This document shows positions 1 to 64,000 of a stretch of DNA of 64,000 bases, in pieces. Position numbers and translations under genes: made by a program. The notes under the pieces were generated by a model that ran no database searches, was not told the DNA's origin, and saw only the letters and a program-made list of their open reading frames with translations. Within the stretch, counting starts at the first letter, position 1, and each line of letters starts with the position of its first letter. Where the stretch lies: positions 32,001 to 96,000 of the forward strand of contig CAVPOM010000005.1 in NCBI GenBank assembly GCA_963707025.1. The letters are read 5' to 3'. Origin of the DNA: an uncultured Verrucomicrobiae bacterium. GTDB lineage: Bacteria; Verrucomicrobiota; Verrucomicrobiia; Limisphaerales; Palsa-1400.

Positions 1-2
1 AG

Positions 3-1244
3 GATTTGTTTGGCATCAAATTGATCGGGCATCCCAACCCCAACCGCTGCGTGCTGCACGACGACTGGCCGGAGGTTTGGCCGCTGCGCAAGGACTTCGA
101 GGCGCGGGCCAAGCTGCCGCCCTTCACCGGCACGCGGCACAAGTTCCGCCGCGTCGAAGGCGAAGGGGTGTTCCAGGTGCCGGTCGGCCCCGTCCATGCC
201 GGCGTCATTGAGCCGGGCCATTTTCTGTTCAGCGTGGCGGGCGAACCGGTGCTCTACCTGCAATTGCGGATGTTTTACGTGCATAAGGGGATTGAGAAAC
301 TGTTTGAGACGCTGCCCATTTCTCATGGGGTGCGGCTGGCGGAGAGCATTTCCGGGGATTCCAGCTTCGCGCATGCCACCGCCTTCTGCCACGCGCTGGA
401 ACGGGCCGCGGCAAAGGAAGCGCCGCCGCGGGGGCGGGCGTTGCGCACCATTTGCCTGGAATTGGAGCGGCTCTACAACCATGTCGGCGACATCGGGGCG
501 ATCTGCAACGACGTCGCGTTCGTCACCGCCAACATGCATGCCCTGCGGCTGAAGGAGAGCGTCCTGCGCCTGAACGAGGAATTGACCGGCAACCGCCTCC
601 TGCGCGGCATGGCCTGCCCGGGCGGGGTGCGTTTTGATTTCGACGCCGGCCAACTGGGCGCCCTGGCCGCGCTGCTGGACCGGTTCGAGAAAGAGTTCAA
701 GGTGCTGGTCGAATTGATCCGCTCCAATTCCGGCACCCGGGACCGGCTGGAAACCACCGGGGTGCTCAAGCCGGAAGTGGCGGCCAACCTGGGCATCGTG
801 GGCCTGGCGGGGCGCGCCTCCGGCTTCGATCACGACCTGCGCCGGGATTGCCCCCACGCCTTTTATGACCAGGTGCAATTCAGCGTGCCGGTGTTCACCG
901 AGGGCGACGTGCAGCGCCGCATGGTCGTGCGCCGCGAGGAACTGTTCCAATCCTGCGCCATCCTCCGGCAAGTGCTGGGGAAGCTGCCCGCCGGCCCCAT
1001 CGCCGCCCCCATCGGCGAAGTCCCGCCCGGCCGGGTGGCGCTGGGCTATGTGGAAGGCTGGCGCGGCGAGATTTTTCACTGGATCCACACCGCGCCCGGC
1101 AACCGGCTGGCCCGCTGCAAAATCAAGGATCCGTCCCTGCAAAACTGGCCGGCCCTGACCGAGGCCATTTTGGGCAACGTCATCCCGGATTTTCCGGCCG
1201 TCAACAAGAGTTTCAACCTGTCCTATTCGGGGACGGACCGCTGA
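3..1244 (+). CDS. Group-4 hydrogenase-like large subunit (HyfG/HycE/NuoCD family), Ehr type lacking NiFe ligands; 5' end outside the window
   Basis: NuoC-like HPNP..WPLRKDF then NuoD-like GPVHAGVIEPGHF, HKGIEKL, ELERLYNH, VEGWRGE, KIKDPS. L1 site reads ESISGDS instead of RxCGxC; C-terminus reads KSFNLSYSGTDR instead of DPCxxC. Confidence 0.9.
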   Translation, partial: DLFGIKLIGHPNPNRCVLHDDWPEVWPLRKDFEARAKLPPFTGTRHKFRRVEGEGVFQVPVGPVHAGVIEPGHFLFSVAGEPVLYLQLRMFYVHKGIEKLFETLPISHGVRLAESISGDSSFAHATAFCHALERAAAKEAPPRGRALRTICLELERLYNHVGDIGAICNDVAFVTANMHALRLKESVLRLNEELTGNRLLRGMACPGGVRFDFDAGQLGALAALLDRFEKEFKVLVELIRSNSGTRDRLETTGVLKPEVAANLGIVGLAGRASGFDHDLRRDCPHAFYDQVQFSVPVFTEGDVQRRMVVRREELFQSCAILRQVLGKLPAGPIAAPIGEVPPGRVALGYVEGWRGEIFHWIHTAPGNRLARCKIKDPSLQNWPALTEAILGNVIPDFPAVNKSFNLSYSGTDR

Positions 1245-1246
1245 TT

Positions 1247-2140
1247 ATGTTTGACATCATTCGGCAAAGTTTGAAAACGGGGGTCGTGACCAGCCCTTAC
1301 CCGGCGGCCCCGGCGGAAGTCTCCGCGCGCGCGCGCGGCCGGCCGGAAATTGACTGGGCCAACTGGCAGGACGCCCGGCCCGCCGCGGCGGTGTGTCCCA
1401 CCGGCGCCATCTCCTTGGAGGACGCCAAGGGAGGGCAGGTCGCCCGGCTGGATCTGGCCAAGTGCATCTTCTGCGGCCTGTGCGCGGAAGCGGGCGCGGG
1501 CATCCGCATGACCAACCTGTGCGAATGCGCCGCCCGCCGGCGCGCCGACCTGGTGACCAGCGCCGGCTACAGTCTCAAGAACGACGGCTCGCACGAGCGG
1601 CTGGTTTCGCCGCCCGAGGCGGAAACACCCCGGCCCAGCGGGTCTTCCCCGGCGTCCGGCGAGTCCTTTGAAGCTCTCGGACGCCGCCTCAAGGAGCGGG
1701 CGGAGCAAATGTTCGGCCGTTCCCTCCATATCCGCCAGGTGGACGCCGGTTCCTGCAACGGCTGCGAAGTGGAAATCGCCGGGCTGAACAGCCCGGTTTA
1801 TGACATTGAGCGATTCGGCATTCATTTCGTCGCGTCGCCGCGCCATGCCGACTTGCTCCTGGTGACCGGCCCGGTCACGCGCAACATGGAACTGGCTTTG
1901 CGGAAAACTTACGAAGCCACGCCCGAGCCGCGACTGGTTGTGGCGGTGGGTGCGTGCGGCTGCAGCGGCGGCATTTTCGGCCAGAATTACGCCACTTGCG
2001 GCGGGGTGGATTCCATCCTGCCGGTGGATGTCTATATCCCCGGCTGCCCGCCCAATCCGCAGGCGTTGCTGCACGGAATCCTGACGGCCATCGGGCGGAT
2101 GGAACCGGCCGCGAGCCTCAGCCGCCGTCCGCGGGTGTGA
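1247..2140 (+). CDS. Hydrogenase-4/Ehr small subunit (NuoB/HyfI-like) fused to an N-terminal ferredoxin-like (NuoI/HyfH-like) domain
   Basis: DAGSCNGCE, ASPRHADLLLVTG, GACGCSGG, PGCPP motifs; N-terminal CPTGAI and CIFCGLC; starts 2 nt after the large subunit. Confidence 0.9.
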   Translation: MFDIIRQSLKTGVVTSPYPAAPAEVSARARGRPEIDWANWQDARPAAAVCPTGAISLEDAKGGQVARLDLAKCIFCGLCAEAGAGIRMTNLCECAARRRADLVTSAGYSLKNDGSHERLVSPPEAETPRPSGSSPASGESFEALGRRLKERAEQMFGRSLHIRQVDAGSCNGCEVEIAGLNSPVYDIERFGIHFVASPRHADLLLVTGPVTRNMELALRKTYEATPEPRLVVAVGACGCSGGIFGQNYATCGGVDSILPVDVYIPGCPPNPQALLHGILTAIGRMEPAASLSRRPRV

Positions 2141-2353
2141 AATATCCACGGCAGGATAAGGACAGGATTGCTTTGCCAGCGGGTCCGGGCGCCCGCAACT
2201 TCGCTCACAACTGGATTAGTAATCAAAGTTGAGCCTGAGTTCTCCTGGCCACGGGATGGCCTTGACAAGGCCCGCGGGAGGAAAAAGCATGGCTTGCCGT
2301 CTAACTGGGCAGAGCGCCTGGCAGGAATGTCTTGCTGGCGATGCGATTGGATT

Positions 2354-5300
2354 ATGAAACGAATGATTAAGTTCCCGGTCTTTGCGCTGATGATGGCAAT
2401 ACAATTCTCATTGTGCGCGGGCCAGCGGGACGATTTGTGGCGGCAGGTCAATGACGCGGTGCAAAAGGGCCTGCCGAAAACTGCCATTACCAACCTGGAA
2501 CCGATCATCGCCGGCGCGCTCCAGGACAAGGCTTACCCCGAAGCGGCCAAGGCCATCGCAAAAAAAATCGCGCTGCAAGGAACCGTCGAAGGCAACAAAC
2601 CCGAGGAAAGGATTGTCCGGCTGGAAGCGGAAATGGCGCGCGCCCCCAAGGAAATGACGCCGGTGCTGGAAACCCTGCTGGCGCATTGGTATTGGCAGTA
2701 CTTTCAGCAGAATCGCTGGCGGTTCGTGCAGCGCACGGCGACGGCCCAGACGCCGGGAAAAGATTTTAGGACCTGGGACTTGCCACGGCTTTTTGCCGAA
2801 ATTGACCGGCACTTCCAACAGTCACTCGCGGCGGAAAAAATTCTCAAAGCCACGCCGATTAGCGCCTGGGATGACCTGATCGAAAAAGGCACGATGCCGG
2901 ACAGCCATCGGCCCACCCTCTACGATTTCATCGCCCAGGAGGCGCTGGAGTTTTACACCTCGGGCGAACAGGCGGCGGCCAAGCCCCAGGACGCCTTCGA
3001 GCTGGCGGCGGACAGTCCGATTTTTCTTTCGGCGGCGGAATTTCTAAACTGGGTGGATCGTCTGGCCGGCAATACGAACGCGGCGGCGGTGAGGGCCATG
3101 GTGATTTATCGCGATCTGCTGCGCTTTCATCAGAACGACCCCGCACCGCGGCTGGCGTTCGCGGCGGCGGATTTGGAGCGGCTGACCTGGGGCTGGAACG
3201 CGGCCTTCGGCGAGGACAAGAACGCGCGTTACAAGGCCGCGCTCGAAGCTTTTATCCGCGACTACGCCGATTTCGACATCTCGGCGCTCGCCAGCGAACG
3301 CGAAGGCCGCGTGCTTCAGCAGGAAGGCGATCTGGTCGCGGCCCATGATCTGGCCGGTCGCGGCGCGAAACTTTTTCCAAACTCGCCCGGCGGGAAACTT
3401 TGCCACAATCTGGCCATCGAAATCGAAGCGAAGTCGGCGGGGATCACCACCGAGCGGGTCTGGAACGCGCCGTGGCCGAAGATTTCCGTTCACTACAGGA
3501 ATGTGGAGGCCGTTTATTTTCGCGCCATTCCGGTGGATTGGGAAATGTTCCTGCAACGGAGCCATAATCGTCCGGAAAATCTGAGCGACGCGGAGCGCCG
3601 GGAAATTCTGGCCAAAGCTCCCGCGCTGGCCTGGTCGGCGAAATTGCCGCCGACGGCCGATTTCAAGGAGAAGACCTTCGCGGCGGACGCGCCGGAAAAC
3701 CTGAAACCGGGCCATTACTTTATCGCCGCAAGCCACGACGAGGGATTCGGCGAAAAGGACAACTTCGTTTCGATGGCGGAGGTTTGGGTGAGCGAATTGG
3801 CGCTGATCACGCGCACGCGCGGCGGCAATATCGAAGGCTTCGTCCTGGAGGCCAATTCCGGCGAGCCCGTCCGCGGCGCGGAAATTTCCGTCTGGCATCT
3901 GGACAATAACAACGGCAACCGCGTGGCCGATCCGAATCTGGCGACGGACACGAACGGATTTTTCTCCATGAAGCCGGAGCCAAATCGCGCCTACCTTTTT
4001 CGCGCGCGACACCACGGGAGGGAACTGGCCACGGCCCAGGACACCTGGTGGTATCCGTGGAACCAGCGGGAGGAACGGGGCCCGTATGCGGCGACCCTGT
4101 TCTTCACCGACCGGGCCATTTATCGGCCCGGGCAAATGATCCAATACAAGGGCATTTGTGTTTGGACGGATCCGACCAAGGACAACTATGAAACGCTCAA
4201 AGGCGAGCAGGTGACCGTGCTGTTCCGCGACGCCAACGGCAAGGAAGTAGCGCGGCAAAGCCAGCGGGCCAACGACTATGGGTCCTTCGCCGGGAGCTTC
4301 ACCGCTCCGCGCGACCGGCTGATGGGCGCGATGACATTGTCTGCCGAGGGGCGCGCGTCCGGCGCCGCCCATTTCCGGGTCGAAGAATACAAGCGTCCCA
4401 AGTTCGAGGTCACGCTGGAGGCGCCAACCACGGCGGCGAAGCTGAACGAAACGGCCAGCCTCACCGGCCACGCCATGAGCTACACCGGCGCGGCGGTGGA
4501 CGGCGCGGAAGTCAAATATCGCGTGGTGCGCGAGGTGCGGATGCCATGGTGGTGGGGTTGGTGGGGGCGCGGCCCGCAAAATCAGAGCCAGGAAATTGCC
4601 CACGGCACGGCGCGGACTGGCGCCGACGGCTCGTTCAAAATAGAATTCACGGCAAAACCCGACCCGAAGGTATTGGAAAAGGACGAGCCGACTTTTGTTT
4701 TCCAAATCAGCGCCGACGTGACGGACGGCGCGGGCGAAACCCGCTCGGCGGAGCGCGGCGTGCGGGTTGGCTACACCGCGCTGGAAGCCATGCTTTCGGC
4801 GGACGATTGGCAGACGGCGGACAAGCCGGTGGAAATGAGCATCGCCACAAAGACGCTGGACGGCGAGCCGCAGCCGGCGGAAGGCAGCGTGAAAATTTAC
4901 GAGTTGCAACCGCCGGAAAAAGTGCAGCGCGGGCCGCTGGCCGGAGGATATTCTTATTGGGGCGGACAGCCCGGCAATGGCAGCGGGGACGAGAACGATT
5001 TGGCAGATCCCAACCACTGGCCGCTGGGCAAGGTCGCGGCGGAACACGCCTTCAGCACGGACACCAATGGCGCGGTGAAGCTGTCCTTCGCTCTCGGCGC
5101 GGGCGCCTATCGGGCAGTGTTGGAGACGCAGGATCGTTTTGGCAAACACGTTACCGGCAGGCTGCCGCTGCGCGTGCTGCAGCCGGACGCGGCGAAGCTG
5201 GCGATCAAGATTCCGCATCTGCTGACGGCGCCGCATTGGGAGGCGCAGCCGGGGGAAGAGTTCCTGGCGCTGTGGGGGACGGGCTACGACGAAGGCCGCG

Positions 5301-8300
5301 CCTTTGTCGAGATCGAGCAGCGCAACAAAATCATCCGTCATTTTTGGACGGAACCGGGCCGGACGCAGCAGCAAATCAATTTGGCCGTGACGGAGGCCCT
5401 GCGCGGCGGCTTCACGCTGCACCTCACGCAGGTGCGCGAAAACCGGGCGTATCTGGATTCACGCAGAATCTCCGTGCCGTGGAAGAACAAGGAACTGGCG
5501 CTCACCTGGGAACATTTCACCTCGAAATTGCAGCCGGGCCAGAAGGAAACCTGGACGGCGGTCGTCACCGGCCCGGGCGCGGAGAAATCGGTCGCGGAAA
5601 TGGCGGCGGCGCTTTACGACGAATCGCTGGACGCCTTCGCGGCGCACGACTGGCAGCACGGGTTCGCTTTTCGCGAGGATTATTCGACGGCGCAGGCGCA
5701 GTTTATGAATTTCGCCAGCCAGTTCAACCGGGTTTTTGAGGCGTGGAATGCGGGAGGCGAAAGGGTGGAAATCACTTACCGGCATTTTCCGCAAGACCTG
5801 ACGGACAATTTCTGGGGCTATGCTTTCTTCAGGACAAGAGCCTTGGGCGGCGTCGCCACGCTGGGTGGCAACGTGGAGGGAATAATGGCGGACAGGTTGG
5901 CTGATGCCAACGCGCCGATGCCAACATTAGCCCCAGCCGCATCATCAGCATCGGCGGTACCCGCGGGGATTCCCCCCGGGGCATGGCAGGGATGGCATGG
6001 GGCGAGGTGGCTGCCCAGAAAGAAGGCGGCGGCGGCGGCGGCGGCGGTGGCGAAGCCGGGCGGCCTCCGGCGCGGCCGGTTGACTGGAGCAACGTCAGCG
6101 CGCGAAAGAATCTGGAGGAGACCGCCTTTTTCTTCCCGCAGTTGATGTCGGATTCCAACGGGATCGCGCGCATGACGTTCACGATGCCGGAGGCGCTGAC
6201 GAAATGGCATTTCCTGGGTTTCGCGCATGATCAGAAACTGCGCGCCGGTTTTCTCGAGGGCCACGCCGTCACCGCCAAGGACATCATGGTGCAGCCCAAT
6301 CCGCCGCGCTTCCTGCGCGAGGGCGACACGGTGGAGTTCACCGTCAAAGTGTCCAATCAAAGCGGCCAGCGGCAGAGCGGCCGCGTGCGGCTCACCTTCG
6401 GCGACATGGCCCGCGGGGAGAGCGCCGACAAACTCCTGGGCAACGCCAAACCGGAGCAGAGCTTCGACATTCCGGCGAAGGAATCGCGCAGCTTCGCCTG
6501 GCGCATCGCCGTGCCGGACGGCGCGCCCTTCCTGAGTTACAAAGCCGTGGCGGCGACGGGTGAACTTTCCGACGGTGAAGAAGGCGGTCTGCCTGTTTTG
6601 TCGCGGCGCATTTTTGTCACAGAGTCGCTGCCGCTGGCGGTGCGCGGGCCGGCCACGAACAAATTTGAGTTCAAAAAACTGGCCGAGTCCGGCCAATCGA
6701 AAACGCTGCAGAGCCAGAGCGTGACGGTGGAGATGGTGTCGAACCCGGCGTGGTACGCGGTGCTGGCGCTGCCGTATTTGATGGAATATCCCTACGAATG
6801 CAGCGAGCAGACCTTCAACCGGCTGTACGCCAACGCGCTGGCGCGGCACATCGCCAATCACGATCCCAAAATCCGCGCCGTGTTCGAGCAGTGGAAAAAC
6901 ACGCCGGCGCTGGACTCGCCCTTGGAAAAGAACCAGGATCTCAAAGCGGTCATGCTGGAAGAGACGCCCTGGCTGCGCCAGGCGCAGAGCGAAAGCCAGG
7001 CGCGGCGCAATGTCGGAATGCTCTTTGACGACAACCGGCTGAATTACGAAACCGACGCGACGCTGCGCAAATTGACCGAGATGCAACTGGCGGACGGGCG
7101 CTGGCCGTGGTTCCCCGGCGGGCCGGGCAACGATTACATCACCCTTTACATCGTCACCGGTTTCGGCCGGCTGCGGCATCTGGGCGCGGACCTGGCGGCG
7201 GCCCCGGCGCTGCGCGCGCTGGCGCGGCTGGATGAATGGATGACGGAGCATTACGCGGACATCCAAAAGAACATGGCGCAGCCGGACGAGTACGTGCCGG
7301 GCGCGACGGACGCGCTGTATTTGTATGGCCGGAGTTTTTTCCTGAAGGACAGGCCGGTGGCGCCGCCGCACCGGACGGCGATGGAATTTTTCCTGAAACA
7401 GTCGCGGAAATTCTGGCTGCAAACCAACTGCCGCCAGTCGCAAGGGCAACTGGCCATTGCGCTGCAGCGCTGGGGCGGCGAGGAAAACCTGGCGGTGGGG
7501 CAGGCCATCATGCGCTCGATCAAGGAGCGCAGCGTGAGCAACCCGGAGATGGGCATGTTCTGGCGCGATACCGAACTGAGCTGGTGGTGGTATCGCGCGC
7601 CGATTGAAACGCAGGCGCTGATGATCGAGGCGTTTGACGAAGTGATGCACGATCAGCCGGCGGTGGAGGATTGCCGCGTCTGGCTGCTCAAGCAAAAGCA
7701 GACGCAGGATTGGAAGACGACCAAGGCCACCGCGGATGCGGTTTACGCCCTGCTCTTGCGCGGGGCGGATTTGCTTTCCAGCACCGCGCTGGCGGAGGTG
7801 ACCCTGGGCGGAATCAACGTGACCCCCGGCCAAAATGATTTGCCAGGCCGAACGCCGAAAGCCGAAAGCCGCAATAAACCGGAGCCGGGCACCGGGTATT
7901 ACGAAGTCCGTTTTGCGCCGGCGGACATCAAACCGAAGCTGGGCGAGATCATCGTGAAGAAATCCGACGCGGGCGTGGCGTGGGGCGGCGTGCATTGGCA
8001 ATACCTGGAAGACATGAGCAAGGTTACGCCTTACGAAGGCACCCCTTTGCAGTTGAAGAAGACCTTGTTCACAAAAAGCAACACCGCGCGCGGCCCGGTG
8101 CTGCAGCCGGTCAATGGAGCGATGGCCGTGGGCGACGAACTGGTCGTGCGCCTGGAGTTGCGCACGGATCGCGACATGGAATTCATCCATCTGAAAGACC
8201 AGCGCGGCAGCGGCACCGAGCCGGTCAATGTGCTGTCGCGCTACAAATATCAGGACGGACTGGCCTATTACGAGAGCACGCGCGACACGGCGAGCCATTT

Positions 8301-8457
8301 CTTCATAGATTACCTGCCCAAGGGGGTTTACGTGTTCGAGTATTCGACCCGCGTGCAGCTTCGGGGCGAATATCAGACCGGGGTGGCGGAAATTCAGTGC
8401 ATGTACGCGCCCGAATTCAACAGCCACAGCCAGAGTCTCCGTCTCACGGTAAAATGA
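2354..8457 (+). CDS. Bacterial alpha-2-macroglobulin family protein (MG2, A2M domains), split by one frameshift near 5972-5982
   Basis: Signal peptide at ATG 2354; FTDRAIYRPG and VEEYKRPKFEV (MG2) in ORF 2168-6145; RKNLEETAFFFPQL, PNPPRFLREGD, thioester motif YPYECSEQ, MYAPEFNSHS in ORF 5983-8457; frames switch at a C6G4 run. Confidence 0.88.
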
Positions 8458-8684
8458 AAGCCTCACCAAGGTGGTTCCATCGCGGCTGCTGAAAACCGTC
8501 AACATCCCCGCAAAAGCCTTCGGGGTTCGCGGACCTTGCGCCGCGGCTTTTCGAAACAATTTCACTTGTTTGCTGTTCCTGAGCGCCAAATATCCGGGCA
8601 AATGATGGGGCAAACAGGCGCAGGCTCAAGTGGGGAATCGCGGGCGCGCTTGTAACCCCAACCGACTTCTGCTTCACTGCCCGC

Positions 8685-10452
8685 ATGCATTGGCGGCGGC
8701 TAAGAAACATGGCGTGGCTGGTGTGCGCCTTGACACTTCCCGTTCCAGCCGGGACTTACGAAGTGGCGCAACGGCATCCGCAGGCCAGCGACGATGGGGA
8801 CGGAAGCCGGGAACGGCCTTGGAAGACCATCACCCAGGCGGCCGGGAAGGCCGGGCCTGGCGACACCGTGGTGGTTGGCGATGGCATCTACCGGGAACGG
8901 GTTGTTGTCAAGCAAAACGGCACGGCCCAGGCGCCCATTATCTTCGAGGCCGCTCCGGGCGCCCACGTGGTGCTGACCGGGGCCGACCTGCTGACCGGCT
9001 GGCAGAAAGCCGGGGGCGCGCGGCCCATTTACCGGGTGGCGTGGACGCACCGGTTCATCGGCTGGGCCACCAACATGACGCACCCGGATGACCTCTATCA
9101 CCGCCTGATCGGACGGTGCGAACAGGTGGCGATTGATGGTTGCCTGCTTCGCCAGGTGCTGGAGGCCGAGCACCTGGCTCCCGGCACGTTCTTTGCGGAC
9201 ATGACCAACCAGACACTCGCGGTCTGGGATCTGGCAAATCGGGATGTGAACAAATTACCGGTGGAGGCGTCGGTCCGGCAGGAAATTCTGCGCATGGAAG
9301 GCGACTACGTGGAGGCGCGCGGGTTGCACTTTCGATTGGCCGCCAACATGGCCCAGCATGGGGCGGTGGTGCTGGCGGGCCGGCATGACTTGCTGGAGGA
9401 CTGCACGCTGGAAGAGATGAACAGCATCGGGGGGACCTTTGCCGCGGCAGACCTGGTGGTGCGGCGGTGCGCCTTCCGGGACAATGGCCAGATGGGGTTT
9501 GGGGCCAATGGCGCCCACGATCTGCTGTTCACGGAATGCCTGGTCGAGAACAACAACACCAAAGGCTTCAACCGCGGTTGGGAGGCCGGCGGCGACAAGT
9601 TGGTGTTGTGCCGCGCGGCTGTCCTGGAGCGAAGCCGGTTCCTCCGCAATCGCGGCCACGGCATCTGGTTCGATATTGGCAACGAGCACTGCGTCGTGCG
9701 CCAGTGTCTGATCGCCGACAACGAGGACTGCGGGATTTTCGACGAGATTTCCTACGGATTGCAAGCGCATGACAATGTAATTGCCGGCAACGGCTACGCC
9801 GAGACTGCCGGGGGCTGGGGCGCGCGGGCCGGCCTTTCCCTTTCCAGCAGCCCCGACAGCGTGATCGAGCGGAACCTGATTGTGGGAAACCGCGAAGGCT
9901 TCAACTTTCGCGAGCAGACCCGCACCACCCCGCGGATCGGCGGGAAGGCGGAGGAGCCGGTCTGGAATCATGATGAGACCATCCGCCGGAACATGATCGC
10001 TTTTAACCGTGATGCCCAAATCTGGGGCTGGTTTGACATGAAGGACGACCGCCACTGGCCGGCCAACGCCAGGGAACAACCCTCTGTGCCAGGGGACGAT
10101 ACGGCCAAGCCCGGCGAGACGGCGGCTCCCGGCGCGGCCAGGAATCGCGCCGGCCGCCGAGGGCCTGACTTTGGAAAAGCTGCGGCTGCGCTTTGTGGAA
10201 AACGTTTATTTTGCCGGGGCAGGGCAGGGTTGGTTCGAGTGGGGAGTAAGCTGGGGACGACACAAAAGCTATGCGACATGGAGCGACTTTCAAGCCGACC
10301 TCGGCATAGACCAAGGCAGCCGCGTGTTGGACCCGGCTTTCGTCAATCTGAACGCGCTGGATTGCCGCCTCAGACCCGGGGCGATGGCCGCCTTGAGGCG
10401 GTGCTATCCAACGGAGCCTGTGCCTGGAGTGATGCTGGGTGAACAGCCTTGA
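8685..10452 (+). CDS. Secreted right-handed parallel beta-helix protein (DUF1565-like N-terminus), probable glycan-active enzyme; frameshift near 10120-10170
   Basis: ASDDGDGSRERPWKTITQAA..PGDTVVVGDGIYRE start; GIWFDIGN, GIFDEIS and N-ladder repeats; the C-terminus continues plausibly in ORF 10171-10452 (DPAFVN...DCRLRP). Confidence 0.8.
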
Positions 10453-10507
10453 CCCTGCCTGGAGCCAGGGGAGCAGCCGGCAAATAAACTGAGCCGGCGC
10501 GGTTTCT

Positions 10508-12049
10508 TCACTGGGGCGGTTTTGGCTGCAAGCCGAACGCCTTGGGGTCGTCCTTTTCCGGTTCCTTGAGCTGGTTCCGCAGCCGGGCCACTACCTGCAT
10601 CAGGTTGGTCTGCACTCCCGCGTAGGAGGGGTTGCCGAAAACGCTGCGCATTTCGCCGGGATCTTTGTCCCGGTCGAAGAGTTCCCAGTAGTCCACGTCG
10701 GGCCAGTAGAAATGGGCCAGGGTGTAGCGCTCGGTGATGACGCCGTAATGCGGGCGCACATGGTGGTCGGCGGGGTATTCATAATAATGATAGTAAAACG
10801 CGGTGCGCCAGTCGGGGGGCGTCGCGCCTTGGAGCAAGGGAAGGAGGCTGCGTCCCTGCATGCCGTCGGGGACAGGGAGGCCGGCGGCCTGCAAGAAAGT
10901 CTCGGCGAAATCGAGATTGGAAACCAAATCCTGGTTCGTGCGACCGGGCCGGATGGTGCCCGGCCAGCGGATGAGCAGGGGCGCGCGCGCGGATTCCTGG
11001 AAAATCCAGCGCTTGTCGAACCAGCCGTGTTCGCCGAGGAAGAAGCCCTGATCGGAGGAGTAGATGACGATGGTGTTGGTGGCCAGGCCGGTGTCGTCGA
11101 GGTATTGCAAGAGGCGCCCAACGCTGTCATCCAAGCCTTTGATGCAGGCGAGGTAGTCGTGCATGAAGCGGTTGTACTTCCATTCGGTCAGCGCCCGGCC
11201 GGTGAGCTTTTGTTTCAGGAACGCCTCGTTGCGCGGCGCGTAGTAGGAGTCCCAGGTTTTTTTCTGTGCCGGCGTGAGGTCCGGCGGGTCGGAGAGTTTG
11301 CTGTCCTCGTTCAACCGCATTGTTTTGGCGATGGTCATGTTCTGGTCCGCCTCGGCCAGGCCGCGACCGGTGTAATCGTCGAACAGAGTGTCTGGCAGCG
11401 GATAGGCGCGGTCATGGTCGAAATCAAGATCGCGCAAGGCCGGTTCCCAGCCGCGGTGCGGGGCCTTGTGCCAGCAGAGGAGCAGGAACGGTTTGGACGG
11501 GTCGCGCTGTTTCAACCAGTCCAGCGACAGGCCGGTGATGAGGTCGGTGACGTAGCCGGGATGTTGCACCTTCTGGCCGTCGCGGATCATGGTTGGATTG
11601 TAGTAAACACCCTGGCCCGGCAGAATTTCCCAATGGTCAAAGCCGGTCGGGTCGCTTTCCAGATGCCACTTGCCGATCATCGCGGTCTGGTAGCCGGCGT
11701 TTTGGAGCAGTTTGGGGAAGGTGGTTTGGGAGCCGTCGAAGCGGCAGTTGGAATTGTTGTAAAAGCCGTTGATGTGGCTGTAGGCGCCGGTAATGATCGC
11801 GGCACGACACGGGCCGCACAGCGAATTGGGCACCAGACAGCGGTCGAAGCGGAGGCCTTCCCGCGCCAGCCGGTCAATGTTGGGCGTCTGGATTAACTGC
11901 CGCGATTCCCCGTAGGCACTGACCGCCTGCCAGGCGTGGTCGTCCGCCATGATGAACAGAATGTTGGGACGGTTGTCCGCGGCCCGTCCGGAAGCGACCG
12001 GCAGCAGAAACAGGACGGCGGCGAAAAGACAGGCGGGGATTTTATTCAT
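10508..12049 (-). CDS. Sulfatase (N-acetylglucosamine-6-sulfatase-like, C-terminal DUF4976-like), secreted
   Basis: RPNILFIMADDH, formylglycine motif CGPCR, GKWHL, HKAPH, SDQGFFLGEHGWFDKR; signal peptide. Confidence 0.92.
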   Translation of the reverse strand: MNKIPACLFAAVLFLLPVASGRAADNRPNILFIMADDHAWQAVSAYGESRQLIQTPNIDRLAREGLRFDRCLVPNSLCGPCRAAIITGAYSHINGFYNNSNCRFDGSQTTFPKLLQNAGYQTAMIGKWHLESDPTGFDHWEILPGQGVYYNPTMIRDGQKVQHPGYVTDLITGLSLDWLKQRDPSKPFLLLCWHKAPHRGWEPALRDLDFDHDRAYPLPDTLFDDYTGRGLAEADQNMTIAKTMRLNEDSKLSDPPDLTPAQKKTWDSYYAPRNEAFLKQKLTGRALTEWKYNRFMHDYLACIKGLDDSVGRLLQYLDDTGLATNTIVIYSSDQGFFLGEHGWFDKRWIFQESARAPLLIRWPGTIRPGRTNQDLVSNLDFAETFLQAAGLPVPDGMQGRSLLPLLQGATPPDWRTAFYYHYYEYPADHHVRPHYGVITERYTLAHFYWPDVDYWELFDRDKDPGEMRSVFGNPSYAGVQTNLMQVVARLRNQLKEPEKDDPKAFGLQPKPPQ

Positions 12050-12146
12050 ACATTACGGTGGCCCCTGGCACGGTTGATTGGTTCGGTCCGCTGGGAATGT
12101 TTGGATCTGGTCATCGTCCTCAACTGGGCACACTGGTCCCGTTTGC

Positions 12147-14090
12147 TCAAAGCTTGTTTTGCCGGCCCAGATCAAGGCGTGAGGGCGTCAAGCGGAAGGC
12201 GCCGATGCGGCTGGAATAGTTTGTGCCGCCTTTCTTGAGGTAATCGCCCACGTACCAAATGGTGTGATCGTCCGTGGGATCCATCGCCGTCTGGGCAAAG
12301 TCTTCCCAGCGCAGGCCGTTCTGCTGGGCCGCCTGGCCTTCGGCGAGAACGGCTTCCTGCAAAGTGAGCAGGCCAGGGGGATCACCGGCGAGCCGGCCCG
12401 CGAAACGCTGGCCGGGGAAGAAGTTCGTGCCACCGAAGGAGTAGCCGATGCCGATGTTGCCTTGGTTGTCCATGGCCGGACTGGCCAGCCAGCGGTAAGA
12501 TCCGGCCGGCGCGTAGGTGCCCTGCTGGTAGAGTTGGACGTCGCGCTTGGAGTTGATCCGGAATTCGTACCAGCGGACTCCGCCGCCGCCGGCGGTGGTG
12601 TTGATGGAATGCACGGCGACAATGGATTCGTGGCCGCCGAGGCGCCGGTAAACCAGCCGTTGCATGATTTTGTCGCCCTGGGAATCCAGGCGCTGGCCGG
12701 TCCCGGGCTGGGGCACCGAACGGGTCAACTGGCCGCCCCCCAGATAGTGGTAGGGGGCCACGGAAATTTTCACCGGCCCGTCCAGCCTGGTCCTGGCTGG
12801 ATCGCGCCAGTCCACATGGTATTTCCAGACGTAGATGCCGTCGTCTTCCAGGATGTGTTTTAACTGCGCGCCCCCCGCCGCCATCATGATGTTGGGCGCG
12901 CCCGCCGGGGGAGGCCGCGGGCCGTCCACGTCGGCGTTATTGAGAAAGTTCACACCGTCAATAATAATGCCCTGTTCGGCCGCGTCCTGGCCTTTGAGCA
13001 TTTTTTTGCGTTCCACCACAAAAGCTTGTTTCTGAATGACGTTGTCGCCGGTGCTGGTGGGGACGTAGTAGCCGTCGGGCCAGACGGCCGGCCGCGGATA
13101 ATCGGGAAAGAGCGGGCGAAGGAATTCATAGCGGTAGTAGGAACCGAGCGGATCGGAGCTGGTGCTGACGGCATAGCACATGGCATAGGAGCCGCGCGTT
13201 TCGGCCGGCCCGCTCCCCTGCCCTGGTCCCCGCCGCCGGCCCCGCGCCGCGGCCGTTTCCTCCTCCGGAGTTGGACGGGGCGGTTGGTAGAGAGGTTGCG
13301 CGGCGCCCGGTTTTCCCGGCAGCGCAGGGAGGCTCAGTTGGGCCGGCCCGCCCGATCTTCCCGCCGGCGGAGTGTTCGTTCGATTGGCAAGACGGCGGAA
13401 GACCGGCATGACGATCAACCAACGGTCCGCCAACTGGTCGTACCGAACCACCGCGTCCCCGTTGTTGATTTCCCCGGCGTCGGCAAAACCTTTGAAGACC
13501 TTTCCGGTTTCGACCGGGCCGTAGAGCACTCGCCCGGTCGTGTCAAACTTCGAGCCTTTTTTCGTGAAGACCGCCATCCGGGTGTTGACGATTTGGACGA
13601 TATGGTTGGGTCCAACGGCATGGGAGTTGTCGGAAGGATTCCGAAATCTGGCGGTGCCCTGAGGTCCGGCGAAGCCTTCGCCGAGTCCGTCGAAGCTCAG
13701 CACCAATTCGGGCGCGGGCTTGCTTCCGAAGACAGTCTGTTCCACCGCGGCCGATCCGAACGGGGTGCCCGTGGCTTCGGCCAGCGCGGACAAGTTGGTC
13801 GCCTCACCGCCAGCGGACCCGGGCGAGAGCGACTGGGACGGAAGCTCATCCTCGGCCGCGTCAGGGTCAGATTCCGATGATTCTGCGGCGTCTTTATCCC
13901 CATCCCGGCTGGAGGCGAGCGAGGAGAGCGGAGGAGAGACATCATGCGCCACCGCCTTGAAGACGGTGACGGCGCGGCCGCTCCCGCGCGCCGCCCCATC
14001 GTCCTGGAGAACTCGACCCCCACCCGAAACCAGGAGGCCGGCAAGAAAGAGAATGGCGACGACGGTAAGAAAACACGGCTGGAGGTTCAT
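12147..14090 (-). CDS. Secreted hypothetical protein
   Basis: Long ORF with GC-rich codon bias, hydrophobic N-terminus, conserved-looking PSDNSHAVGPNHIVQIVN, FPDYPRPAVWPDGYY and RWEDF blocks. Confidence 0.65.
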   Translation of the reverse strand: MNLQPCFLTVVAILFLAGLLVSGGGRVLQDDGAARGSGRAVTVFKAVAHDVSPPLSSLASSRDGDKDAAESSESDPDAAEDELPSQSLSPGSAGGEATNLSALAEATGTPFGSAAVEQTVFGSKPAPELVLSFDGLGEGFAGPQGTARFRNPSDNSHAVGPNHIVQIVNTRMAVFTKKGSKFDTTGRVLYGPVETGKVFKGFADAGEINNGDAVVRYDQLADRWLIVMPVFRRLANRTNTPPAGRSGGPAQLSLPALPGKPGAAQPLYQPPRPTPEEETAAARGRRRGPGQGSGPAETRGSYAMCYAVSTSSDPLGSYYRYEFLRPLFPDYPRPAVWPDGYYVPTSTGDNVIQKQAFVVERKKMLKGQDAAEQGIIIDGVNFLNNADVDGPRPPPAGAPNIMMAAGGAQLKHILEDDGIYVWKYHVDWRDPARTRLDGPVKISVAPYHYLGGGQLTRSVPQPGTGQRLDSQGDKIMQRLVYRRLGGHESIVAVHSINTTAGGGGVRWYEFRINSKRDVQLYQQGTYAPAGSYRWLASPAMDNQGNIGIGYSFGGTNFFPGQRFAGRLAGDPPGLLTLQEAVLAEGQAAQQNGLRWEDFAQTAMDPTDDHTIWYVGDYLKKGGTNYSSRIGAFRLTPSRLDLGRQNKL

Positions 14091-14232
14091 GGACCGCATA
14101 GTCAAAAAATTTTCGTTTCCGTTCTCATTATATGCCGCGATGTTGAGAACATTCAATCATTAGAAGATCCAGCCGCGATGTTTTCCAATGATCGGAAATT
14201 AAAGGATGATGGCAGGCTTGGCGAATGGCGAC

Positions 14233-15570
14233 TCAGGATAATCCTGGCACGCTCCAGCCGGCGCGATATTGGCGGCGAAGATGCTGGTTGGCCTCGGCCG
14301 CGTTGTCGAATTTGAGGTCGCGCGCGTTCCAATGGAGGGTGGTTTGCGGGAACCGGCAGGCCACGCTCCCCAGCAGGACGGCTTCGGTCAGGGGACCGGC
14401 GTAGTCGAAACCGGCCGAGGCGCGGCCCTGGCCGAGGCAGGCATCCACAAATTGCCGCCAGTGGTCCTGCTCCTGGACATGGGGGCGTTGATAGCCGGCA
14501 AAGTCGTTGTCCGGGTAAAGCTGGGCGAAATCGTAGTGCGGGAGGAGCATGACGCCTTTGGCGCCGATGAAAATGGATCCCTCGCCGGGCAGCGTGTCGT
14601 CTTCGAGCAGCGCCTGCACGTCCTTGGGCGGCCGCTCGTCGCCGTCGTACCAGGTGACGCTGACCGTCTGGCCGGCGGTATAAGGAGTGCCGGGAAAAAC
14701 GTAGTGAACGATGGAGTTGACGGCCCAGTTCCACGAATCGGGCGCGGGACCCTCGGAACGGACGGAGATGGGGGCGGTGAGTTGGAGCGCGTTGAAGACC
14801 GGATCGTAAATGTGGCAGCCCATGTCGCCAAAAGTGCCGGTGCCGAAGTCGAGCCGCTTGCGCCAGTTGCCCGGATGGTAGTAACTGTGGCCCAGGAAAG
14901 CCCGCCGGGCCGCGATGCCCAACCAGCCGTCCCAGTCGAAATTGGCCGGCACCGCATCGGCGCGGTCGGGGCGCGGGTTTGGGTCGCCCCACTTTTTCTC
15001 ACTCCAGGCGTGGACTTCCTTGACCTTGCCAATGGCGCCCTGCTGGATGATGCGCACGGCCTGTTGATAAACCCCATTGGAATGAATCTGGATGCCCATC
15101 TGCGTCACCGATTTCCCGGACCGGGCAAACTCGGTCAGCCGCCGCGTCTCATAAATGTCGTGGGTGAGCGGCTTCTGGCAATAGACATGTTTGCCCAATT
15201 GCAGGGCGGACATGGCGATGGCCGCGTGCATGTGATCGGGCACGGTGACGTTGACCGAGTCAATGGCTTTCTCCTTGTCCAGCAGCTCGCGCCAATCCTG
15301 ATAAACCTTCACGTCCGGGAATTTTTTCTTGACTGTGTTGGCGCGGTCCAGGTCAACGTCCGCGACGGCCACCAGCTTGAGGGCGGGGTGGCGGGTCAGG
15401 TTCTCGATGTCGCTGGCCGCCATGCCCGTGGCGCCGAAGCTGGCGTGGAGCAGGGTTCCATTGGCCGGGGCCGCGCGCAGAGGCCGGGTCAGGGCGGGCG
15501 CGGCCCACACCCCGGCGGCGGCGAGAGCGGCGCGACGGAGGAATTGGCGGCGGGTGAAGGGTGTTGGCAT
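14233..15570 (-). CDS. Tat-exported Gfo/Idh/MocA family oxidoreductase
   Basis: TRRQFL twin-arginine signal; PDHMHA, HVYCQKPL, GDMGCH motifs. Confidence 0.9.
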   Translation of the reverse strand: MPTPFTRRQFLRRAALAAAGVWAAPALTRPLRAAPANGTLLHASFGATGMAASDIENLTRHPALKLVAVADVDLDRANTVKKKFPDVKVYQDWRELLDKEKAIDSVNVTVPDHMHAAIAMSALQLGKHVYCQKPLTHDIYETRRLTEFARSGKSVTQMGIQIHSNGVYQQAVRIIQQGAIGKVKEVHAWSEKKWGDPNPRPDRADAVPANFDWDGWLGIAARRAFLGHSYYHPGNWRKRLDFGTGTFGDMGCHIYDPVFNALQLTAPISVRSEGPAPDSWNWAVNSIVHYVFPGTPYTAGQTVSVTWYDGDERPPKDVQALLEDDTLPGEGSIFIGAKGVMLLPHYDFAQLYPDNDFAGYQRPHVQEQDHWRQFVDACLGQGRASAGFDYAGPLTEAVLLGSVACRFPQTTLHWNARDLKFDNAAEANQHLRRQYRAGWSVPGLS

Positions 15571-15584
15571 GGCGCGGCGGTGGG

Positions 15585-16934
15585 TTATTCGAGGGCTTTG
15601 ATGGAGAGGTTGCGGAACATGACTGGGTCGTCGTGGCCCGCCAAACCGAAGTGGCCGCTGGTGCGATCCTTGCCGGGGTGTGATTTGTTGTCCAGGAATT
15701 GCGTGACCTTGCTCAGGTCGCAATCGAGGATGACGAAGCCATTGAGTTCGACTTTGATTTTCGGGCCGACGACGGTGACTTCCTCGTAATTCCATTGGCC
15801 GATGGGGCGCTGATAGCCGCGGGCGGCGGCGACCATGCCGTAAGCGGAGCCGTGGGCCTGGCGCGGGTCAATTTTCTCGCCGGTGGCTTTTTCGTAGTTG
15901 TCATCGAGCACCTGGCTTTCGCACATGCCGACGTAGGCGGTGTCGCCGTAGCCGGGATAGCGGATGGCCAGGCCGTTGTTGCCGCCCGGGGGCAGCTTGA
16001 ATTCGAGGCGGACGATGAAATTGGTGTATTCGGCCTTGGTGTAAGGGGTGCCTCCCTTGCCCCGCTGCCAGACAATGGCGCCGTCCTGGACTTTGCAGCA
16101 ATCGAGCGGCCCGGCCCAACCATCCAAGTCCTTGCCGTTGAAAATGGGCTGGAAACCGGCCGGGTCGGCGCCGCGCAGGAGTTGATTGGCCTCGGCGATG
16201 GGAATCTCGCGCACGGCCAGGTTGCGCCAGCGGATTTCGCCGCCGTGGGTCTGGAGTTGAATCGGGCCGGCCGGCGGGATGGGCAGCTTGCGGTTGAAAT
16301 AATTCTCCAGAATGGCGTTGTCCACGACCAGTTTGTCATTGAGCCAAACGGTGGTGCGGCTGCCAAGTTGGCGCACGCGGACATGGTTCCACTGGCCGAA
16401 CGGCTTGTCTGCCAACACCAGCGGATCCTTGCCGGGCGCGCCGGGAGAGTTGTTCCACAGGCCGCCGGAGCCTTTGTCGGCGCCGTTCTTGAATTCCTTG
16501 GGGTTGGTGTGGTCCCAGATTTGCACCTGCGGGCAGCCTTTGAGATAAATGCCGCTGTCGGCCAGGGGCACGGTTTTGTAGTCCGCCAGCAGTTCGATGT
16601 CGCCGTAGTTCTTTTCGGTGGTGAGGTAAAGACCCTCGCCGTCGTTGACCAGTTGGCCGTTTTCCACGCGCCAATGTTGGCGGATGTCTGCGAGGCTGGC
16701 GTCGTGCTTTTTTTGAAATTCCGCGGGCGGCAGAGCCATCCATTGGCGCGGGTCTTCGGTGGACGCCCCCCACCAGCCGCTGAGAGTCCGGCCATCGAAC
16801 AGCGGGGTGAAGCCCGGCTTAATCCGGGAACCGGGCCCGGCACAAGCGGTGCAGAACACCAGGCCGCCCAACAGCAGGGTTTTGGAGGCCCGCAGGAGAA
16901 GGCGCGGATTGATCTGGAGATGCGGCAGATTCAT
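15585..16934 (-). CDS. Tandem DUF1080 (3-keto-disaccharide hydrolase/hydratase family) lipoprotein
   Basis: Two domains each starting GFxPL/IFdGKxLxGW, with DSGI/NNGL, QIWD/QVLD, GQWN, LQTHGG/LAGHDD and WRNL/FRNL; lipobox-like CTAC; ATGA overlap with the upstream MFS. Confidence 0.88.
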   Translation of the reverse strand: MNLPHLQINPRLLLRASKTLLLGGLVFCTACAGPGSRIKPGFTPLFDGRTLSGWWGASTEDPRQWMALPPAEFQKKHDASLADIRQHWRVENGQLVNDGEGLYLTTEKNYGDIELLADYKTVPLADSGIYLKGCPQVQIWDHTNPKEFKNGADKGSGGLWNNSPGAPGKDPLVLADKPFGQWNHVRVRQLGSRTTVWLNDKLVVDNAILENYFNRKLPIPPAGPIQLQTHGGEIRWRNLAVREIPIAEANQLLRGADPAGFQPIFNGKDLDGWAGPLDCCKVQDGAIVWQRGKGGTPYTKAEYTNFIVRLEFKLPPGGNNGLAIRYPGYGDTAYVGMCESQVLDDNYEKATGEKIDPRQAHGSAYGMVAAARGYQRPIGQWNYEEVTVVGPKIKVELNGFVILDCDLSKVTQFLDNKSHPGKDRTSGHFGLAGHDDPVMFRNLSIKALE

Positions 16935-18250
16935 ATTTGTCTTTCGATTTGTGGCGCGCGCGGCGGACGGAAGAATAGCACCAGCGCCACCGCGGCGGCA
17001 ATGGCGGAAATCATCGGCACGAGGAACAAGCCGTGAAAGTCGGTGGCGGGCAGTCCGCCGTGTGTGAAAACTTTCTGGATGAGATAAGGACAGAGCGAAT
17101 TGGCCAGCAGGGCGCCGAGGCCGAGATACATCACGTTGAACAAGCCTTGCGCGCTGGCGCGGGCGTCTTTGGGAAAGCAGGCATCCACGAAAATGTAAAC
17201 GGTGGCGAAGAAAAAGGCGTAACAGATGCCGTGGAGCATTTGCACCAGGATGATCAGTTCCTTGTGCTGCGGAAAAAACGCATAGACGGCAAAGCGGGCC
17301 GCCTGGCCGGCGATGCCAATGGTCATGGTGACGCGCCAGCCCAGACGTTTCAAGCTCGCGCCGAGGACGAGCATGGTGAGGATTTCGGCAATTTGGCCCA
17401 CGCTCATGACGGGCATGATCCAATTGCCCGCAATGCCCACCCCGCCCGCGTTGCTCGCGGCGCCCAGGAACGTTCCCGTCCAGTTGAAGTAAGAGTATTG
17501 CACGAACGAATCCACCAGCGTCACCAGCCAAAGCGCCAGGACGAACGGATGCCGGAGCAGCTTGGCCGCTTCCAGCCAGGCCAGAGGCTCGGTCGCGCCC
17601 TCGTCCGCCTTTTTCGGCGGCGTATGCGGGAGCAAAAAGCTGAAGCCGGCCAGGGCGAGCGAGGCCACGCCGGCCACGGCGTAGGTCCAGGCGGTGGCGG
17701 CCTTGAGCGCGTCGCCCGTCAAGCCGGAACTAAGCACCGTGCCGAGCCAGTTGGCCAGGCCCTGCGGATGGGCGGCGTGGACTTTGCCCCAGTCCACCAG
17801 GATGAAGGTGAACGGCCAGGCGGCCAGAATCCAGCCGATCGAGCCGCCCATGCGCACCAGGCCGAATTCCTTCTGCGGGTCTTTCAGGTTGGCGAAGGCG
17901 ATGGAATTGGTGATGGAAAGCGTCGGCACGTAAAGCAGGCAGTGCAGCAGCATCAAACCGAAAAACGGCCAGAAACTCCGCGTGAAGGCCAGTCCGGTCA
18001 TCGCCAGTCCGCCCACAAGCTGGCTGAAGGCGAGAAATTTTTCCGCCGCGAAATTCCGGTCCGCGAACTGGTTGCTGAAGAACATGCCGACGATGGCCGC
18101 CACGGGAAAGGCACTGAGAATGCAGGTCTGTTGCGCCGGAGAAAAACCGAGGGTGGGCAGATAGCCGTAAATGAGCGGCAGCCAGGCGCCCCAGATGAAA
18201 AACTCCAGCACCATCATGAGGAACAGTTTGCCGCGATGGGAGGTATGCAT
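16931..18250 (-). CDS. MFS transporter, nucleoside:H+ symporter (NupG/XapB-like) family
   Basis: MMVLEFFIWGAW, ADRNF..EK, LYVPT, RMGGSIGWI, GQIAE, HGICYAFFF, RASAQG; about 12 hydrophobic segments. Confidence 0.9.
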   Translation of the reverse strand: MHTSHRGKLFLMMVLEFFIWGAWLPLIYGYLPTLGFSPAQQTCILSAFPVAAIVGMFFSNQFADRNFAAEKFLAFSQLVGGLAMTGLAFTRSFWPFFGLMLLHCLLYVPTLSITNSIAFANLKDPQKEFGLVRMGGSIGWILAAWPFTFILVDWGKVHAAHPQGLANWLGTVLSSGLTGDALKAATAWTYAVAGVASLALAGFSFLLPHTPPKKADEGATEPLAWLEAAKLLRHPFVLALWLVTLVDSFVQYSYFNWTGTFLGAASNAGGVGIAGNWIMPVMSVGQIAEILTMLVLGASLKRLGWRVTMTIGIAGQAARFAVYAFFPQHKELIILVQMLHGICYAFFFATVYIFVDACFPKDARASAQGLFNVMYLGLGALLANSLCPYLIQKVFTHGGLPATDFHGLFLVPMISAIAAAVALVLFFRPPRAPQIERQI

Positions 18251-18494
18251 GTAGTTCTGGTCGCTGGAATCTGAGCCTTTTTCGGGCGGAGCCGCAAGTC
18301 AAAATTCATGGAGGGACAGAATCCCAGGCGGCCAGCCGCAACCAAAAATGAATTGACCACAGAGATGGCAAAGACCGCAAAGCATTCCTTGTCCAGGGGC
18401 CATGCAGGACCGGCAACAGCACGCCCTTGACCAAGGCCACCAACAACATTACCTTTTCCCCAGGTTTAAACCAGAAAGAGAAAGCGCCAAATAT

Positions 18495-18842
18495 ATGAAT
18501 GAACAAACACAAGAAATGAGCCATGACATGGGCCAACTGGCCAAAGATGCGCAGGCGTTAATGACCGCCACGGCCGACGCCACCGGAGAAAAAGTCAAGG
18601 AAGCCCGCGGTCGTCTTGCTGCCGCCCTGGAACGCAGCAAGGAAATCTGTGGCCGCGTTCGCGAGAAAGCGGTCGCCGGCGCCAAGGCCGTGGACCAGGT
18701 CGTGCATGAGCATCCCTATCAAGCCATCGCCATCGGCGTCGGCCTCGGGGCGCTCATCGGTTATCTCCTTGGCCGCCGGAGTCTCCCGGGGCCGGGATTA
18801 ATCTCATTATGGAAGAACCCACTGCCAGCTTTGCCAGCCTGA
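18495..18842 (+). CDS. DUF883/ElaB/YqjD family membrane-anchored protein (true stop may be 18801)
   Basis: Helical Ala/Lys/Glu-rich body, VHEHPYQAIAIGVGLGALIGYLL C-terminal TM followed by RR. Confidence 0.85.
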   Translation: MNEQTQEMSHDMGQLAKDAQALMTATADATGEKVKEARGRLAAALERSKEICGRVREKAVAGAKAVDQVVHEHPYQAIAIGVGLGALIGYLLGRRSLPGPGLISLWKNPLPALPA

Positions 18843-19198
18843 CCACGGCCTCGAAGCAATTGGCGCAACGGCTGCTGACCATCGGAGAAAACCGGCTCGA
18901 ATTGTTGGCGGTGGAGGTGCAGGAGGAGCGCGAGCGTCTCCTCCATGCCTTCCTTCTGGCTCTGGGCGCGGCGGCCTTCGCTCTGCTCGCCGGGCTGGCG
19001 CTGACGGCTGCCATCGTGGTGTTGGGGTGGCCTTACTCCCATTTGGCCGTCCTCCTCGCCTTAACCGGTCTCTACGGCGCAGCCGGGATTTGGCTTTACC
19101 GGCGCCTCGCCGGATTGCTGCGGGACTGGCAGACCCTTTCCGAGTCGCTGGATCAACTCCGCAAGGACCGCGCATGTTTGGAAAAAATCCTCAGATGA
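18809..19198 (+). CDS. YqjE-like (phage holin family) membrane protein
   Basis: RLELLAVEVQEER, two TM helices, TLSESLDQLRKDR; located after the DUF883 gene as in yqjDEK. Confidence 0.8.
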   Translation: MEEPTASFASLTTASKQLAQRLLTIGENRLELLAVEVQEERERLLHAFLLALGAAAFALLAGLALTAAIVVLGWPYSHLAVLLALTGLYGAAGIWLYRRLAGLLRDWQTLSESLDQLRKDRACLEKILR

Positions 19199-19503
19199 AC
19201 GCGCTGCAAGCGCGCAAACAATTGTTGGTTGCGGAAAGCGAACTCAACCGCGCGCAACTGGTCCGGGACACGGCGGAGTTGACGGCGGGCGTTCGCACGC
19301 TGACCGACCGCGCCAAATCCTTCGCCTCGATCGGCTCGGCCGCCGCGGCACTGGTGTCAGCCCTGGCGGCCTTCCGGCGCGACAAGCCCGCGGACGCCGG
19401 CGCCAAGCCTTCCCGCCTGCGAACCATTCTCAAGGCGGCGGGCCTGGTCTCCGCGCTCTGGCGGGCGCTCCGTTCGCAGGGGCGCGATCAGGAAGACAAA
19501 TAG
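19195..19503 (+). CDS. YqjK-like protein
   Basis: LQARKQLLVAESELNRAQL N-terminus; ATGA overlap; third gene of the yqjDEK-like trio. Confidence 0.65.
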   Translation: MNALQARKQLLVAESELNRAQLVRDTAELTAGVRTLTDRAKSFASIGSAAAALVSALAAFRRDKPADAGAKPSRLRTILKAAGLVSALWRALRSQGRDQEDK

Positions 19504-19532
19504 AAGCCGGCCAGAAAGGCGGGCTTTTCTTG
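19503..19532 (+). terminator. Probable intrinsic terminator
   Basis: AAGCCGGCC-AGAAA-GGCGGGCTT stem followed by TTCTT directly after the stop codon, between convergent genes. Confidence 0.5.
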
Positions 19533-19545
19533 CGCGAAGGGCCAG

Positions 19546-20604
19546 TCAAAGTTTTACCGGCAATCCGGTTCGAATGGATTTTTCCTCGGCCTCGCAGATT
19601 TCCAGCGCGGTCACGGCGTCGCGCGCGGTGACGATGGCCGGGGGACGGTGTTTGGCCACGCATTCCATAAAGTAGCTGATTTCCGCGCCGTAACCGTCCG
19701 GTTCGTCGAAATGAAGGGAGCGCGCGGGTTGGCCCGGCTCACTGATTTGCGTGGCGTCCGGGCCGCGTGCGAAGTCGAAATCCAGGGTGGCGCGTTCGCA
19801 ATAAATGGTGAACTCCATGTTGAAGCCCGCCGCTTGCAGCCAGCTTCCCTCCGCCGAAACCGCCGGGCCGCCGGGATAAATATATTGCGTCACCACATGG
19901 ACGATCGAACCGGCCGCATCGGCCACGCCGGTGGAAAAGACAGCCTTGGGCCGGCCGCAAAGAAAGTGCGCGTAGTCGGTGTCGTGAATGTGCAAATCGA
20001 ACAAGGCTCCGCCCGAATGCGCCGCGCCAGCGCCGGCGCCCTGCCGGCTCCAGCCGGGCCTCTCCGACACGCGGCGGAAATGCGCGGCCAGCATTTTTCC
20101 GTAAGCGCCTTGTTGGACGGTTTGCCGGAGCCGGCTCCAGCCCGGCCAGAAGCGCATGCACATGGCGGGCATGAGAAAGCCCGGCGACGATTCCGCCACT
20201 TTCAGAACCGCCCGCGCCGCCGCGGCCGTGCCGGCCAGCGGCTTTTCGCAGAGAACATGTTTGCCGGCTTTGAGGGCGGCGATGGCCTGTTCGGCATGCC
20301 GCGGCGTCGGGGTGCAAAGGTCCACCAGATCCACTTCCGGGTCGGCGAGAATTTCTTCCAGTTTCCGAAACACTTTGACGCGCAGGCCCAGATTAACGCC
20401 GCCGGATTTTTTGATGTTCCCCGCCACGCCGGGCAGGACGCCGCGGACCGGCAGCCGGACGGGGTCGCACACCGAGACAATCCGCGCGGATGGAAGGTCC
20501 AAATAGGCGCGCAGATGGGTCACACCCATGAAGCCCAGGCCGACGACGGCGACGTTGACTTTGGCCGGCGCCTTGCAAGGCGATTTTCCAGAGGGTGCTG
20601 TCAT
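19546..20604 (-). CDS. Gfo/Idh/MocA family oxidoreductase (cytoplasmic)
   Basis: VAVVGLGFMG, HVLCEKPL, GGALFDLHIHD. Confidence 0.9.
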   Translation of the reverse strand: MTAPSGKSPCKAPAKVNVAVVGLGFMGVTHLRAYLDLPSARIVSVCDPVRLPVRGVLPGVAGNIKKSGGVNLGLRVKVFRKLEEILADPEVDLVDLCTPTPRHAEQAIAALKAGKHVLCEKPLAGTAAAARAVLKVAESSPGFLMPAMCMRFWPGWSRLRQTVQQGAYGKMLAAHFRRVSERPGWSRQGAGAGAAHSGGALFDLHIHDTDYAHFLCGRPKAVFSTGVADAAGSIVHVVTQYIYPGGPAVSAEGSWLQAAGFNMEFTIYCERATLDFDFARGPDATQISEPGQPARSLHFDEPDGYGAEISYFMECVAKHRPPAIVTARDAVTALEICEAEEKSIRTGLPVKL

Positions 20605-20617
20605 GACAAAATTCGCT

Positions 20618-21454
20618 TCAAGCAAAGTTCTCTTCAACCACTGCCCTGGCCGCGATGATGTCAGCAACGCGCCGTGTCCCGGCTTCGCGTTCGACGACCA
20701 AATTGCCTGCAAAGTTCAGTTGTTGGAGCGTTGCAAAAAAAGCGCGCCAATCCACCTCGCCGGCGCCGGCCGCCACTTCCTCACCCCATGTCCCGGGCAC
20801 TTTGGGGCGCGTGGCGTCCTTGATGTGAACCTGCCGGATCCACCGGGCCAGCACGGGCAACGCTGCAACCGGATCGCCCTGATTGTAAAGAATCATGTTC
20901 GCCGGATCGAAGTTCACTCCCAGGTTCGGACGGCGCAGCTTTTGCAGCAGCGCGGCCAGGGCGGGCGCCGTCTCCTGTCCGGTCTCCAAGCCGAGAGCAA
21001 TGTGGGCCGCGGCGAACAGGCCGGCCACTTCCGCCAGCCGCGGCAGCAGCCTGGCCTCAGGCGCGTCGGTGGCCTGGCTCGGAAGAAAGCCGGCGTGGAA
21101 CGTCACCAGTTTCAATCCCAGCCCCGCCGCCAGGCCAACGGTGGCCTTGATGATTTTGCGATTCTGCTCCCAGGTCGCGTCCGGCGCCAGGCCGCCGGTC
21201 AGACGGATGCTTTCCAGCGTTGCGTAATCTTCGCCAATACAGCCAAACATTCCCGAAACCAGGGTGATGTGGTTCCGGCGAAAAAGCGTTTCGGTCCGGC
21301 GCCAGATCCGCGGCGATTCGCGCAGCGGGTCCAGCGCGAGTTGAACGCGGCGGACACCGCAGGCCAGCAATTTGGCCACGAGGTCTTGGGGATCGGCCGG
21401 CTGCAAAGACCAACTGCACACGGCCAGACGTTCCGCCACAAGATGGTTGTTCAT
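20618..21454 (-). CDS. Sugar phosphate isomerase/epimerase (xylose-isomerase-like/AP-endonuclease-2 TIM barrel)
   Basis: LETGQE, NFDPANM, VHIKDA, GAGEVDW, VVERE metal-binding pattern. Confidence 0.85.
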   Translation of the reverse strand: MNNHLVAERLAVCSWSLQPADPQDLVAKLLACGVRRVQLALDPLRESPRIWRRTETLFRRNHITLVSGMFGCIGEDYATLESIRLTGGLAPDATWEQNRKIIKATVGLAAGLGLKLVTFHAGFLPSQATDAPEARLLPRLAEVAGLFAAAHIALGLETGQETAPALAALLQKLRRPNLGVNFDPANMILYNQGDPVAALPVLARWIRQVHIKDATRPKVPGTWGEEVAAGAGEVDWRAFFATLQQLNFAGNLVVEREAGTRRVADIIAARAVVEENFA

Positions 21455-21542
21455 GCTGGCTTATGTTAATACGTTCAACCCGCCGATTCAATTTCCTGGA
21501 ACTTGCGAATTTATCGCAGCCACGGTTGACCGCGCCTCGGAT

Positions 21543-24500
21543 TCAGCGCGGGGTGATGGTTTCCGCGGTCTGGATGGTCACTGGCCCAAGCAGACCGGAT
21601 TTCAGCAGCGGCGAGTCCTTGGTGAAAGGCTCATAGGAACTCCAGGTGAACCGTTGCGCCACCGGCAGGGCCGCGTCGCCAATCATGCGGTTCGGCCAGA
21701 GATTGGCCACGCGGATTTCCAGGGTGTTGCCGCCGGGCTGCAACGCTCCGGCGATGTCCACGCGGAAGGGCGGCTTCCACAAAATGCCCAGGTCGCGGCC
21801 ATTGAGTTTGACCTGCGCCATCACCTGCACCTCGCCCAAGTCGAGCTGGATGGCGGCTTTTTGCCCGCCGTTGTTTGGCGCCGGATTCCAGTCGAACAAC
21901 TTGGTGTAGGTTGCCGTGCCGGAAAAATACTTGACGCCGGCATTGGTGGAATCGCTCAATGAGGCCAGGCGATCCAAGGTGATTTTGTCCGGCGCACCCC
22001 AGTTGGGCGGAAAGCGCACCTCCCACGGCCCGGTGATTTCCAGCGGCGCAGGGACGGCCGCGATTTCAGCGCGCAGCGTCCTGCCCTGCGCCGTTTTCAA
22101 TTCATAGTGACCCGGCTGCGAGGCCACGATACTGAGCCGCCCCGCGGCGTCGCAACGAAGTTCCGCCGCGGGGCTGACAGCCGCCACTGGCGCGACCAGG
22201 CGGATGGTGTCCGGGTCGCGTCCGCTGATTTTGAAGGGCTGCTGGTCGGCGGTGTATTCCACGACCAGAGTTTTGACGATGCCGTAGGCCGGATCATCGC
22301 CCTCGGCCATTTTGCTGACCTGAAAACTGAGTTCGCCACGGTCGGCCAGTCCCTGCACTTTGCTTTGCACGTCGCGTGTGCGCGGCGCGTCGCCCGGCAC
22401 GCCGTAGGCCGCTTTCGCAATCTTTATCACCGGTGACTTTGTCAGTGGCAGCGCCGGCTGGCCGTCATGCGTAAAACTTGCCACTGGATCAAACCGTTGC
22501 TGTTGCGGGCGAAAAACCACGAAAGTCGAACCGCTGGCCTCCAAGCGCAGCGGGACGGAAATGCCAGCCGTGTTTTCCTCGTAAACCGCCAGCGGAGAAA
22601 TTTCGCCGGTTTCGGGATTCCATAATTCGGGGCGCAAACCTTTCACCCGGAAATGGCATTGGGCCTGCACGGCGGCCGCCGTCTGGTTGGCCACAAAATA
22701 AAGCTGCGTATCGCCGGCCTGGCGGTGAATCCAGTTCAATTTCACCCCCGCCGAAAAGTCCGCCGGCGTCTGCAATTTCCCCAGAACCGCGTCCAACGGC
22801 TGGCCCCAAATCACCCGGCCCTTGCCGAAAGCATGTTCCGTCACGGTCCGGCCGTCGCAGTCGCCCCAAAGTTCCGCCGCCAGTTTGGCCACTTCCCCGT
22901 CGCCTTTTGGAAAATCCGAAAGGCTGGGTGAAGCGGTGGGAGGCGGGCCCAGCGCGGTGGCGCCGGCTTGGACGAGTTGTTTGATTTTTCGGACGAGCGC
23001 CGGCGTCATCAAAGCCGGCTTTCCCGGCAAGACCAACAGCCGGTAACTCATGCCCCCCGGCAGCACGAGGCGGCCGTTCTTCACACTCATCCGGGCCATC
23101 AGAGCTTCGGCGCTGCATTCATCGTATTTGTAACCGGCGGGCGCCTCGGGGACGGGCGTGAAATAGGTTTGGTCAGGCAACTGCGGACGCAGGCAACAGA
23201 GGTCGGCGACGAACCAGCCTTGCCGCAGCAGATACTGGCAGCGCGCCAGATATTCATGCCAGGCGCCGGACATTTCCCACCAAGTCTGGGTGCGTTCATA
23301 GTGCAAGCCCCACGGCCCCATCGTCGCGCCGGGCGCGCGGTCCAGATACGGCTGGTGCGCGTAACGGTGGATGACGAAACGGTTGATGCCCTCGCAAAAT
23401 TCATAATCGCCCAGCGCCTTGATCGTCGCGGGATGCTCTTTCCATTGCTCCCTGTCCCCCGAGGTGAACGCCTCCGCGCCGATGACCGGCCGCCCGTAAA
23501 TGTGCCCGACCGACGCCATCTGCCTTGCCTTGAGCTGCGTGACGGCCGCGCTGCTCTGTGTCCAGAACTCGCTCATCGGTTCGTCGGCGCGCGCGGTGTA
23601 AGTCGCCTCGTCGCCGAACGGCAGGTCGTAGCCTTCCAGGGTCAGGCGCATCCCATGGCGATGGGCCAGTTCCGCCAGCCGCCCGGTGTAATTCTCCGCG
23701 AGCAACTCGGCCAGCGTCTCCTCAAAATCCCAGCGGAAACGGGCCGCCGTGGTTTCGTCGCCGATGGTGTGCGAGGCGGGCGCGCGACCTCCCTGGTTGG
23801 CGATGCCGCCCACCTTGTTGAAGACGTCCGGCAGAAATGGAATCGGATCGTAGCCGCGCCGCTTCAGAAATTCCTGGCGAAACTTCGGCGTCCAGTTCTG
23901 GCCGCCAACCTCCCAACTGTCAATATGCGTCGCCACCAGCGCCTGGCCGTCCACCGGACCAGCCTGCGCGATGAGCTTGCCCATCATGCCGGCAAACTGG
24001 GCATCCATCCCCTCGCGGCTCAACTTGTCGCACTCCAGTCCGTTGCCGCCGAGCACCGTCGGACGCGTGCCCGCACCCGTCGTCGTGTGGCCGACGCGCT
24101 CAATCATCCAGCGGCCCGCCGGCACCCGCCAATTCAGGTGGCCGCCCGCGTCCAGCTTCGCCGTCAAATCCAGCACCGCCTCGCGCGGGACTACGCGGTT
24201 GGTCGTGTCGGGTATCGCCAGGACCGCGATGTCCCGATAGAAATCAGCGTATTGGATCGGGATGTCATTCCGCTGGCGGGAAGGCAGCGCGGGCCGGGGC
24301 AAGGCGGCGGAAAAATCGGCCGGGCCGGCGACCGCCAGGTTGGTCCAGACCAGCATCTGCATGGAAAGTTCCGGCGTGATCCACGGCCCGCTGCTGCCGC
24401 ACCAACCCGGGCCGTTGGTCATGTTAATCTCCAGACCCAGCCGCCTGGCCTCCGCCACCGCGAAGCGGAAAAGCTCCCGCCACTCCGCGTTCATGAAGGC

Positions 24501-24743
24501 CGCCGTGCCGCGCGGCGGCGCAAAGGGCTGCACCACGTCCATGATGATGACCCCGCCGATGCCCGCCCGCCGCATGGCTTCGAGGTCGGCGGTGATGCCG
24601 GCCTTGGTGACGTTGCCGTTGTTCCAAAACCAATAAACCCACGGCCGGGCCGAGACGGGCGGAGTGACGAATTGCGCGGCCAGGCCGCCGGCCAGCGCCG
24701 GCGCGGAACAAAGCGCCAGCATCAGAGCAATCAATAATTTCAT
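21543..24743 (-). CDS. Glycoside hydrolase family 106 (alpha-L-rhamnosidase-like), secreted
   Basis: PPVSARPWVYWFW, GITADLEAM, GWCGSSGPWITPE, GLECDKLS, HIDSWEVG, PMSEFW, AEAFT, VANLWPNRMIGD, SGLLGPV. Confidence 0.88.
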   Translation of the reverse strand: MKLLIALMLALCSAPALAGGLAAQFVTPPVSARPWVYWFWNNGNVTKAGITADLEAMRRAGIGGVIIMDVVQPFAPPRGTAAFMNAEWRELFRFAVAEARRLGLEINMTNGPGWCGSSGPWITPELSMQMLVWTNLAVAGPADFSAALPRPALPSRQRNDIPIQYADFYRDIAVLAIPDTTNRVVPREAVLDLTAKLDAGGHLNWRVPAGRWMIERVGHTTTGAGTRPTVLGGNGLECDKLSREGMDAQFAGMMGKLIAQAGPVDGQALVATHIDSWEVGGQNWTPKFRQEFLKRRGYDPIPFLPDVFNKVGGIANQGGRAPASHTIGDETTAARFRWDFEETLAELLAENYTGRLAELAHRHGMRLTLEGYDLPFGDEATYTARADEPMSEFWTQSSAAVTQLKARQMASVGHIYGRPVIGAEAFTSGDREQWKEHPATIKALGDYEFCEGINRFVIHRYAHQPYLDRAPGATMGPWGLHYERTQTWWEMSGAWHEYLARCQYLLRQGWFVADLCCLRPQLPDQTYFTPVPEAPAGYKYDECSAEALMARMSVKNGRLVLPGGMSYRLLVLPGKPALMTPALVRKIKQLVQAGATALGPPPTASPSLSDFPKGDGEVAKLAAELWGDCDGRTVTEHAFGKGRVIWGQPLDAVLGKLQTPADFSAGVKLNWIHRQAGDTQLYFVANQTAAAVQAQCHFRVKGLRPELWNPETGEISPLAVYEENTAGISVPLRLEASGSTFVVFRPQQQRFDPVASFTHDGQPALPLTKSPVIKIAKAAYGVPGDAPRTRDVQSKVQGLADRGELSFQVSKMAEGDDPAYGIVKTLVVEYTADQQPFKISGRDPDTIRLVAPVAAVSPAAELRCDAAGRLSIVASQPGHYELKTAQGRTLRAEIAAVPAPLEITGPWEVRFPPNWGAPDKITLDRLASLSDSTNAGVKYFSGTATYTKLFDWNPAPNNGGQKAAIQLDLGEVQVMAQVKLNGRDLGILWKPPFRVDIAGALQPGGNTLEIRVANLWPNRMIGDAALPVAQRFTWSSYEPFTKDSPLLKSGLLGPVTIQTAETITPR

Positions 24744-24818
24744 GTTCGTCTTTCTGAATGATGTGCGACGAGCCGGCCGCCGATGCAGCCCGCGCCGCCG
24801 TTGAGGAGAATCTTCATT

Positions 24819-25898
24819 TCAAAGACTCTCCACCAGCCGGTTCATGGCCGGTTCCTGCCGCTCGATGGACTCGACCAGTTTGAACTGGGTGCGGCAGCGG
24901 TCCAGGTTGTGGCCGTCGCGGTGGACCTTGAAATAGGTGTCGCCCGCCAGAAAATCGGTGAGGAAGCGCAGGCCAATCTCAAAGGTGATGAGCTTGCCGG
25001 AGAAGGGCAGGAGCTTCTTCTCGGCCGGCGTCAGGAATTCCGCCGCCGCGCTCCAGTAGCCGCGCGCCAGCGCCTCGAACATGGGCAACTGCAAGGTCAC
25101 TTTCGACAAATCGCGCTCGTCCTCCCGGGCCGGGCTGGTGGTGGTGCGCACCATGTCGCCAAAATCGTAGAGCGCCAGGCCGGGCATGACCGTATCCAGG
25201 TCAATCACGCAAATGCCCTCGCCCGTGGCGTCGTCGAGCAGGACGTTGTTGAACTTGGTGTCGTTGTGCGTCACGCGCTCCGGCAGTTTGGCATCGAGCA
25301 GGACACTGCAAATCGCCTTGCGGCGCAAGGCAAATTCAATTTCCGGCCGCGCCAGCCGGGCGCGGTTGACGGCGTCAGCCTCGATCGCCTTTTCCAGGGC
25401 GGCGAAGCGTTTGGGGGTGTGATGAAAATCAGGAATGGTGTCGTGCAGGCGCGGCAGGGGCAAATCGGCCAGCAGTTCTTGGAACCGGCCGAAGGCCTGG
25501 GCCGCGGCCAGCGCCTGCGCCGGATTTTCCACCGCGTCGTAGGCGCGCGCGGCCTCGATGAAAAGGTAGGCGCGCCAGTGGTTGTCCGCGTCGTCCCGGA
25601 AAAAGGCCGCGCCGGAGCGGGCCGGGATGAGGGTCAGGACGCGGCGGCTTGCGCCGGGTTCGCCCGCCACCTTGCCGCCCAGATGCGCCGTGACGCGCCG
25701 GACGTTTTCCATGAGTGCCACGGGCTGCCGGAAGATGTGGTGGTTGATGCGCTGAAGAATGTAGCGGACGCGCGCGCCGCCCGCCTGGAAAACGACGCAA
25801 TAGGTGTCGTTGATGTGACCGCTGCCGTAAGAGGCGGCCTCCAGAAACTGGCCGTGGATTTGGAACTGCCCGGCGATGGCGCGAAGGTCGTATTGCAT
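24819..25898 (-). CDS. Aminoglycoside-phosphotransferase-fold sugar kinase (N-acetylhexosamine 1-kinase NahK-like / AmgK-like)
   Basis: GSGHINDTY, YILQRIN, TIPDFHHTP, HNDTKFNN, IDLDTVMPG, YDFGD, RFLTDFLAGDTYF. Confidence 0.85.
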   Translation of the reverse strand: MQYDLRAIAGQFQIHGQFLEAASYGSGHINDTYCVVFQAGGARVRYILQRINHHIFRQPVALMENVRRVTAHLGGKVAGEPGASRRVLTLIPARSGAAFFRDDADNHWRAYLFIEAARAYDAVENPAQALAAAQAFGRFQELLADLPLPRLHDTIPDFHHTPKRFAALEKAIEADAVNRARLARPEIEFALRRKAICSVLLDAKLPERVTHNDTKFNNVLLDDATGEGICVIDLDTVMPGLALYDFGDMVRTTTSPAREDERDLSKVTLQLPMFEALARGYWSAAAEFLTPAEKKLLPFSGKLITFEIGLRFLTDFLAGDTYFKVHRDGHNLDRCRTQFKLVESIERQEPAMNRLVESL

Positions 25899-25915
25899 GT
25901 TCAGGTTCGGAATTT

Positions 25916-26710
25916 CTAGTTTTCCTTGAAGTGCTGCCACTCCGGTTCACTGTCAAATATCCAGCGGTAGTATTCGACCTCTTCCAGGTTGGCGGCGGCG
26001 GCCTCGTCCACCACCACGGTGCAATGGGCGTGGAGTTGCAGGGCCGAGGCGGTCACGCGGCTGGTGATGGGGCCTTCCACGGCCTGGGCGATTATCCCGG
26101 CCTTCTCCTGGCCGGTGGCCAGAAGAAGACACCGCCGGGATTCCAATATGGTGCCGACACCCATGGTGATGGCCCGGCGGGGCACCTGGCCCGCATCCCC
26201 GCCAAACATTCCGGCGTTCTGTTCCAGGGTGGAGCGCATCAGGGTCTTGTCGCGGGTGCGCGAGCGCAGGGCGGACATGGGTTCATTAAACCCGATGTGC
26301 CCGGCGCGGCCGATGCCCAGCAGTTGCAGATCAATGCCGCGGCATTCCACGATCCAGCGCTCGTAACGGAGACATTCCGCCCCCAGATCCGGGGCGGTCC
26401 CGTCGGGCAGATGGGTGTTCTTGAGGTCAATGTCCACCTTGGAAAACAGATGCCGGTTCATATATTGCCGATAGGAGGCAGGATGCTCCGGCGGCAGGCC
26501 GATATACTCATCCAGGTTGAAGGTTCGGCAGGCGGCAAAGCTCACCCCCTCTTCGCGGTGCAAACGCGCCAGATGCGCATAAACGGCTTCCATCGTCCGG
26601 CCCGTGGCCAGGCCCAAAACGAGATTGGGTTTGCGCCGAATCTCGCTGGCGATAACCCGGGCGACCAACAGGGCCGCGGCGGCGGCATCGGGTTGGAGAA
26701 TAACTTCCAT
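25916..26710 (-). CDS. nagB: Glucosamine-6-phosphate deaminase
   Basis: VLGLATGRT, FNLDEY, LQLLGIGRAGHIGFNEP, AITMGVGTI, ASALQLH. Confidence 0.95.
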   Translation of the reverse strand: MEVILQPDAAAAALLVARVIASEIRRKPNLVLGLATGRTMEAVYAHLARLHREEGVSFAACRTFNLDEYIGLPPEHPASYRQYMNRHLFSKVDIDLKNTHLPDGTAPDLGAECLRYERWIVECRGIDLQLLGIGRAGHIGFNEPMSALRSRTRDKTLMRSTLEQNAGMFGGDAGQVPRRAITMGVGTILESRRCLLLATGQEKAGIIAQAVEGPITSRVTASALQLHAHCTVVVDEAAAANLEEVEYYRWIFDSEPEWQHFKEN

Positions 26711-26711
26711 G

Positions 26712-27788
26712 TCAGGCCCCATACTCCCTGGCGTTGACTCCGGAGGAAACCAACACCTTGCGATCAGGGAGGGACTGCCTCAGGGCAGCGAGTTCGTCCA
26801 TGCCGGCGCCCAGCGGCAGCGCGATCTGCCCGCCGCAAGCCGCCGCTCGTTGCATGGCCAGCATGATTTCGGCGCCCTGGCAGGCGCTCTCGAACCGGCA
26901 CGGATGCGGTTTGGCATTGTCATCCAGCCAGTCGGCCATGTCTTGGATGTAGGGCGGCATGTCCAGGTCGTAATTCATCGCCCCCTCGCCGGTCTGATAT
27001 CCCCCGCTCTTGGTAACGGCCCGCCAGCCGCCGTTGGTCAAAACTTCGGCGAATCCTTCCGTGCCCTGCGCGCCCATCCGGCATTTGCCCCACCACTTGG
27101 CCACTTCCGGCTGGTCGGGGGCGCCGGCGCCGCATTCATAAATCCCGCGCACGCCGTTGGCGTATTGCACAAATCCGGCAATGTAGTCGGGGGAGGGATG
27201 AACGTCGTTGAGCTTGCCGCGTCCGGCCGCCGAAGCCATCACCCATTGCGCCTCCGCTTCGCCATTGAACCAGCGGGTGTAGTCAATGAGGTGTGACAAC
27301 ATGTGCGTCATCCAGCCGGTCGCGTTGCCGTAAACGGTGTGGATGCGCCCCAGCGCCCCGCTGGCAATGATCTCCCTGACCTTGCGATAATGGGCGCCAT
27401 AGCGATGCTGGTGGCTGACCACCGCCTTGACTCCGGCTTTCTGGATCAGGTCGCGCACGGCGAAGAGTTCGCGGCTCGTCAGGGCCACGGGTTTTTCAAA
27501 GGCGATGAGCTTGACCCCCGCGCTCACGGCAGCCTGGATCATCGGGGTGCGCAGGTTCGGCAGGGTGCAGAAGCAGAAAATGTCCGGCTTCACCTCCGCC
27601 GCCAGGGCGGCCGCGTCCGTCCCGGTCTTGACGCCGCCGCCGAGTTTGGCGGCGGCCGCCTCCAGCCGGGCGGCGTCAATGTCGCACAAGGCGGCAATGC
27701 GAAAGCGGGGATTGGCCTTGAAGCCTGTGGCGTGATGAAGACCGCGTTTGCCGATTCCGACAATCATGGTTGAATACTGCTTGGTCAT
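26712..27788 (-). CDS. Gfo/Idh/MocA family oxidoreductase
   Basis: IVGIGKRG, FEKPVA, HQHRYG; translationally coupled within the operon. Confidence 0.85.
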   Translation of the reverse strand: MTKQYSTMIVGIGKRGLHHATGFKANPRFRIAALCDIDAARLEAAAAKLGGGVKTGTDAAALAAEVKPDIFCFCTLPNLRTPMIQAAVSAGVKLIAFEKPVALTSRELFAVRDLIQKAGVKAVVSHQHRYGAHYRKVREIIASGALGRIHTVYGNATGWMTHMLSHLIDYTRWFNGEAEAQWVMASAAGRGKLNDVHPSPDYIAGFVQYANGVRGIYECGAGAPDQPEVAKWWGKCRMGAQGTEGFAEVLTNGGWRAVTKSGGYQTGEGAMNYDLDMPPYIQDMADWLDDNAKPHPCRFESACQGAEIMLAMQRAAACGGQIALPLGAGMDELAALRQSLPDRKVLVSSGVNAREYGA

Positions 27789-27823
27789 GCGTGTACCGGC
27801 TAATGGCGCCGTATTGAAAAAAA

Positions 27824-28957
27824 CTAGCTGTTGGCCTTGTCCCATTCCAGGCACTTCTGCGTCACGTAATCCACCTCCCCGGCGGTCAGCTCGCCGTACA
27901 TGGGCAGGCTGATGCAAGTGGCGGAAATGCGTTCGGCGTTGGCGACCGTGCCGGCGATGCGGGCGCTCTTGCCCCACGGATAGCCGGCCTGCTGGTGAAT
28001 GGCGATGGAATAGTGCGTTTTGGCGTCAATACCATTTTTAACCAGCCAATCCACGAAGGCGTCGCGCTTGCCGGCGTCCTTGGCTTCGATGACATACAAA
28101 TGCCAGACATGCCGGTAACCGGGCTGGTGATACGGCAACGTAAAGGTTGCGGCTTGCTTGAGGCCGGCCGTGTAGCGCGCGGCCCACTTGATGCGGTTGT
28201 CGTTCCACTCGTGGATATGTTTGAGCTTGGCGCTTAATATGCCGGCATGAATGTCGTCCAGGCGGCTGTTGTAACCAAAGCTGTGAACGTTGCGGGCCGG
28301 GGAACCGTGGTTGCGCAGCAGCCGGGCGGTGCTGTTGATTTTGTCATTGTTGGTGACAATCGCGCCGCTGTCGCCGAACGTGCCCAGGTTCTTCTGGACG
28401 ATGAAGCTGATGGTGATCGCGTCGCTCAATTCGCCCACCTTGAACGTGTCGCCGGCGGCGTCAATGCCCTGGGCGTTGTCTTCGACGAGGAAAAGCTGGT
28501 GTTTGACTGCAATCTTTTTAATGGCGGGCATGTCGGCGCATTGTCCATAAAGGTGAACCGGGATGATGGCCTTGGTCTTGGGCGTGATGGCCGCCTCGAT
28601 TTTCGCCGGATCAATGCACTTGGTCTTCGGCTCGCAATCCACGAACACCGCCGTCGCCCCCGTGATCCAGATCGCTTCCGCCGTCGCGAAAAAGGTGTTC
28701 GGATGGGTGATGACTTCGTCGCCGGGGCCGATGCCCAGCCCCATCAGCGCCAGCCAGATGGCGTCGGTGCCGTTGCCCACGCCGATGGCGTATTTCATGC
28801 CGTGGAACCCGGCCAGCTCCTTTTCGAACTGCTTGTTCATCGGCCCCTGCACATATTCGCCGCTCTCCAGCACCCGCTTGATGTTCGCGTCAATCTCCGC
28901 CTGGATATTGTGGTACTGGCGGACGTGACCGTAAAATCTGACTTTCATTTGACTCAT
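27824..28957 (-). CDS. DegT/DnrJ/EryC1/StrS family PLP-dependent sugar aminotransferase
   Basis: VGNGTDA, NTFFATAEAI, PVHLYG, EDNAQ, SFIVQKNLG (PLP lysine), GYNSRLD, SLPM. Confidence 0.93.
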   Translation of the reverse strand: MSQMKVRFYGHVRQYHNIQAEIDANIKRVLESGEYVQGPMNKQFEKELAGFHGMKYAIGVGNGTDAIWLALMGLGIGPGDEVITHPNTFFATAEAIWITGATAVFVDCEPKTKCIDPAKIEAAITPKTKAIIPVHLYGQCADMPAIKKIAVKHQLFLVEDNAQGIDAAGDTFKVGELSDAITISFIVQKNLGTFGDSGAIVTNNDKINSTARLLRNHGSPARNVHSFGYNSRLDDIHAGILSAKLKHIHEWNDNRIKWAARYTAGLKQAATFTLPYHQPGYRHVWHLYVIEAKDAGKRDAFVDWLVKNGIDAKTHYSIAIHQQAGYPWGKSARIAGTVANAERISATCISLPMYGELTAGEVDYVTQKCLEWDKANS

Positions 28958-29102
28958 TTTTGTTTCCTCTATCTTTTGGTTTGATTCGTTTTCATGGCCC
29001 GCGCTTTTCGCGCAGGCAAAGAATGTCTTTCGTCGGGTTCTTCAGGGCGCCAGCCTGCGGACTGGCCGCAGGGTGGTCTATAGCTGTCATTTGCCCCACC
29101 GC

Positions 29103-29957
29103 TCATCTGCCCAACCGACTGAACAATTTCTTGCGCACATCGCTTTCGAGCGCCTTGATGAAGGTGACGACATACTCAACCAGGTCGCGCGAATTATCCA
29201 CCACCAAAGGCGTCAAATCCATGCCGAAAATGAGCTGGTTGGCCTTGTCCGTGGCGTGCGACTCGAAGAAGGTCGCGTTGGCTGCGCGCCGGCCCAGCGT
29301 CGCCAGATCGTAGCGTTTGCCGCCGGCAATCTGCGAATCAAAAACGCCGTTGAGCGCCGCCGCCAGGTGGTCGTGCCCGCTCACGTCCATCACCACTTTG
29401 GCCGCGTCCGGCAGCCAGTCGAGATTGCGCCAGACCTCGCAGCCGATGACTTTTTTCGGGCGCTGTTCGCCCGGCAGTTCGCGCATCGCCTGCAAGGCCG
29501 CGACGACCACTCCGAGGTGCGTGTCGTGCTTGTCCGCCAGATTGTGCGTATAGACCACTGCCGGGCGCGTCACCGCCAGAATTTCCTTTAAATCATTTTT
29601 GAGGGCCGTGTCGCTGGCGCTTTTGACCGCGCTGCTCGGATAATCCAGTTGGAACATCACGCCGTATTGGCCGACGATGGCGGCGCTGTTCTGTTCCGCG
29701 CGGCGGACGGCCATCATCTGCGCGTCGGAAAATTTTTCATACGCGCCCGTGCGGGAGCTGCCCGAACCGTTCGTGCAAGTCACGCCGCCAAACCATTTTT
29801 TATCGTTGGCGTAACATTGCAAAATGCCGTGAAACGCCATGAACTCCAGATCGTCCTGATGCGCGCCGATGCCCAGATGGGTGATGCGCCGGAGCGCGTC
29901 CGCGACCGGTTTTCCGTCCGGCACAAAAACCCGCGCCGTTGCTTGATGCAGCTTCAT
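29103..29957 (-). CDS. PIG-L/LmbE family de-N-acetylase
   Basis: GAHQDDLE zinc motif, RRAEQ, THNLADKHDTH, FDSQIAGGKRYD. Confidence 0.88.
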   Translation of the reverse strand: MKLHQATARVFVPDGKPVADALRRITHLGIGAHQDDLEFMAFHGILQCYANDKKWFGGVTCTNGSGSSRTGAYEKFSDAQMMAVRRAEQNSAAIVGQYGVMFQLDYPSSAVKSASDTALKNDLKEILAVTRPAVVYTHNLADKHDTHLGVVVAALQAMRELPGEQRPKKVIGCEVWRNLDWLPDAAKVVMDVSGHDHLAAALNGVFDSQIAGGKRYDLATLGRRAANATFFESHATDKANQLIFGMDLTPLVVDNSRDLVEYVVTFIKALESDVRKKLFSRLGR

Positions 29958-29961
29958 AATT

Positions 29962-31335
29962 CTATTTCTTTAATTCCGGCAGGCTGGCCGCCGCCACCGC
30001 CTGGCCAACGCGCCGTGATGCTTCGTCCGGCACATGCAGCGCAATTTTTTCCGCCACCGCCGGGAACTCTTTGTTCAAAACCTGCCGCGCCTTGTCGAGC
30101 ACAATGTCGCCGCCCTGCCCGGTGGTGACGCGGCCCAGAATGAGGGCATGTTGGAAATCGTAAAAGTCCGCGTAGTGGGCCAGGGCGCAGCCGAGATAGA
30201 CACCGATGGTCTCGTAAACTTTCGCGGCGCGGGGATCCCCCTTCGCCAGCAGCGCCTGCACTTCCTGCAGACGTTCGGGCAGGCCCATTCTTTCCGGCAG
30301 CGCTATTTTGGCGGCGGGCAGAAGTTTGTTGACCGCCTGCTGCGAAAAATAAAGCGCGCCCACGCCCCGGTCGCCGGACCATTCATCGGCGGCGGCGCCG
30401 GGATTGTAATCCACCGGCGCGAAGGCCAGCTCGTTCAGCCAGCCAAGGATGCGGCCCTGCCGGTCCATGAAGCCCGCCGCCTGGCTCGAACCCATGGCGA
30501 TGCCCAGCAGGCCTTTTTTGCGGAGCGAAAGCGCGCCCGCCAGCGCGGTCACGTCGCCGTCGTTCATCACCATGACCGGGACGTTCCATTCGCGCTGGAT
30601 GCGTTTGAAAAGGCCCGCCGCCTTTGGAAAATCTTTTTTCGGAATGGCGCGCAGGAGCGAGGCCACGCGGATTTCATTGTCCACAATCACGCCGGCCGAA
30701 CTGCCGCCGATGGCGTCCACGCGCGGCAGATGGGCGGCGGCGCGATGGAGCGCGGCGGAAAGGTGATGATAATGATAATCCGAATTTGCCTGGCTCTTCG
30801 GGTCCCAAGGCGCTTCCTCGGTAAAAATGGCCGCGCCCTCCACGACCGCCGAAACCTTGTAATCGCTGGCCCCGAGGTCAAAGCCGATGCGGCAGCCCTT
30901 GAGATGGCCGCCCGCCGCCACTTCCATCTCGCGGTTGGCGGGAACTTTTTCCGGCACGGTAACGACCACCTGGAATTTTTTGCCGTAAGCCGCGCCCATC
31001 AAGTCACAGTCGAATTTCCTTGCGCCGGTTGGCGAGTAGGTTTTGCGGATGAATGCGCCGGCGGCCTTCGGCCCGCCGATGAATACTTTCCAGCCGCCGC
31101 GGGCCCACAACAGAAATTTCACGGTGCGCTCGACATGCTGGAGCGTGGCGGGGCCGGCGTCAGTAAGCACGCAAGTTTCATAACGCGATACCAGGCCGCG
31201 TTCGCGTTCCAGACCGATGACCAGCGGCACGGCCCGGCCGGTTTTTTTCGCGGCGGCGAGATAATGGCGATGGAAGAGCACTGCCGGCTGGAATCCAGGG
31301 TCGAGCGGTGGAAGGAAGCTTGCTTTGATGTCCAT
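29962..31335 (-). CDS. ROK-family sugar kinase with extended N-terminus
   Basis: IGFDLGASD, NDGDVTALAG, GIAMGSSQAAG, WLNELAFAP, YFSQQAV. Confidence 0.85.
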   Translation of the reverse strand: MDIKASFLPPLDPGFQPAVLFHRHYLAAAKKTGRAVPLVIGLERERGLVSRYETCVLTDAGPATLQHVERTVKFLLWARGGWKVFIGGPKAAGAFIRKTYSPTGARKFDCDLMGAAYGKKFQVVVTVPEKVPANREMEVAAGGHLKGCRIGFDLGASDYKVSAVVEGAAIFTEEAPWDPKSQANSDYHYHHLSAALHRAAAHLPRVDAIGGSSAGVIVDNEIRVASLLRAIPKKDFPKAAGLFKRIQREWNVPVMVMNDGDVTALAGALSLRKKGLLGIAMGSSQAAGFMDRQGRILGWLNELAFAPVDYNPGAAADEWSGDRGVGALYFSQQAVNKLLPAAKIALPERMGLPERLQEVQALLAKGDPRAAKVYETIGVYLGCALAHYADFYDFQHALILGRVTTGQGGDIVLDKARQVLNKEFPAVAEKIALHVPDEASRRVGQAVAAASLPELKK

Positions 31336-31362
31336 GGCTGCTTGGAGTGGAACGGTGCCGCG

Positions 31363-33240
31363 TTATTTTCCTTCGAAATGCGCCTCGATTTCCTCGAGCG
31401 TCTTGCCTTTGGTCTCCGGCAGGAAGAACGCGGCGGTGATGAAATAAACGACGGTGCAGCCGGCGAAGATAAAGAACATGGCGGCGTAGCCGTGCTTGCC
31501 GACCATGGGCAGGAAGACGGCGGCGATGGTGGTGGCGACGGCTTGATTAATGAGCAGAGCGATGCTCATGCCGTTGGAGCGGATGCGGGTGGGCATCAAC
31601 TCGGAGAGGGCCAGCCAGACGCACACCCCGGGGCCGACGGCGAAGAAGGCCACGAAGACAAAGGAGCAGATGGCGACAAGCCAGCCGTTCTGCGCGCTGG
31701 GCACGGGGGTGATGAGGGCGTTCTCAATACGCAATGGCGCGGCGCGCGATTTTTCCAGGTTGGCAAACGGGTTCTTGAAGAAAGCTTCCACAGAGGTGGT
31801 CGGCAGGCTGGCATTGCGGCTGATGGAAACTTCCGCGCCGGCATCCGTGGACCGCACCACGGCGGAGGCGGAGGTGAAATCACCGCAGGAATAAATGACA
31901 CTGATGGTGACCGGCTGGCCGGTGTCGGCTTTGCCGCCAGCGCCGGAGCCGGCCAGCAATTCAGCGGCCTTGGCCCCGTCAAATACGAACTTAACGATCT
32001 GATCCTTGACGGGGACGGTGGTGCCATCCGACAGGACTTTCTCGCTGTCCACTTCTTTTACCAGGGCTTGCAGGGCGTCCTTGACGTCCACCCGCAATTT
32101 TTCGGTTTTGTTGAAAATCAAGCCGACGCAGATAAGAGAGACGATGATGCCGGCGCTGCCGAGGGAGAGCAGGAACTTGCGGCCCTTCCGGTCCACCAAG
32201 GCGATGGCGCCGATGGTCATAAGAAAGTTGACGGCGGTGAAGATGACGTAGCCCAGGTGCGCCTGTTGGTCGTTCAAGCCGGCCTGAATGAGGATGGTGG
32301 CGTTGTAGCCGATGATGGAGTTGATGCCGGTGGCCTGATTGCACGCCAGAATGATGCAGGCCATCACGAACGGAATGACGTATTTGCGGCGCAAAAGCGA
32401 TTCCCTGGCCTTGGCGCCGGGCGAAGCAACCCTGGCCTTTTCCGCAGCGGCCGTTTCTTCCATTTCCTTCAATTCCATGGCGGCCTGTTCCGGTGTGCGG
32501 GAACGGAGCAGGGCGGCGCGCGCGGCTTCGACCTCGCCGCGCCGATAGAACCAGCGCGGCGATTCGGCGACCAGCATACTGCCCAGGACAAAGAGGATTC
32601 CCGGCGGCAAGGAAACCCAGAAAATGCCGCGCCAGGCGGTGTCTTTGAAGGCATACAACCTGGCAAGATCACCGAGCTTGGCGATGTCGTCCACCTTGAG
32701 GCTGAAAAGATAGCCAATCACGGCCGCCGTCACGATGCCCAGCGTGAGCAGCCACTGGAAAACCGCCGTGCCCTTGCCGCGGTTGGCCGCGCCGAGACAC
32801 TCCGCCAGATATAACGGCACCACCACGCCAATCAGTCCGGCGCTCATCCCCTGCAATAATCGGCCTATGACCAGCGCATGAAAGCCATGCGCCAGCGCAA
32901 TCATCGGGATGCTGATCACAAAGAAAATGCCGCTCAACACCATCAGCTTCTTGCGCCCCATCAAATCGGCCAGCATGCCCGCGAACAAGGTCGAAATCAC
33001 GCTGCCCAGCAGCACGGCCGCCACGATGATGGAAAGCTGGCCGGCGTTGACGATCTGACCCGTGGCCGCGTCCTTGAAGGTGGCCTGCACATACGGCAGC
33101 GCCACGGCGATGATGCCGACGTCAATGCCGTAGAGCAGGCCGCCCAGGCCGGCGACCAGCAGGAGAAAACGGTTGTAGCCGGCCTGTTTGCTATTGGCGG
33201 TTGCCGAGTCGGTTGCGTTCATGTTGGTGGCCACATCCAT
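31363..33240 (-). CDS. MFS sugar porter with a large loop insertion
   Basis: GGLLYGID, DLMGRK, PLYLAE, AESPRW, NQATGINSI, VDRKGRK, GPGVCVW..LSELMP, LPETKGKTLEEI. Confidence 0.93.
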   Translation of the reverse strand: MDVATNMNATDSATANSKQAGYNRFLLLVAGLGGLLYGIDVGIIAVALPYVQATFKDAATGQIVNAGQLSIIVAAVLLGSVISTLFAGMLADLMGRKKLMVLSGIFFVISIPMIALAHGFHALVIGRLLQGMSAGLIGVVVPLYLAECLGAANRGKGTAVFQWLLTLGIVTAAVIGYLFSLKVDDIAKLGDLARLYAFKDTAWRGIFWVSLPPGILFVLGSMLVAESPRWFYRRGEVEAARAALLRSRTPEQAAMELKEMEETAAAEKARVASPGAKARESLLRRKYVIPFVMACIILACNQATGINSIIGYNATILIQAGLNDQQAHLGYVIFTAVNFLMTIGAIALVDRKGRKFLLSLGSAGIIVSLICVGLIFNKTEKLRVDVKDALQALVKEVDSEKVLSDGTTVPVKDQIVKFVFDGAKAAELLAGSGAGGKADTGQPVTISVIYSCGDFTSASAVVRSTDAGAEVSISRNASLPTTSVEAFFKNPFANLEKSRAAPLRIENALITPVPSAQNGWLVAICSFVFVAFFAVGPGVCVWLALSELMPTRIRSNGMSIALLINQAVATTIAAVFLPMVGKHGYAAMFFIFAGCTVVYFITAAFFLPETKGKTLEEIEAHFEGK

Positions 33241-33350
33241 GCCATACCCCCGCCCCAAATGCACTGAGTTTCTGCGCCAAGGGGCCGACTTATTGTGACG
33301 TAATTCGCCCCCACAGGCAAACCCAGGAATTTATCTTCCGCGGGTCGGGA

Positions 33351-33487
33351 GGCATTTCAGATTTTTGGGTTCCCCTCTTAATCTTGCTCCTAACCCTAAC
33401 CTTAATCGCATCGCCCTCCCCCATTCGGATTAAGAGCAAGATTAAGATTACGATTAAGAAAGAAAACCCACAAATGGGAAATGCACC
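33351..33487. mobile_element. MITE-like palindromic element with hexamer-repeat arms
   Basis: Imperfect terminal inverted repeats GCATTTC..ATTT..GGGTT / AACCC..AAAT..GAAATGC; inner TTAATC/GATTAA hexamer arms; flanked by CCGCGGGTC(G/A)GGA direct repeats at 33338-33350 and 33488-33500. Confidence 0.6.
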
Positions 33488-33608
33488 CCGCGGGTCAGGA
33501 TGCGGGGGTCGCGGAAGAGCGTGTTGATTGGTTCGAGGTTGTTGCCGCCTGTCGGCAAACCCTGGCCAACGCGTCCCACTCGCCGCATGGCGGGGAAAAC
33601 CGCCGCGC

Positions 33609-34376
33609 TCAATTATCGTCAAAGCCGCCGGAGATGTCGCCGCCGATGTTGGGTGCGCCGGTGTTGAATTGGCCGTTGCCTCCGTAAGTGAACCAATTGG
33701 GGTCATAAAGGCTGGCCGGGCCGTTTTGCCGAAATTTGACTTTCCAAGTGCGGACGTGGCAGTCGGCGTAAAGCGCGTTCTCCGTCGGCGCCACCAGGGG
33801 ATACATCACCGGATAAAGCCTGGCGTAATGAAAATCATACGCTTCATGGTAGATGACCTGGCTGGATGGCCGGGCGAAGTCCGACAGCTTGAGTCCGGGG
33901 TAATCCACCGAATCATTCCAGACCACGAACCGATAGTCATAGGAAACAAAGCTGTCCCTGGCAATCGTGGCGTAGCTGGCGGGGACCTGCTGGAGATCGC
34001 TGGGGCACCACAATGCCCTGTCGTTGCCAACGTTCAACAGGCTGATGACGCCGCCATACTCTTCTGTCTGACCAAAGGCTTGGGCCGCTCCCACAGCATC
34101 GCCCGCCGCGACCCCAAAACTCCGGGCGCTTGGCACCTGGTCGCCGTTGTCGTCCACGTAAATGCTCAGGGCCACCCCGATCTGCCTGAGGTTGTTGAGG
34201 CACGCCGTCGTTTTCGCCCTTTCCTTGGCCGCGGCCAAGCCGGGCAGGAGCAGCGCCGCCAAAATGGCGATGATCGCAATCACCACCAGCAGTTCGACCA
34301 GTGTGAACGCGCGTTGCCCGGCGGAAAGTCGCACGGACTTCGCGTGTTTCTTCAATGCGTTGCGCCGCTTCAGCAT
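33609..34376 (-). CDS. Prepilin-type N-terminal cleavage/methylation domain protein (DUF1559-like, degenerate H-X9-DG)
   Basis: [39 protein letters not shown]-terminal NALYADCHV. Confidence 0.9.
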
Positions 34377-34631
34377 AAACCGCTCCTACATTAGCACATT
34401 TCAGCCAAGCGTCTAAATGGAATCTTTCGCCCGCGCCATCGCCCTGCCGCCGCTTCCAGCCGCGCGTCGCTTCGCTCCAGCGACATGGGCGCCGGCTGAT
34501 GAGAATCCGGCGCCGCTTCGCCCACAATCAAGCGAAAAGCTAAAATCCGAAGGAAAAAAGAAAAGGCTTTCCACGCTGTTTTCGGTGGAATAAAACATGC
34601 CGTCTTTGCGCTCGCTACAAATGGCCCGGTC

Positions 34632-34853
34632 TTCAATCCCGAAGGGATTGGATCATATAGCCCAGGGTTGGCCCGATTCCGAGGGCCTACCCTGGGTTAT
34701 TGCATGCAAGTTCCAATACCCTGAAGGGGTTGCCTCACAAAGGTTTACGAAACAGATTCAACCCATTCAGGGTAGTGGTTTATCGGTCTTTTCACCCAGC
34801 GTAGCTCGTGGCTCGCAACGCTGGGCTGATAGGTTCAATCCCGTTGGGATTGG
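34632..34853. repeat. BIME/REPIN-like mosaic of palindromes
   Basis: Both ends are TTCAATCCC-NNN-GGGATTGG. Inside are the inverted pairs CCCAGGGTTGGCC/GGCCTACCCTGGG, TACCCTGAAGGGGTTG/CAACCCATTCAGGGTA and CCCAGCGTAGC/GCAACGCTGGG. Confidence 0.75.
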
Positions 34854-34950
34854 CCAAACCGAATGAAACCTTTTTCAAGTGCGTCCGGTATTCCACCGAA
34901 AACAGCGAGGAACCAGAAAAGGCTTGAAAAGTGCTCCGAACCCCTTAGGC

Positions 34951-37377
34951 ATGTCCCAGTCGCTTTTGCACCCGACTGTGAAACAGAATGCATTCCAACC
35001 GAGCGCCGGTGAGCGCGGCATAACGCGATCTATCGCAGGGATGGCCCTGGCCGTCGCTTTGCTGACGGCGGCGGGCCGGGCGCCGGCAGCGGACAGCAAC
35101 GCCGTAACCACCCTCTCGGGACTGGCCGGCCAGATTGACGCGCACCTCGCCGAGCCGAAGTTTTCCGCCGCGACTTGGGCCATCAAAGTCGTCTCGCTCG
35201 ACTCCGGTCGCACGCTCTACGAAAATCACGCCGACCGGCTGATGAGTCCCGCCTCCAACAGCAAGCTCTACACCAGCGCCGTCGTGCTGGACCGCTTCGG
35301 CGGGGATTACCAGATCGCCACCCCGATTTTTGGGACGGCGCCGGTGGACGCCTCCGGCACACTGCCCGGCGACCTGATCATTTCCGGGCGCGGCGATCCG
35401 AGTTGGAACGCCCGGCGTTTGGGCACCAATTTTTGGGACATCTTCGAGCCTTTTGTGGCCGTGCTGACCAATGCCGGCCTCCGCAGAATCAGCGGCGACA
35501 TCGTGGGCGACGCGACCTATTTTCGCGGACCGCCAACTGGTTCGAGTTGGGAGATTGACGATTTGAGCGGGGGCGAGGCGGGTGAGATTTCCGCCCTCAC
35601 GCTCAACGACAATCTCACGCAAATCCGCGTCACGCCCGGCGCGGCGCCGGACGCGCCGTGTGTCATCGCGCCCTTGCATCCCGGCACCGGGCTGGTCTTC
35701 AGCAATCAAACCGTCACGGTCCCCGCCGGAAGACCCGGCCGCGTCCAAGCCTATCGCCCCCTCCATGGCGAGACCGTTTTCCTCATGGGTCAATTGCCGG
35801 TCGGGGCGGCCAGCGAGATGATTGATTTGGTGGTGCCGGTGCCGGCGGGATGGTTTGCCGCCGCGCTGAAGGTGGCGCTGGCGCATCACGGCATTATGGT
35901 TGACGGCCGGTCGCGCGGCGCGGCCTGGCCGCAGACGCCTTGGTGGAATCCCGCCGCGCTGGTCAAGATCGGCCAAGTGCTTTCGCCGCCGATGCGCGAG
36001 GTGGTGCGCCTGTTCATGAAACCATCGCAAAATCTCGAAGCCGACACCTTGCTGGCCGACGCCGGTGAATTCACGCGCCTTTCCAACGCGCCCCCGCGGC
36101 TGACTTCCGAAGACGCCGGCCTGGCCGCCCTGCGCGAATTTCTCGCGGCCGCCGGCGTGCCCGTTGGAGACGTGAAGTTCGATGAAGGCTCCGGCCTGTC
36201 GCGCAACAATCTGACCTCCGCCGACGCCACCGTGGCGCTGCTGCTGCACATGGCCCGGCATCGCGAGGCGCAGGCTTTCATGGATTCGCTGCCCGTCGCC
36301 GGAGTGGACGGCACGCTGCGCCGCCGTTTTATCGGCACCGTCGCCGCCGGCAATGTCCGCGCCAAAACCGGCACGCTCAAATGGTCGGCGGCGGTTTCGG
36401 GCTACGTGACCAACGCCGCCGGCGAGCGCCTGGTCTTCAGCATCATGCTCAATCGTTTCGCGGGCACGGCTGGCGACACCGCCCACCAGGAAATTGATCC
36501 GCTGGTGCTGATGCTGGCCAAATTTGCCGGGCGCACCGATGTTCCGCTGGCAACGCCCTACGAGCCGCTGGGCAAACTGCTCGTGCGCCAACTCGCCTCC
36601 GCGCCCTTCCCGCATCCGGCGCGCGCCGAGGGACACCGCTATCACGACGAGTTCTTCTCCGCCAAGGAACATTATTCCGACCGCACCGTGGCCTTCTTCA
36701 TTCCCAAGCACTTTCGCGAATCGGACAAGATTGATTTCGTCGTCCATTTTCACGGCTGGAACAACACGGTGGCCGGCGCGCTGGAGCAGTACCAATTGAT
36801 CGGGCAGTTTTGCGCCAGCGGAAAGAACGCCGTTTTGATCGTGCCGGAAGGCCCGCACAACGCGCCGGATTCTTTCGGTGGAAAACTGGAAGACACCAAC
36901 GGCTTCGCAAATTTCATGGCCGAAGCCGCCGCTAATTTGCGCGCCTCGGGCCTGCTGGCCCGGACCAATTTTGAAATCGGCAACCTCATCTTGTCCGGCC
37001 ACAGCGGCGGTTACCATGTCATGGCCGCGATTTTGGATCACGGCGGCCTGTCCGCGAAAATCAAGGAAGTCTGGCTCTTCGACGCCCTCTATGGCAACAC
37101 CGAGAATTTTGTGGCGTGGCAAAAAAACGAAAACGGCCGTCTCCTTGACATCTACACCGACCACGGCGGCACCAAAGACGAGACCGAGAAACTGATGGCG
37201 TCGTTCAAGAGCAGCGGCGTCCCCTTTTTGGCGGAGGAGGATTCGGCGGCAGCGGAGGAGGCTCTGCGGACCAACAAGCTGGTGTTTCTGCACACCGGCA
37301 TGGTCCACGATGACGTGGTGGCAAAACGGGCGACCTTCGCCCAGTTCCTCAAAACCAGCAGCCTGGAAAACAAATGA
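34951..37377 (+). CDS. dacB: D-Ala-D-Ala carboxypeptidase/endopeptidase (PBP4, peptidase S13) fused to a C-terminal alpha/beta-hydrolase domain
   Basis: PASNSK (SxxK), GRGDPS, PSQNL (SxN), EGSGLSRNN, LPVAGVDGTL, AKTGT; then HFHGWNN, LSGHSGG, LFDALYG in the same frame. The start could also be 35041. Confidence 0.88.
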   Translation: MSQSLLHPTVKQNAFQPSAGERGITRSIAGMALAVALLTAAGRAPAADSNAVTTLSGLAGQIDAHLAEPKFSAATWAIKVVSLDSGRTLYENHADRLMSPASNSKLYTSAVVLDRFGGDYQIATPIFGTAPVDASGTLPGDLIISGRGDPSWNARRLGTNFWDIFEPFVAVLTNAGLRRISGDIVGDATYFRGPPTGSSWEIDDLSGGEAGEISALTLNDNLTQIRVTPGAAPDAPCVIAPLHPGTGLVFSNQTVTVPAGRPGRVQAYRPLHGETVFLMGQLPVGAASEMIDLVVPVPAGWFAAALKVALAHHGIMVDGRSRGAAWPQTPWWNPAALVKIGQVLSPPMREVVRLFMKPSQNLEADTLLADAGEFTRLSNAPPRLTSEDAGLAALREFLAAAGVPVGDVKFDEGSGLSRNNLTSADATVALLLHMARHREAQAFMDSLPVAGVDGTLRRRFIGTVAAGNVRAKTGTLKWSAAVSGYVTNAAGERLVFSIMLNRFAGTAGDTAHQEIDPLVLMLAKFAGRTDVPLATPYEPLGKLLVRQLASAPFPHPARAEGHRYHDEFFSAKEHYSDRTVAFFIPKHFRESDKIDFVVHFHGWNNTVAGALEQYQLIGQFCASGKNAVLIVPEGPHNAPDSFGGKLEDTNGFANFMAEAAANLRASGLLARTNFEIGNLILSGHSGGYHVMAAILDHGGLSAKIKEVWLFDALYGNTENFVAWQKNENGRLLDIYTDHGGTKDETEKLMASFKSSGVPFLAEEDSAAAEEALRTNKLVFLHTGMVHDDVVAKRATFAQFLKTSSLENK

Positions 37378-37529
37378 GCGCACGGCTTACCGAGAGATGT
37401 TGTCAGGCTTCCTTTGGCCTGAATGCTTCAGCATGGCTCAGTGTATCCTCCCAATTGCCATCACCCCATTGGCCACGTTGCGAGTTTCAAAACTAATCGT
37501 CTCGGGTGTTACCTCTTGAATCCAAACCG

Positions 37530-38123
37530 ATGACCCCCCACAACGATTTTCTCCGCTTCTTCGATGTTTTGAAAAACAACCCGGCCCTGTTCACTGCGCG
37601 CAAGGAGGACGTGTACCGTCAAGGGCTGCCGCGCTGGATGTCGCTTCCGTACCGGTTCACCGGGGTCGGATCGGTTTTTACCGGTGCGCGCTGGAGCGTG
37701 AAGGAATTGATGCCAACCGTTTACGCGAGCACGGAACTGAGAACTCTCCTCGCCGAGGCTTACTACAAGGCCCGGCGTTACGGTTGGAGGCCTGCCCAGT
37801 TCCAACCGCAGTTGACGGTTCTTATGCACTGGGAACTTCAGAGTGTGGTGGATCTGACAAACGCCACCACCCGCAGAGCACTGAAAGTGACAAAAAACGC
37901 GATTGTGAGTTGTGACTGGTCTGCAGAACAGGCGAGCGGCACGGAGCCGGTGACGCAAGCCATTGCGCGGGCGGCGTTCGAGAATCTGGCTGAGGGCCTG
38001 GTTGTCCCATCAGCACGCCGCAAAGGCGGTGTGAACCTTGTGTATTATCCGACCCATCGGCGCGACGGCACGGTGATCCAGACGCTGAACGAGGCGAACA
38101 TTCCGGTTGTGCATGGATTATGA
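37530..38123 (+). CDS. RES-domain toxin (NAD+ phosphorylase-like)
   Basis: GARWS (R), YAS...LAEAY (E), VVDLT, TQAIARAA, GLVVPSAR (S), NLVYY. Confidence 0.85.
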   Translation: MTPHNDFLRFFDVLKNNPALFTARKEDVYRQGLPRWMSLPYRFTGVGSVFTGARWSVKELMPTVYASTELRTLLAEAYYKARRYGWRPAQFQPQLTVLMHWELQSVVDLTNATTRRALKVTKNAIVSCDWSAEQASGTEPVTQAIARAAFENLAEGLVVPSARRKGGVNLVYYPTHRRDGTVIQTLNEANIPVVHGL

Positions 38124-38196
38124 ACGATGAAAACATGCAGATCTGCCTGCATATCTGCTGGACAGGCTGTGCAGAATGGCGTAGAGTATTCCCGTT

Positions 38197-38835
38197 ATGA
38201 ACGACAAAACGGCGGGCAAAAATAAAGGTAAAGCCAAGTCTGTGCAGGTTCTCACAATTGGCGATCAGCAAGGTGGCCTGAAGCCAGTTCTTTCTGTCAA
38301 ACGCGGGAAACAATATTCTTTCGTGCCAAAGGCCCCTGCGGTTCATGGGAAACAGAAGGCGGCTTACACCTCGTATAGTCCTTCGGCTATACAAATCCAC
38401 GACGCCGGAATTGGAGCGGAATTCGCTGCTGCCCCCCCCACCGGATTGGAAACCACGCCGCTGGAAGACGAAACGGGACTGGCTGATCAACTGGTCTCAG
38501 AGGTTGCTCGTGACAGTGCCGACGTGAGGGCATTGTGCGAAACTTATAAACTCAAGCGGGAAGAGTTGGGACGGTTGACCGGCTTTTCACTGCGGGCGCT
38601 GGCCGAATGGGCTGCGGGCAAGTTGCCGAGCCAGCCAGCCCGGAGGCGTTTGCAGGAAGTGCGACGGCTGTTGGATGCGCTGGCTCAGATTGTGAAGCCC
38701 GAAAGCATTCCCCAATGGCTTCATCAACGCAACCCGGCGTTTGACCGGTTAAGTCCTCTACAGATAATCGAACTGGGCGAAATTGACCGCCTCTGGGCGA
38801 TGGTGCATGACCTGGCCTCCGGCCAGCCAGACTGA
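38197..38835 (+). CDS. Xre/MbcA/ParS-type antitoxin (HTH + DUF2384-like C-terminus)
   Basis: LKREELGRLTGFSLRALAEW HTH; WLHQRNPAFDRLSPLQII C-terminal motif; adjacent to the RES gene. Confidence 0.8.
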   Translation: MNDKTAGKNKGKAKSVQVLTIGDQQGGLKPVLSVKRGKQYSFVPKAPAVHGKQKAAYTSYSPSAIQIHDAGIGAEFAAAPPTGLETTPLEDETGLADQLVSEVARDSADVRALCETYKLKREELGRLTGFSLRALAEWAAGKLPSQPARRRLQEVRRLLDALAQIVKPESIPQWLHQRNPAFDRLSPLQIIELGEIDRLWAMVHDLASGQPD

Positions 38836-39213
38836 GCCTTTCCCTTTCCCAAAATCTGACCTTAATCCGTGTAAGCCGTGAAATCCTGCCGTGCTCCATC
38901 ACTCCACCACTCCATTCCGCCTCAGTTCAACGGGTCCCTAACGCTTTCTATCGGGTACACCCAACCCCCAGTTCGAAGCGAAGCAGGGAACTTTCATCTT
39001 TCTGACGCCATTTTTCTGACCATCGCCTTCCTTCTGAAAACGCAAGCGGCTTTCGGCTCAGCCAGGAAATTGGCCGTCCTGACATAATCCACAAGTCCCG
39101 TACCCACAATGATTTATGATTCTGTCCAGCCATGATTCTGTCTTTCCGCATGCTTTTGCCTTCCACCGCTTTCACTATTCACCATTCTAAATTCACAATT
39201 CTCCAATCCCGGC

Positions 39214-39242
39214 TTGACAAAAATTAGAACCTATGGTTGAAT
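39214..39242 (+). promoter_or_regulatory. Candidate sigma70 promoter
   Basis: TTGACA (39214-39219), 17-nt AT-rich spacer, TTGAAT (39237-39242). Confidence 0.4.
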
Positions 39243-39380
39243 TGTCAGCGTGAGAGACGTAGGCACAGACCAGCGCCGCTTCCGGGTGGAAGCGGCCAGC
39301 GCCGGCGCGGGGGGCGGGGAGAAACCCCCGGATCGTTGTCATGCTCGCCAACACCGAAATGGATGGCGGCCCCTTCGAGT

Positions 39381-39440
39381 TGATTTCACTTGGTTTCACC
39401 TAATTTCACCTGATTTCACCTGGTTTCAGCTAATTTCAGT
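39381..39440. repeat. Six tandem 10-bp repeats (TRRTTTCASY)
   Basis: TGATTTCACT TGGTTTCACC TAATTTCACC TGATTTCACC TGGTTTCAGC TAATTTCAGT. Confidence 0.9.
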
Positions 39441-39546
39441 TCCCGGCTATAGGGGGGGGCCACGCAACCAACCCCATTTCTCCTCAGTACCGATGACAAA
39501 TCCTCCAAGATTTTTTACCACGGATTCCAAGGATCACACGGTTTTT

Positions 39547-40931
39547 ATGTTCCCGGCGCGGCTATTCACCTTCCTCTCGCTCCTGACGCTGTTCGCCGGC
39601 TGCCAGAACCGCGTCAATCCAACCCGCTCCGGCGCGGCAGCCGGTGATCGGGCAACCCAGCCCGGCACCATCTGCGGCACAGGCGTCAAACCAACCCGCT
39701 CCGGCGCGGCAGCCGGTGAAGCTGGGGGTGGAGGTGCTGTTTGCAGAGCATCTGGATTTGATTCGGGGCAAGCGCGTCGGCCTCATCACCAATCCGACCG
39801 GCCTGGACAGCAAGCTGGACAGTGTGATCGAACTTTTCCGGGCGCATCCCGAGGTGAGGCTGGTCGCGCTTTACGGCCCGGAGCATGGCGTGCGCGGCAA
39901 CGCGCAGGCTGGCGAATACGTGGCGTTTTACTTCGATGAGCAATTGAAATTGCCCGTGTTCAGCCTTTACGGGCAGTCGCAAAAGCCGCCGGCCGGCATG
40001 CTGACCAACATTGACGAATATATGCGCCGGTTCGACACCCAACATGCCGGCAAACAGGTCGAGGCCGGGATGATGCAATCGGTGGACGTGATGGTCTTTG
40101 ACCTGCAGAGACGTCGGCACGCGGGTCTATACCTACATCGCCACCATGGCCTACGCCATGCAGGCCTGCGCGGAGGCGGGCATTCCGTTCCTGGTTCTGG
40201 ACCGGCCAAATCCCGTCAACGGCGTCACGATGGAAGGGCCGGTTTTGGAATATCCGGCGCTCAGTTCGTTCATCGGCCTGTATCCCATTCCCTTGCGCCA
40301 CGGCATGACCGCCGGGGAACTGGCGCGGCTGTTCAACGGGAAGTTCCTCAAGAAAAAAGTGGATCTCACCGTCGTGCCCATGGAGAACTGGACGCGGGAG
40401 GAATGGTTTGATCAAACCTCCCTTCCGTGGGTCATCCCCTCCCCCAACCTGCCGACGCCCGACTCGGCCACGGTCTATCCCGGCCAGGTTTTGCTGGAGG
40501 GAACCGGCTTGTCCGAGGGACGCGGCACGACCAAGCCGTTTGAGTTGTTCGGCGCGCCCTGGATTGACGGCTACGTGCTGGCGCGCCAATTGAACCAATT
40601 GCATCTGCCCGGCGCCAAGTTTCGCGAGGCTTGGTTCACCCCCACGTTTTCCAAATTCTCCGGCCAGCTTTGCGGCGGCTGCCAGTTGCACGTCACCGAC
40701 CGAAGCGCCTACCGGCCCGTCGCCACGGTCCTGGCCGAACTGGCCGTGATCAAACAACTTTACGGGGACAAACTGGAACTGCACGCTTCCTATTTCGACA
40801 AGGTGATGGGCACCTCCAGCGTGCGCGAGGCGCTGCTGTGGGGCGAGCCGGCGGAAAAGATTGTGGCCGGATTCAAACCCGGCCTGGATGAATTTGCCCG
40901 ATTACGCGAACCATATTTGCTGTACCATTGA
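39547..40931 (+). CDS. namZ: Exo-beta-N-acetylmuramidase NamZ (DUF1343) lipoprotein, two +1 frameshifts (~39607 and ~40108)
   Basis: Lipobox FAGC; VKLGVEVL, RVGLITNPTG, YGPEHGVRG, SLYG, FDLQ/DVGTRVYTY, LDRPNP, RHGMTAGELA, PSPNLP, SEGRGTTKPFE, YLLY. Confidence 0.88.
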
Positions 40932-40942
40932 GGAACAATGCC

Positions 40943-42130
40943 ATGCGCTCAAAAATCCTGATCCTCCTCTGGCTGCTCTGGCCCGGCTTTGTGCGGGGAG
41001 TTTTGGGCGAAGCTTTCCATGCGGACAAGCTGGCGGCCATGGACGCGGCGATTGAATCGGCCATTGCGGACAAGAGGTGCCCGGGAGGCGTCCTCTGGCT
41101 GGAGCATGGCGGGACGGCGTATCACAAGGCCTTTGGCAGCCGGGCGCTGGTCCCGGAGCGGGAAGCGATGACCGAGGACACCATTTTCGACGCGGCGTCG
41201 CTGACGAAGGTGATCGCCACGACCCCCGCCGTGATGCTGCTGATCCAGCGCGGCCAGGTGAAGCTGGATGAGCCGGCGCATACTTACCTGCCGGAGTTCA
41301 CCGGCGGCGGCAAGGAACTGGTGACGGTGCGCGAATTGTTGACACATACCTCCGGCCTGCCTCCGGACATCGAAACAAAATCCGACTGGCACGGCCAGGC
41401 TGAGGCGGTCAGGAAGGCGTGCGCCGAAGCCTTGCAATCCAAGCCCGGCGCGGCCTTCCGCTACAGCGACATCAATTTCTTTCTGCTGGGCGAAATCGTC
41501 CAGCGTGTGGCCAAGACCCCGCTGGAGGTTTTTGTCCAGCGCGAAATATTCGGGCCTTTGCAGATGACCGACACGGGCTATTTGCCGGCGCCGGACAAAC
41601 GGCCGCGCATCGCGCCGACCGAAGTGGTGGACGGCCAGCTCTGGCGCGGCGTGGTGCATGATCCGACGGCGCGGAAGATGGGCGGCGTGGCGGGGCACGC
41701 CGGACTTTTCATCACCGCTTCCGACCTCGCCCGCTACGCCAGGATGCTCCTGCATCTGGGCGAACTGGACGGGGTGAGGATTTTTAAGCCCGAGACAGTC
41801 AAGCTGATGACGAGCGTGCAGTCCCCGCCGGATATTTCGGCCCGCCGCGGCCTGGGCTGGGACATTGATTCCCCATACGCCGGGCCGCGCGGGGCGGTTT
41901 TTCCGGTGGGTTCCTATGGCCACACCGGGTGGACGGGCGGGTCGTTGTGGATTGATCCATCTTCGAAAACATTCGTGATTTTTCTCTCCAACCGCAATCA
42001 CCCGACGGAATCGGGGAGCGTCGTGGCGTTGCGGCGTCAGCTCGGCACGCTCGCGGCGCAAGCCCTGGCCGATTACGACTTTGCCCCGGCGCGGGCGGGG
42101 GCGACAAATTCCGCGGCCCCATCGCGGTGA
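40943..42130 (+). CDS. Beta-lactamase-fold serine hydrolase (AmiE/NamA-like, probable muropeptide amidase/esterase)
   Basis: FDAASLTK (SxxK), LLTHTSG, YSD, GVVHDPTA, GHAGLF, GHTGWTG; directly after namZ. Confidence 0.82.
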   Translation: MRSKILILLWLLWPGFVRGVLGEAFHADKLAAMDAAIESAIADKRCPGGVLWLEHGGTAYHKAFGSRALVPEREAMTEDTIFDAASLTKVIATTPAVMLLIQRGQVKLDEPAHTYLPEFTGGGKELVTVRELLTHTSGLPPDIETKSDWHGQAEAVRKACAEALQSKPGAAFRYSDINFFLLGEIVQRVAKTPLEVFVQREIFGPLQMTDTGYLPAPDKRPRIAPTEVVDGQLWRGVVHDPTARKMGGVAGHAGLFITASDLARYARMLLHLGELDGVRIFKPETVKLMTSVQSPPDISARRGLGWDIDSPYAGPRGAVFPVGSYGHTGWTGGSLWIDPSSKTFVIFLSNRNHPTESGSVVALRRQLGTLAAQALADYDFAPARAGATNSAAPSR

Positions 42131-42145
42131 TGTCGCGACCATCCT

Positions 42146-43252
42146 TCAATGGCCGGCCCAGTGGCCGAACCGGTTTTTGGGGATGGGCGCGTTTTCCGGA
42201 TAGACCAGGTAAACGGCGTTGGCCGATTTTGTCCAGGCGTGGAGGACGTCTGCCCGCTTGTAAATCTGGCGCACGGAGTCGCCGCGCTCCAGACGGGCGG
42301 CCGGGTCGTTGATCACCACGTCGCCATTTTCGGTGAAGCCGATGCAGACAATCAAGTGCCCGGCGGCATCATTGGGGCGGCCCGGCCGCAGCCAGTCCCA
42401 GCGGGCGGAGAGAATTACCGGAATACCGGCGGAGATCCAATCCTCCGCCTCCGAAAGATCGTCAAAGCGTGTCACGCAGCTTCTCATGCCGCTGAAACTG
42501 CCGGCGAAGGCGGTGTTGAACGGCCAGTTGCCGGTGCCGGAAAGGCCGGTGTCATAAACCGCCGCCGCGACCGCTGGCACGTTCAGGTCCATTTCCGGAC
42601 GATGCAAGACCTCCGCCCAGCGTGACAGAGCCATGGAGAGAGAGGCCGGGCTGCACCAGCCTCTTTCGTTGGGATAGCCATGCTGCGAATGTTCCGGCGT
42701 GGCGATGATTTTGCCCCAGGCCGCCCGGTTGGGAGGACGGGTGAGACGCGGAACTCGTGTGTTGGCAAAGGAAACGCCCAGGAATTTGAGCGCAGGCCGG
42801 ACGCCCGTCGCGCCGGCGAGCGTCACCCGAATTTGCGCCGCGTCGGCCGGCTCAGTCAAAACCAGCGTGTCCGTGTCCACCGTTCCTTCAGCGTCCCTTT
42901 GTCCGCGGACGCTGGCCCGGGGATGGGATGGGTTGTCCAACGACCATAAGGCCATGGTGTAAAACTTGGTTTGGTGTCCGCCGGAAATGCCGGACGCCTC
43001 CATCTTCAGATACGTTCCCGCGGGCGCGCTGGCATTCCAGGAAACGATGAGTTGATTCCAAGCAATGTGTGATTTGACGGGCGGGGAGAGGAGAACCAGG
43101 CCGCCATCTCGGGAAGGAACGCGCGTGAATTTTGAAAAATCCGTGAACGCCACAAAGCGGCTGAAATTACTGGCGGGTTGAACCGGCGCGGTTTGGCAGC
43201 CGGAAAAAATCACGGCGGCGAGCGCGGCCAAAAGTCTGGCTGGGCGATTCAT
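42146..43252 (-). CDS. Peptidase C39-like lipoprotein
   Basis: Lipobox FSGC; SQ....GWCSPASLSM (Cys), GNWPFNTAFAG, GHLIV (His), INDP (Asp). Confidence 0.8.
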   Translation of the reverse strand: MNRPARLLAALAAVIFSGCQTAPVQPASNFSRFVAFTDFSKFTRVPSRDGGLVLLSPPVKSHIAWNQLIVSWNASAPAGTYLKMEASGISGGHQTKFYTMALWSLDNPSHPRASVRGQRDAEGTVDTDTLVLTEPADAAQIRVTLAGATGVRPALKFLGVSFANTRVPRLTRPPNRAAWGKIIATPEHSQHGYPNERGWCSPASLSMALSRWAEVLHRPEMDLNVPAVAAAVYDTGLSGTGNWPFNTAFAGSFSGMRSCVTRFDDLSEAEDWISAGIPVILSARWDWLRPGRPNDAAGHLIVCIGFTENGDVVINDPAARLERGDSVRQIYKRADVLHAWTKSANAVYLVYPENAPIPKNRFGHWAGH

Positions 43253-43265
43253 AAAAGCGGCTCGG

Positions 43266-44378
43266 TCACCAATGGCCAAATCGGTCGGCGGGCAGCGGCC
43301 AGTTTTCCGGATAGACCAGATAGACGGTGTTGCGGGAGGTCGCCCAGGCGCGAAGGACATTGGCCCGCCGGTAAATGTGCCGCACACTTTCCACTTTCAC
43401 GTCCGTCCACGGATCGTTGATGACCAGGTCGCCGCTTTCTGTGAAACCACGGCAGACGGTCAGGTGGCCGCTGAGATCCTCGGCCCGGCCATCCTGCAAC
43501 AAATCATACCGCGCGGAAATGATCACCGGGATGCCCGCGGCAATCCAATCTTCCAGTTCGGAAATATCGCTCAAGCGGGTCACGCAGGCGCGGAGGCCCG
43601 GGAGGCTCCCGGCGAAGGCGGTGTTGAACGGCCAATTGCCGGTGGCCCTGGAAAAATTGTGATCGAAAACGGCGGCGGCGGTTTCCGGCGCGTCAAAATC
43701 CCAATCCGGGCGATGAGCCACGGCCGCCCATCGCGCCAGGACCATGGAGAGGGATGTCGGACTGCACCAACCGCCGCCACCCTCGTAAGATTGCTGCGAG
43801 CGCTCCGGCGTGGGAATGATTTTACCCCAGGCGGCGCGGTTCGGCGGCGACGGAGCGGGCGTCACGTTCGTGGCGCAAAAGCAAAGGCCGAGATATTTCA
43901 AAGCGGGCCGTCCGCCATTGGCGCCGCCGCAGGTGAGGCGGACCTGGGCGGCCCTGGCAGCCCGGTTCAAAACAAGCGTGTCCACCTCGACATCGCCGTC
44001 GCCATCCTTCTGGCCGGTGACGCTGGCGCGAGGGAAGGCCTTGTTGTCCGGGGACCACCATCCCATCGAGTAGAATTTGGTGGTGTGATCAGGCTCAATG
44101 GCCCTGGCTTCGATCTTCAAATACGTTCCCGCCGGCGCGCTGGCATTCCAGGAAACGATGAGTTGATTCCAGCGAAGGCGTGATTCAATTTGCGGCGAGA
44201 GCAGGACGGTCGCGCCGTCGCCGGGTTCGGTGCGCGTGAATTTTGAAAAATCCGCAAGCCCGACAAATTGGCTGAAATCGCGGCCGGTTGGCACCGGAGC
44301 GCTGTGGCAGCCGCCCACCATCACCGCGGCAAGAGGGATGGAAAGGCGCCTCCCGAGGTTGGGAATGAAAAGGCTCAT
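43266..44378 (-). CDS. Peptidase C39-like lipoprotein (tandem paralog)
   Basis: Lipobox VGGC; SQQ...GWCSPTSLSM, GNWPFNTAFAG, GHLTV, INDP; colinear with the neighbouring gene. Confidence 0.8.
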   Translation of the reverse strand: MSLFIPNLGRRLSIPLAAVMVGGCHSAPVPTGRDFSQFVGLADFSKFTRTEPGDGATVLLSPQIESRLRWNQLIVSWNASAPAGTYLKIEARAIEPDHTTKFYSMGWWSPDNKAFPRASVTGQKDGDGDVEVDTLVLNRAARAAQVRLTCGGANGGRPALKYLGLCFCATNVTPAPSPPNRAAWGKIIPTPERSQQSYEGGGGWCSPTSLSMVLARWAAVAHRPDWDFDAPETAAAVFDHNFSRATGNWPFNTAFAGSLPGLRACVTRLSDISELEDWIAAGIPVIISARYDLLQDGRAEDLSGHLTVCRGFTESGDLVINDPWTDVKVESVRHIYRRANVLRAWATSRNTVYLVYPENWPLPADRFGHW

Positions 44379-44434
44379 TTCGGCGGGGCGGACAGTTCTT
44401 TGAGTAATGCGTCCGTCATGGATGGGGCGGGAAA

Positions 44435-44540
44435 GGCAGCGGGGGCACTCCGCTGCCCGCCGCCGGGCCGCGGCCGAGGAAGCAACCACGCACCGCCGTC
44501 GTGCGGCCGGTCCCGATAATTCGGGACCCGCCCTGCCACC
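44435..44540. repeat. REP-like element; related copies at ~57258-57297 and ~58309-58396
   Basis: Reverse complement GTGGCAGGGCGGGTCCCGAATTATCGGGACCGGCC matches 57258 GTGGCAGGGGCGGGTCCCGAGTTTATCGAGACCCGCC; GCCGCACGACG..GGTGCG and GGCGG.CAGCGGAGTGCC recur at 58332-58396. Confidence 0.6.
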
Positions 44541-44692
44541 CATGAGTGAGGTTTGCTTTTCACGGCAAGCAGACAACGGCTCCTCATACCGAATTGCCGG
44601 CGCCTCCGCAAGTTTTTCTTTATGGCCCGTTTAATCTGGATAATACTGCCGAAGTCAGCGGCGCGTTATCCGCGATCGCCGCCAGAAAAAAC

Positions 44693-45928
44693 ATGGCCGA
44701 AGCCGTCAACGCCAGTTCCGCCGCGCCTGAATCCCAGCGCCTGATGTCGCTGGACGCGCTGCGCGGCTTCGACATGTTTTGGATTCTCGGCGCCGACTCG
44801 TTCGTTTATGCGCTGCACCAAGCCACCCCGGGGGCGGCGACGAAATTTCTGGCGGAGCAACTCGACCACGCCGAGTGGGAGGGTTTTCATTTCTACGACC
44901 TGATTTTCCCGCTCTTCGTTTACATGATGGGCGTCTCCACGGTGTTTTCGCTCACGAAAATCATCGCGCGCGAGGGCCGCGCCGCCGCGGTGAAACGGGT
45001 TCTGCGCCGCGGCCTTCTGCTCTTCATCATTGGCCTGATTTATTCCGGGGGCTTCAGCAATCCCTGGCCGGACATGCGGTTGATGGGGGTGCTCAACCGC
45101 ATCGCGCTCTGTTACCTGTTCGGCGGGTTGGTTTTTTGTTTCTGCCAACCGCGGGTGATGGCGGCCCTGGCGGCCAGCCTGCTGCTCGGTTACTGGGCGG
45201 CGCTGGCGCTGACGCCCTTTCCCGATGTCCGCCCGACTCCCGGAGGGACGGCGGTGATTACCAAGGAGGCCGGTTTCAGGGACATTTCGCAGTTGAACAT
45301 GGCCAGCACCAACCGCCTGCGCGGTTCCTACATCCAGGGTGTGAATTTGACGGACTATATAGACCAGAAATATTTGCCCGGACGAAAATACGACGGCACC
45401 TACGACCCCGAAGGTATTCTCAGCACGCTGCCGGCGCTGGCCAGCGGTTTGCTGGGAATATTCACCGGCCTGTTCCTCCAGAACAAATCGGTGGAGGACA
45501 AGCGAAAGGCGGCCTGGCTTCTGGGAGCGGGGGCGGCTGCGGTGGCGCTGGGGTTTTTGTGGGGCGTCGAATTTCCAGTCATCAAGAAGATTTGGACTTC
45601 GTCGTACGTCCTGGTGGCCGGCGGTTACAGTGCGATGTTGCTGGGGGCATTCTATTGGATTATTGACGTGAAAGGATGGCGGAGGTGGTGCCAGCCCTTC
45701 GTGTGGATTGGCATGAATCCCATCACGTTATATCTGACGAGTAATTTTCTTGGCGGCCTGGGCTTTCACAAGCTCGCGGTGCGTCTGGCCGGAGGCCCGG
45801 TCAAACAGTTTTTCGACACGCACCTTGGCGCCGGTTGCGGCGAACTGGTGATTTCGCTGGCCGGTGTGGCGCTCTTCCTGTGGATGGCGTGGTTTCTCCA
45901 TCGCCGGAAGATTTTCCTGCGGCTTTAA
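44693..45928 (+). CDS. NagX / heparan-alpha-glucosaminide N-acetyltransferase-like membrane protein (DUF5009)
   Basis: RLMSLDALRGFDMFWI, HAEWEG, DLIFPLF, GVLNRIA, DPEGILST, PVIKKIWTSSYVL, IGMNPI. Confidence 0.88.
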   Translation: MAEAVNASSAAPESQRLMSLDALRGFDMFWILGADSFVYALHQATPGAATKFLAEQLDHAEWEGFHFYDLIFPLFVYMMGVSTVFSLTKIIAREGRAAAVKRVLRRGLLLFIIGLIYSGGFSNPWPDMRLMGVLNRIALCYLFGGLVFCFCQPRVMAALAASLLLGYWAALALTPFPDVRPTPGGTAVITKEAGFRDISQLNMASTNRLRGSYIQGVNLTDYIDQKYLPGRKYDGTYDPEGILSTLPALASGLLGIFTGLFLQNKSVEDKRKAAWLLGAGAAAVALGFLWGVEFPVIKKIWTSSYVLVAGGYSAMLLGAFYWIIDVKGWRRWCQPFVWIGMNPITLYLTSNFLGGLGFHKLAVRLAGGPVKQFFDTHLGAGCGELVISLAGVALFLWMAWFLHRRKIFLRL

Positions 45929-45932
45929 AGCT

Positions 45933-45962
45933 TCCCCCTTCGCTAAAACTACGGCGGACAAG
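45933..45962 (-). repeat. CTGTCCGCCGTAG..GCGAAGGNGGA dispersed repeat; further copies at 46809-46837, 46856-46885, 46923-46963, 49919-49947
   Basis: Five recognisable copies of the same ~29-bp imperfect palindrome. Confidence 0.75.
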
Positions 45963-46047
45963 ACTCAAAATTGCACCTTTCAGAATTTCTCCCCCTCACT
46001 TTTCCTCGCTTGGGCGAATCTTGACACCACCACCGCGCGCTTCTTCT

Positions 46048-46093
46048 CCCTCTCCTCCACACACTTGTGGAGGAGAGGGTCGGGGTGAGGAGG
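46048..46093. repeat. REP-like hairpin
   Basis: CCCTCTCCTCCACA-CACT-TGTGGAGGAGAGGG perfect 14-bp stem followed by GGGGTGAGG. Confidence 0.7.
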
Positions 46094-46373
46094 TTTCCAT
46101 CTGTTCCATGGGCCGGCGTTCATGCCATGCATGGTGGTAGTATCAAGATGCGCCCTCCTTGCTTAACACACGCACAAAATCCTTGATTTCATTGGCAAAA
46201 ATACGTTTTTTGGACTTTTCAAGCGATTTGCCAATGATCGCCAACGGCCTCCAAAAAGGAGGCGGCTCTAGCACAAAAAGTAGCACAGACAAAAATCGCT
46301 TGGACCGCCGGGACTCGATTTGCGGCAAAAAAACTGTTGTTTCAGGCTGTCTCGTGTGGCACCATAACTTTGC

Positions 46374-46547
46374 ATGAAAAACGTGTTCGTCAGCCACCAC
46401 ACCAACGGGATAGACTGGAAAGCGGAAGCGCGGGACCTGCGGCGGACCGGAAAGCGCATTGCCGCTTCGCCATCAGCGTCACGGCGATTTTTAGTGTCCA
46501 TCGGCATGTACACCACCAAGGGCAAGTTGAAGCCCCAATTCCGCTGA
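46374..46547 (+). CDS. Small basic hypothetical protein (57 aa), possible antitoxin-like partner
   Basis: Read manually: MKNVFVSHH...SRRFLVSIGMYTTKGKLKPQFR; TGATG overlap with the next ORF. Confidence 0.5.
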   Translation: MKNVFVSHHTNGIDWKAEARDLRRTGKRIAASPSASRRFLVSIGMYTTKGKLKPQFR

Positions 46548-46702
46548 TGCTCTCTCATTCGCTTGCCATCGCCTATCACGGTTGCGACCGAAATTTGGCC
46601 GGACGGATCGTCGCATGGGAAACCGAGTTGAAACCAAGTGAAAATGCCTGGGACTGGCTTGGCCACGGCATTTACCTGTGGGAAGACTGGATCACGTTCT
46701 AA
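46547..46702 (+). pseudogene. Truncated ADP-ribosyltransferase-fold-like protein
   Basis: AYHGCD...LKPSENAWDWLGHGIYLWE resembles the YHG...G.GxY pattern of ART-fold proteins; stops after about 50 codons. Confidence 0.55.
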
Positions 46703-47229
46703 TCTGCGTTCGTTCGTCCAAACAGATCATCGGCTATTTCCTGCCGCGCCGAAATGTTTGACGGTTCGACAGCCGCTGGTGTGCGTCGGAAAAGGCATTT
46801 CCCCCGCCCTGTCCGCCGTAGCTTTAGCGGAGGAGGAGGCTCGTTCCCGCGTCGCCTGTCCCGTCGTAGGCCAGGCGAAGGCGGATCATCCGGCTTGCTC
46901 AAGCCGGGAAGGCCAAGCCGACCTGTCCGCCGTCTTGTCCGCCGTAGGCCGGGCGAAGGAGGACGCCCCGTTTGCCCTTCGCAACATGGAATCCACAGAC
47001 ATCACCACCAGGGAGTTAAAGGCAGGGAAGGAAGGCCGCTTTTGGGGCGTCAATGTTGTTTTCCGCTGTCGCGGCGGCGGAACGATCAAGATTGTGCCAT
47101 CACTCGCTCCCTGCCGCCGCGAGGGGCGGCCATCGTGCCCAACGGCCCGTCGGCTGGCATGGCCCGATCCTCAAACGCGCCACGTTTCGGGCTTGAGTTC
47201 GCGGAGGCAGGTGCCATTCTCGCCCTCGG

Positions 47230-47475
47230 ATGAGAGAAACCAGGTGCGACATAAAGCGCGGCGACTGTCTGGAAGTGTTGAGGGATTACCCCGACAATTC
47301 CTTTGACCTCATTTTCACGTCGCCGCCCTACGCCGACAGCCGGGCCAAGACATACGGTGGCACCAGGCACGATCTTTACGTGGACTGGTTTTTGCCGCGA
47401 AGCGACCAGTTCCTGCGCGTTTTGAAGCGGGCCGGTACCATTGTTCTGAACACCAGCGAGACGGTGGTCAACTGA
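47230..47475 (+). pseudogene. Truncated N4/N6 DNA methyltransferase
   Basis: GDCLEVL, DLIFTSPPY (motif IV), RVLK..G.IVLN; stops at 81 aa with no SAM-binding DPFxGSGT motif. Confidence 0.8.
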
Positions 47476-47494
47476 AGCCCGAAGAAGCAAATCA

Positions 47495-48454
47495 ATGAGT
47501 TACGAAGCCAAAATGCTCCAAAGGTTGGCAATGCCGACGAAGGAGCAAGTTGAGCAGGTGCTGCTCCGCACGCTACTCAAACACGGCGGCGTCATTAGAG
47601 AGTTCGGCGGTGGCGAGGACATCGTAAGTGAAATGGCTGATGAATTTGAGTTGAGTGAAGCCCAGCGCTCTGCTTTCTTGGAAACCGTATATCGTAAAGA
47701 GAACCGCGTAAAAAAGGCGCTTCTCTGGCACCGGTTGCTATTTCGAGCTGCTGATGCCCTGACGCAGGACAAATTAGCTTCCCGGCCAACACAAACATTT
47801 CAACTAACCGGACGAAGAGAATGGATGCTCACGGAGAAGGGCTTTGATGACGCACTCAGGATTTGCAATATTCCAGCCTCAACAAAAGATTCATTGTCAA
47901 TCAAATCTTACGAAGTTCAGAAGGTCGTGAAAAAGCTTGTAGAATCTCAACAGCCTCAAGAATACGATCCAATTGACCATGGCAAGAGAATCACCAAGAC
48001 AACGACAGAGTCTGCTTTGCGCGCCCGGGGGTTTCGTGCTGCCGTTATCGAGGCGTACGATTGCCGATGCGCTGTCTGCGGGCTAAAGATCAAATCGCCC
48101 GACTCTTTGGCGTGGGAGGTAGAAGCAGCCCATATTGTCCCTAATCGTGCCCTGGGCCGGGACGATGTATGGAACGGCATAGCTTTGTGCCGTCTTCACC
48201 ATTGGGCGTTCGATGTCGGTTGGTTCGGCTTGTTGGATGATTACCGGATCCAAGTTTCATCGCAGATTCTGCGTTTGCCAGCAGATTTTGGGAAAATGGG
48301 CAGCTATGAATTTATTCGCTCTCTTGAGGATAAGGCTGCGGCGATATTCTTACCGAAACGGAACGAGATCCGCCCTCACCATACGGCAATCCGCTGGCAC
48401 CGTGAAAATATCCTCGGCCGAAAACCCGTTGTATGTGAAGGAGCATCCTTATGA
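47495..48454 (+). CDS. HNH endonuclease with Mrr-N-like winged-helix N-terminus (putative modification-dependent restriction enzyme)
   Basis: FRAAVIEAYDCRCAVCG, EAAHIVP, NGIALCRLHHWAFD, IRWHRE; N-terminal ADEFELSEAQR...EWMLTEKG; lower GC. Confidence 0.82.
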   Translation: MSYEAKMLQRLAMPTKEQVEQVLLRTLLKHGGVIREFGGGEDIVSEMADEFELSEAQRSAFLETVYRKENRVKKALLWHRLLFRAADALTQDKLASRPTQTFQLTGRREWMLTEKGFDDALRICNIPASTKDSLSIKSYEVQKVVKKLVESQQPQEYDPIDHGKRITKTTTESALRARGFRAAVIEAYDCRCAVCGLKIKSPDSLAWEVEAAHIVPNRALGRDDVWNGIALCRLHHWAFDVGWFGLLDDYRIQVSSQILRLPADFGKMGSYEFIRSLEDKAAAIFLPKRNEIRPHHTAIRWHRENILGRKPVVCEGASL

Positions 48455-48639
48455 AAAACCGGAAAACTGAAAAAATTATTTATTCGATATGTGTCGGCGA
48501 CCTGCAAGAAGTTTCGCAAGAAGTCCTGGAGCGCCGCCTGACCAAGAAAGAAATCGATAAGGTTCAAGGGTCAGTGGGCGATTATATTGATTGGTTCCAA
48601 GCAATAGAGCACGCAATTCGAGAGCGTGTCCTGGAATGA
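48451..48639 (+). CDS. Small hypothetical protein
   Basis: ATGA overlap with the HNH gene, GGAG RBS, 62 aa ending GDYIDWFQAIEHAI. Confidence 0.55.
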   Translation: MKNRKTEKIIYSICVGDLQEVSQEVLERRLTKKEIDKVQGSVGDYIDWFQAIEHAIRERVLE

Positions 48640-48656
48640 TGTGAGGAGAGCAGACT

Positions 48657-49555
48657 ATGAATGACACCGGGCAAAACCCCGAAACCCACATCGCCCTATT
48701 CCAGCGAAAGGAAGTCCGCCGCGCCATTCACAACAATGAATGGTGGTTTGTCATCACTGATGTTGTTGCGGCCTTGACCGATTCGGTTGATCCCGGCGAT
48801 TACCTCAAGAAACTCCGCAAACGGGACCCTTCCCTCGCCGAGACCTTCAAAGGGGGGGACAACTTGTCCCCCCCCTTGGGCTTGAATTCGACACGCCCGG
48901 CGGACGCCAGTTACTTCAATGCTGGAACACCGAAGGCATCTTCCGCCTCATCCAGAGCATTCCCAGCCCCAAGGCCGAGCCATTCAAACGCTGGCTGGCC
49001 AGGGTGGGTTACGAACGAATCCAGGAAATTGAAGACCCTGAACTCGCCACCAAACGAACCCGTGCCCTCTACAAAGCCAAGGGCTACTCGGACGACTGGA
49101 TCGAAAAACGGATGCGCTCCATTGCCATCCGCGACGAACTGACAGACGAGTGGAAAAAGCGCGGGGTCAAAGAACAGCGCGAATACGCCATCCTCACCGC
49201 GGAAATCTCAAAAGCTGCCTTCGGCCTCACGCCAAGCCAATACGCCGAATACAAGCGTCTCAAGCGTGAAAATCTCCGCGACCACATGACGGACCTCGAA
49301 CTCATCTTCTCCATGCTGGGGGAAGCCTCGACCACCGAAATCGCCCGCACCCGCGACGCTCAGGGCTTTCCGCAGAACAAACAAACCGCCCACGACGGCG
49401 GCGCGGTGGCCGGCAATGCCCGTCGAGAACTGGAAAGGAAGAGCGGACGTAAAGTTGTGACCAGCGAAAATTACCTTTCGCTCGCGCAATCGGCGAAGAA
49501 GGTTAAGCCCTTGCGCAACGACGCCGAGAACAAGCCGCCGGCCAGGAAGACTTGA
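48657..49555 (+). CDS. BRO-N domain (antirepressor-like) DNA-binding protein, frameshift in the G7 run at 48852-48858
   Basis: LFQRKEVRR..NEWWFVITDVVAALTDS; after adding one G: GGGQLVPPL..FRLIQSIPSPKAEPFKRWLA, ERIQEIEDPE, NLRDHMTDLELIF. Confidence 0.82.
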
Positions 49556-49998
49556 CCAAGCAGGGGGCGCTTACTTTGTCATCTTTTATTCTCAATGCTG
49601 CTTTTGGGCGGTAAAACGAACGACGTGGCCATTCACGACTTCGAGCCGGGCGGCATGAAATCGTAATTCGCACGCCCTTTGCTCACCTTTGCGCACAACT
49701 TCAGGACTCAATGGCGTTTCGGCCACCTTTTCGCCCAACGAAGCGCAAAGGCCAATTAAAACGGATCCCCCGACCCTTCCATCAAATCGCTTTGCAAATC
49801 CGTTTCTGTCGCAGGCCCCACATCAATATTGTCCGCTTCCGCTGGCCGGGATTCCTCCCAACGCGCATCCGCCGCCTCATCAAACGCCAACTCCGTGAAT
49901 TTCCGCAACAAAGCCGACCTGTCCGCCGTAGGCCCGGCGAAGGCGGAATGCCTACACGCGATCATGTGCTTTTTCCCCGCGTCATCCAGAGCCCAGTA

Positions 49999-50526
49999 AA
50001 CCGCGAAATACGCAAAATACCTGAACCCAGAGAATATTGGCGGAAAAATTCTGCAATTTTCGCGTGTTTCGCGTGTTTCGCGGTTAAAAGAATTTCTTCC
50101 GGCCTGCGCAAAAACAATCGCCAGTTCTTCGCGAAGAGGATGTCAGAAATATCCAGTCAGAAATATAACAACCCCCCCGTTCAGAGCGAAGCGGGCCAAT
50201 TTCATTTTTTTGACTCGGTTTTTCTGACATCGCCATCCTGGATACGGAAACGGGTCTTGCACAAACTCCCGCAACATCATTGCCGCCACTCCTCTTTCAA
50301 ACTGGCCTTTGCCAACCACCAAAGGCGCGGCATGGGAAAGCCGCAACCGAAACCGGAATTGCAGAATGGAACAACACAATGATGTGCGCCAGAGGCGCGG
50401 GCAGATGACGCAGATTGACGCAGAATCAGGAAAAAGCCTTGAACAGGAGCAAACAGAGTCTTTTCTCTGTTCCCTCCGTTCCTGTTCGAAAGTTCTTTAT
50501 CTGTGTGCATCTGCCCCGTTATCTGC
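49999..50526. repeat. Cluster of nested inverted-repeat elements
   Basis: AACCGCGAAATACGC/GCGTGTTTCGCGGTT (49999-50085); GCAGATGACGCAGAT/ATCTGTGTGCATCTGC enclosing GAACAGGAGCAAACAGAG/CTCTGTTCCCTCCGTTCCTGTTC (50401-50526). Confidence 0.7.
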
Positions 50527-50890
50527 GGGCAAAGGTCTTTTCTTGTTTCCTCCGTCGTTGCGTTCCACCCGCCCGAAACGATACTTGCAGCAAGTTTCCC
50601 GCAACACCTGCCATTCCGCCGCCAGCACCTCATTGCGCAGGTGCTTCCCGCGCCGCATCCAGTAGGGCAGCTTGTAGTTGGAGAGAGTTTCAACGTCAGT
50701 GCCGGTCCGAATAATGGTTGTCAAGGGAAGTTGGATGTAACAGAATGTAACGGGGTGTAACGGGGGCACTTTTCGTAAACCGTTGATAATCAACAACTGT
50801 AACGGTGTAACGGGTGTGGCGCACCTCACCCTGCCTGCAAGAGGGGGCGTCGAACAAGTCGCCACCCACATTTCACTGAGGCATGACGGT

Positions 50891-52687
50891 TCAGGGGGTT
50901 TTGGCGGCGAAGGAGGCTTCGATTTCCTCCAGGGTTTTGCCCTTGGTTTCGGGCAGGAAAAAGGCGGCGGTGACGAAATAAACCACGGTGCAGGCGGCGA
51001 AGCCAAAGAACATGGCGCTGTAGCCGTATTGGCCGACGGTCGGCAGAAAGATGGTGGCGATGGTGGTGGATACCACGCTTTTGAGGAGCAGGGCAATGCT
51101 CATGCCGTTGGAGCGGATGCGCGTGGGCATGAGTTCGGAAAGGGCCAGCCAGACGCACACGCCGGGGCCAACGGCGAAGAAGGCCATGAAACAATAGATG
51201 CAGGCGGCGGTAAGCCAGCCGTTGGCCTCAGTCGGCACGGGTGTCACGAGGGCATTTTGAATCTTGAGCGGCGCAAGCCGGGCCGCGTCGAGACTGGCGA
51301 AGGGGTTATTGAAGAGCGCGGCCACCTTGGTCGCTGGAACGCATTTCTCGCGGTTCATGATCAGTTTCGCGCCGAGGTCGTCGGAACGCACCGTCTTGGT
51401 CGCGGCGGTGAAACCGCCATAAGAGTAAATGACCACCAGGGACTTGGGCTGAAGGAAGCTGGCCCCGACGGTGCCGGCCAGGACTTTGGCGGCGGTGGCC
51501 TCGTTGAAATCAATCACGGCGGTTTGATTGGAGGCCACGACCATGGCCTGCACGGCGTCCTTGACGTCCACGCGCCGGACTTCGGTGCGGCGGAAAATGA
51601 ACCCCGTGGCGAGGAGGGAAACGATCACGCCCGCGCTGCCGAGGGAAAGGAGGAATTTGCGGCCTTTCCGGTCCACCAGGACAATGGCGGCGATGGTCGT
51701 CAGGAAATTGATGACGGTGAGAAGGAAGTAGCCGAGGTGGGCCTGCCGGTCGCTCAGGCCGGCCTGGATGAGAATGGTGGCGTTGTAGGCAATAATCGAA
51801 TTGACGCCGGTGGCCTGATTGCAGGCCGCGATGATGCAGGCCAGGGCGAAAGGTACCAGGTATTTGCGCTGCAGCAGCGGCTCGCGGTTTTTTTGCCTCG
51901 CTCCGGCGCGGGATTTTTCCGCCGCGGCCAGCCGTTCCATTTCCTGATACTCGAGATGGGCCTGCGCCAGCGCGCGCGACCGCAGCAGGGCGCGCAGGGC
52001 GGCCTCCCGCCTGCCACGACGGAACAGCCAGCGCGGGGATTCGGCGATCAGGAAGCTGCCGATGACAAATAAAACCCCCGGCGGCAGCGAGACCCAGAAA
52101 ATGCTGCGCCACGCCCAATCTTGCAGGGCAAACAGTTTGGCCGCGTCACCCAGTTTGGCCACTTCATCCACCCGGGCGCTGAAATAGAGTCCGATGGCCG
52201 CGGCCACGACGAAGCCGAGGGTGAGCAGCCATTGGAAAATCGCGGTGCCTTTGCCGCGATCCGACGCCGCCAGACACTCCGCCAGATAAAGCGGCGCGGC
52301 GACGGCGATCAATCCGCCGCTCAGGCCCTGCAACAACCGTCCGAAAATCAGCGCGCCATAGCCATGAGCCAGCGCGATGACCGGCACACTCACCACAAAG
52401 AGGATTCCACTCAACGTCATCAGGGTCTTGCGCCCGAGCAGATCGGCCAGCGCGCCGGCAAACAAAGTTGAAATCACACCGCCGAGCAAAACGGCGGCCA
52501 CGATAAAGGAGAGCTCTCCCGCGTTCAGGCCGGAAGTGGCTTCCAGATATGGCAGCGCGCCGGAAATGATGCCGACATCCACGCCAAACAGCAGCCCGCC
52601 CAACCCGGCGACCAGGAGCAACAGGCGGTTGTAGCCCTTCTGGCCGCTCTCGGCGGCGCCGGGGAGGCGTTGACCGGCGATGTTCAT
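50891..52687 (-). CDS. MFS sugar porter, paralog of 31363-33240
   Basis: Same motifs and the same large loop insertion; long near-identical stretches such as GPGVCVWLALSELMPTRIRSNGMSIAL. Confidence 0.93.
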   Translation of the reverse strand: MNIAGQRLPGAAESGQKGYNRLLLLVAGLGGLLFGVDVGIISGALPYLEATSGLNAGELSFIVAAVLLGGVISTLFAGALADLLGRKTLMTLSGILFVVSVPVIALAHGYGALIFGRLLQGLSGGLIAVAAPLYLAECLAASDRGKGTAIFQWLLTLGFVVAAAIGLYFSARVDEVAKLGDAAKLFALQDWAWRSIFWVSLPPGVLFVIGSFLIAESPRWLFRRGRREAALRALLRSRALAQAHLEYQEMERLAAAEKSRAGARQKNREPLLQRKYLVPFALACIIAACNQATGVNSIIAYNATILIQAGLSDRQAHLGYFLLTVINFLTTIAAIVLVDRKGRKFLLSLGSAGVIVSLLATGFIFRRTEVRRVDVKDAVQAMVVASNQTAVIDFNEATAAKVLAGTVGASFLQPKSLVVIYSYGGFTAATKTVRSDDLGAKLIMNREKCVPATKVAALFNNPFASLDAARLAPLKIQNALVTPVPTEANGWLTAACIYCFMAFFAVGPGVCVWLALSELMPTRIRSNGMSIALLLKSVVSTTIATIFLPTVGQYGYSAMFFGFAACTVVYFVTAAFFLPETKGKTLEEIEASFAAKTP

Positions 52688-53208
52688 GGAATCATGGTTG
52701 GCTGGGGCTTGATCTGTTTGTGGAAAGCGCGGAGTGTCACCGCCTATTCACGCGCCGGCGCCTGCAAACCGGCTGCTCCTCAAACCGATATGCGCAATCG
52801 CGCCGATAAGAAAGACAAAAATTTCGGCGCCCAAGCCCCATTTGAAAACAAAAAGCCACGCCTGTTTTTTTTTGCGCCGCCTGCGCGAAAGACGCCACGG
52901 GGCCGGGCCGCCTGGTTCCACCTCAACCCGCGGCCGGGGCGTTTTCGGGTTTTGGCATGAAAACGGCTGTAGGTCTAATCCCGGATGTGCATGTGACATG
53001 CTGGCGCAATAGCCGGCGCAAAACTTTGCAGAACATTTATGAAACCTGGCCGGTCAGAACCGTTGGCGCAACGTTGCCCAACCGGAAGACATTGCCCGGG
53101 TGTCACATACATGCAAGCGACCGCGAGATGAATATTTTTGCATTTTCTTCTTGCAAATGCGCTGATTTGTGGTTTTAATAGAATGATCCAAGCCGCAGAA
53201 TAAATGCA

Positions 53209-56200
53209 ATGAAAGGCAGAACCATGATGACATGCATCCGTCGTAAATCGCCCGCCACCCTTCTCTACATCGCGGCCGCAGCCGCGTTGATCTGCACCAG
53301 CGCCAAGGCCTCATCTTACGCCTCGGCTGTGACCAACAACAACGGCACCATTCAGTTCATTCTGAATCAAACGGCCGATTCCAACGGGGTGTACGTTCTC
53401 TTCGACAACGGCACGGTCAGCAACCTGTTGGCCGGCCAGACGAACGTGGGCTTGCAGACGTTTCCTCTGGGCAGCCACACCAACTTCGCCATCTACGTCA
53501 TCACCACCGGCAACGGCGCCCCGGCCCAGATCAGTTCTGACACCAACGCCAACTCCAGCTACCCTTCCCCGCGCGGCGTCGCATCGCAAATCAATCCGAA
53601 AATCGGCCCCGAGTTCGGCCGCATTTACGTGGCCAACAGCACCGATACCGCCGCCGCCAAAGGCATTTATATGATGAACGCGGATGGAAGCTCATCGGCG
53701 CTGGGCCACGGGCCGTTCACGACCGGAGTGTGGACTATGGCGAGCACCTCCAGTCCCTACCGTATGAGAGTGGCGGACGATGGCACCCTTTACGTGGGCG
53801 ACTTTTCCACGGCCGACGCGATGGTCTGGCAATTCGACCCCAATCTCAACCTGTTCACCAATCAGGTGCTGAGCGTTGTCGGTGAAAACCAGGGAATCGC
53901 GGCTGGAATCCACGGGGATTTCCTTGGCGAACCCGTGGCCGTCGGCAGTGTCGCGAAGGGGAATCTGGTGCTCTATACCGCTGACCCGGGGATGGCGGCG
54001 GCCACGCTGGCGACGAACGGCAGCGGCGGTGCGGGTCAGACGCTCGGGTTTCGCACCACGGCCGGCACGTATAATAACGTCTATCGTTACACCATTGGCG
54101 GGGACGCGTTGCCCTATCCCAACGCGCCTGATCTGGCCATCGGGATGGGATTGGGCAGCATCCCCGAGTTGACCATTGATGTCGCCGTCCACGAGCAAAC
54201 CGGGAATATCTACGGAATGTTCTACCGCGACAATTTTGCGGCCCCCTGCCTCCAGGTTTTTGATCCGACCGGAACCACCCGGCTTTTCACCTCCCTGCCT
54301 GACACCCTGGTCAATGTGGGGCCCGATCCGGTGCGAGATGCCTACGCCATCAGCATTTCGCCCGACGGCCTGTATGTGGGAATCATGAGCGTCTTCGACC
54401 CGATTTATGTGATGAGTATTACCAACGGCGTGCCCGACATCAGTTCCTTGGTGACCATCCCCAACACGCCCAACGTGGCCAACGGTCGCGGGATATGCTG
54501 GGACGCGGCGGATAACGTTTATACTGTCAGCTCCGGTCAGGCTTTGCTGCGCGTTTTTTCCTTGGGCAACAGCACCGTCGCCGTTACCAGCAACGACTTC
54601 ACAGGCACGAACGGAGGCTTCCAATTGGAGCTTCCGCCCATCCACGCCAATGTGCTCGCGACCACGCCGCTGGCCTCGCAGAATTACGGCACGCCGATTC
54701 CCGGCGTCTTCACCATCACCCTGAACACGAACATCCTGACCAGCCCGCTGGTGGTCAATTTCGTGCTCGGCGGCACCGCCACCAATGGCACCTATATTTC
54801 CAGCGCGACCAACACCGTGACCTTCCCCGCCGGAACGTCGCCTTCCGGCAATTGGTCCACCAATATCCTGATCACGCCGACGGCCGTGCCGGTCACCGGT
54901 CCGGTCACCACCGTCACCTGCAACGTGACCGGCGGCTCGGCTTATTTGGCCGTTCCGCTGTTGATTGATACGGTGACGATTGCCAACACCGGCCCGCAGT
55001 CCTTCAGCATCAGCTCGGTGCCCCTCCAGTCACCCCCGATCATGTCCGTCAGTGGTTCCACCAACTCGTCCCTTTACCGTGGGATTCCGAACGATTTTGT
55101 GCCGCTTCTCATCACCCGCCTGGGGGACACCAATGGACCGCTGCAAGGTTCACCGACCTCGTTGACCATCACCAACTTCGTTTACGGTGGCACGGCCGTG
55201 TTTGGCACGGACTACAAGGCCGGCGTTCAGAGCGGCATAACCCCGGTCAACGGCAGCGGCTCGGTCACCTTTAATCCCGGTGACATCGTCAAACAGGTGA
55301 TCATTGGCAACCCGGTGCCGACGCCTTACGCAGCGCCTGCGGTTGGCGACAAAACCATCACCGTTGGCCTGGGCTCCGGAGCGCCCTCCCAAGAGGGTTA
55401 CACTTATTCGGTGACGGGTGGGCCGGCCAGCTTCGTCGAGTTGGACAATTCCTTTGGAAAGGAGGTTGTGCTCTGGTCCGACCCGCTGACCAACGCTCTT
55501 TCCAGCACGAACTGGACGTTGACCTTCGCCAGCAGCAATCTGGGCAGCACCACGGTAAACCCCGTGATCTACACCAATTACAATAACGTCTCCCCGGCTT
55601 CCAGCAGTTACTCGACTGACGGCACCGGCACCAACGACTTCGACGTTGATTTCGGCTACCTGGTGGCCAACGACCTGGTTGGCCCATCCCTGGCCATGAC
55701 GGCCAATGGCTGGAGCAACGCGTTGAAGATGACCGTCAACAAGGACGGGTTGAATAGTATCTTCTCCGCAACGGGAGCGTCCGCGGGAGTCAACGTCTAT
55801 CCCCAAGGGCTGCTGTTCGCGGGGAATTACGCCTTGCGGTTCAACATGATGCTGGTCGAGGGCACCTTCAACGGCAGTTCCAGCTCGGAATTCGCCCTGT
55901 TCGGCATCAACCATTATGGGACCAACTGCAACTGGATCGGCGCCGATGTCACCCACGGCAGCGGCACCACCAACGCCGATGGAAGCTGGGCGGCGGTGGG
56001 CGCCGATCAGGGGGCCGCTCCCGGAGGCACCCCGGCCGACCTGGCCCTCTACACCGGCCTGCACGCCCTGCCCGATACCGGCTGGATTGAAACGGTCAGC
56101 GCCGTCGAAAACACCTTCTCCAATGTGTACAGGCATAATTCGCCCTTTACCGCCAGCGGCATCGGCAGCCCGGCCAATCTGGGCAGCCAGCCCGCCAACA

Positions 56201-57165
56201 CCTGGGTGGATGTTGAAATGAAGCAATATCAAGGATCCTTCACCTTATCCATTGACAAGTCCATTGTGTTGACCTTCGCCAATACCAACGTCTTCACCAA
56301 CGGCACCATCATGCTGGGCTATGACGACCCCTTCGCCAACGAGGGCGATGTCGGCGCCGCCTATTATTCCAATCTTCGCGTCGTTGAGCTCGCCCCGGCT
56401 ATCACCAACGGTCCCAAAAGCGTGGTCCTCAATCCGGGCGGCACCGCCACCTTTAGCGTTGGGGCCGTTGGCACGCCGCCGTTTACCAATCAGTTGTATG
56501 CCTCCAACGGGCCGGTGGCCATCGGCAGCCCGGTGGTGGTGGCGACCGCGACGGACAGCGCCTCCTTCAGCATCGCCAGCGTCACCCCCGCCAATGCCAC
56601 CAATTATTATGTGGTGGTGAGCGATGTGGCCGGTTCCATCACCAGCGCGGTGGCGACCATTACCGTGGTGACCCCGCCGCCCAGCATCACCAACAACCAG
56701 GATGCGAATGTTTCCTTCACGGTGGGCCTGGCGGGACCGGGCACGGCCGGCCTGCTTTATCATTGGAGCACCAACGGAGTCAACCTGGTCAACAGCACGC
56801 ACATTGCCGGCGCCACCGCCAACCCGCTGACCTTGACCAACATCCAGCCGGCCGACGCCAACACTTACACCATCGTGGTGAGCAACACCTTCGGCTCCGC
56901 GGCGACGAACTCGGCGACCTTGACGGTAATCATCCCGACGCAGCCGACGTTCACGGGCATCACCTATGTCCAAACCAACGCGAACTTGCAATTCACCAGC
57001 ACGGACATTTATGACACAACGAATTCCTTCACTTTGCAAAGCTCGACCGTGGTGACCGGACCCTACACCAATACGCCCGCCACGGTGACATTCAGCGGCG
57101 GAGTTTTCCAGATTGTATTGCCACAAACCAATGCGACAAAGTTTTACCGGTTGCTGCACAAATGA
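53209..57165 (+). CDS. Large secreted/surface protein: beta-propeller-like N-terminus, Calx-beta-like and Ig domains, C-terminal FYRL motif
   Basis: Signal peptide; ICWDAADNVY propeller-like blades; PAITNGP..GGTATFSV, YYVVVS, YHWSTNG...LTLTNIQPADANTYTIVVSN Ig repeats; ends TKFYRLLHK. Confidence 0.8.
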   Translation: MKGRTMMTCIRRKSPATLLYIAAAAALICTSAKASSYASAVTNNNGTIQFILNQTADSNGVYVLFDNGTVSNLLAGQTNVGLQTFPLGSHTNFAIYVITTGNGAPAQISSDTNANSSYPSPRGVASQINPKIGPEFGRIYVANSTDTAAAKGIYMMNADGSSSALGHGPFTTGVWTMASTSSPYRMRVADDGTLYVGDFSTADAMVWQFDPNLNLFTNQVLSVVGENQGIAAGIHGDFLGEPVAVGSVAKGNLVLYTADPGMAAATLATNGSGGAGQTLGFRTTAGTYNNVYRYTIGGDALPYPNAPDLAIGMGLGSIPELTIDVAVHEQTGNIYGMFYRDNFAAPCLQVFDPTGTTRLFTSLPDTLVNVGPDPVRDAYAISISPDGLYVGIMSVFDPIYVMSITNGVPDISSLVTIPNTPNVANGRGICWDAADNVYTVSSGQALLRVFSLGNSTVAVTSNDFTGTNGGFQLELPPIHANVLATTPLASQNYGTPIPGVFTITLNTNILTSPLVVNFVLGGTATNGTYISSATNTVTFPAGTSPSGNWSTNILITPTAVPVTGPVTTVTCNVTGGSAYLAVPLLIDTVTIANTGPQSFSISSVPLQSPPIMSVSGSTNSSLYRGIPNDFVPLLITRLGDTNGPLQGSPTSLTITNFVYGGTAVFGTDYKAGVQSGITPVNGSGSVTFNPGDIVKQVIIGNPVPTPYAAPAVGDKTITVGLGSGAPSQEGYTYSVTGGPASFVELDNSFGKEVVLWSDPLTNALSSTNWTLTFASSNLGSTTVNPVIYTNYNNVSPASSSYSTDGTGTNDFDVDFGYLVANDLVGPSLAMTANGWSNALKMTVNKDGLNSIFSATGASAGVNVYPQGLLFAGNYALRFNMMLVEGTFNGSSSSEFALFGINHYGTNCNWIGADVTHGSGTTNADGSWAAVGADQGAAPGGTPADLALYTGLHALPDTGWIETVSAVENTFSNVYRHNSPFTASGIGSPANLGSQPANTWVDVEMKQYQGSFTLSIDKSIVLTFANTNVFTNGTIMLGYDDPFANEGDVGAAYYSNLRVVELAPAITNGPKSVVLNPGGTATFSVGAVGTPPFTNQLYASNGPVAIGSPVVVATATDSASFSIASVTPANATNYYVVVSDVAGSITSAVATITVVTPPPSITNNQDANVSFTVGLAGPGTAGLLYHWSTNGVNLVNSTHIAGATANPLTLTNIQPADANTYTIVVSNTFGSAATNSATLTVIIPTQPTFTGITYVQTNANLQFTSTDIYDTTNSFTLQSSTVVTGPYTNTPATVTFSGGVFQIVLPQTNATKFYRLLHK

Positions 57166-57393
57166 AGGTGATCGCAACACACTTCGCCTCCTCATTTGGC
57201 TGCCCGCTTTCCGGCGGACGCCCCGCGGCGAAAGCGGATGGCCTGCTTCAGTCTTGCGTGGCAGGGGCGGGTCCCGAGTTTATCGAGACCCGCCGCGCGA
57301 TCTCAGGGCGGCATCAGCTGACGCATTTCATGGCGGGAACGATTGTGCTGGTGTTTTTATCAAAAATGTGGCAGATTACAAAGTATTATTGAA

Positions 57394-58278
57394 ATGAGAA
57401 GTGCCACGAATAGTTTACCGGGCTCAACCGTGAACCATTCCCGGTCCGGAGGCCCTGCCTTCACTCTCATCGAGTTGCTCGTCGTCATCGCCATCATCGC
57501 CATTCTCGCCGCGCTTTTGCTCCCGGCCTTGGCCAGGGCCAAGATTCACGCTCAGGCGGCCAATTGTCTGGCCAACAAGAAGCAGATGAGCTTGGGCTGG
57601 CACATGTACTCCGACGACTACAATGATGTGATGGTGCCCAATTCTCCCTTGGGCGCCTCGGATACCGGCGAAATTTGGTGCCCGGGCGATATAGGAGAAA
57701 ACTGGACCACCTCAACCGAGAATACCAACGTCGCCTTATACAGAAGTTGCCTGCTCGCCCCTTACCTCATCAACCAGGTCAATGTTTACCAATGCCCGGG
57801 CGATATGATTCCTTCTCAAAATGGAGTCCGGATTAGGTCTGTTTCCATGAACAGCCAGATGGGCATGATTTACATGAGCCAAGGTGTGATTGACAACCAT
57901 AATGCGCTTACCTGGATATATAACCCCGGCTGGGCCTTGATCAGTAAGCTGACAGACCTTAGTGTTCTGTCTGCCGCCAATGCGTGGATTTTCGCCGATG
58001 AGGCGATGTACAGTCTGAACGACGCCTATTTGCAGATGCAATGCAGCCAGCCTCTTTATCCGGATGTTCCCGCCAATTATCACGGCCAAGTCGGCTCTTT
58101 TGCCTTTGCCGACGGCCATGCGGAACTGCACAAGTGGCTGCACGCAACCCTCCAGAACATTCCCTATAATTACGGGGTCACCGAGGAAACTACGGGTATG
58201 ACCGGAGGCGTCCCCACTTCCGGGACTGACCCGGACTGGAAGTGGCTGGTCAGCAAAACGTCCTTCAAAGTCCAATAA
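57394..58278 (+). CDS. Prepilin-type cleavage/methylation protein with H-X9-DG motif (DUF1559-like)
   Basis: [54 protein letters not shown]. Confidence 0.92.
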
Positions 58279-58353
58279 CTTTGCCAGTAGGTACATCAGT
58301 GCTGGATCGCAGAGCGGGCAGTCCCCTGCCCGCCGCACGACGATGGTGCGACG

Positions 58354-59409
58354 TTGAGTCCCCGGCCAATTCCCGATGGCGGACAGCGGAGTGCCATTAG
58401 TTTTCTTTTCGCCTTTCTCCTGCTATCGCTCCTCACCGCCTGTCAGATCGCGCCCCGTCCCGGCACTCCCGCCCCGCGCCGCGGCGATGAAATCGTGGCC
58501 GCCGGCCGGTTCTTCCACACCGGAACCCCGGTGGTTCTTTGGATGGACCCGGGCGGCTACGATGCCTACCGCGTCGAGCGGCGGTTCAGTCCGGTGGAGA
58601 AATCCGGCTGGGAGGATTCCAAGGCGGAAATCAACGCGCTGCGCACCCCCAACCGCTACGGCTCCCGCACAAAAGGTCTGACGCCGGAGCAGGTGGAGCG
58701 CGTCCGCGGCGGCGGCTGGGATTTGCCGTTGCTCCAACAGGTCGTGGATCAATTTGTCATTCACTTCGACGAATGCGGCACCAGCCGCGAATGCTTCCGC
58801 ATCTTGCAGGACAACCGCGACCTGAGCGTGCATTTCATGCTCGATGTGGACGGGACGATTTACCAGACGCTGGACCTCAAGGAACGCGCCTGGCACGCCA
58901 CCATTGCCAACGACCGGTCCATCGGCGTGGAAGTGGCCAACATCGGCTGCTATCGGGCCGACGGAAGAAATCCGCTGGCCGATTGGTATAGAACCACCAA
59001 TGGCCAAACGACGCTGATCTTTCCCGGCCGGCTCGGTCCGTCGCCGGTTCGCGTGCCAGGATTTGTCGGGCATCCGGCCAGACCGGACTTGGTTCAGGGC
59101 GTCATCCAGGGCGAGTCCCTCGTCCAGTACGATTTTACCCCGCAACAATACGCGGCGTTGACCAAGCTGACCGCCACGCTGTGCCGGGTGTTCCCGAAGA
59201 TCCGCTGTGACTACCCCAAAGACCGGGGTGCCAAGTTGATTCCCAAAAAACTGCCGGATGAAATGCTCAAGGACTATCACGGCCTGCTCGGCCATTACCA
59301 CATTCAGACCAACAAAACCGACCCCGGCCCGGCCTTTCAGTGGGACTTGGTGGTGGGCGGCGCGCGCCGGTTGCTGCAGGAAATCAAGCCGCCGCGAATG
59401 ATGCCCTGA
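58354..59409 (+). CDS. N-acetylmuramoyl-L-alanine amidase (Amidase_2/AmpD-like) lipoprotein
   Basis: Lipobox LTAC; FVIHFD, SVHF, ERAWHA..NDRSIGVE, GHYHIQTNKTDPG. Confidence 0.88.
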   Translation: MSPRPIPDGGQRSAISFLFAFLLLSLLTACQIAPRPGTPAPRRGDEIVAAGRFFHTGTPVVLWMDPGGYDAYRVERRFSPVEKSGWEDSKAEINALRTPNRYGSRTKGLTPEQVERVRGGGWDLPLLQQVVDQFVIHFDECGTSRECFRILQDNRDLSVHFMLDVDGTIYQTLDLKERAWHATIANDRSIGVEVANIGCYRADGRNPLADWYRTTNGQTTLIFPGRLGPSPVRVPGFVGHPARPDLVQGVIQGESLVQYDFTPQQYAALTKLTATLCRVFPKIRCDYPKDRGAKLIPKKLPDEMLKDYHGLLGHYHIQTNKTDPGPAFQWDLVVGGARRLLQEIKPPRMMP

Positions 59410-59451
59410 ATCGCCGGTGGATTTGGCTCGCGCGCAACCCGCGCGCCGGCT

Positions 59452-60432
59452 ATGCATGCGGCCGTGCGCCATCGCAGCCTGTTGATCAAGCCTCCGCGTT
59501 TGCGGTTCGGGGATGTGGTTGGCCTGGTCGCACCCGGCAGCCCGCCCCGGGATCCGGGAGCGGTGGCCCGCGCCCTCGCCGCCCTGGCAAAACTCGGTTT
59601 CCATCCCAGGCCCGCCCACAACGCGCGCCGGCGTCTGGGATTTCTGGCCGGCAGCGACGCCGAGCGCGCCTCGGACCTCATGGAGATGTTTTCAGACCGG
59701 GAGGTCAAAGCCATCTTCTGCCTCCGTGGCGGTTACGGCGCGGGACGATTGCTGCCTCTGCTCGATTATGCATGGATCCAGAGGCATCCCAAGGTCTTTG
59801 TCGGTTACAGCGACATCACCGCGCTGCACTGCGCACTGCTCACCCAAGCCGGCCTGGTTTCCTTCCATGGCCCGATGATGATTGACGGACTGGGCGGCAG
59901 GCGCGCGCCCGCCTTCGCGCGCCAATCCTTGCTTCGCCTTATCATGGAACCGTCGCCCGCAGGGAGCATCCGTGAAAATTACCGCGGCAAAACTGTCCGC
60001 ATTTTGAAGCGTGGCCGCGCGGAAGGCGCCTTGATCGGCGGGAACCTCTCGCTGTTGTGCGCAACCTTGGGGACGCCCTTTCAGCCGGACTTCCGCGATG
60101 CCATCCTTTTCTTTGAAGACATCAGGGAGGAGCCGTATCGCATGGACCGGATGCTGACGCACCTGCTCAATGCCGGTTTGCTGCAACGGGTCGCTGGCGT
60201 GGCGGCGGGCATCCAAGCGGGCGGTCAAAAGGAACCATCGAAAAGACGCGGGGAATACCGGCAATCCATGGAGGATGTACTGGAGGAGCGGCTGGGCCTG
60301 CTGAAGGTACCGGTGGTCGTCGGGCTGCCCTTCGGCCATGTTCCTCTGAACGCAACCTTGCCGGTTGGCCTGAAGGCCACGCTCGACGCGGACGGTGGCG
60401 ACCTCCTCATCAACGAGCCGGCGGTGCGGTGA
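59452..60432 (+). CDS. ldcA: LD-carboxypeptidase (peptidase S66)
   Basis: FLAGSDAERA, RGGYG, VGYSDIT (Ser), HGPM, GGNL, FFEDIRE, FGH. Confidence 0.92.
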   Translation: MHAAVRHRSLLIKPPRLRFGDVVGLVAPGSPPRDPGAVARALAALAKLGFHPRPAHNARRRLGFLAGSDAERASDLMEMFSDREVKAIFCLRGGYGAGRLLPLLDYAWIQRHPKVFVGYSDITALHCALLTQAGLVSFHGPMMIDGLGGRRAPAFARQSLLRLIMEPSPAGSIRENYRGKTVRILKRGRAEGALIGGNLSLLCATLGTPFQPDFRDAILFFEDIREEPYRMDRMLTHLLNAGLLQRVAGVAAGIQAGGQKEPSKRRGEYRQSMEDVLEERLGLLKVPVVVGLPFGHVPLNATLPVGLKATLDADGGDLLINEPAVR

Positions 60433-60435
60433 GGT

Positions 60436-61476
60436 TCACCCTCTGGGCCGGACGCGCAGGCCGGTTTTTTCCGGCGCGCTGGCAAAGGAGAGAATCCCTT
60501 TTTCCGTAATGACTCCGGCGTAAGGATCGTTGGTGATGAGCAGGTTGCCGTCCAGGTCCAGATTGTCCGCCAGGTTGGCGAGGTGGGCGCCAGCGCTGGT
60601 CAGGACGCTGGTTTCGATCATGCTGCCGATCATGGTTTTGAGGCCGGACTGGCGTGCGGCCAGGAGGGCCTCCTGGGCGGCGCTGATGCCGCCGGTTTTG
60701 ACCAGTTTGACGTTGACGCCGTGAAAACATTCGGCGCAGTGGCCGGCATCGCGGGCGGTGTGATACGATTCGTCGGCGAACAAAGGAAGTGGCGAACGAG
60801 CCTTCAGCCAGATGAGGTCGCGCGCCGGGGTCTGATGCGGCATGGGTTGCTCGACGAATTGAATCCGTCCATCCTTGGCCAGCCACTCGATCATTTCCAG
60901 GGCTTGTTCCTTGGTTGGCCAGCCTTCGTTGGCATCCACGCGCACGGGTTTGGCGGGCGCGACTCCTCTCAAGGCAGCCAGGTTTTGACGGTCGCCCGCG
61001 TCACCCACCTTGAGTTTGAGCACGGGGTGGTTTGCGGCCTCAATGACTTTTTGGCGGATGATTTCAGGCGTGTCCAGGCCGATGGTCAGGGAGGTGACGT
61101 GATGCTGTTCGCGAAAGCCCAGGCCGAGGAAATCGTACACCGGCTGGCCGGCGCGCTGCGCGGCCGCGTCCACCAAGGCGATGTTCAAGGCACACTTGGC
61201 GGCCATCTCTTTGGGCCCGATGGCTTCCAGGCGGCGCATGCTGCCGGGGATGTCGGCGAAGGAAAGTTTGTCGGGATCCACTTTTTCGAGAAAGGCGGTG
61301 GCGCTGGCGGCGGATTCACCGTAAGTGCTCGCGGGCGCGGCTTCGCCAAGGCCGGCGACACCGTCTGCATCGGTCAGTTGCACCAGCACATTGTGGCGGA
61401 GGTTGGAGCCTGGGCGGCCCGAGATGGCCCAGCGGTGGGCCAGGAACAAATCACATGTCCAGAACTTGAGTTTCAC
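60436..61476 (-). CDS. L-Ala-D/L-Glu dipeptide epimerase (enolase superfamily)
   Basis: GLGEAAP..YGES, LKLKVG, RVDANEGW, EQP, ADES, NVKLVKTGG, DLDG. Confidence 0.9.
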   Translation of the reverse strand: MKLKFWTCDLFLAHRWAISGRPGSNLRHNVLVQLTDADGVAGLGEAAPASTYGESAASATAFLEKVDPDKLSFADIPGSMRRLEAIGPKEMAAKCALNIALVDAAAQRAGQPVYDFLGLGFREQHHVTSLTIGLDTPEIIRQKVIEAANHPVLKLKVGDAGDRQNLAALRGVAPAKPVRVDANEGWPTKEQALEMIEWLAKDGRIQFVEQPMPHQTPARDLIWLKARSPLPLFADESYHTARDAGHCAECFHGVNVKLVKTGGISAAQEALLAARQSGLKTMIGSMIETSVLTSAGAHLANLADNLDLDGNLLITNDPYAGVITEKGILSFASAPEKTGLRVRPRG

Positions 61477-61574
61477 CCGGCCAGTAAGAGGCTAAAACCG
61501 CCGGGAAAGCAATCCTTTTGACTGCGCCGTCCAGCCGCCCCTCCGCGCCCCGGGCGGGCGGCGGGGCGTTTTCC

Positions 61575-63357
61575 TCACGGCTCCGCTATCCACTGTTCGT
61601 AGGCGCGCGGGCCGAAGTAAGTGTAGCCGCGGCTTTCCAGCGCGGTGCCGGTCAGCAGGGCGTGGATGAATCCGTTGAGCTCCACCTGTTTGGTGTGCAG
61701 GACCGCCTTGTCCGGATTCTCGTTGAGCAGGAACTGGATCCTCCCGCCCAGCGCCGTGTATCGCTCCCATCCGCCCGCCGCTTCGCCTGTAAAGTCGAAT
61801 TTTGTGGCGAGGTCCGACTGCATGGCGTGGCTCCGTCCCCAGGTCCCCCCTTGTTCGCTCACAAAGGTCTTCCCGTTCAGGAGCGCGATGCTGTCGTGGT
61901 AGGCCAGCACACACAGATAGTGCGGGTCCGGCCGGGAGAGCCATTGCGCCAGCTTCCCGGCGTGGCCTTTGGCGGCGTCATAGCGGTAATCGCTGTCCAG
62001 AAAAGCGATGCGCTCGACCTCGTCCGGAATGCGCTCCACGCTGTCCAGATATGCGAACGTGAAACTGCCGCCGCCGCTGTGTCCGGTCAGCACCAGGCGC
62101 GGCGGTGGCCCGGGGAAACGATCGCGCAGGGCGGCCACGATTTGCCCGGCGCGCCGGCCGTCGGGATCGTGGGCGCTGAGCCAGGCGGGCCAGGCATTGC
62201 TGGAGCATTGCAGATAGGCCACCGCCAGGGTCAGCCCGGTCCAGCGCTCCCGCAGCCAGCGGGTCTGGGCGCCGATGTGTTGAATGTCGGAATGCCAGTC
62301 CTCCCCGGGCTTGATTTTGCGGCCGATGGTTTGCTCGATGGTGTTGCCGTTGGGCAGCGCGTAGAGGACCAGACGCACCGGCTTGTTCGGATCGAGGGTC
62401 GCCCGGCAGGTTCAGCAGCACGCGCACGCCGGGTTCGAAATGCAGCGTCTCGTTCTTTTCGTGAAATCGCGCGTCGCGGCCCGCCGGGGCCGGCGCCGCC
62501 GCCGCGGCAACTGCATTCGATTCGGGCGGATGCACTGTTCCATAGCGCGGGTCCAACAGCGGCCCTTCATCGCTCAACAAAACGCACCTCTTTGCGTCCG
62601 CCAGCACCGCCGCGACGGTCGTGGCCTGGCCATCCACCGTCATGCTCCGCCGGACCAGGCGCGTGCCCTGGCTGTAATCCACCCACGAGGCCGCGTGCCC
62701 GAGGTAAAGCGGCTGGATCGGCGTGCCGTCCAGGCGATGCCAGCCGTAGATGGCGACTTTGTCCGGCGCGTTGACCAGCCGGCGCGTGAGCACCAGGTCC
62801 TTCTTGTCCCCTGCCACCAGCGCGCCCAGCGGATGCGCCGCCAGAACCCCGGCACGCTGCCGGCCGACGATTTCGTTGTGTTGCTGGAAGACCGGCACGG
62901 TGGTCATCCCGGCACTGGGCGGGATCGGCATGGGCGGGAGTTTGACGGCGGCGGCGGCATAGATGTCCCCGACCATGCGAGGAGTGGGCAGGACGCAATC
63001 CAGCTTGTCCGCCAGCGCCTGCGCCGTGGCCGGCGAAACCGGGACCAGGAAATAATCATCATCCGCCCCGATGGCAAGATAGTCGGGCGACACTTCGTAA
63101 ACCGCGGTTGTGTCCCGCGCCTCCACCGGGCGCGTGACCGTGACGGGGACAAAGTGCCGCCAAAAATCGGGCACATTGCCGCGTGCGACTTCCGCCATGA
63201 TCTCCTGTTCGCGTGTGGCCAGATCCAGGGCGGCGATCCGGCCGGCAAATGCCGCCCCCTTGGCCGCGTCCGGCGGGCGCGGCGGCAGCGACACATCACC
63301 CGCCAGCATCGAGCCTGACGCCAGAATCCAAAGGAGCATTGCCACCCCGCTGCTCAT
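61575..63357 (-). CDS. Secreted two-domain protein: uncharacterised N-terminal domain plus alpha/beta hydrolase; one extra G at ~62403
   Basis: Signal peptide; PDYLAIG, LVAGDKKD, VAIYGWH, PIQPLY, VDYSQG. Removing one G joins LLNLP to ATLDPNKPVRLVLYALPNGN...LTGHSGGGSF...AFLDS. Confidence 0.72.
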
Positions 63358-63548
63358 TGTTGCTTTCCTGGTTCGGAGGCGGAGCCTTGGTAACCAGCGC
63401 GATCTTTTTTCATGTCCAGGTGGCGGCGGGGCCAGCCGCTGTCGAGCCGCGACTCTTTCCCAGGCAGTCGAGTTTCGGCCCGACGGCGTCCGGCCGTGTC
63501 ACCCATGGCTGGCGCATTAACATTTTTGGCATCCTTCGCCGCGCGGCG

Positions 63549-64000
63549 CTATTCTGGCGGAATTTCTTCCGCCTTGAAATCCCAGTTCCATTGGTTGAAG
63601 TAAAGATTGCCGCCGCGCCATTCGACTTCGCCGCGCTGGAAATCCACGATCTCGGAGCGGAAGAACAACTTGGCCGGATAAAGCGGCTGGGCGTAATCGG
63701 TGTTGACCACAAACCGGGCGCCGTCAATGCCGCCGAGGTAAAACCATTTCTCAGGATCCTGCTCACTGTGAACCAGCCCGTAATACACGTCCACCGGCAT
63801 CCAGCCGTAGGGCGCCAGGTAGATTTCGCACCAATCGTGCATGTTCTTTTCCGGCCCGGTGACCCAGCCGGATTCCCAGCGGGCGGGGATGGCGTTAAAA
63901 CGGCACAATGTCATAAACGTCATGGTTTCAATGCCGCAGTCGCCATGGCCGCGGCTGAGGGCGTAGTGCGGCAGGCAATCCAGCGTGGAATATTCCCGCG
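63549..64000 (-). CDS. Transglutaminase-like domain protein, 5' end outside the window
   Basis: HGDCG (Cys), LCR..IPARWESG, HDWCEIY (His), GWMPVD (Asp). Confidence 0.85.
   Translation of the reverse strand, partial: REYSTLDCLPHYALSRGHGDCGIETMTFMTLCRFNAIPARWESGWVTGPEKNMHDWCEIYLAPYGWMPVDVYYGLVHSEQDPEKWFYLGGIDGARFVVNTDYAQPLYPAKLFFRSEIVDFQRGEVEWRGGNLYFNQWNWDFKAEEIPPE

Follow-up and report, generated by a model that had tools for sequence, protein, structure and literature searches.

A two-gene unit within an amino-sugar operon

Enzymes of the DegT aminotransferase and Gfo/Idh/MocA oxidoreductase families normally build rare amino sugars. What, then, does such a pair do among genes for amino-sugar use, as in an uncultured Verrucomicrobiae bacterium whose DNA we analyzed over a stretch of 64,000 nucleotides (the window)? 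The original prediction described seven co-oriented genes, an order borne out by open reading frames and profile matches. All seven lie on the minus strand: a sugar porter of the MFS type (31363..33240; above the TIGR00879 cutoff), a long ROK-family protein (29962..31335; barely above the PF00480 cutoff, 24.4 versus 22.9 bits), a type 1 PIG-L deacetylase (29103..29957; HxDD and a later conserved His), DegT (27824..28957; PF01041, 365.7 bits), Gfo (26712..27788), the glucosamine-6-phosphate deaminase NagB (25916..26710; TIGR00502, 271.7 versus 236.9 bits), and a NahK-like N-acetylhexosamine 1-kinase (24819..25898; PF01636). DegT and Gfo, each of a distinct subfamily, form the core of an accessory pair; NagB belongs to an ordinary clade.

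Successive intergenic gaps from porter to NahK, taken from the sequence, are 27, 4, 145, 35, 1, and 17 bp; promoter and terminator scans gave signal close to the level of shuffled sequence. Directly after NahK lies a 25-codon remnant of a GalE-like epimerase (24740..24817, minus strand), at a position where relatives L001, L011, and L135 carry a full GalE-like gene. A second sugar porter, a 65% paralogue of the first, is found at 50891-52687. As predicted, no nucleotidyltransferase, glycosyltransferase, flippase, or nagA lies within the span 24819..33240. Elsewhere the host genome encodes a divergent nagA-like gene (165 bits versus a family cutoff of 225.65), which adjoins a second nagB-like gene and a GlcNAc 2-epimerase.

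The DegT/Gfo pair is linked to nagB

A GTDB scan returned 274 DegT relatives, a compact subfamily. We examined the loci of the best 80 of these and of the best 80 of 532 metagenome relatives, a sampling by which the locus counts lean toward the query and include kin that are not independent. DegT and Gfo stand side by side in 72 of 76 GTDB genome loci and 55 of 67 metagenome loci (two DegT-bearing genomes gave no Gfo match), and many of the hosts are uncultured soil and water bacteria. The most constant neighbor of the pair is nagB (36/80 loci, against 23/80 for the kinase). In several gene orders, nagB comes directly after Gfo (26/62 GTDB and 26/56 metagenome loci), a linkage far above chance, and in locus L118 Gfo is still with nagB although DegT has been relocated. 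At least one of nagB, ROK, PIG-L, and NahK occurs within 10 kb in 45 of 80 GTDB loci. Unrelated deacetylases enter the same neighborhood: PIG-L type 1 in 15/80 and type 2 in 10/80 GTDB loci, and NagA-like proteins in 7/80 metagenome loci.

The seven genes had been proposed to form one dedicated pathway. The pair itself and its tie to nagB, deacetylases, and HexNAc kinases are conserved; all seven genes come together in 2 of 80 loci, a sugar porter is close to the pair in only 3/80, and ROK, PIG-L, and nagB serve GlcNAc use in general and are often found where the pair is absent. These counts do not support a single pathway. Our preferred reading, advanced tentatively at slightly under an even chance, is that an ordinary GlcNAc-use operon has had plugged into it an accessory DegT/Gfo unit for C3 deamination of 2,3-diamino-2,3-dideoxyglucose-6-phosphate (GlcN3N-6-P) to GlcN-6-P. 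The ordinary part would comprise the porter, the ROK kinase, PIG-L in the place of NagA, NagB, and NahK. This arrangement resembles NagK-NagA-NagB GlcNAc catabolism in its kinase/deacetylase/deaminase logic and in a NagB that passes the family cutoff, and differs from it in having PIG-L at NagA's place and the pair inserted ahead of nagB.

Residence mostly in lipopolysaccharide (LPS) or O-antigen clusters had been named among the observations that would count against catabolism. The pair, whose links are to nagB, deacetylases, and HexNAc kinases, almost never lies by such genes: O-antigen-type genes (glycosyltransferase, UDP-sugar dehydrogenase, and acetyltransferase criterion) are near 3 of 80 GTDB loci (L054, L061, and L062), and 3 of 80 metagenome loci are flanked by a heptosyltransferase gene.

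Biosynthesis could instead proceed on a sugar phosphate, in the style of NtdCAB/KabCAB or RifKLMN, with kanosamine or GlcN3N-6-P made for export or a secondary product. The enzyme families are identical, and RifK/L/M/N, of the kanosamine stage of AHBA synthesis, likewise bring together an aminotransferase, an oxidoreductase, and a sugar (kanosamine) kinase in one cluster. The Rif route also employs a transketolase, and a transketolase lies near DegT in two loci. However, among the neighbors scanned (not all neighbors), no HAD phosphatase, aminoDAHP/aminoDHQ enzyme, or exporter recurs, and a GlcN-6-P substrate would be drained by the adjacent NagB. Unlike in the Rif cluster, no RifM, RifH, RifG, or RifJ recurs near the pair, and ROK here is phylum-wide; RifK scores 136 bits against DegT, whereas the best C3-type matches reach 271 to 278 bits. 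We regard this as the least probable of the readings weighed here.

DegT has a C3-type motif and an altered site before the catalytic lysine

DegT shows the marks of the DegT/DnrJ/EryC1/StrS family, namely, PF01041, a fold-type-I PLP fold (TM 0.88 to 0.92 to the top-ranked DesV, WbpE, and QdtB chains), and a catalytic lysine, Lys189, kept in 80/80 subfamily loci. By sequence and fold, the nearest solved enzymes include the C3 transaminases QdtB, DesV, and WbpE, and C4 enzymes rank lower. C3 sugar aminotransferases carry a 15-residue motif around the lysine with Gly at position 9, and a conserved tyrosine in the pyranose site (bioRxiv 2021.09.04.459008). Read by eye against that motif, all 80 subfamily members have KNLG and Tyr316, the residue that we equate with the pyranose-site tyrosine. 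By motif criteria, then, DegT is a predicted C3-type aminotransferase, in agreement with the original prediction.

The NDP-sugar C3 amination systems (WbpB/WbpE, WlbA/WlbE, QdtB, and DesV) are among the closest solved structures to DegT (38 to 41% identity, TM ∼0.9). Unlike them, the pair lacks an O-antigen or glycosylation context, and DegT has Ile-Ile-Gln immediately before its lysine. Ile-(Ile/Ala/Val/Ser)-Gln precedes the lysine in 80/80 subfamily members, with Ile186 and Gln188 invariant, whereas 138 other DegT representatives have at the same positions Tyr/Phe (135), Pro (131), and G/A/S/T (134), a triad also present in the aligned solved NDP-sugar enzymes. Gln188 aligns with NtdA Tyr246, which reportedly occupies the nucleotide pocket (bioRxiv 2021.09.04.459008). 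Judged by sequence position, the replacement of the triad hints that DegT acts on a non-nucleotide sugar.

Gfo resembles several dehydrogenase classes equally

Gfo keeps EKP and His-x3-His and is at most 23% identical to solved members among the matches listed in two fold searches. The top Z scores were tied, with WlbA joint first (Z 32.3, root mean square deviation 3.0, 312 aligned residues), and WlbA, glycoside, inositol, and NDP-sugar dehydrogenases scored alike, so that these searches single out no substrate class. GnnA ranked 26th (19% identity), and no NtdC or KabC entry was among the matches listed by sequence or fold. The Atlas supplied nothing beyond automatic family names. More distant Gfo relatives of Planctomycetota (31 to 40%) have neither DegT nor nagB in the flanks fetched.

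These even scores and new DegT active-site positions (Asn161, Lys113, and Lys313) leave room for another amine substrate: the pair might deaminate and reduce an aminocyclitol, for instance, or an amino-hexose of another kind. Yet no inositol-pathway genes recur near the pair, DegT keeps the C3 hexose motif, and the linkage is to nagB; we consider such a substrate improbable.

PIG-L probably stands in for NagA

The proposal that PIG-L substitutes for NagA received strong support from 150 genomes of the phylum, among which NagA occurs in 77, PIG-L type 1 in 36, and type 2 in 19, and no genome has two of them. In view of this mutual exclusion, PIG-L probably serves as the GlcNAc-6-P deacetylase. 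Its HxDD and His residues, its distribution complementary to that of NagA, and its place beside the kinase are those of a predicted deacetylase; a search by sequence found no solved relative. The exclusion proposes a function for two deacetylase groups, which would close the gap left by the absence of NagA in 55 of the 150 genomes.

ROK is found in 91 of these genomes, the type 1 PIG-L in 36, and DegT in 1; with ROK, PIG-L, and nagB so often present where the pair is not, there is no need to regard PIG-L as a specialized C3 de-N-acylase. Beyond its borderline profile score, ROK, the probable HexNAc 6-kinase of the phylum, has one weak PDB match (E 0.0015), and it adjoins PIG-L in many genomes and PIG-L, NagA, NagB, or NahK in relatives. 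NagB keeps LDEY and GHIGFNEP, which we take to be its catalytic motifs. No specialized NagB clade was found: the ROK-linked NagB of L101, a genome without DegT, nests among pair-linked NagBs. NahK is similar over its full length to Bifidobacterium NahK structures (E 4e-79, residues 11 to 356).

A candidate route for consuming a 3-amino sugar

The gene context points to a possible route, not described before, by which a 3-amino sugar would be consumed, for example, the diaminoglucose in the outer membranes of many bacteria. We infer that the pair probably runs in a catabolic or salvage direction, with known C3 amination chemistry reversed on a sugar without a nucleotide. DegT would pass the C3 amine of GlcN3N-6-P to a 2-oxo acid, Gfo would use NADH to reduce the resulting 3-keto sugar to GlcN-6-P, and NagB would convert this to fructose-6-P and ammonia; the general kinase and deacetylase would presumably accept the 3-amino sugar. 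For NagB to use the product, its C2 must carry an amine and its C6 must be free; GlcN3N fits this and is a lipid A sugar in many bacteria (PMC8036547). Naming GlcN3N-6-P as the substrate is an assignment that we hold with less than even confidence. NagB being an ordinary enzyme, its proximity may mean coregulation and not a sequential step, and no amidase, glycosidase, or transporter to free or import lipid A GlcN3N was conserved among the neighbors scanned.

The main rival is breakdown or detoxification of kanosamine, in which the sugar enters the cell, broad HexNAc machinery phosphorylates it, the pair turns kanosamine-6-P into glucose-6-P by NtdA/NtdC chemistry reversed, and NagB is a coregulated neighbor. 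NtdA, KabA, and NtdC act on glucose-6-P and kanosamine-6-P (PMC8788734). NtdC/NtdA and KabC/KabA share with the pair both families, a proposed sugar 6-phosphate substrate, and a bulky residue preceding the catalytic lysine, and DegT is C3-type with this position altered, as in NtdA. Kanosamine would also account for stand-alone pairs in Acidobacteriota, where 0 of 17 loci had an amino-sugar gene in the fetched flanks (one further genome has nagB beside the pair), a result that counts against the GlcN3N reading. In contrast, a kanosamine route would not require NagB and leaves unexplained both the repeated recruitment of deacetylases and the ranking of nagB above the kinase as most constant neighbor. 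NtdA (∼33% identity; ∼440 residues versus 377 for DegT) ranks under QdtB, DesV, and WbpE, and, unlike NtdABC/KabABC, the pair has catabolic neighbors and no phosphatase partner among those scanned. We judge kanosamine unlikely as the substrate.

Literature searches, in part broad and covering top-ranked matches and few subscription papers, yielded nothing on kanosamine or GlcN3N catabolism or on PIG-L replacing NagA. The locus might represent the first bacterial route consuming 2,3-diaminoglucose, with GnnA/GnnB-type chemistry reversed on a sugar phosphate by two dedicated enzyme subfamilies and feeding a GlcNAc pathway where two PIG-L types each replaced NagA; we offer this fuller claim with more doubt than belief. 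DegT/Gfo pairs are by default annotated as LPS or antibiotic biosynthesis, and this subfamily behaves like a catabolic add-on. If GlcN3N is the substrate, the pair would reveal recycling of an amide-linked envelope sugar in soils and waters and would provide a C3 transaminase and a reductase that work without a nucleotide, as tools for the synthesis or assay of 3-amino sugars.

The pair shows no association with gnnA within the family

GnnA/GnnB, which convert UDP-GlcNAc to UDP-GlcNAc3N for lipid A, likewise combine a Gfo/Idh/MocA enzyme with a C3 DegT and exchange C3-OH and C3-NH2 on a GlcN skeleton. The pair differs in lying by nagB and in its proposed reverse, nucleotide-free action; it has neither the lpxA/lpxI/lpxB location nor orthology to GnnA, and the host has its own gnnA-like gene next to lpxB. 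In genomes of the family, DegT is present in 12/30 and gnnA in 27/30; the pair is thus dispensable within the family. The gene gnnA accompanies DegT in 11 of 12 genomes and is present in 16 of 18 without it, and with no association between the two we favor neither an essential GnnB role for DegT nor a reading in which the pair serves self-recycling alone.

An alternative GnnA/GnnB- or WbpB/WbpE-like pair might make a UDP-3-amino sugar among salvage genes, given neighbors such as NahK (8/80), GalE (2/80), and a nucleotidyltransferase (2/80). In L062 the pair sits behind lpxI-gnnA-lpxB and a glycosyltransferase, 6 of 15 tested DegT-bearing genomes gave no gnnA match, and in four pair-bearing genomes lpxI runs directly into lpxB with gnnA absent, an arrangement that allows replacement biosynthesis; WlbA was also joint top for Gfo. 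Against this, lpxB/lpxI lie beside the pair in only 1/80 GTDB and 0/80 metagenome loci, gnnA persists in the family with or without DegT, the Tyr/Phe-Pro-small triad is gone in 80/80, and the fold search cannot part WlbA from glycoside or inositol dehydrogenases. We hold this reading to be slightly less probable still than another amine substrate.

A muramic acid route replacing MurQ was rejected: MurQ is present in 27/31 family genomes, including the host and 11 of 12 others with DegT. The host genome also encodes a separate, biosynthetic Gfo and DegT inside a polysaccharide cluster.

A conserved aminotransferase-oxidoreductase pair near amino-sugar genes

The seven genes of the original prediction (sugar porter, ROK kinase, PIG-L deacetylase, DegT aminotransferase, Gfo/Idh/MocA oxidoreductase [Gfo], nagB, and NahK; window 24819-33240) are all present on the minus strand, with intergenic gaps of 1 to 35 bp except for the 145 bp that separate PIG-L from DegT. 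Between NahK and a GH106 gene lies a 25-codon remnant of the start of a GalE-like epimerase gene (24740-24817, minus strand), whereas the GalE-like gene is intact in loci L001, L011, and L135. A second sugar porter (50891-52687, minus strand) is 65% identical to that of the operon and carries the same insertion.

A GTDB scan with DegT returned 274 relatives, the best 80 of which (70 to 85% identical) were fetched; these were labeled Verrucomicrobiota (40), Acidobacteriota (17), Lentisphaerota (9), Kiritimatiellota (6), and others (8). Within these 80 loci, Gfo directly follows DegT in 72 of the 76 whose downstream sequence extends to 600 bp or more. A nagB gene lies within 700 bp after Gfo in 26 of the 62 with enough sequence. 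Their flanks hold nagB (36 loci), ROK (23), the operon's PIG-L type (PIG-L1; 15), a second PIG-L type (PIG-L2; 10), NahK (8), the porter (3), and GalE (2), and at least one of nagB, ROK, PIG-L, and NahK is found in 45. By label, amino-sugar linkage was found in three PVC groups (29/40 Verrucomicrobiota, 6/9 Lentisphaerota, and 6/6 Kiritimatiellota loci) and in the fetched flanks of none of the 17 Acidobacteriota loci. The linkage behind the proposal of a new pathway is thus real and conserved, with ROK, PIG-L, DegT, Gfo, and nagB jointly present in 15 of the 80 loci, but the full seven-gene set occurs in only 2.

In a second collection, the best 80 of 532 metagenome loci found with a Gfo alignment, DegT is directly upstream of Gfo in 55 of 67 loci, nagB comes directly after Gfo in 26 of 56, and 7 of 80 hold a divergent NagA-like gene. 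Gene order varies: nagB may lie after or before the pair or be divergent, and ROK and PIG-L may be convergent or lie upstream. This variety speaks for proximity itself being selected. Isolated neighbors of the pair at L229, L231, L059, and L018 are an ammonium transporter with P-II, a lactate permease, and, at two loci, a transketolase.

ROK, PIG-L, and NagB probably belong to a general GlcNAc route

Among 150 phylum genomes that are 90% or more complete, ROK is present in 91, NagA above the cutoff in 77, PIG-L1 in 36, and PIG-L2 in 19. The three deacetylases jointly cover 132 genomes with zero overlap, against overlaps of about 18, 10, and 5 expected if they were independent, which related genomes are not. 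A NagA-like gene below the cutoff was found in 14 of the 55 PIG-L genomes. The same ROK adjoins NagA, PIG-L1, PIG-L2, NagB, or NahK, depending on lineage. From this exclusion and these neighbors across lineages, we conclude that ROK, PIG-L, and NagB probably constitute a general GlcNAc route in which PIG-L, as had been suggested, is most likely the stand-in for NagA. PIG-L1 and PIG-L2 are 18 to 25% identical. The mutual exclusion probably reflects a double non-orthologous replacement of NagA and merits separate study.

ROK (29962-31335) is a protein of 457 residues with a long N-terminal part and almost no similarity to solved structures, and is nearly always single copy in the 91 genomes. One study treats an Akkermansia ROK as a glucokinase (PMC7459334). 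The operon's NagB is of the ordinary type, and its NahK is a clear homologue. A further locus of the window's genome (contig C5, 570000-586000) encodes GlcNAc 2-epimerase, an MFS transporter, a NagA-like protein below the cutoff, a second NagB-like protein, two GDSL esterases, and a ROK protein; in 12 loci this second NagB type also neighbors the DegT/Gfo pair.

The DegT/Gfo pair is an accessory unit

The DegT subfamily was found in 1 of the 150 phylum genomes, and the pair in 12 of 30 family genomes and 0 of 5 genus genomes. Gfo was present in one of a further 200 Acidobacteriota genomes and, counting matches at >70% identity, in one of a further 200 genomes of Planctomycetota. The pair is therefore an accessory unit. 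In the tree, the window's DegT groups with copies from Lentisphaerota, Planctomycetota, and other Verrucomicrobiota, and among 5 genomes of the genus (64 to 92% completeness) ROK and NagB were each found in a single one, which suggests that the whole operon was patchily gained or lost.

Predicted deamination of a diaminosugar phosphate

In a quick tree of 50 rows, one long row of which is unsure, DegT falls into a separate clade whose long branch is supported. An identity gap surrounds this clade: members are mostly 57 to 84% identical, and other full-length DegTs at most 47%. Among solved structures, those nearest to DegT in sequence and in fold include QdtB, DesV, and WbpE, all C3 enzymes, and an archaeal sugar transaminase, with C4 enzymes behind. 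The subfamily keeps the KNLG motif and Tyr316 but has Ile186 and Gln188 in 80 of 80; in this three-residue stretch, 138 other representatives have Tyr/Phe (135), Pro (131), and Gly/Ala/Ser/Thr (134). By alignment end points, Gln188 corresponds to NtdA Tyr246, which a preprint (bioRxiv 2021.09.04.459008) describes as occupying the pocket for the nucleotide in NtdA, an enzyme that acts on a sugar phosphate. This match hints at a non-nucleotide substrate, but Coxiella 3uwc, labeled a nucleotide-sugar aminotransferase, has Leu there. Gfo has a confident Gfo/Idh/MocA fold, with tied top fold matches and at most 23% identity to solved members among the matches listed. It carries EKP, His-x3-His, several invariant basic residues, and an acidic residue at a position where such a residue is typical of NAD use.

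If the product of the pair is the NagB substrate, the pair's input must keep the C2 amine and C6 and have a second amine at C3, which makes it GlcN3N-6-P (GlcN3N, 2,3-diamino-2,3-dideoxyglucose); this sugar phosphate would be deaminated and the product passed to NagB. For a sugar C3-OH, oxidation by NAD+ runs uphill, and the opposite direction is the easy one. GlcN3N backbones, made by GnnA and GnnB, occur in lipid A of many bacteria (PMC8036547). A gnnA-like match is present in 101 of the 150 phylum genomes, although in none of 14 genomes of one genus, so that lipid A built on diaminoglucose may be widespread across the phylum. GlcN3N is therefore probably plentiful both in the surrounding communities and in this cell, where a gnnA-like gene adjoins lpxB (contig C18, 638630-641500). 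Within the family, gnnA was found in 11 of 12 genomes with DegT versus 16 of 18 without; it was matched in 9 of 15 other DegT genomes and is absent between lpxI and lpxB in 4 genomes with the pair. Because the pair does not track gnnA, scavenging fits better than self-recycling.

Weighing against the GlcN3N reading, the 17 Acidobacteriota copies show no linkage, NagB is of the ordinary type, and no conserved enzyme stripping amide-linked fatty acids was seen among the neighbors scanned with Pfam (58, 112, and 59 proteins, a subset of all neighbors, with 223 further candidates listed before the 112-protein scan). The main rival is that the pair turns kanosamine-6-P into glucose-6-P, reversing NtdA/NtdC (PMC8788734 and PMC6522883). 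A biosynthetic role is less likely: lipid A genes adjoin the pair in one locus only (L062), and it is another Gfo and DegT pair of the window's genome that sits in a polysaccharide cluster. The enzyme families and C3 chemistry are already known; the literature searched, which left out most subscription papers, gave no account of a DegT/Gfo pair working in the catabolic direction next to nagB.

Other features of the window

Motifs suggest that region 39644-45928 encodes a NamZ/DUF1343-like muramidase, divided between two frames near 40100, along with a serine hydrolase and a membrane protein of the NagX/HGSNAT-like kind. It is accompanied by two peptidase C39-like genes and an S13 carboxypeptidase gene (34879-37377), and together these look like a wider cell-wall scavenging region. 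MurQ is encoded in the window's genome; its matches there (contig C13, 56361) and in L232 to L235 lie in open frames of >600 residues throughout the family, which suggests that MurQ is part of a fusion. Downstream of the operon, a minus-strand run (10508-21454) of a sulfatase, two Gfo/Idh/MocA proteins, a nucleoside-type MFS transporter, and a xylose-isomerase-like barrel resembles a glycoside 3-oxidation cluster. Two stretches of lower GC (37506-38835 and 47495-49555) carry what we take, from motifs, to be a RES-domain toxin-antitoxin pair, an HNH nuclease, and a BRO-like gene.
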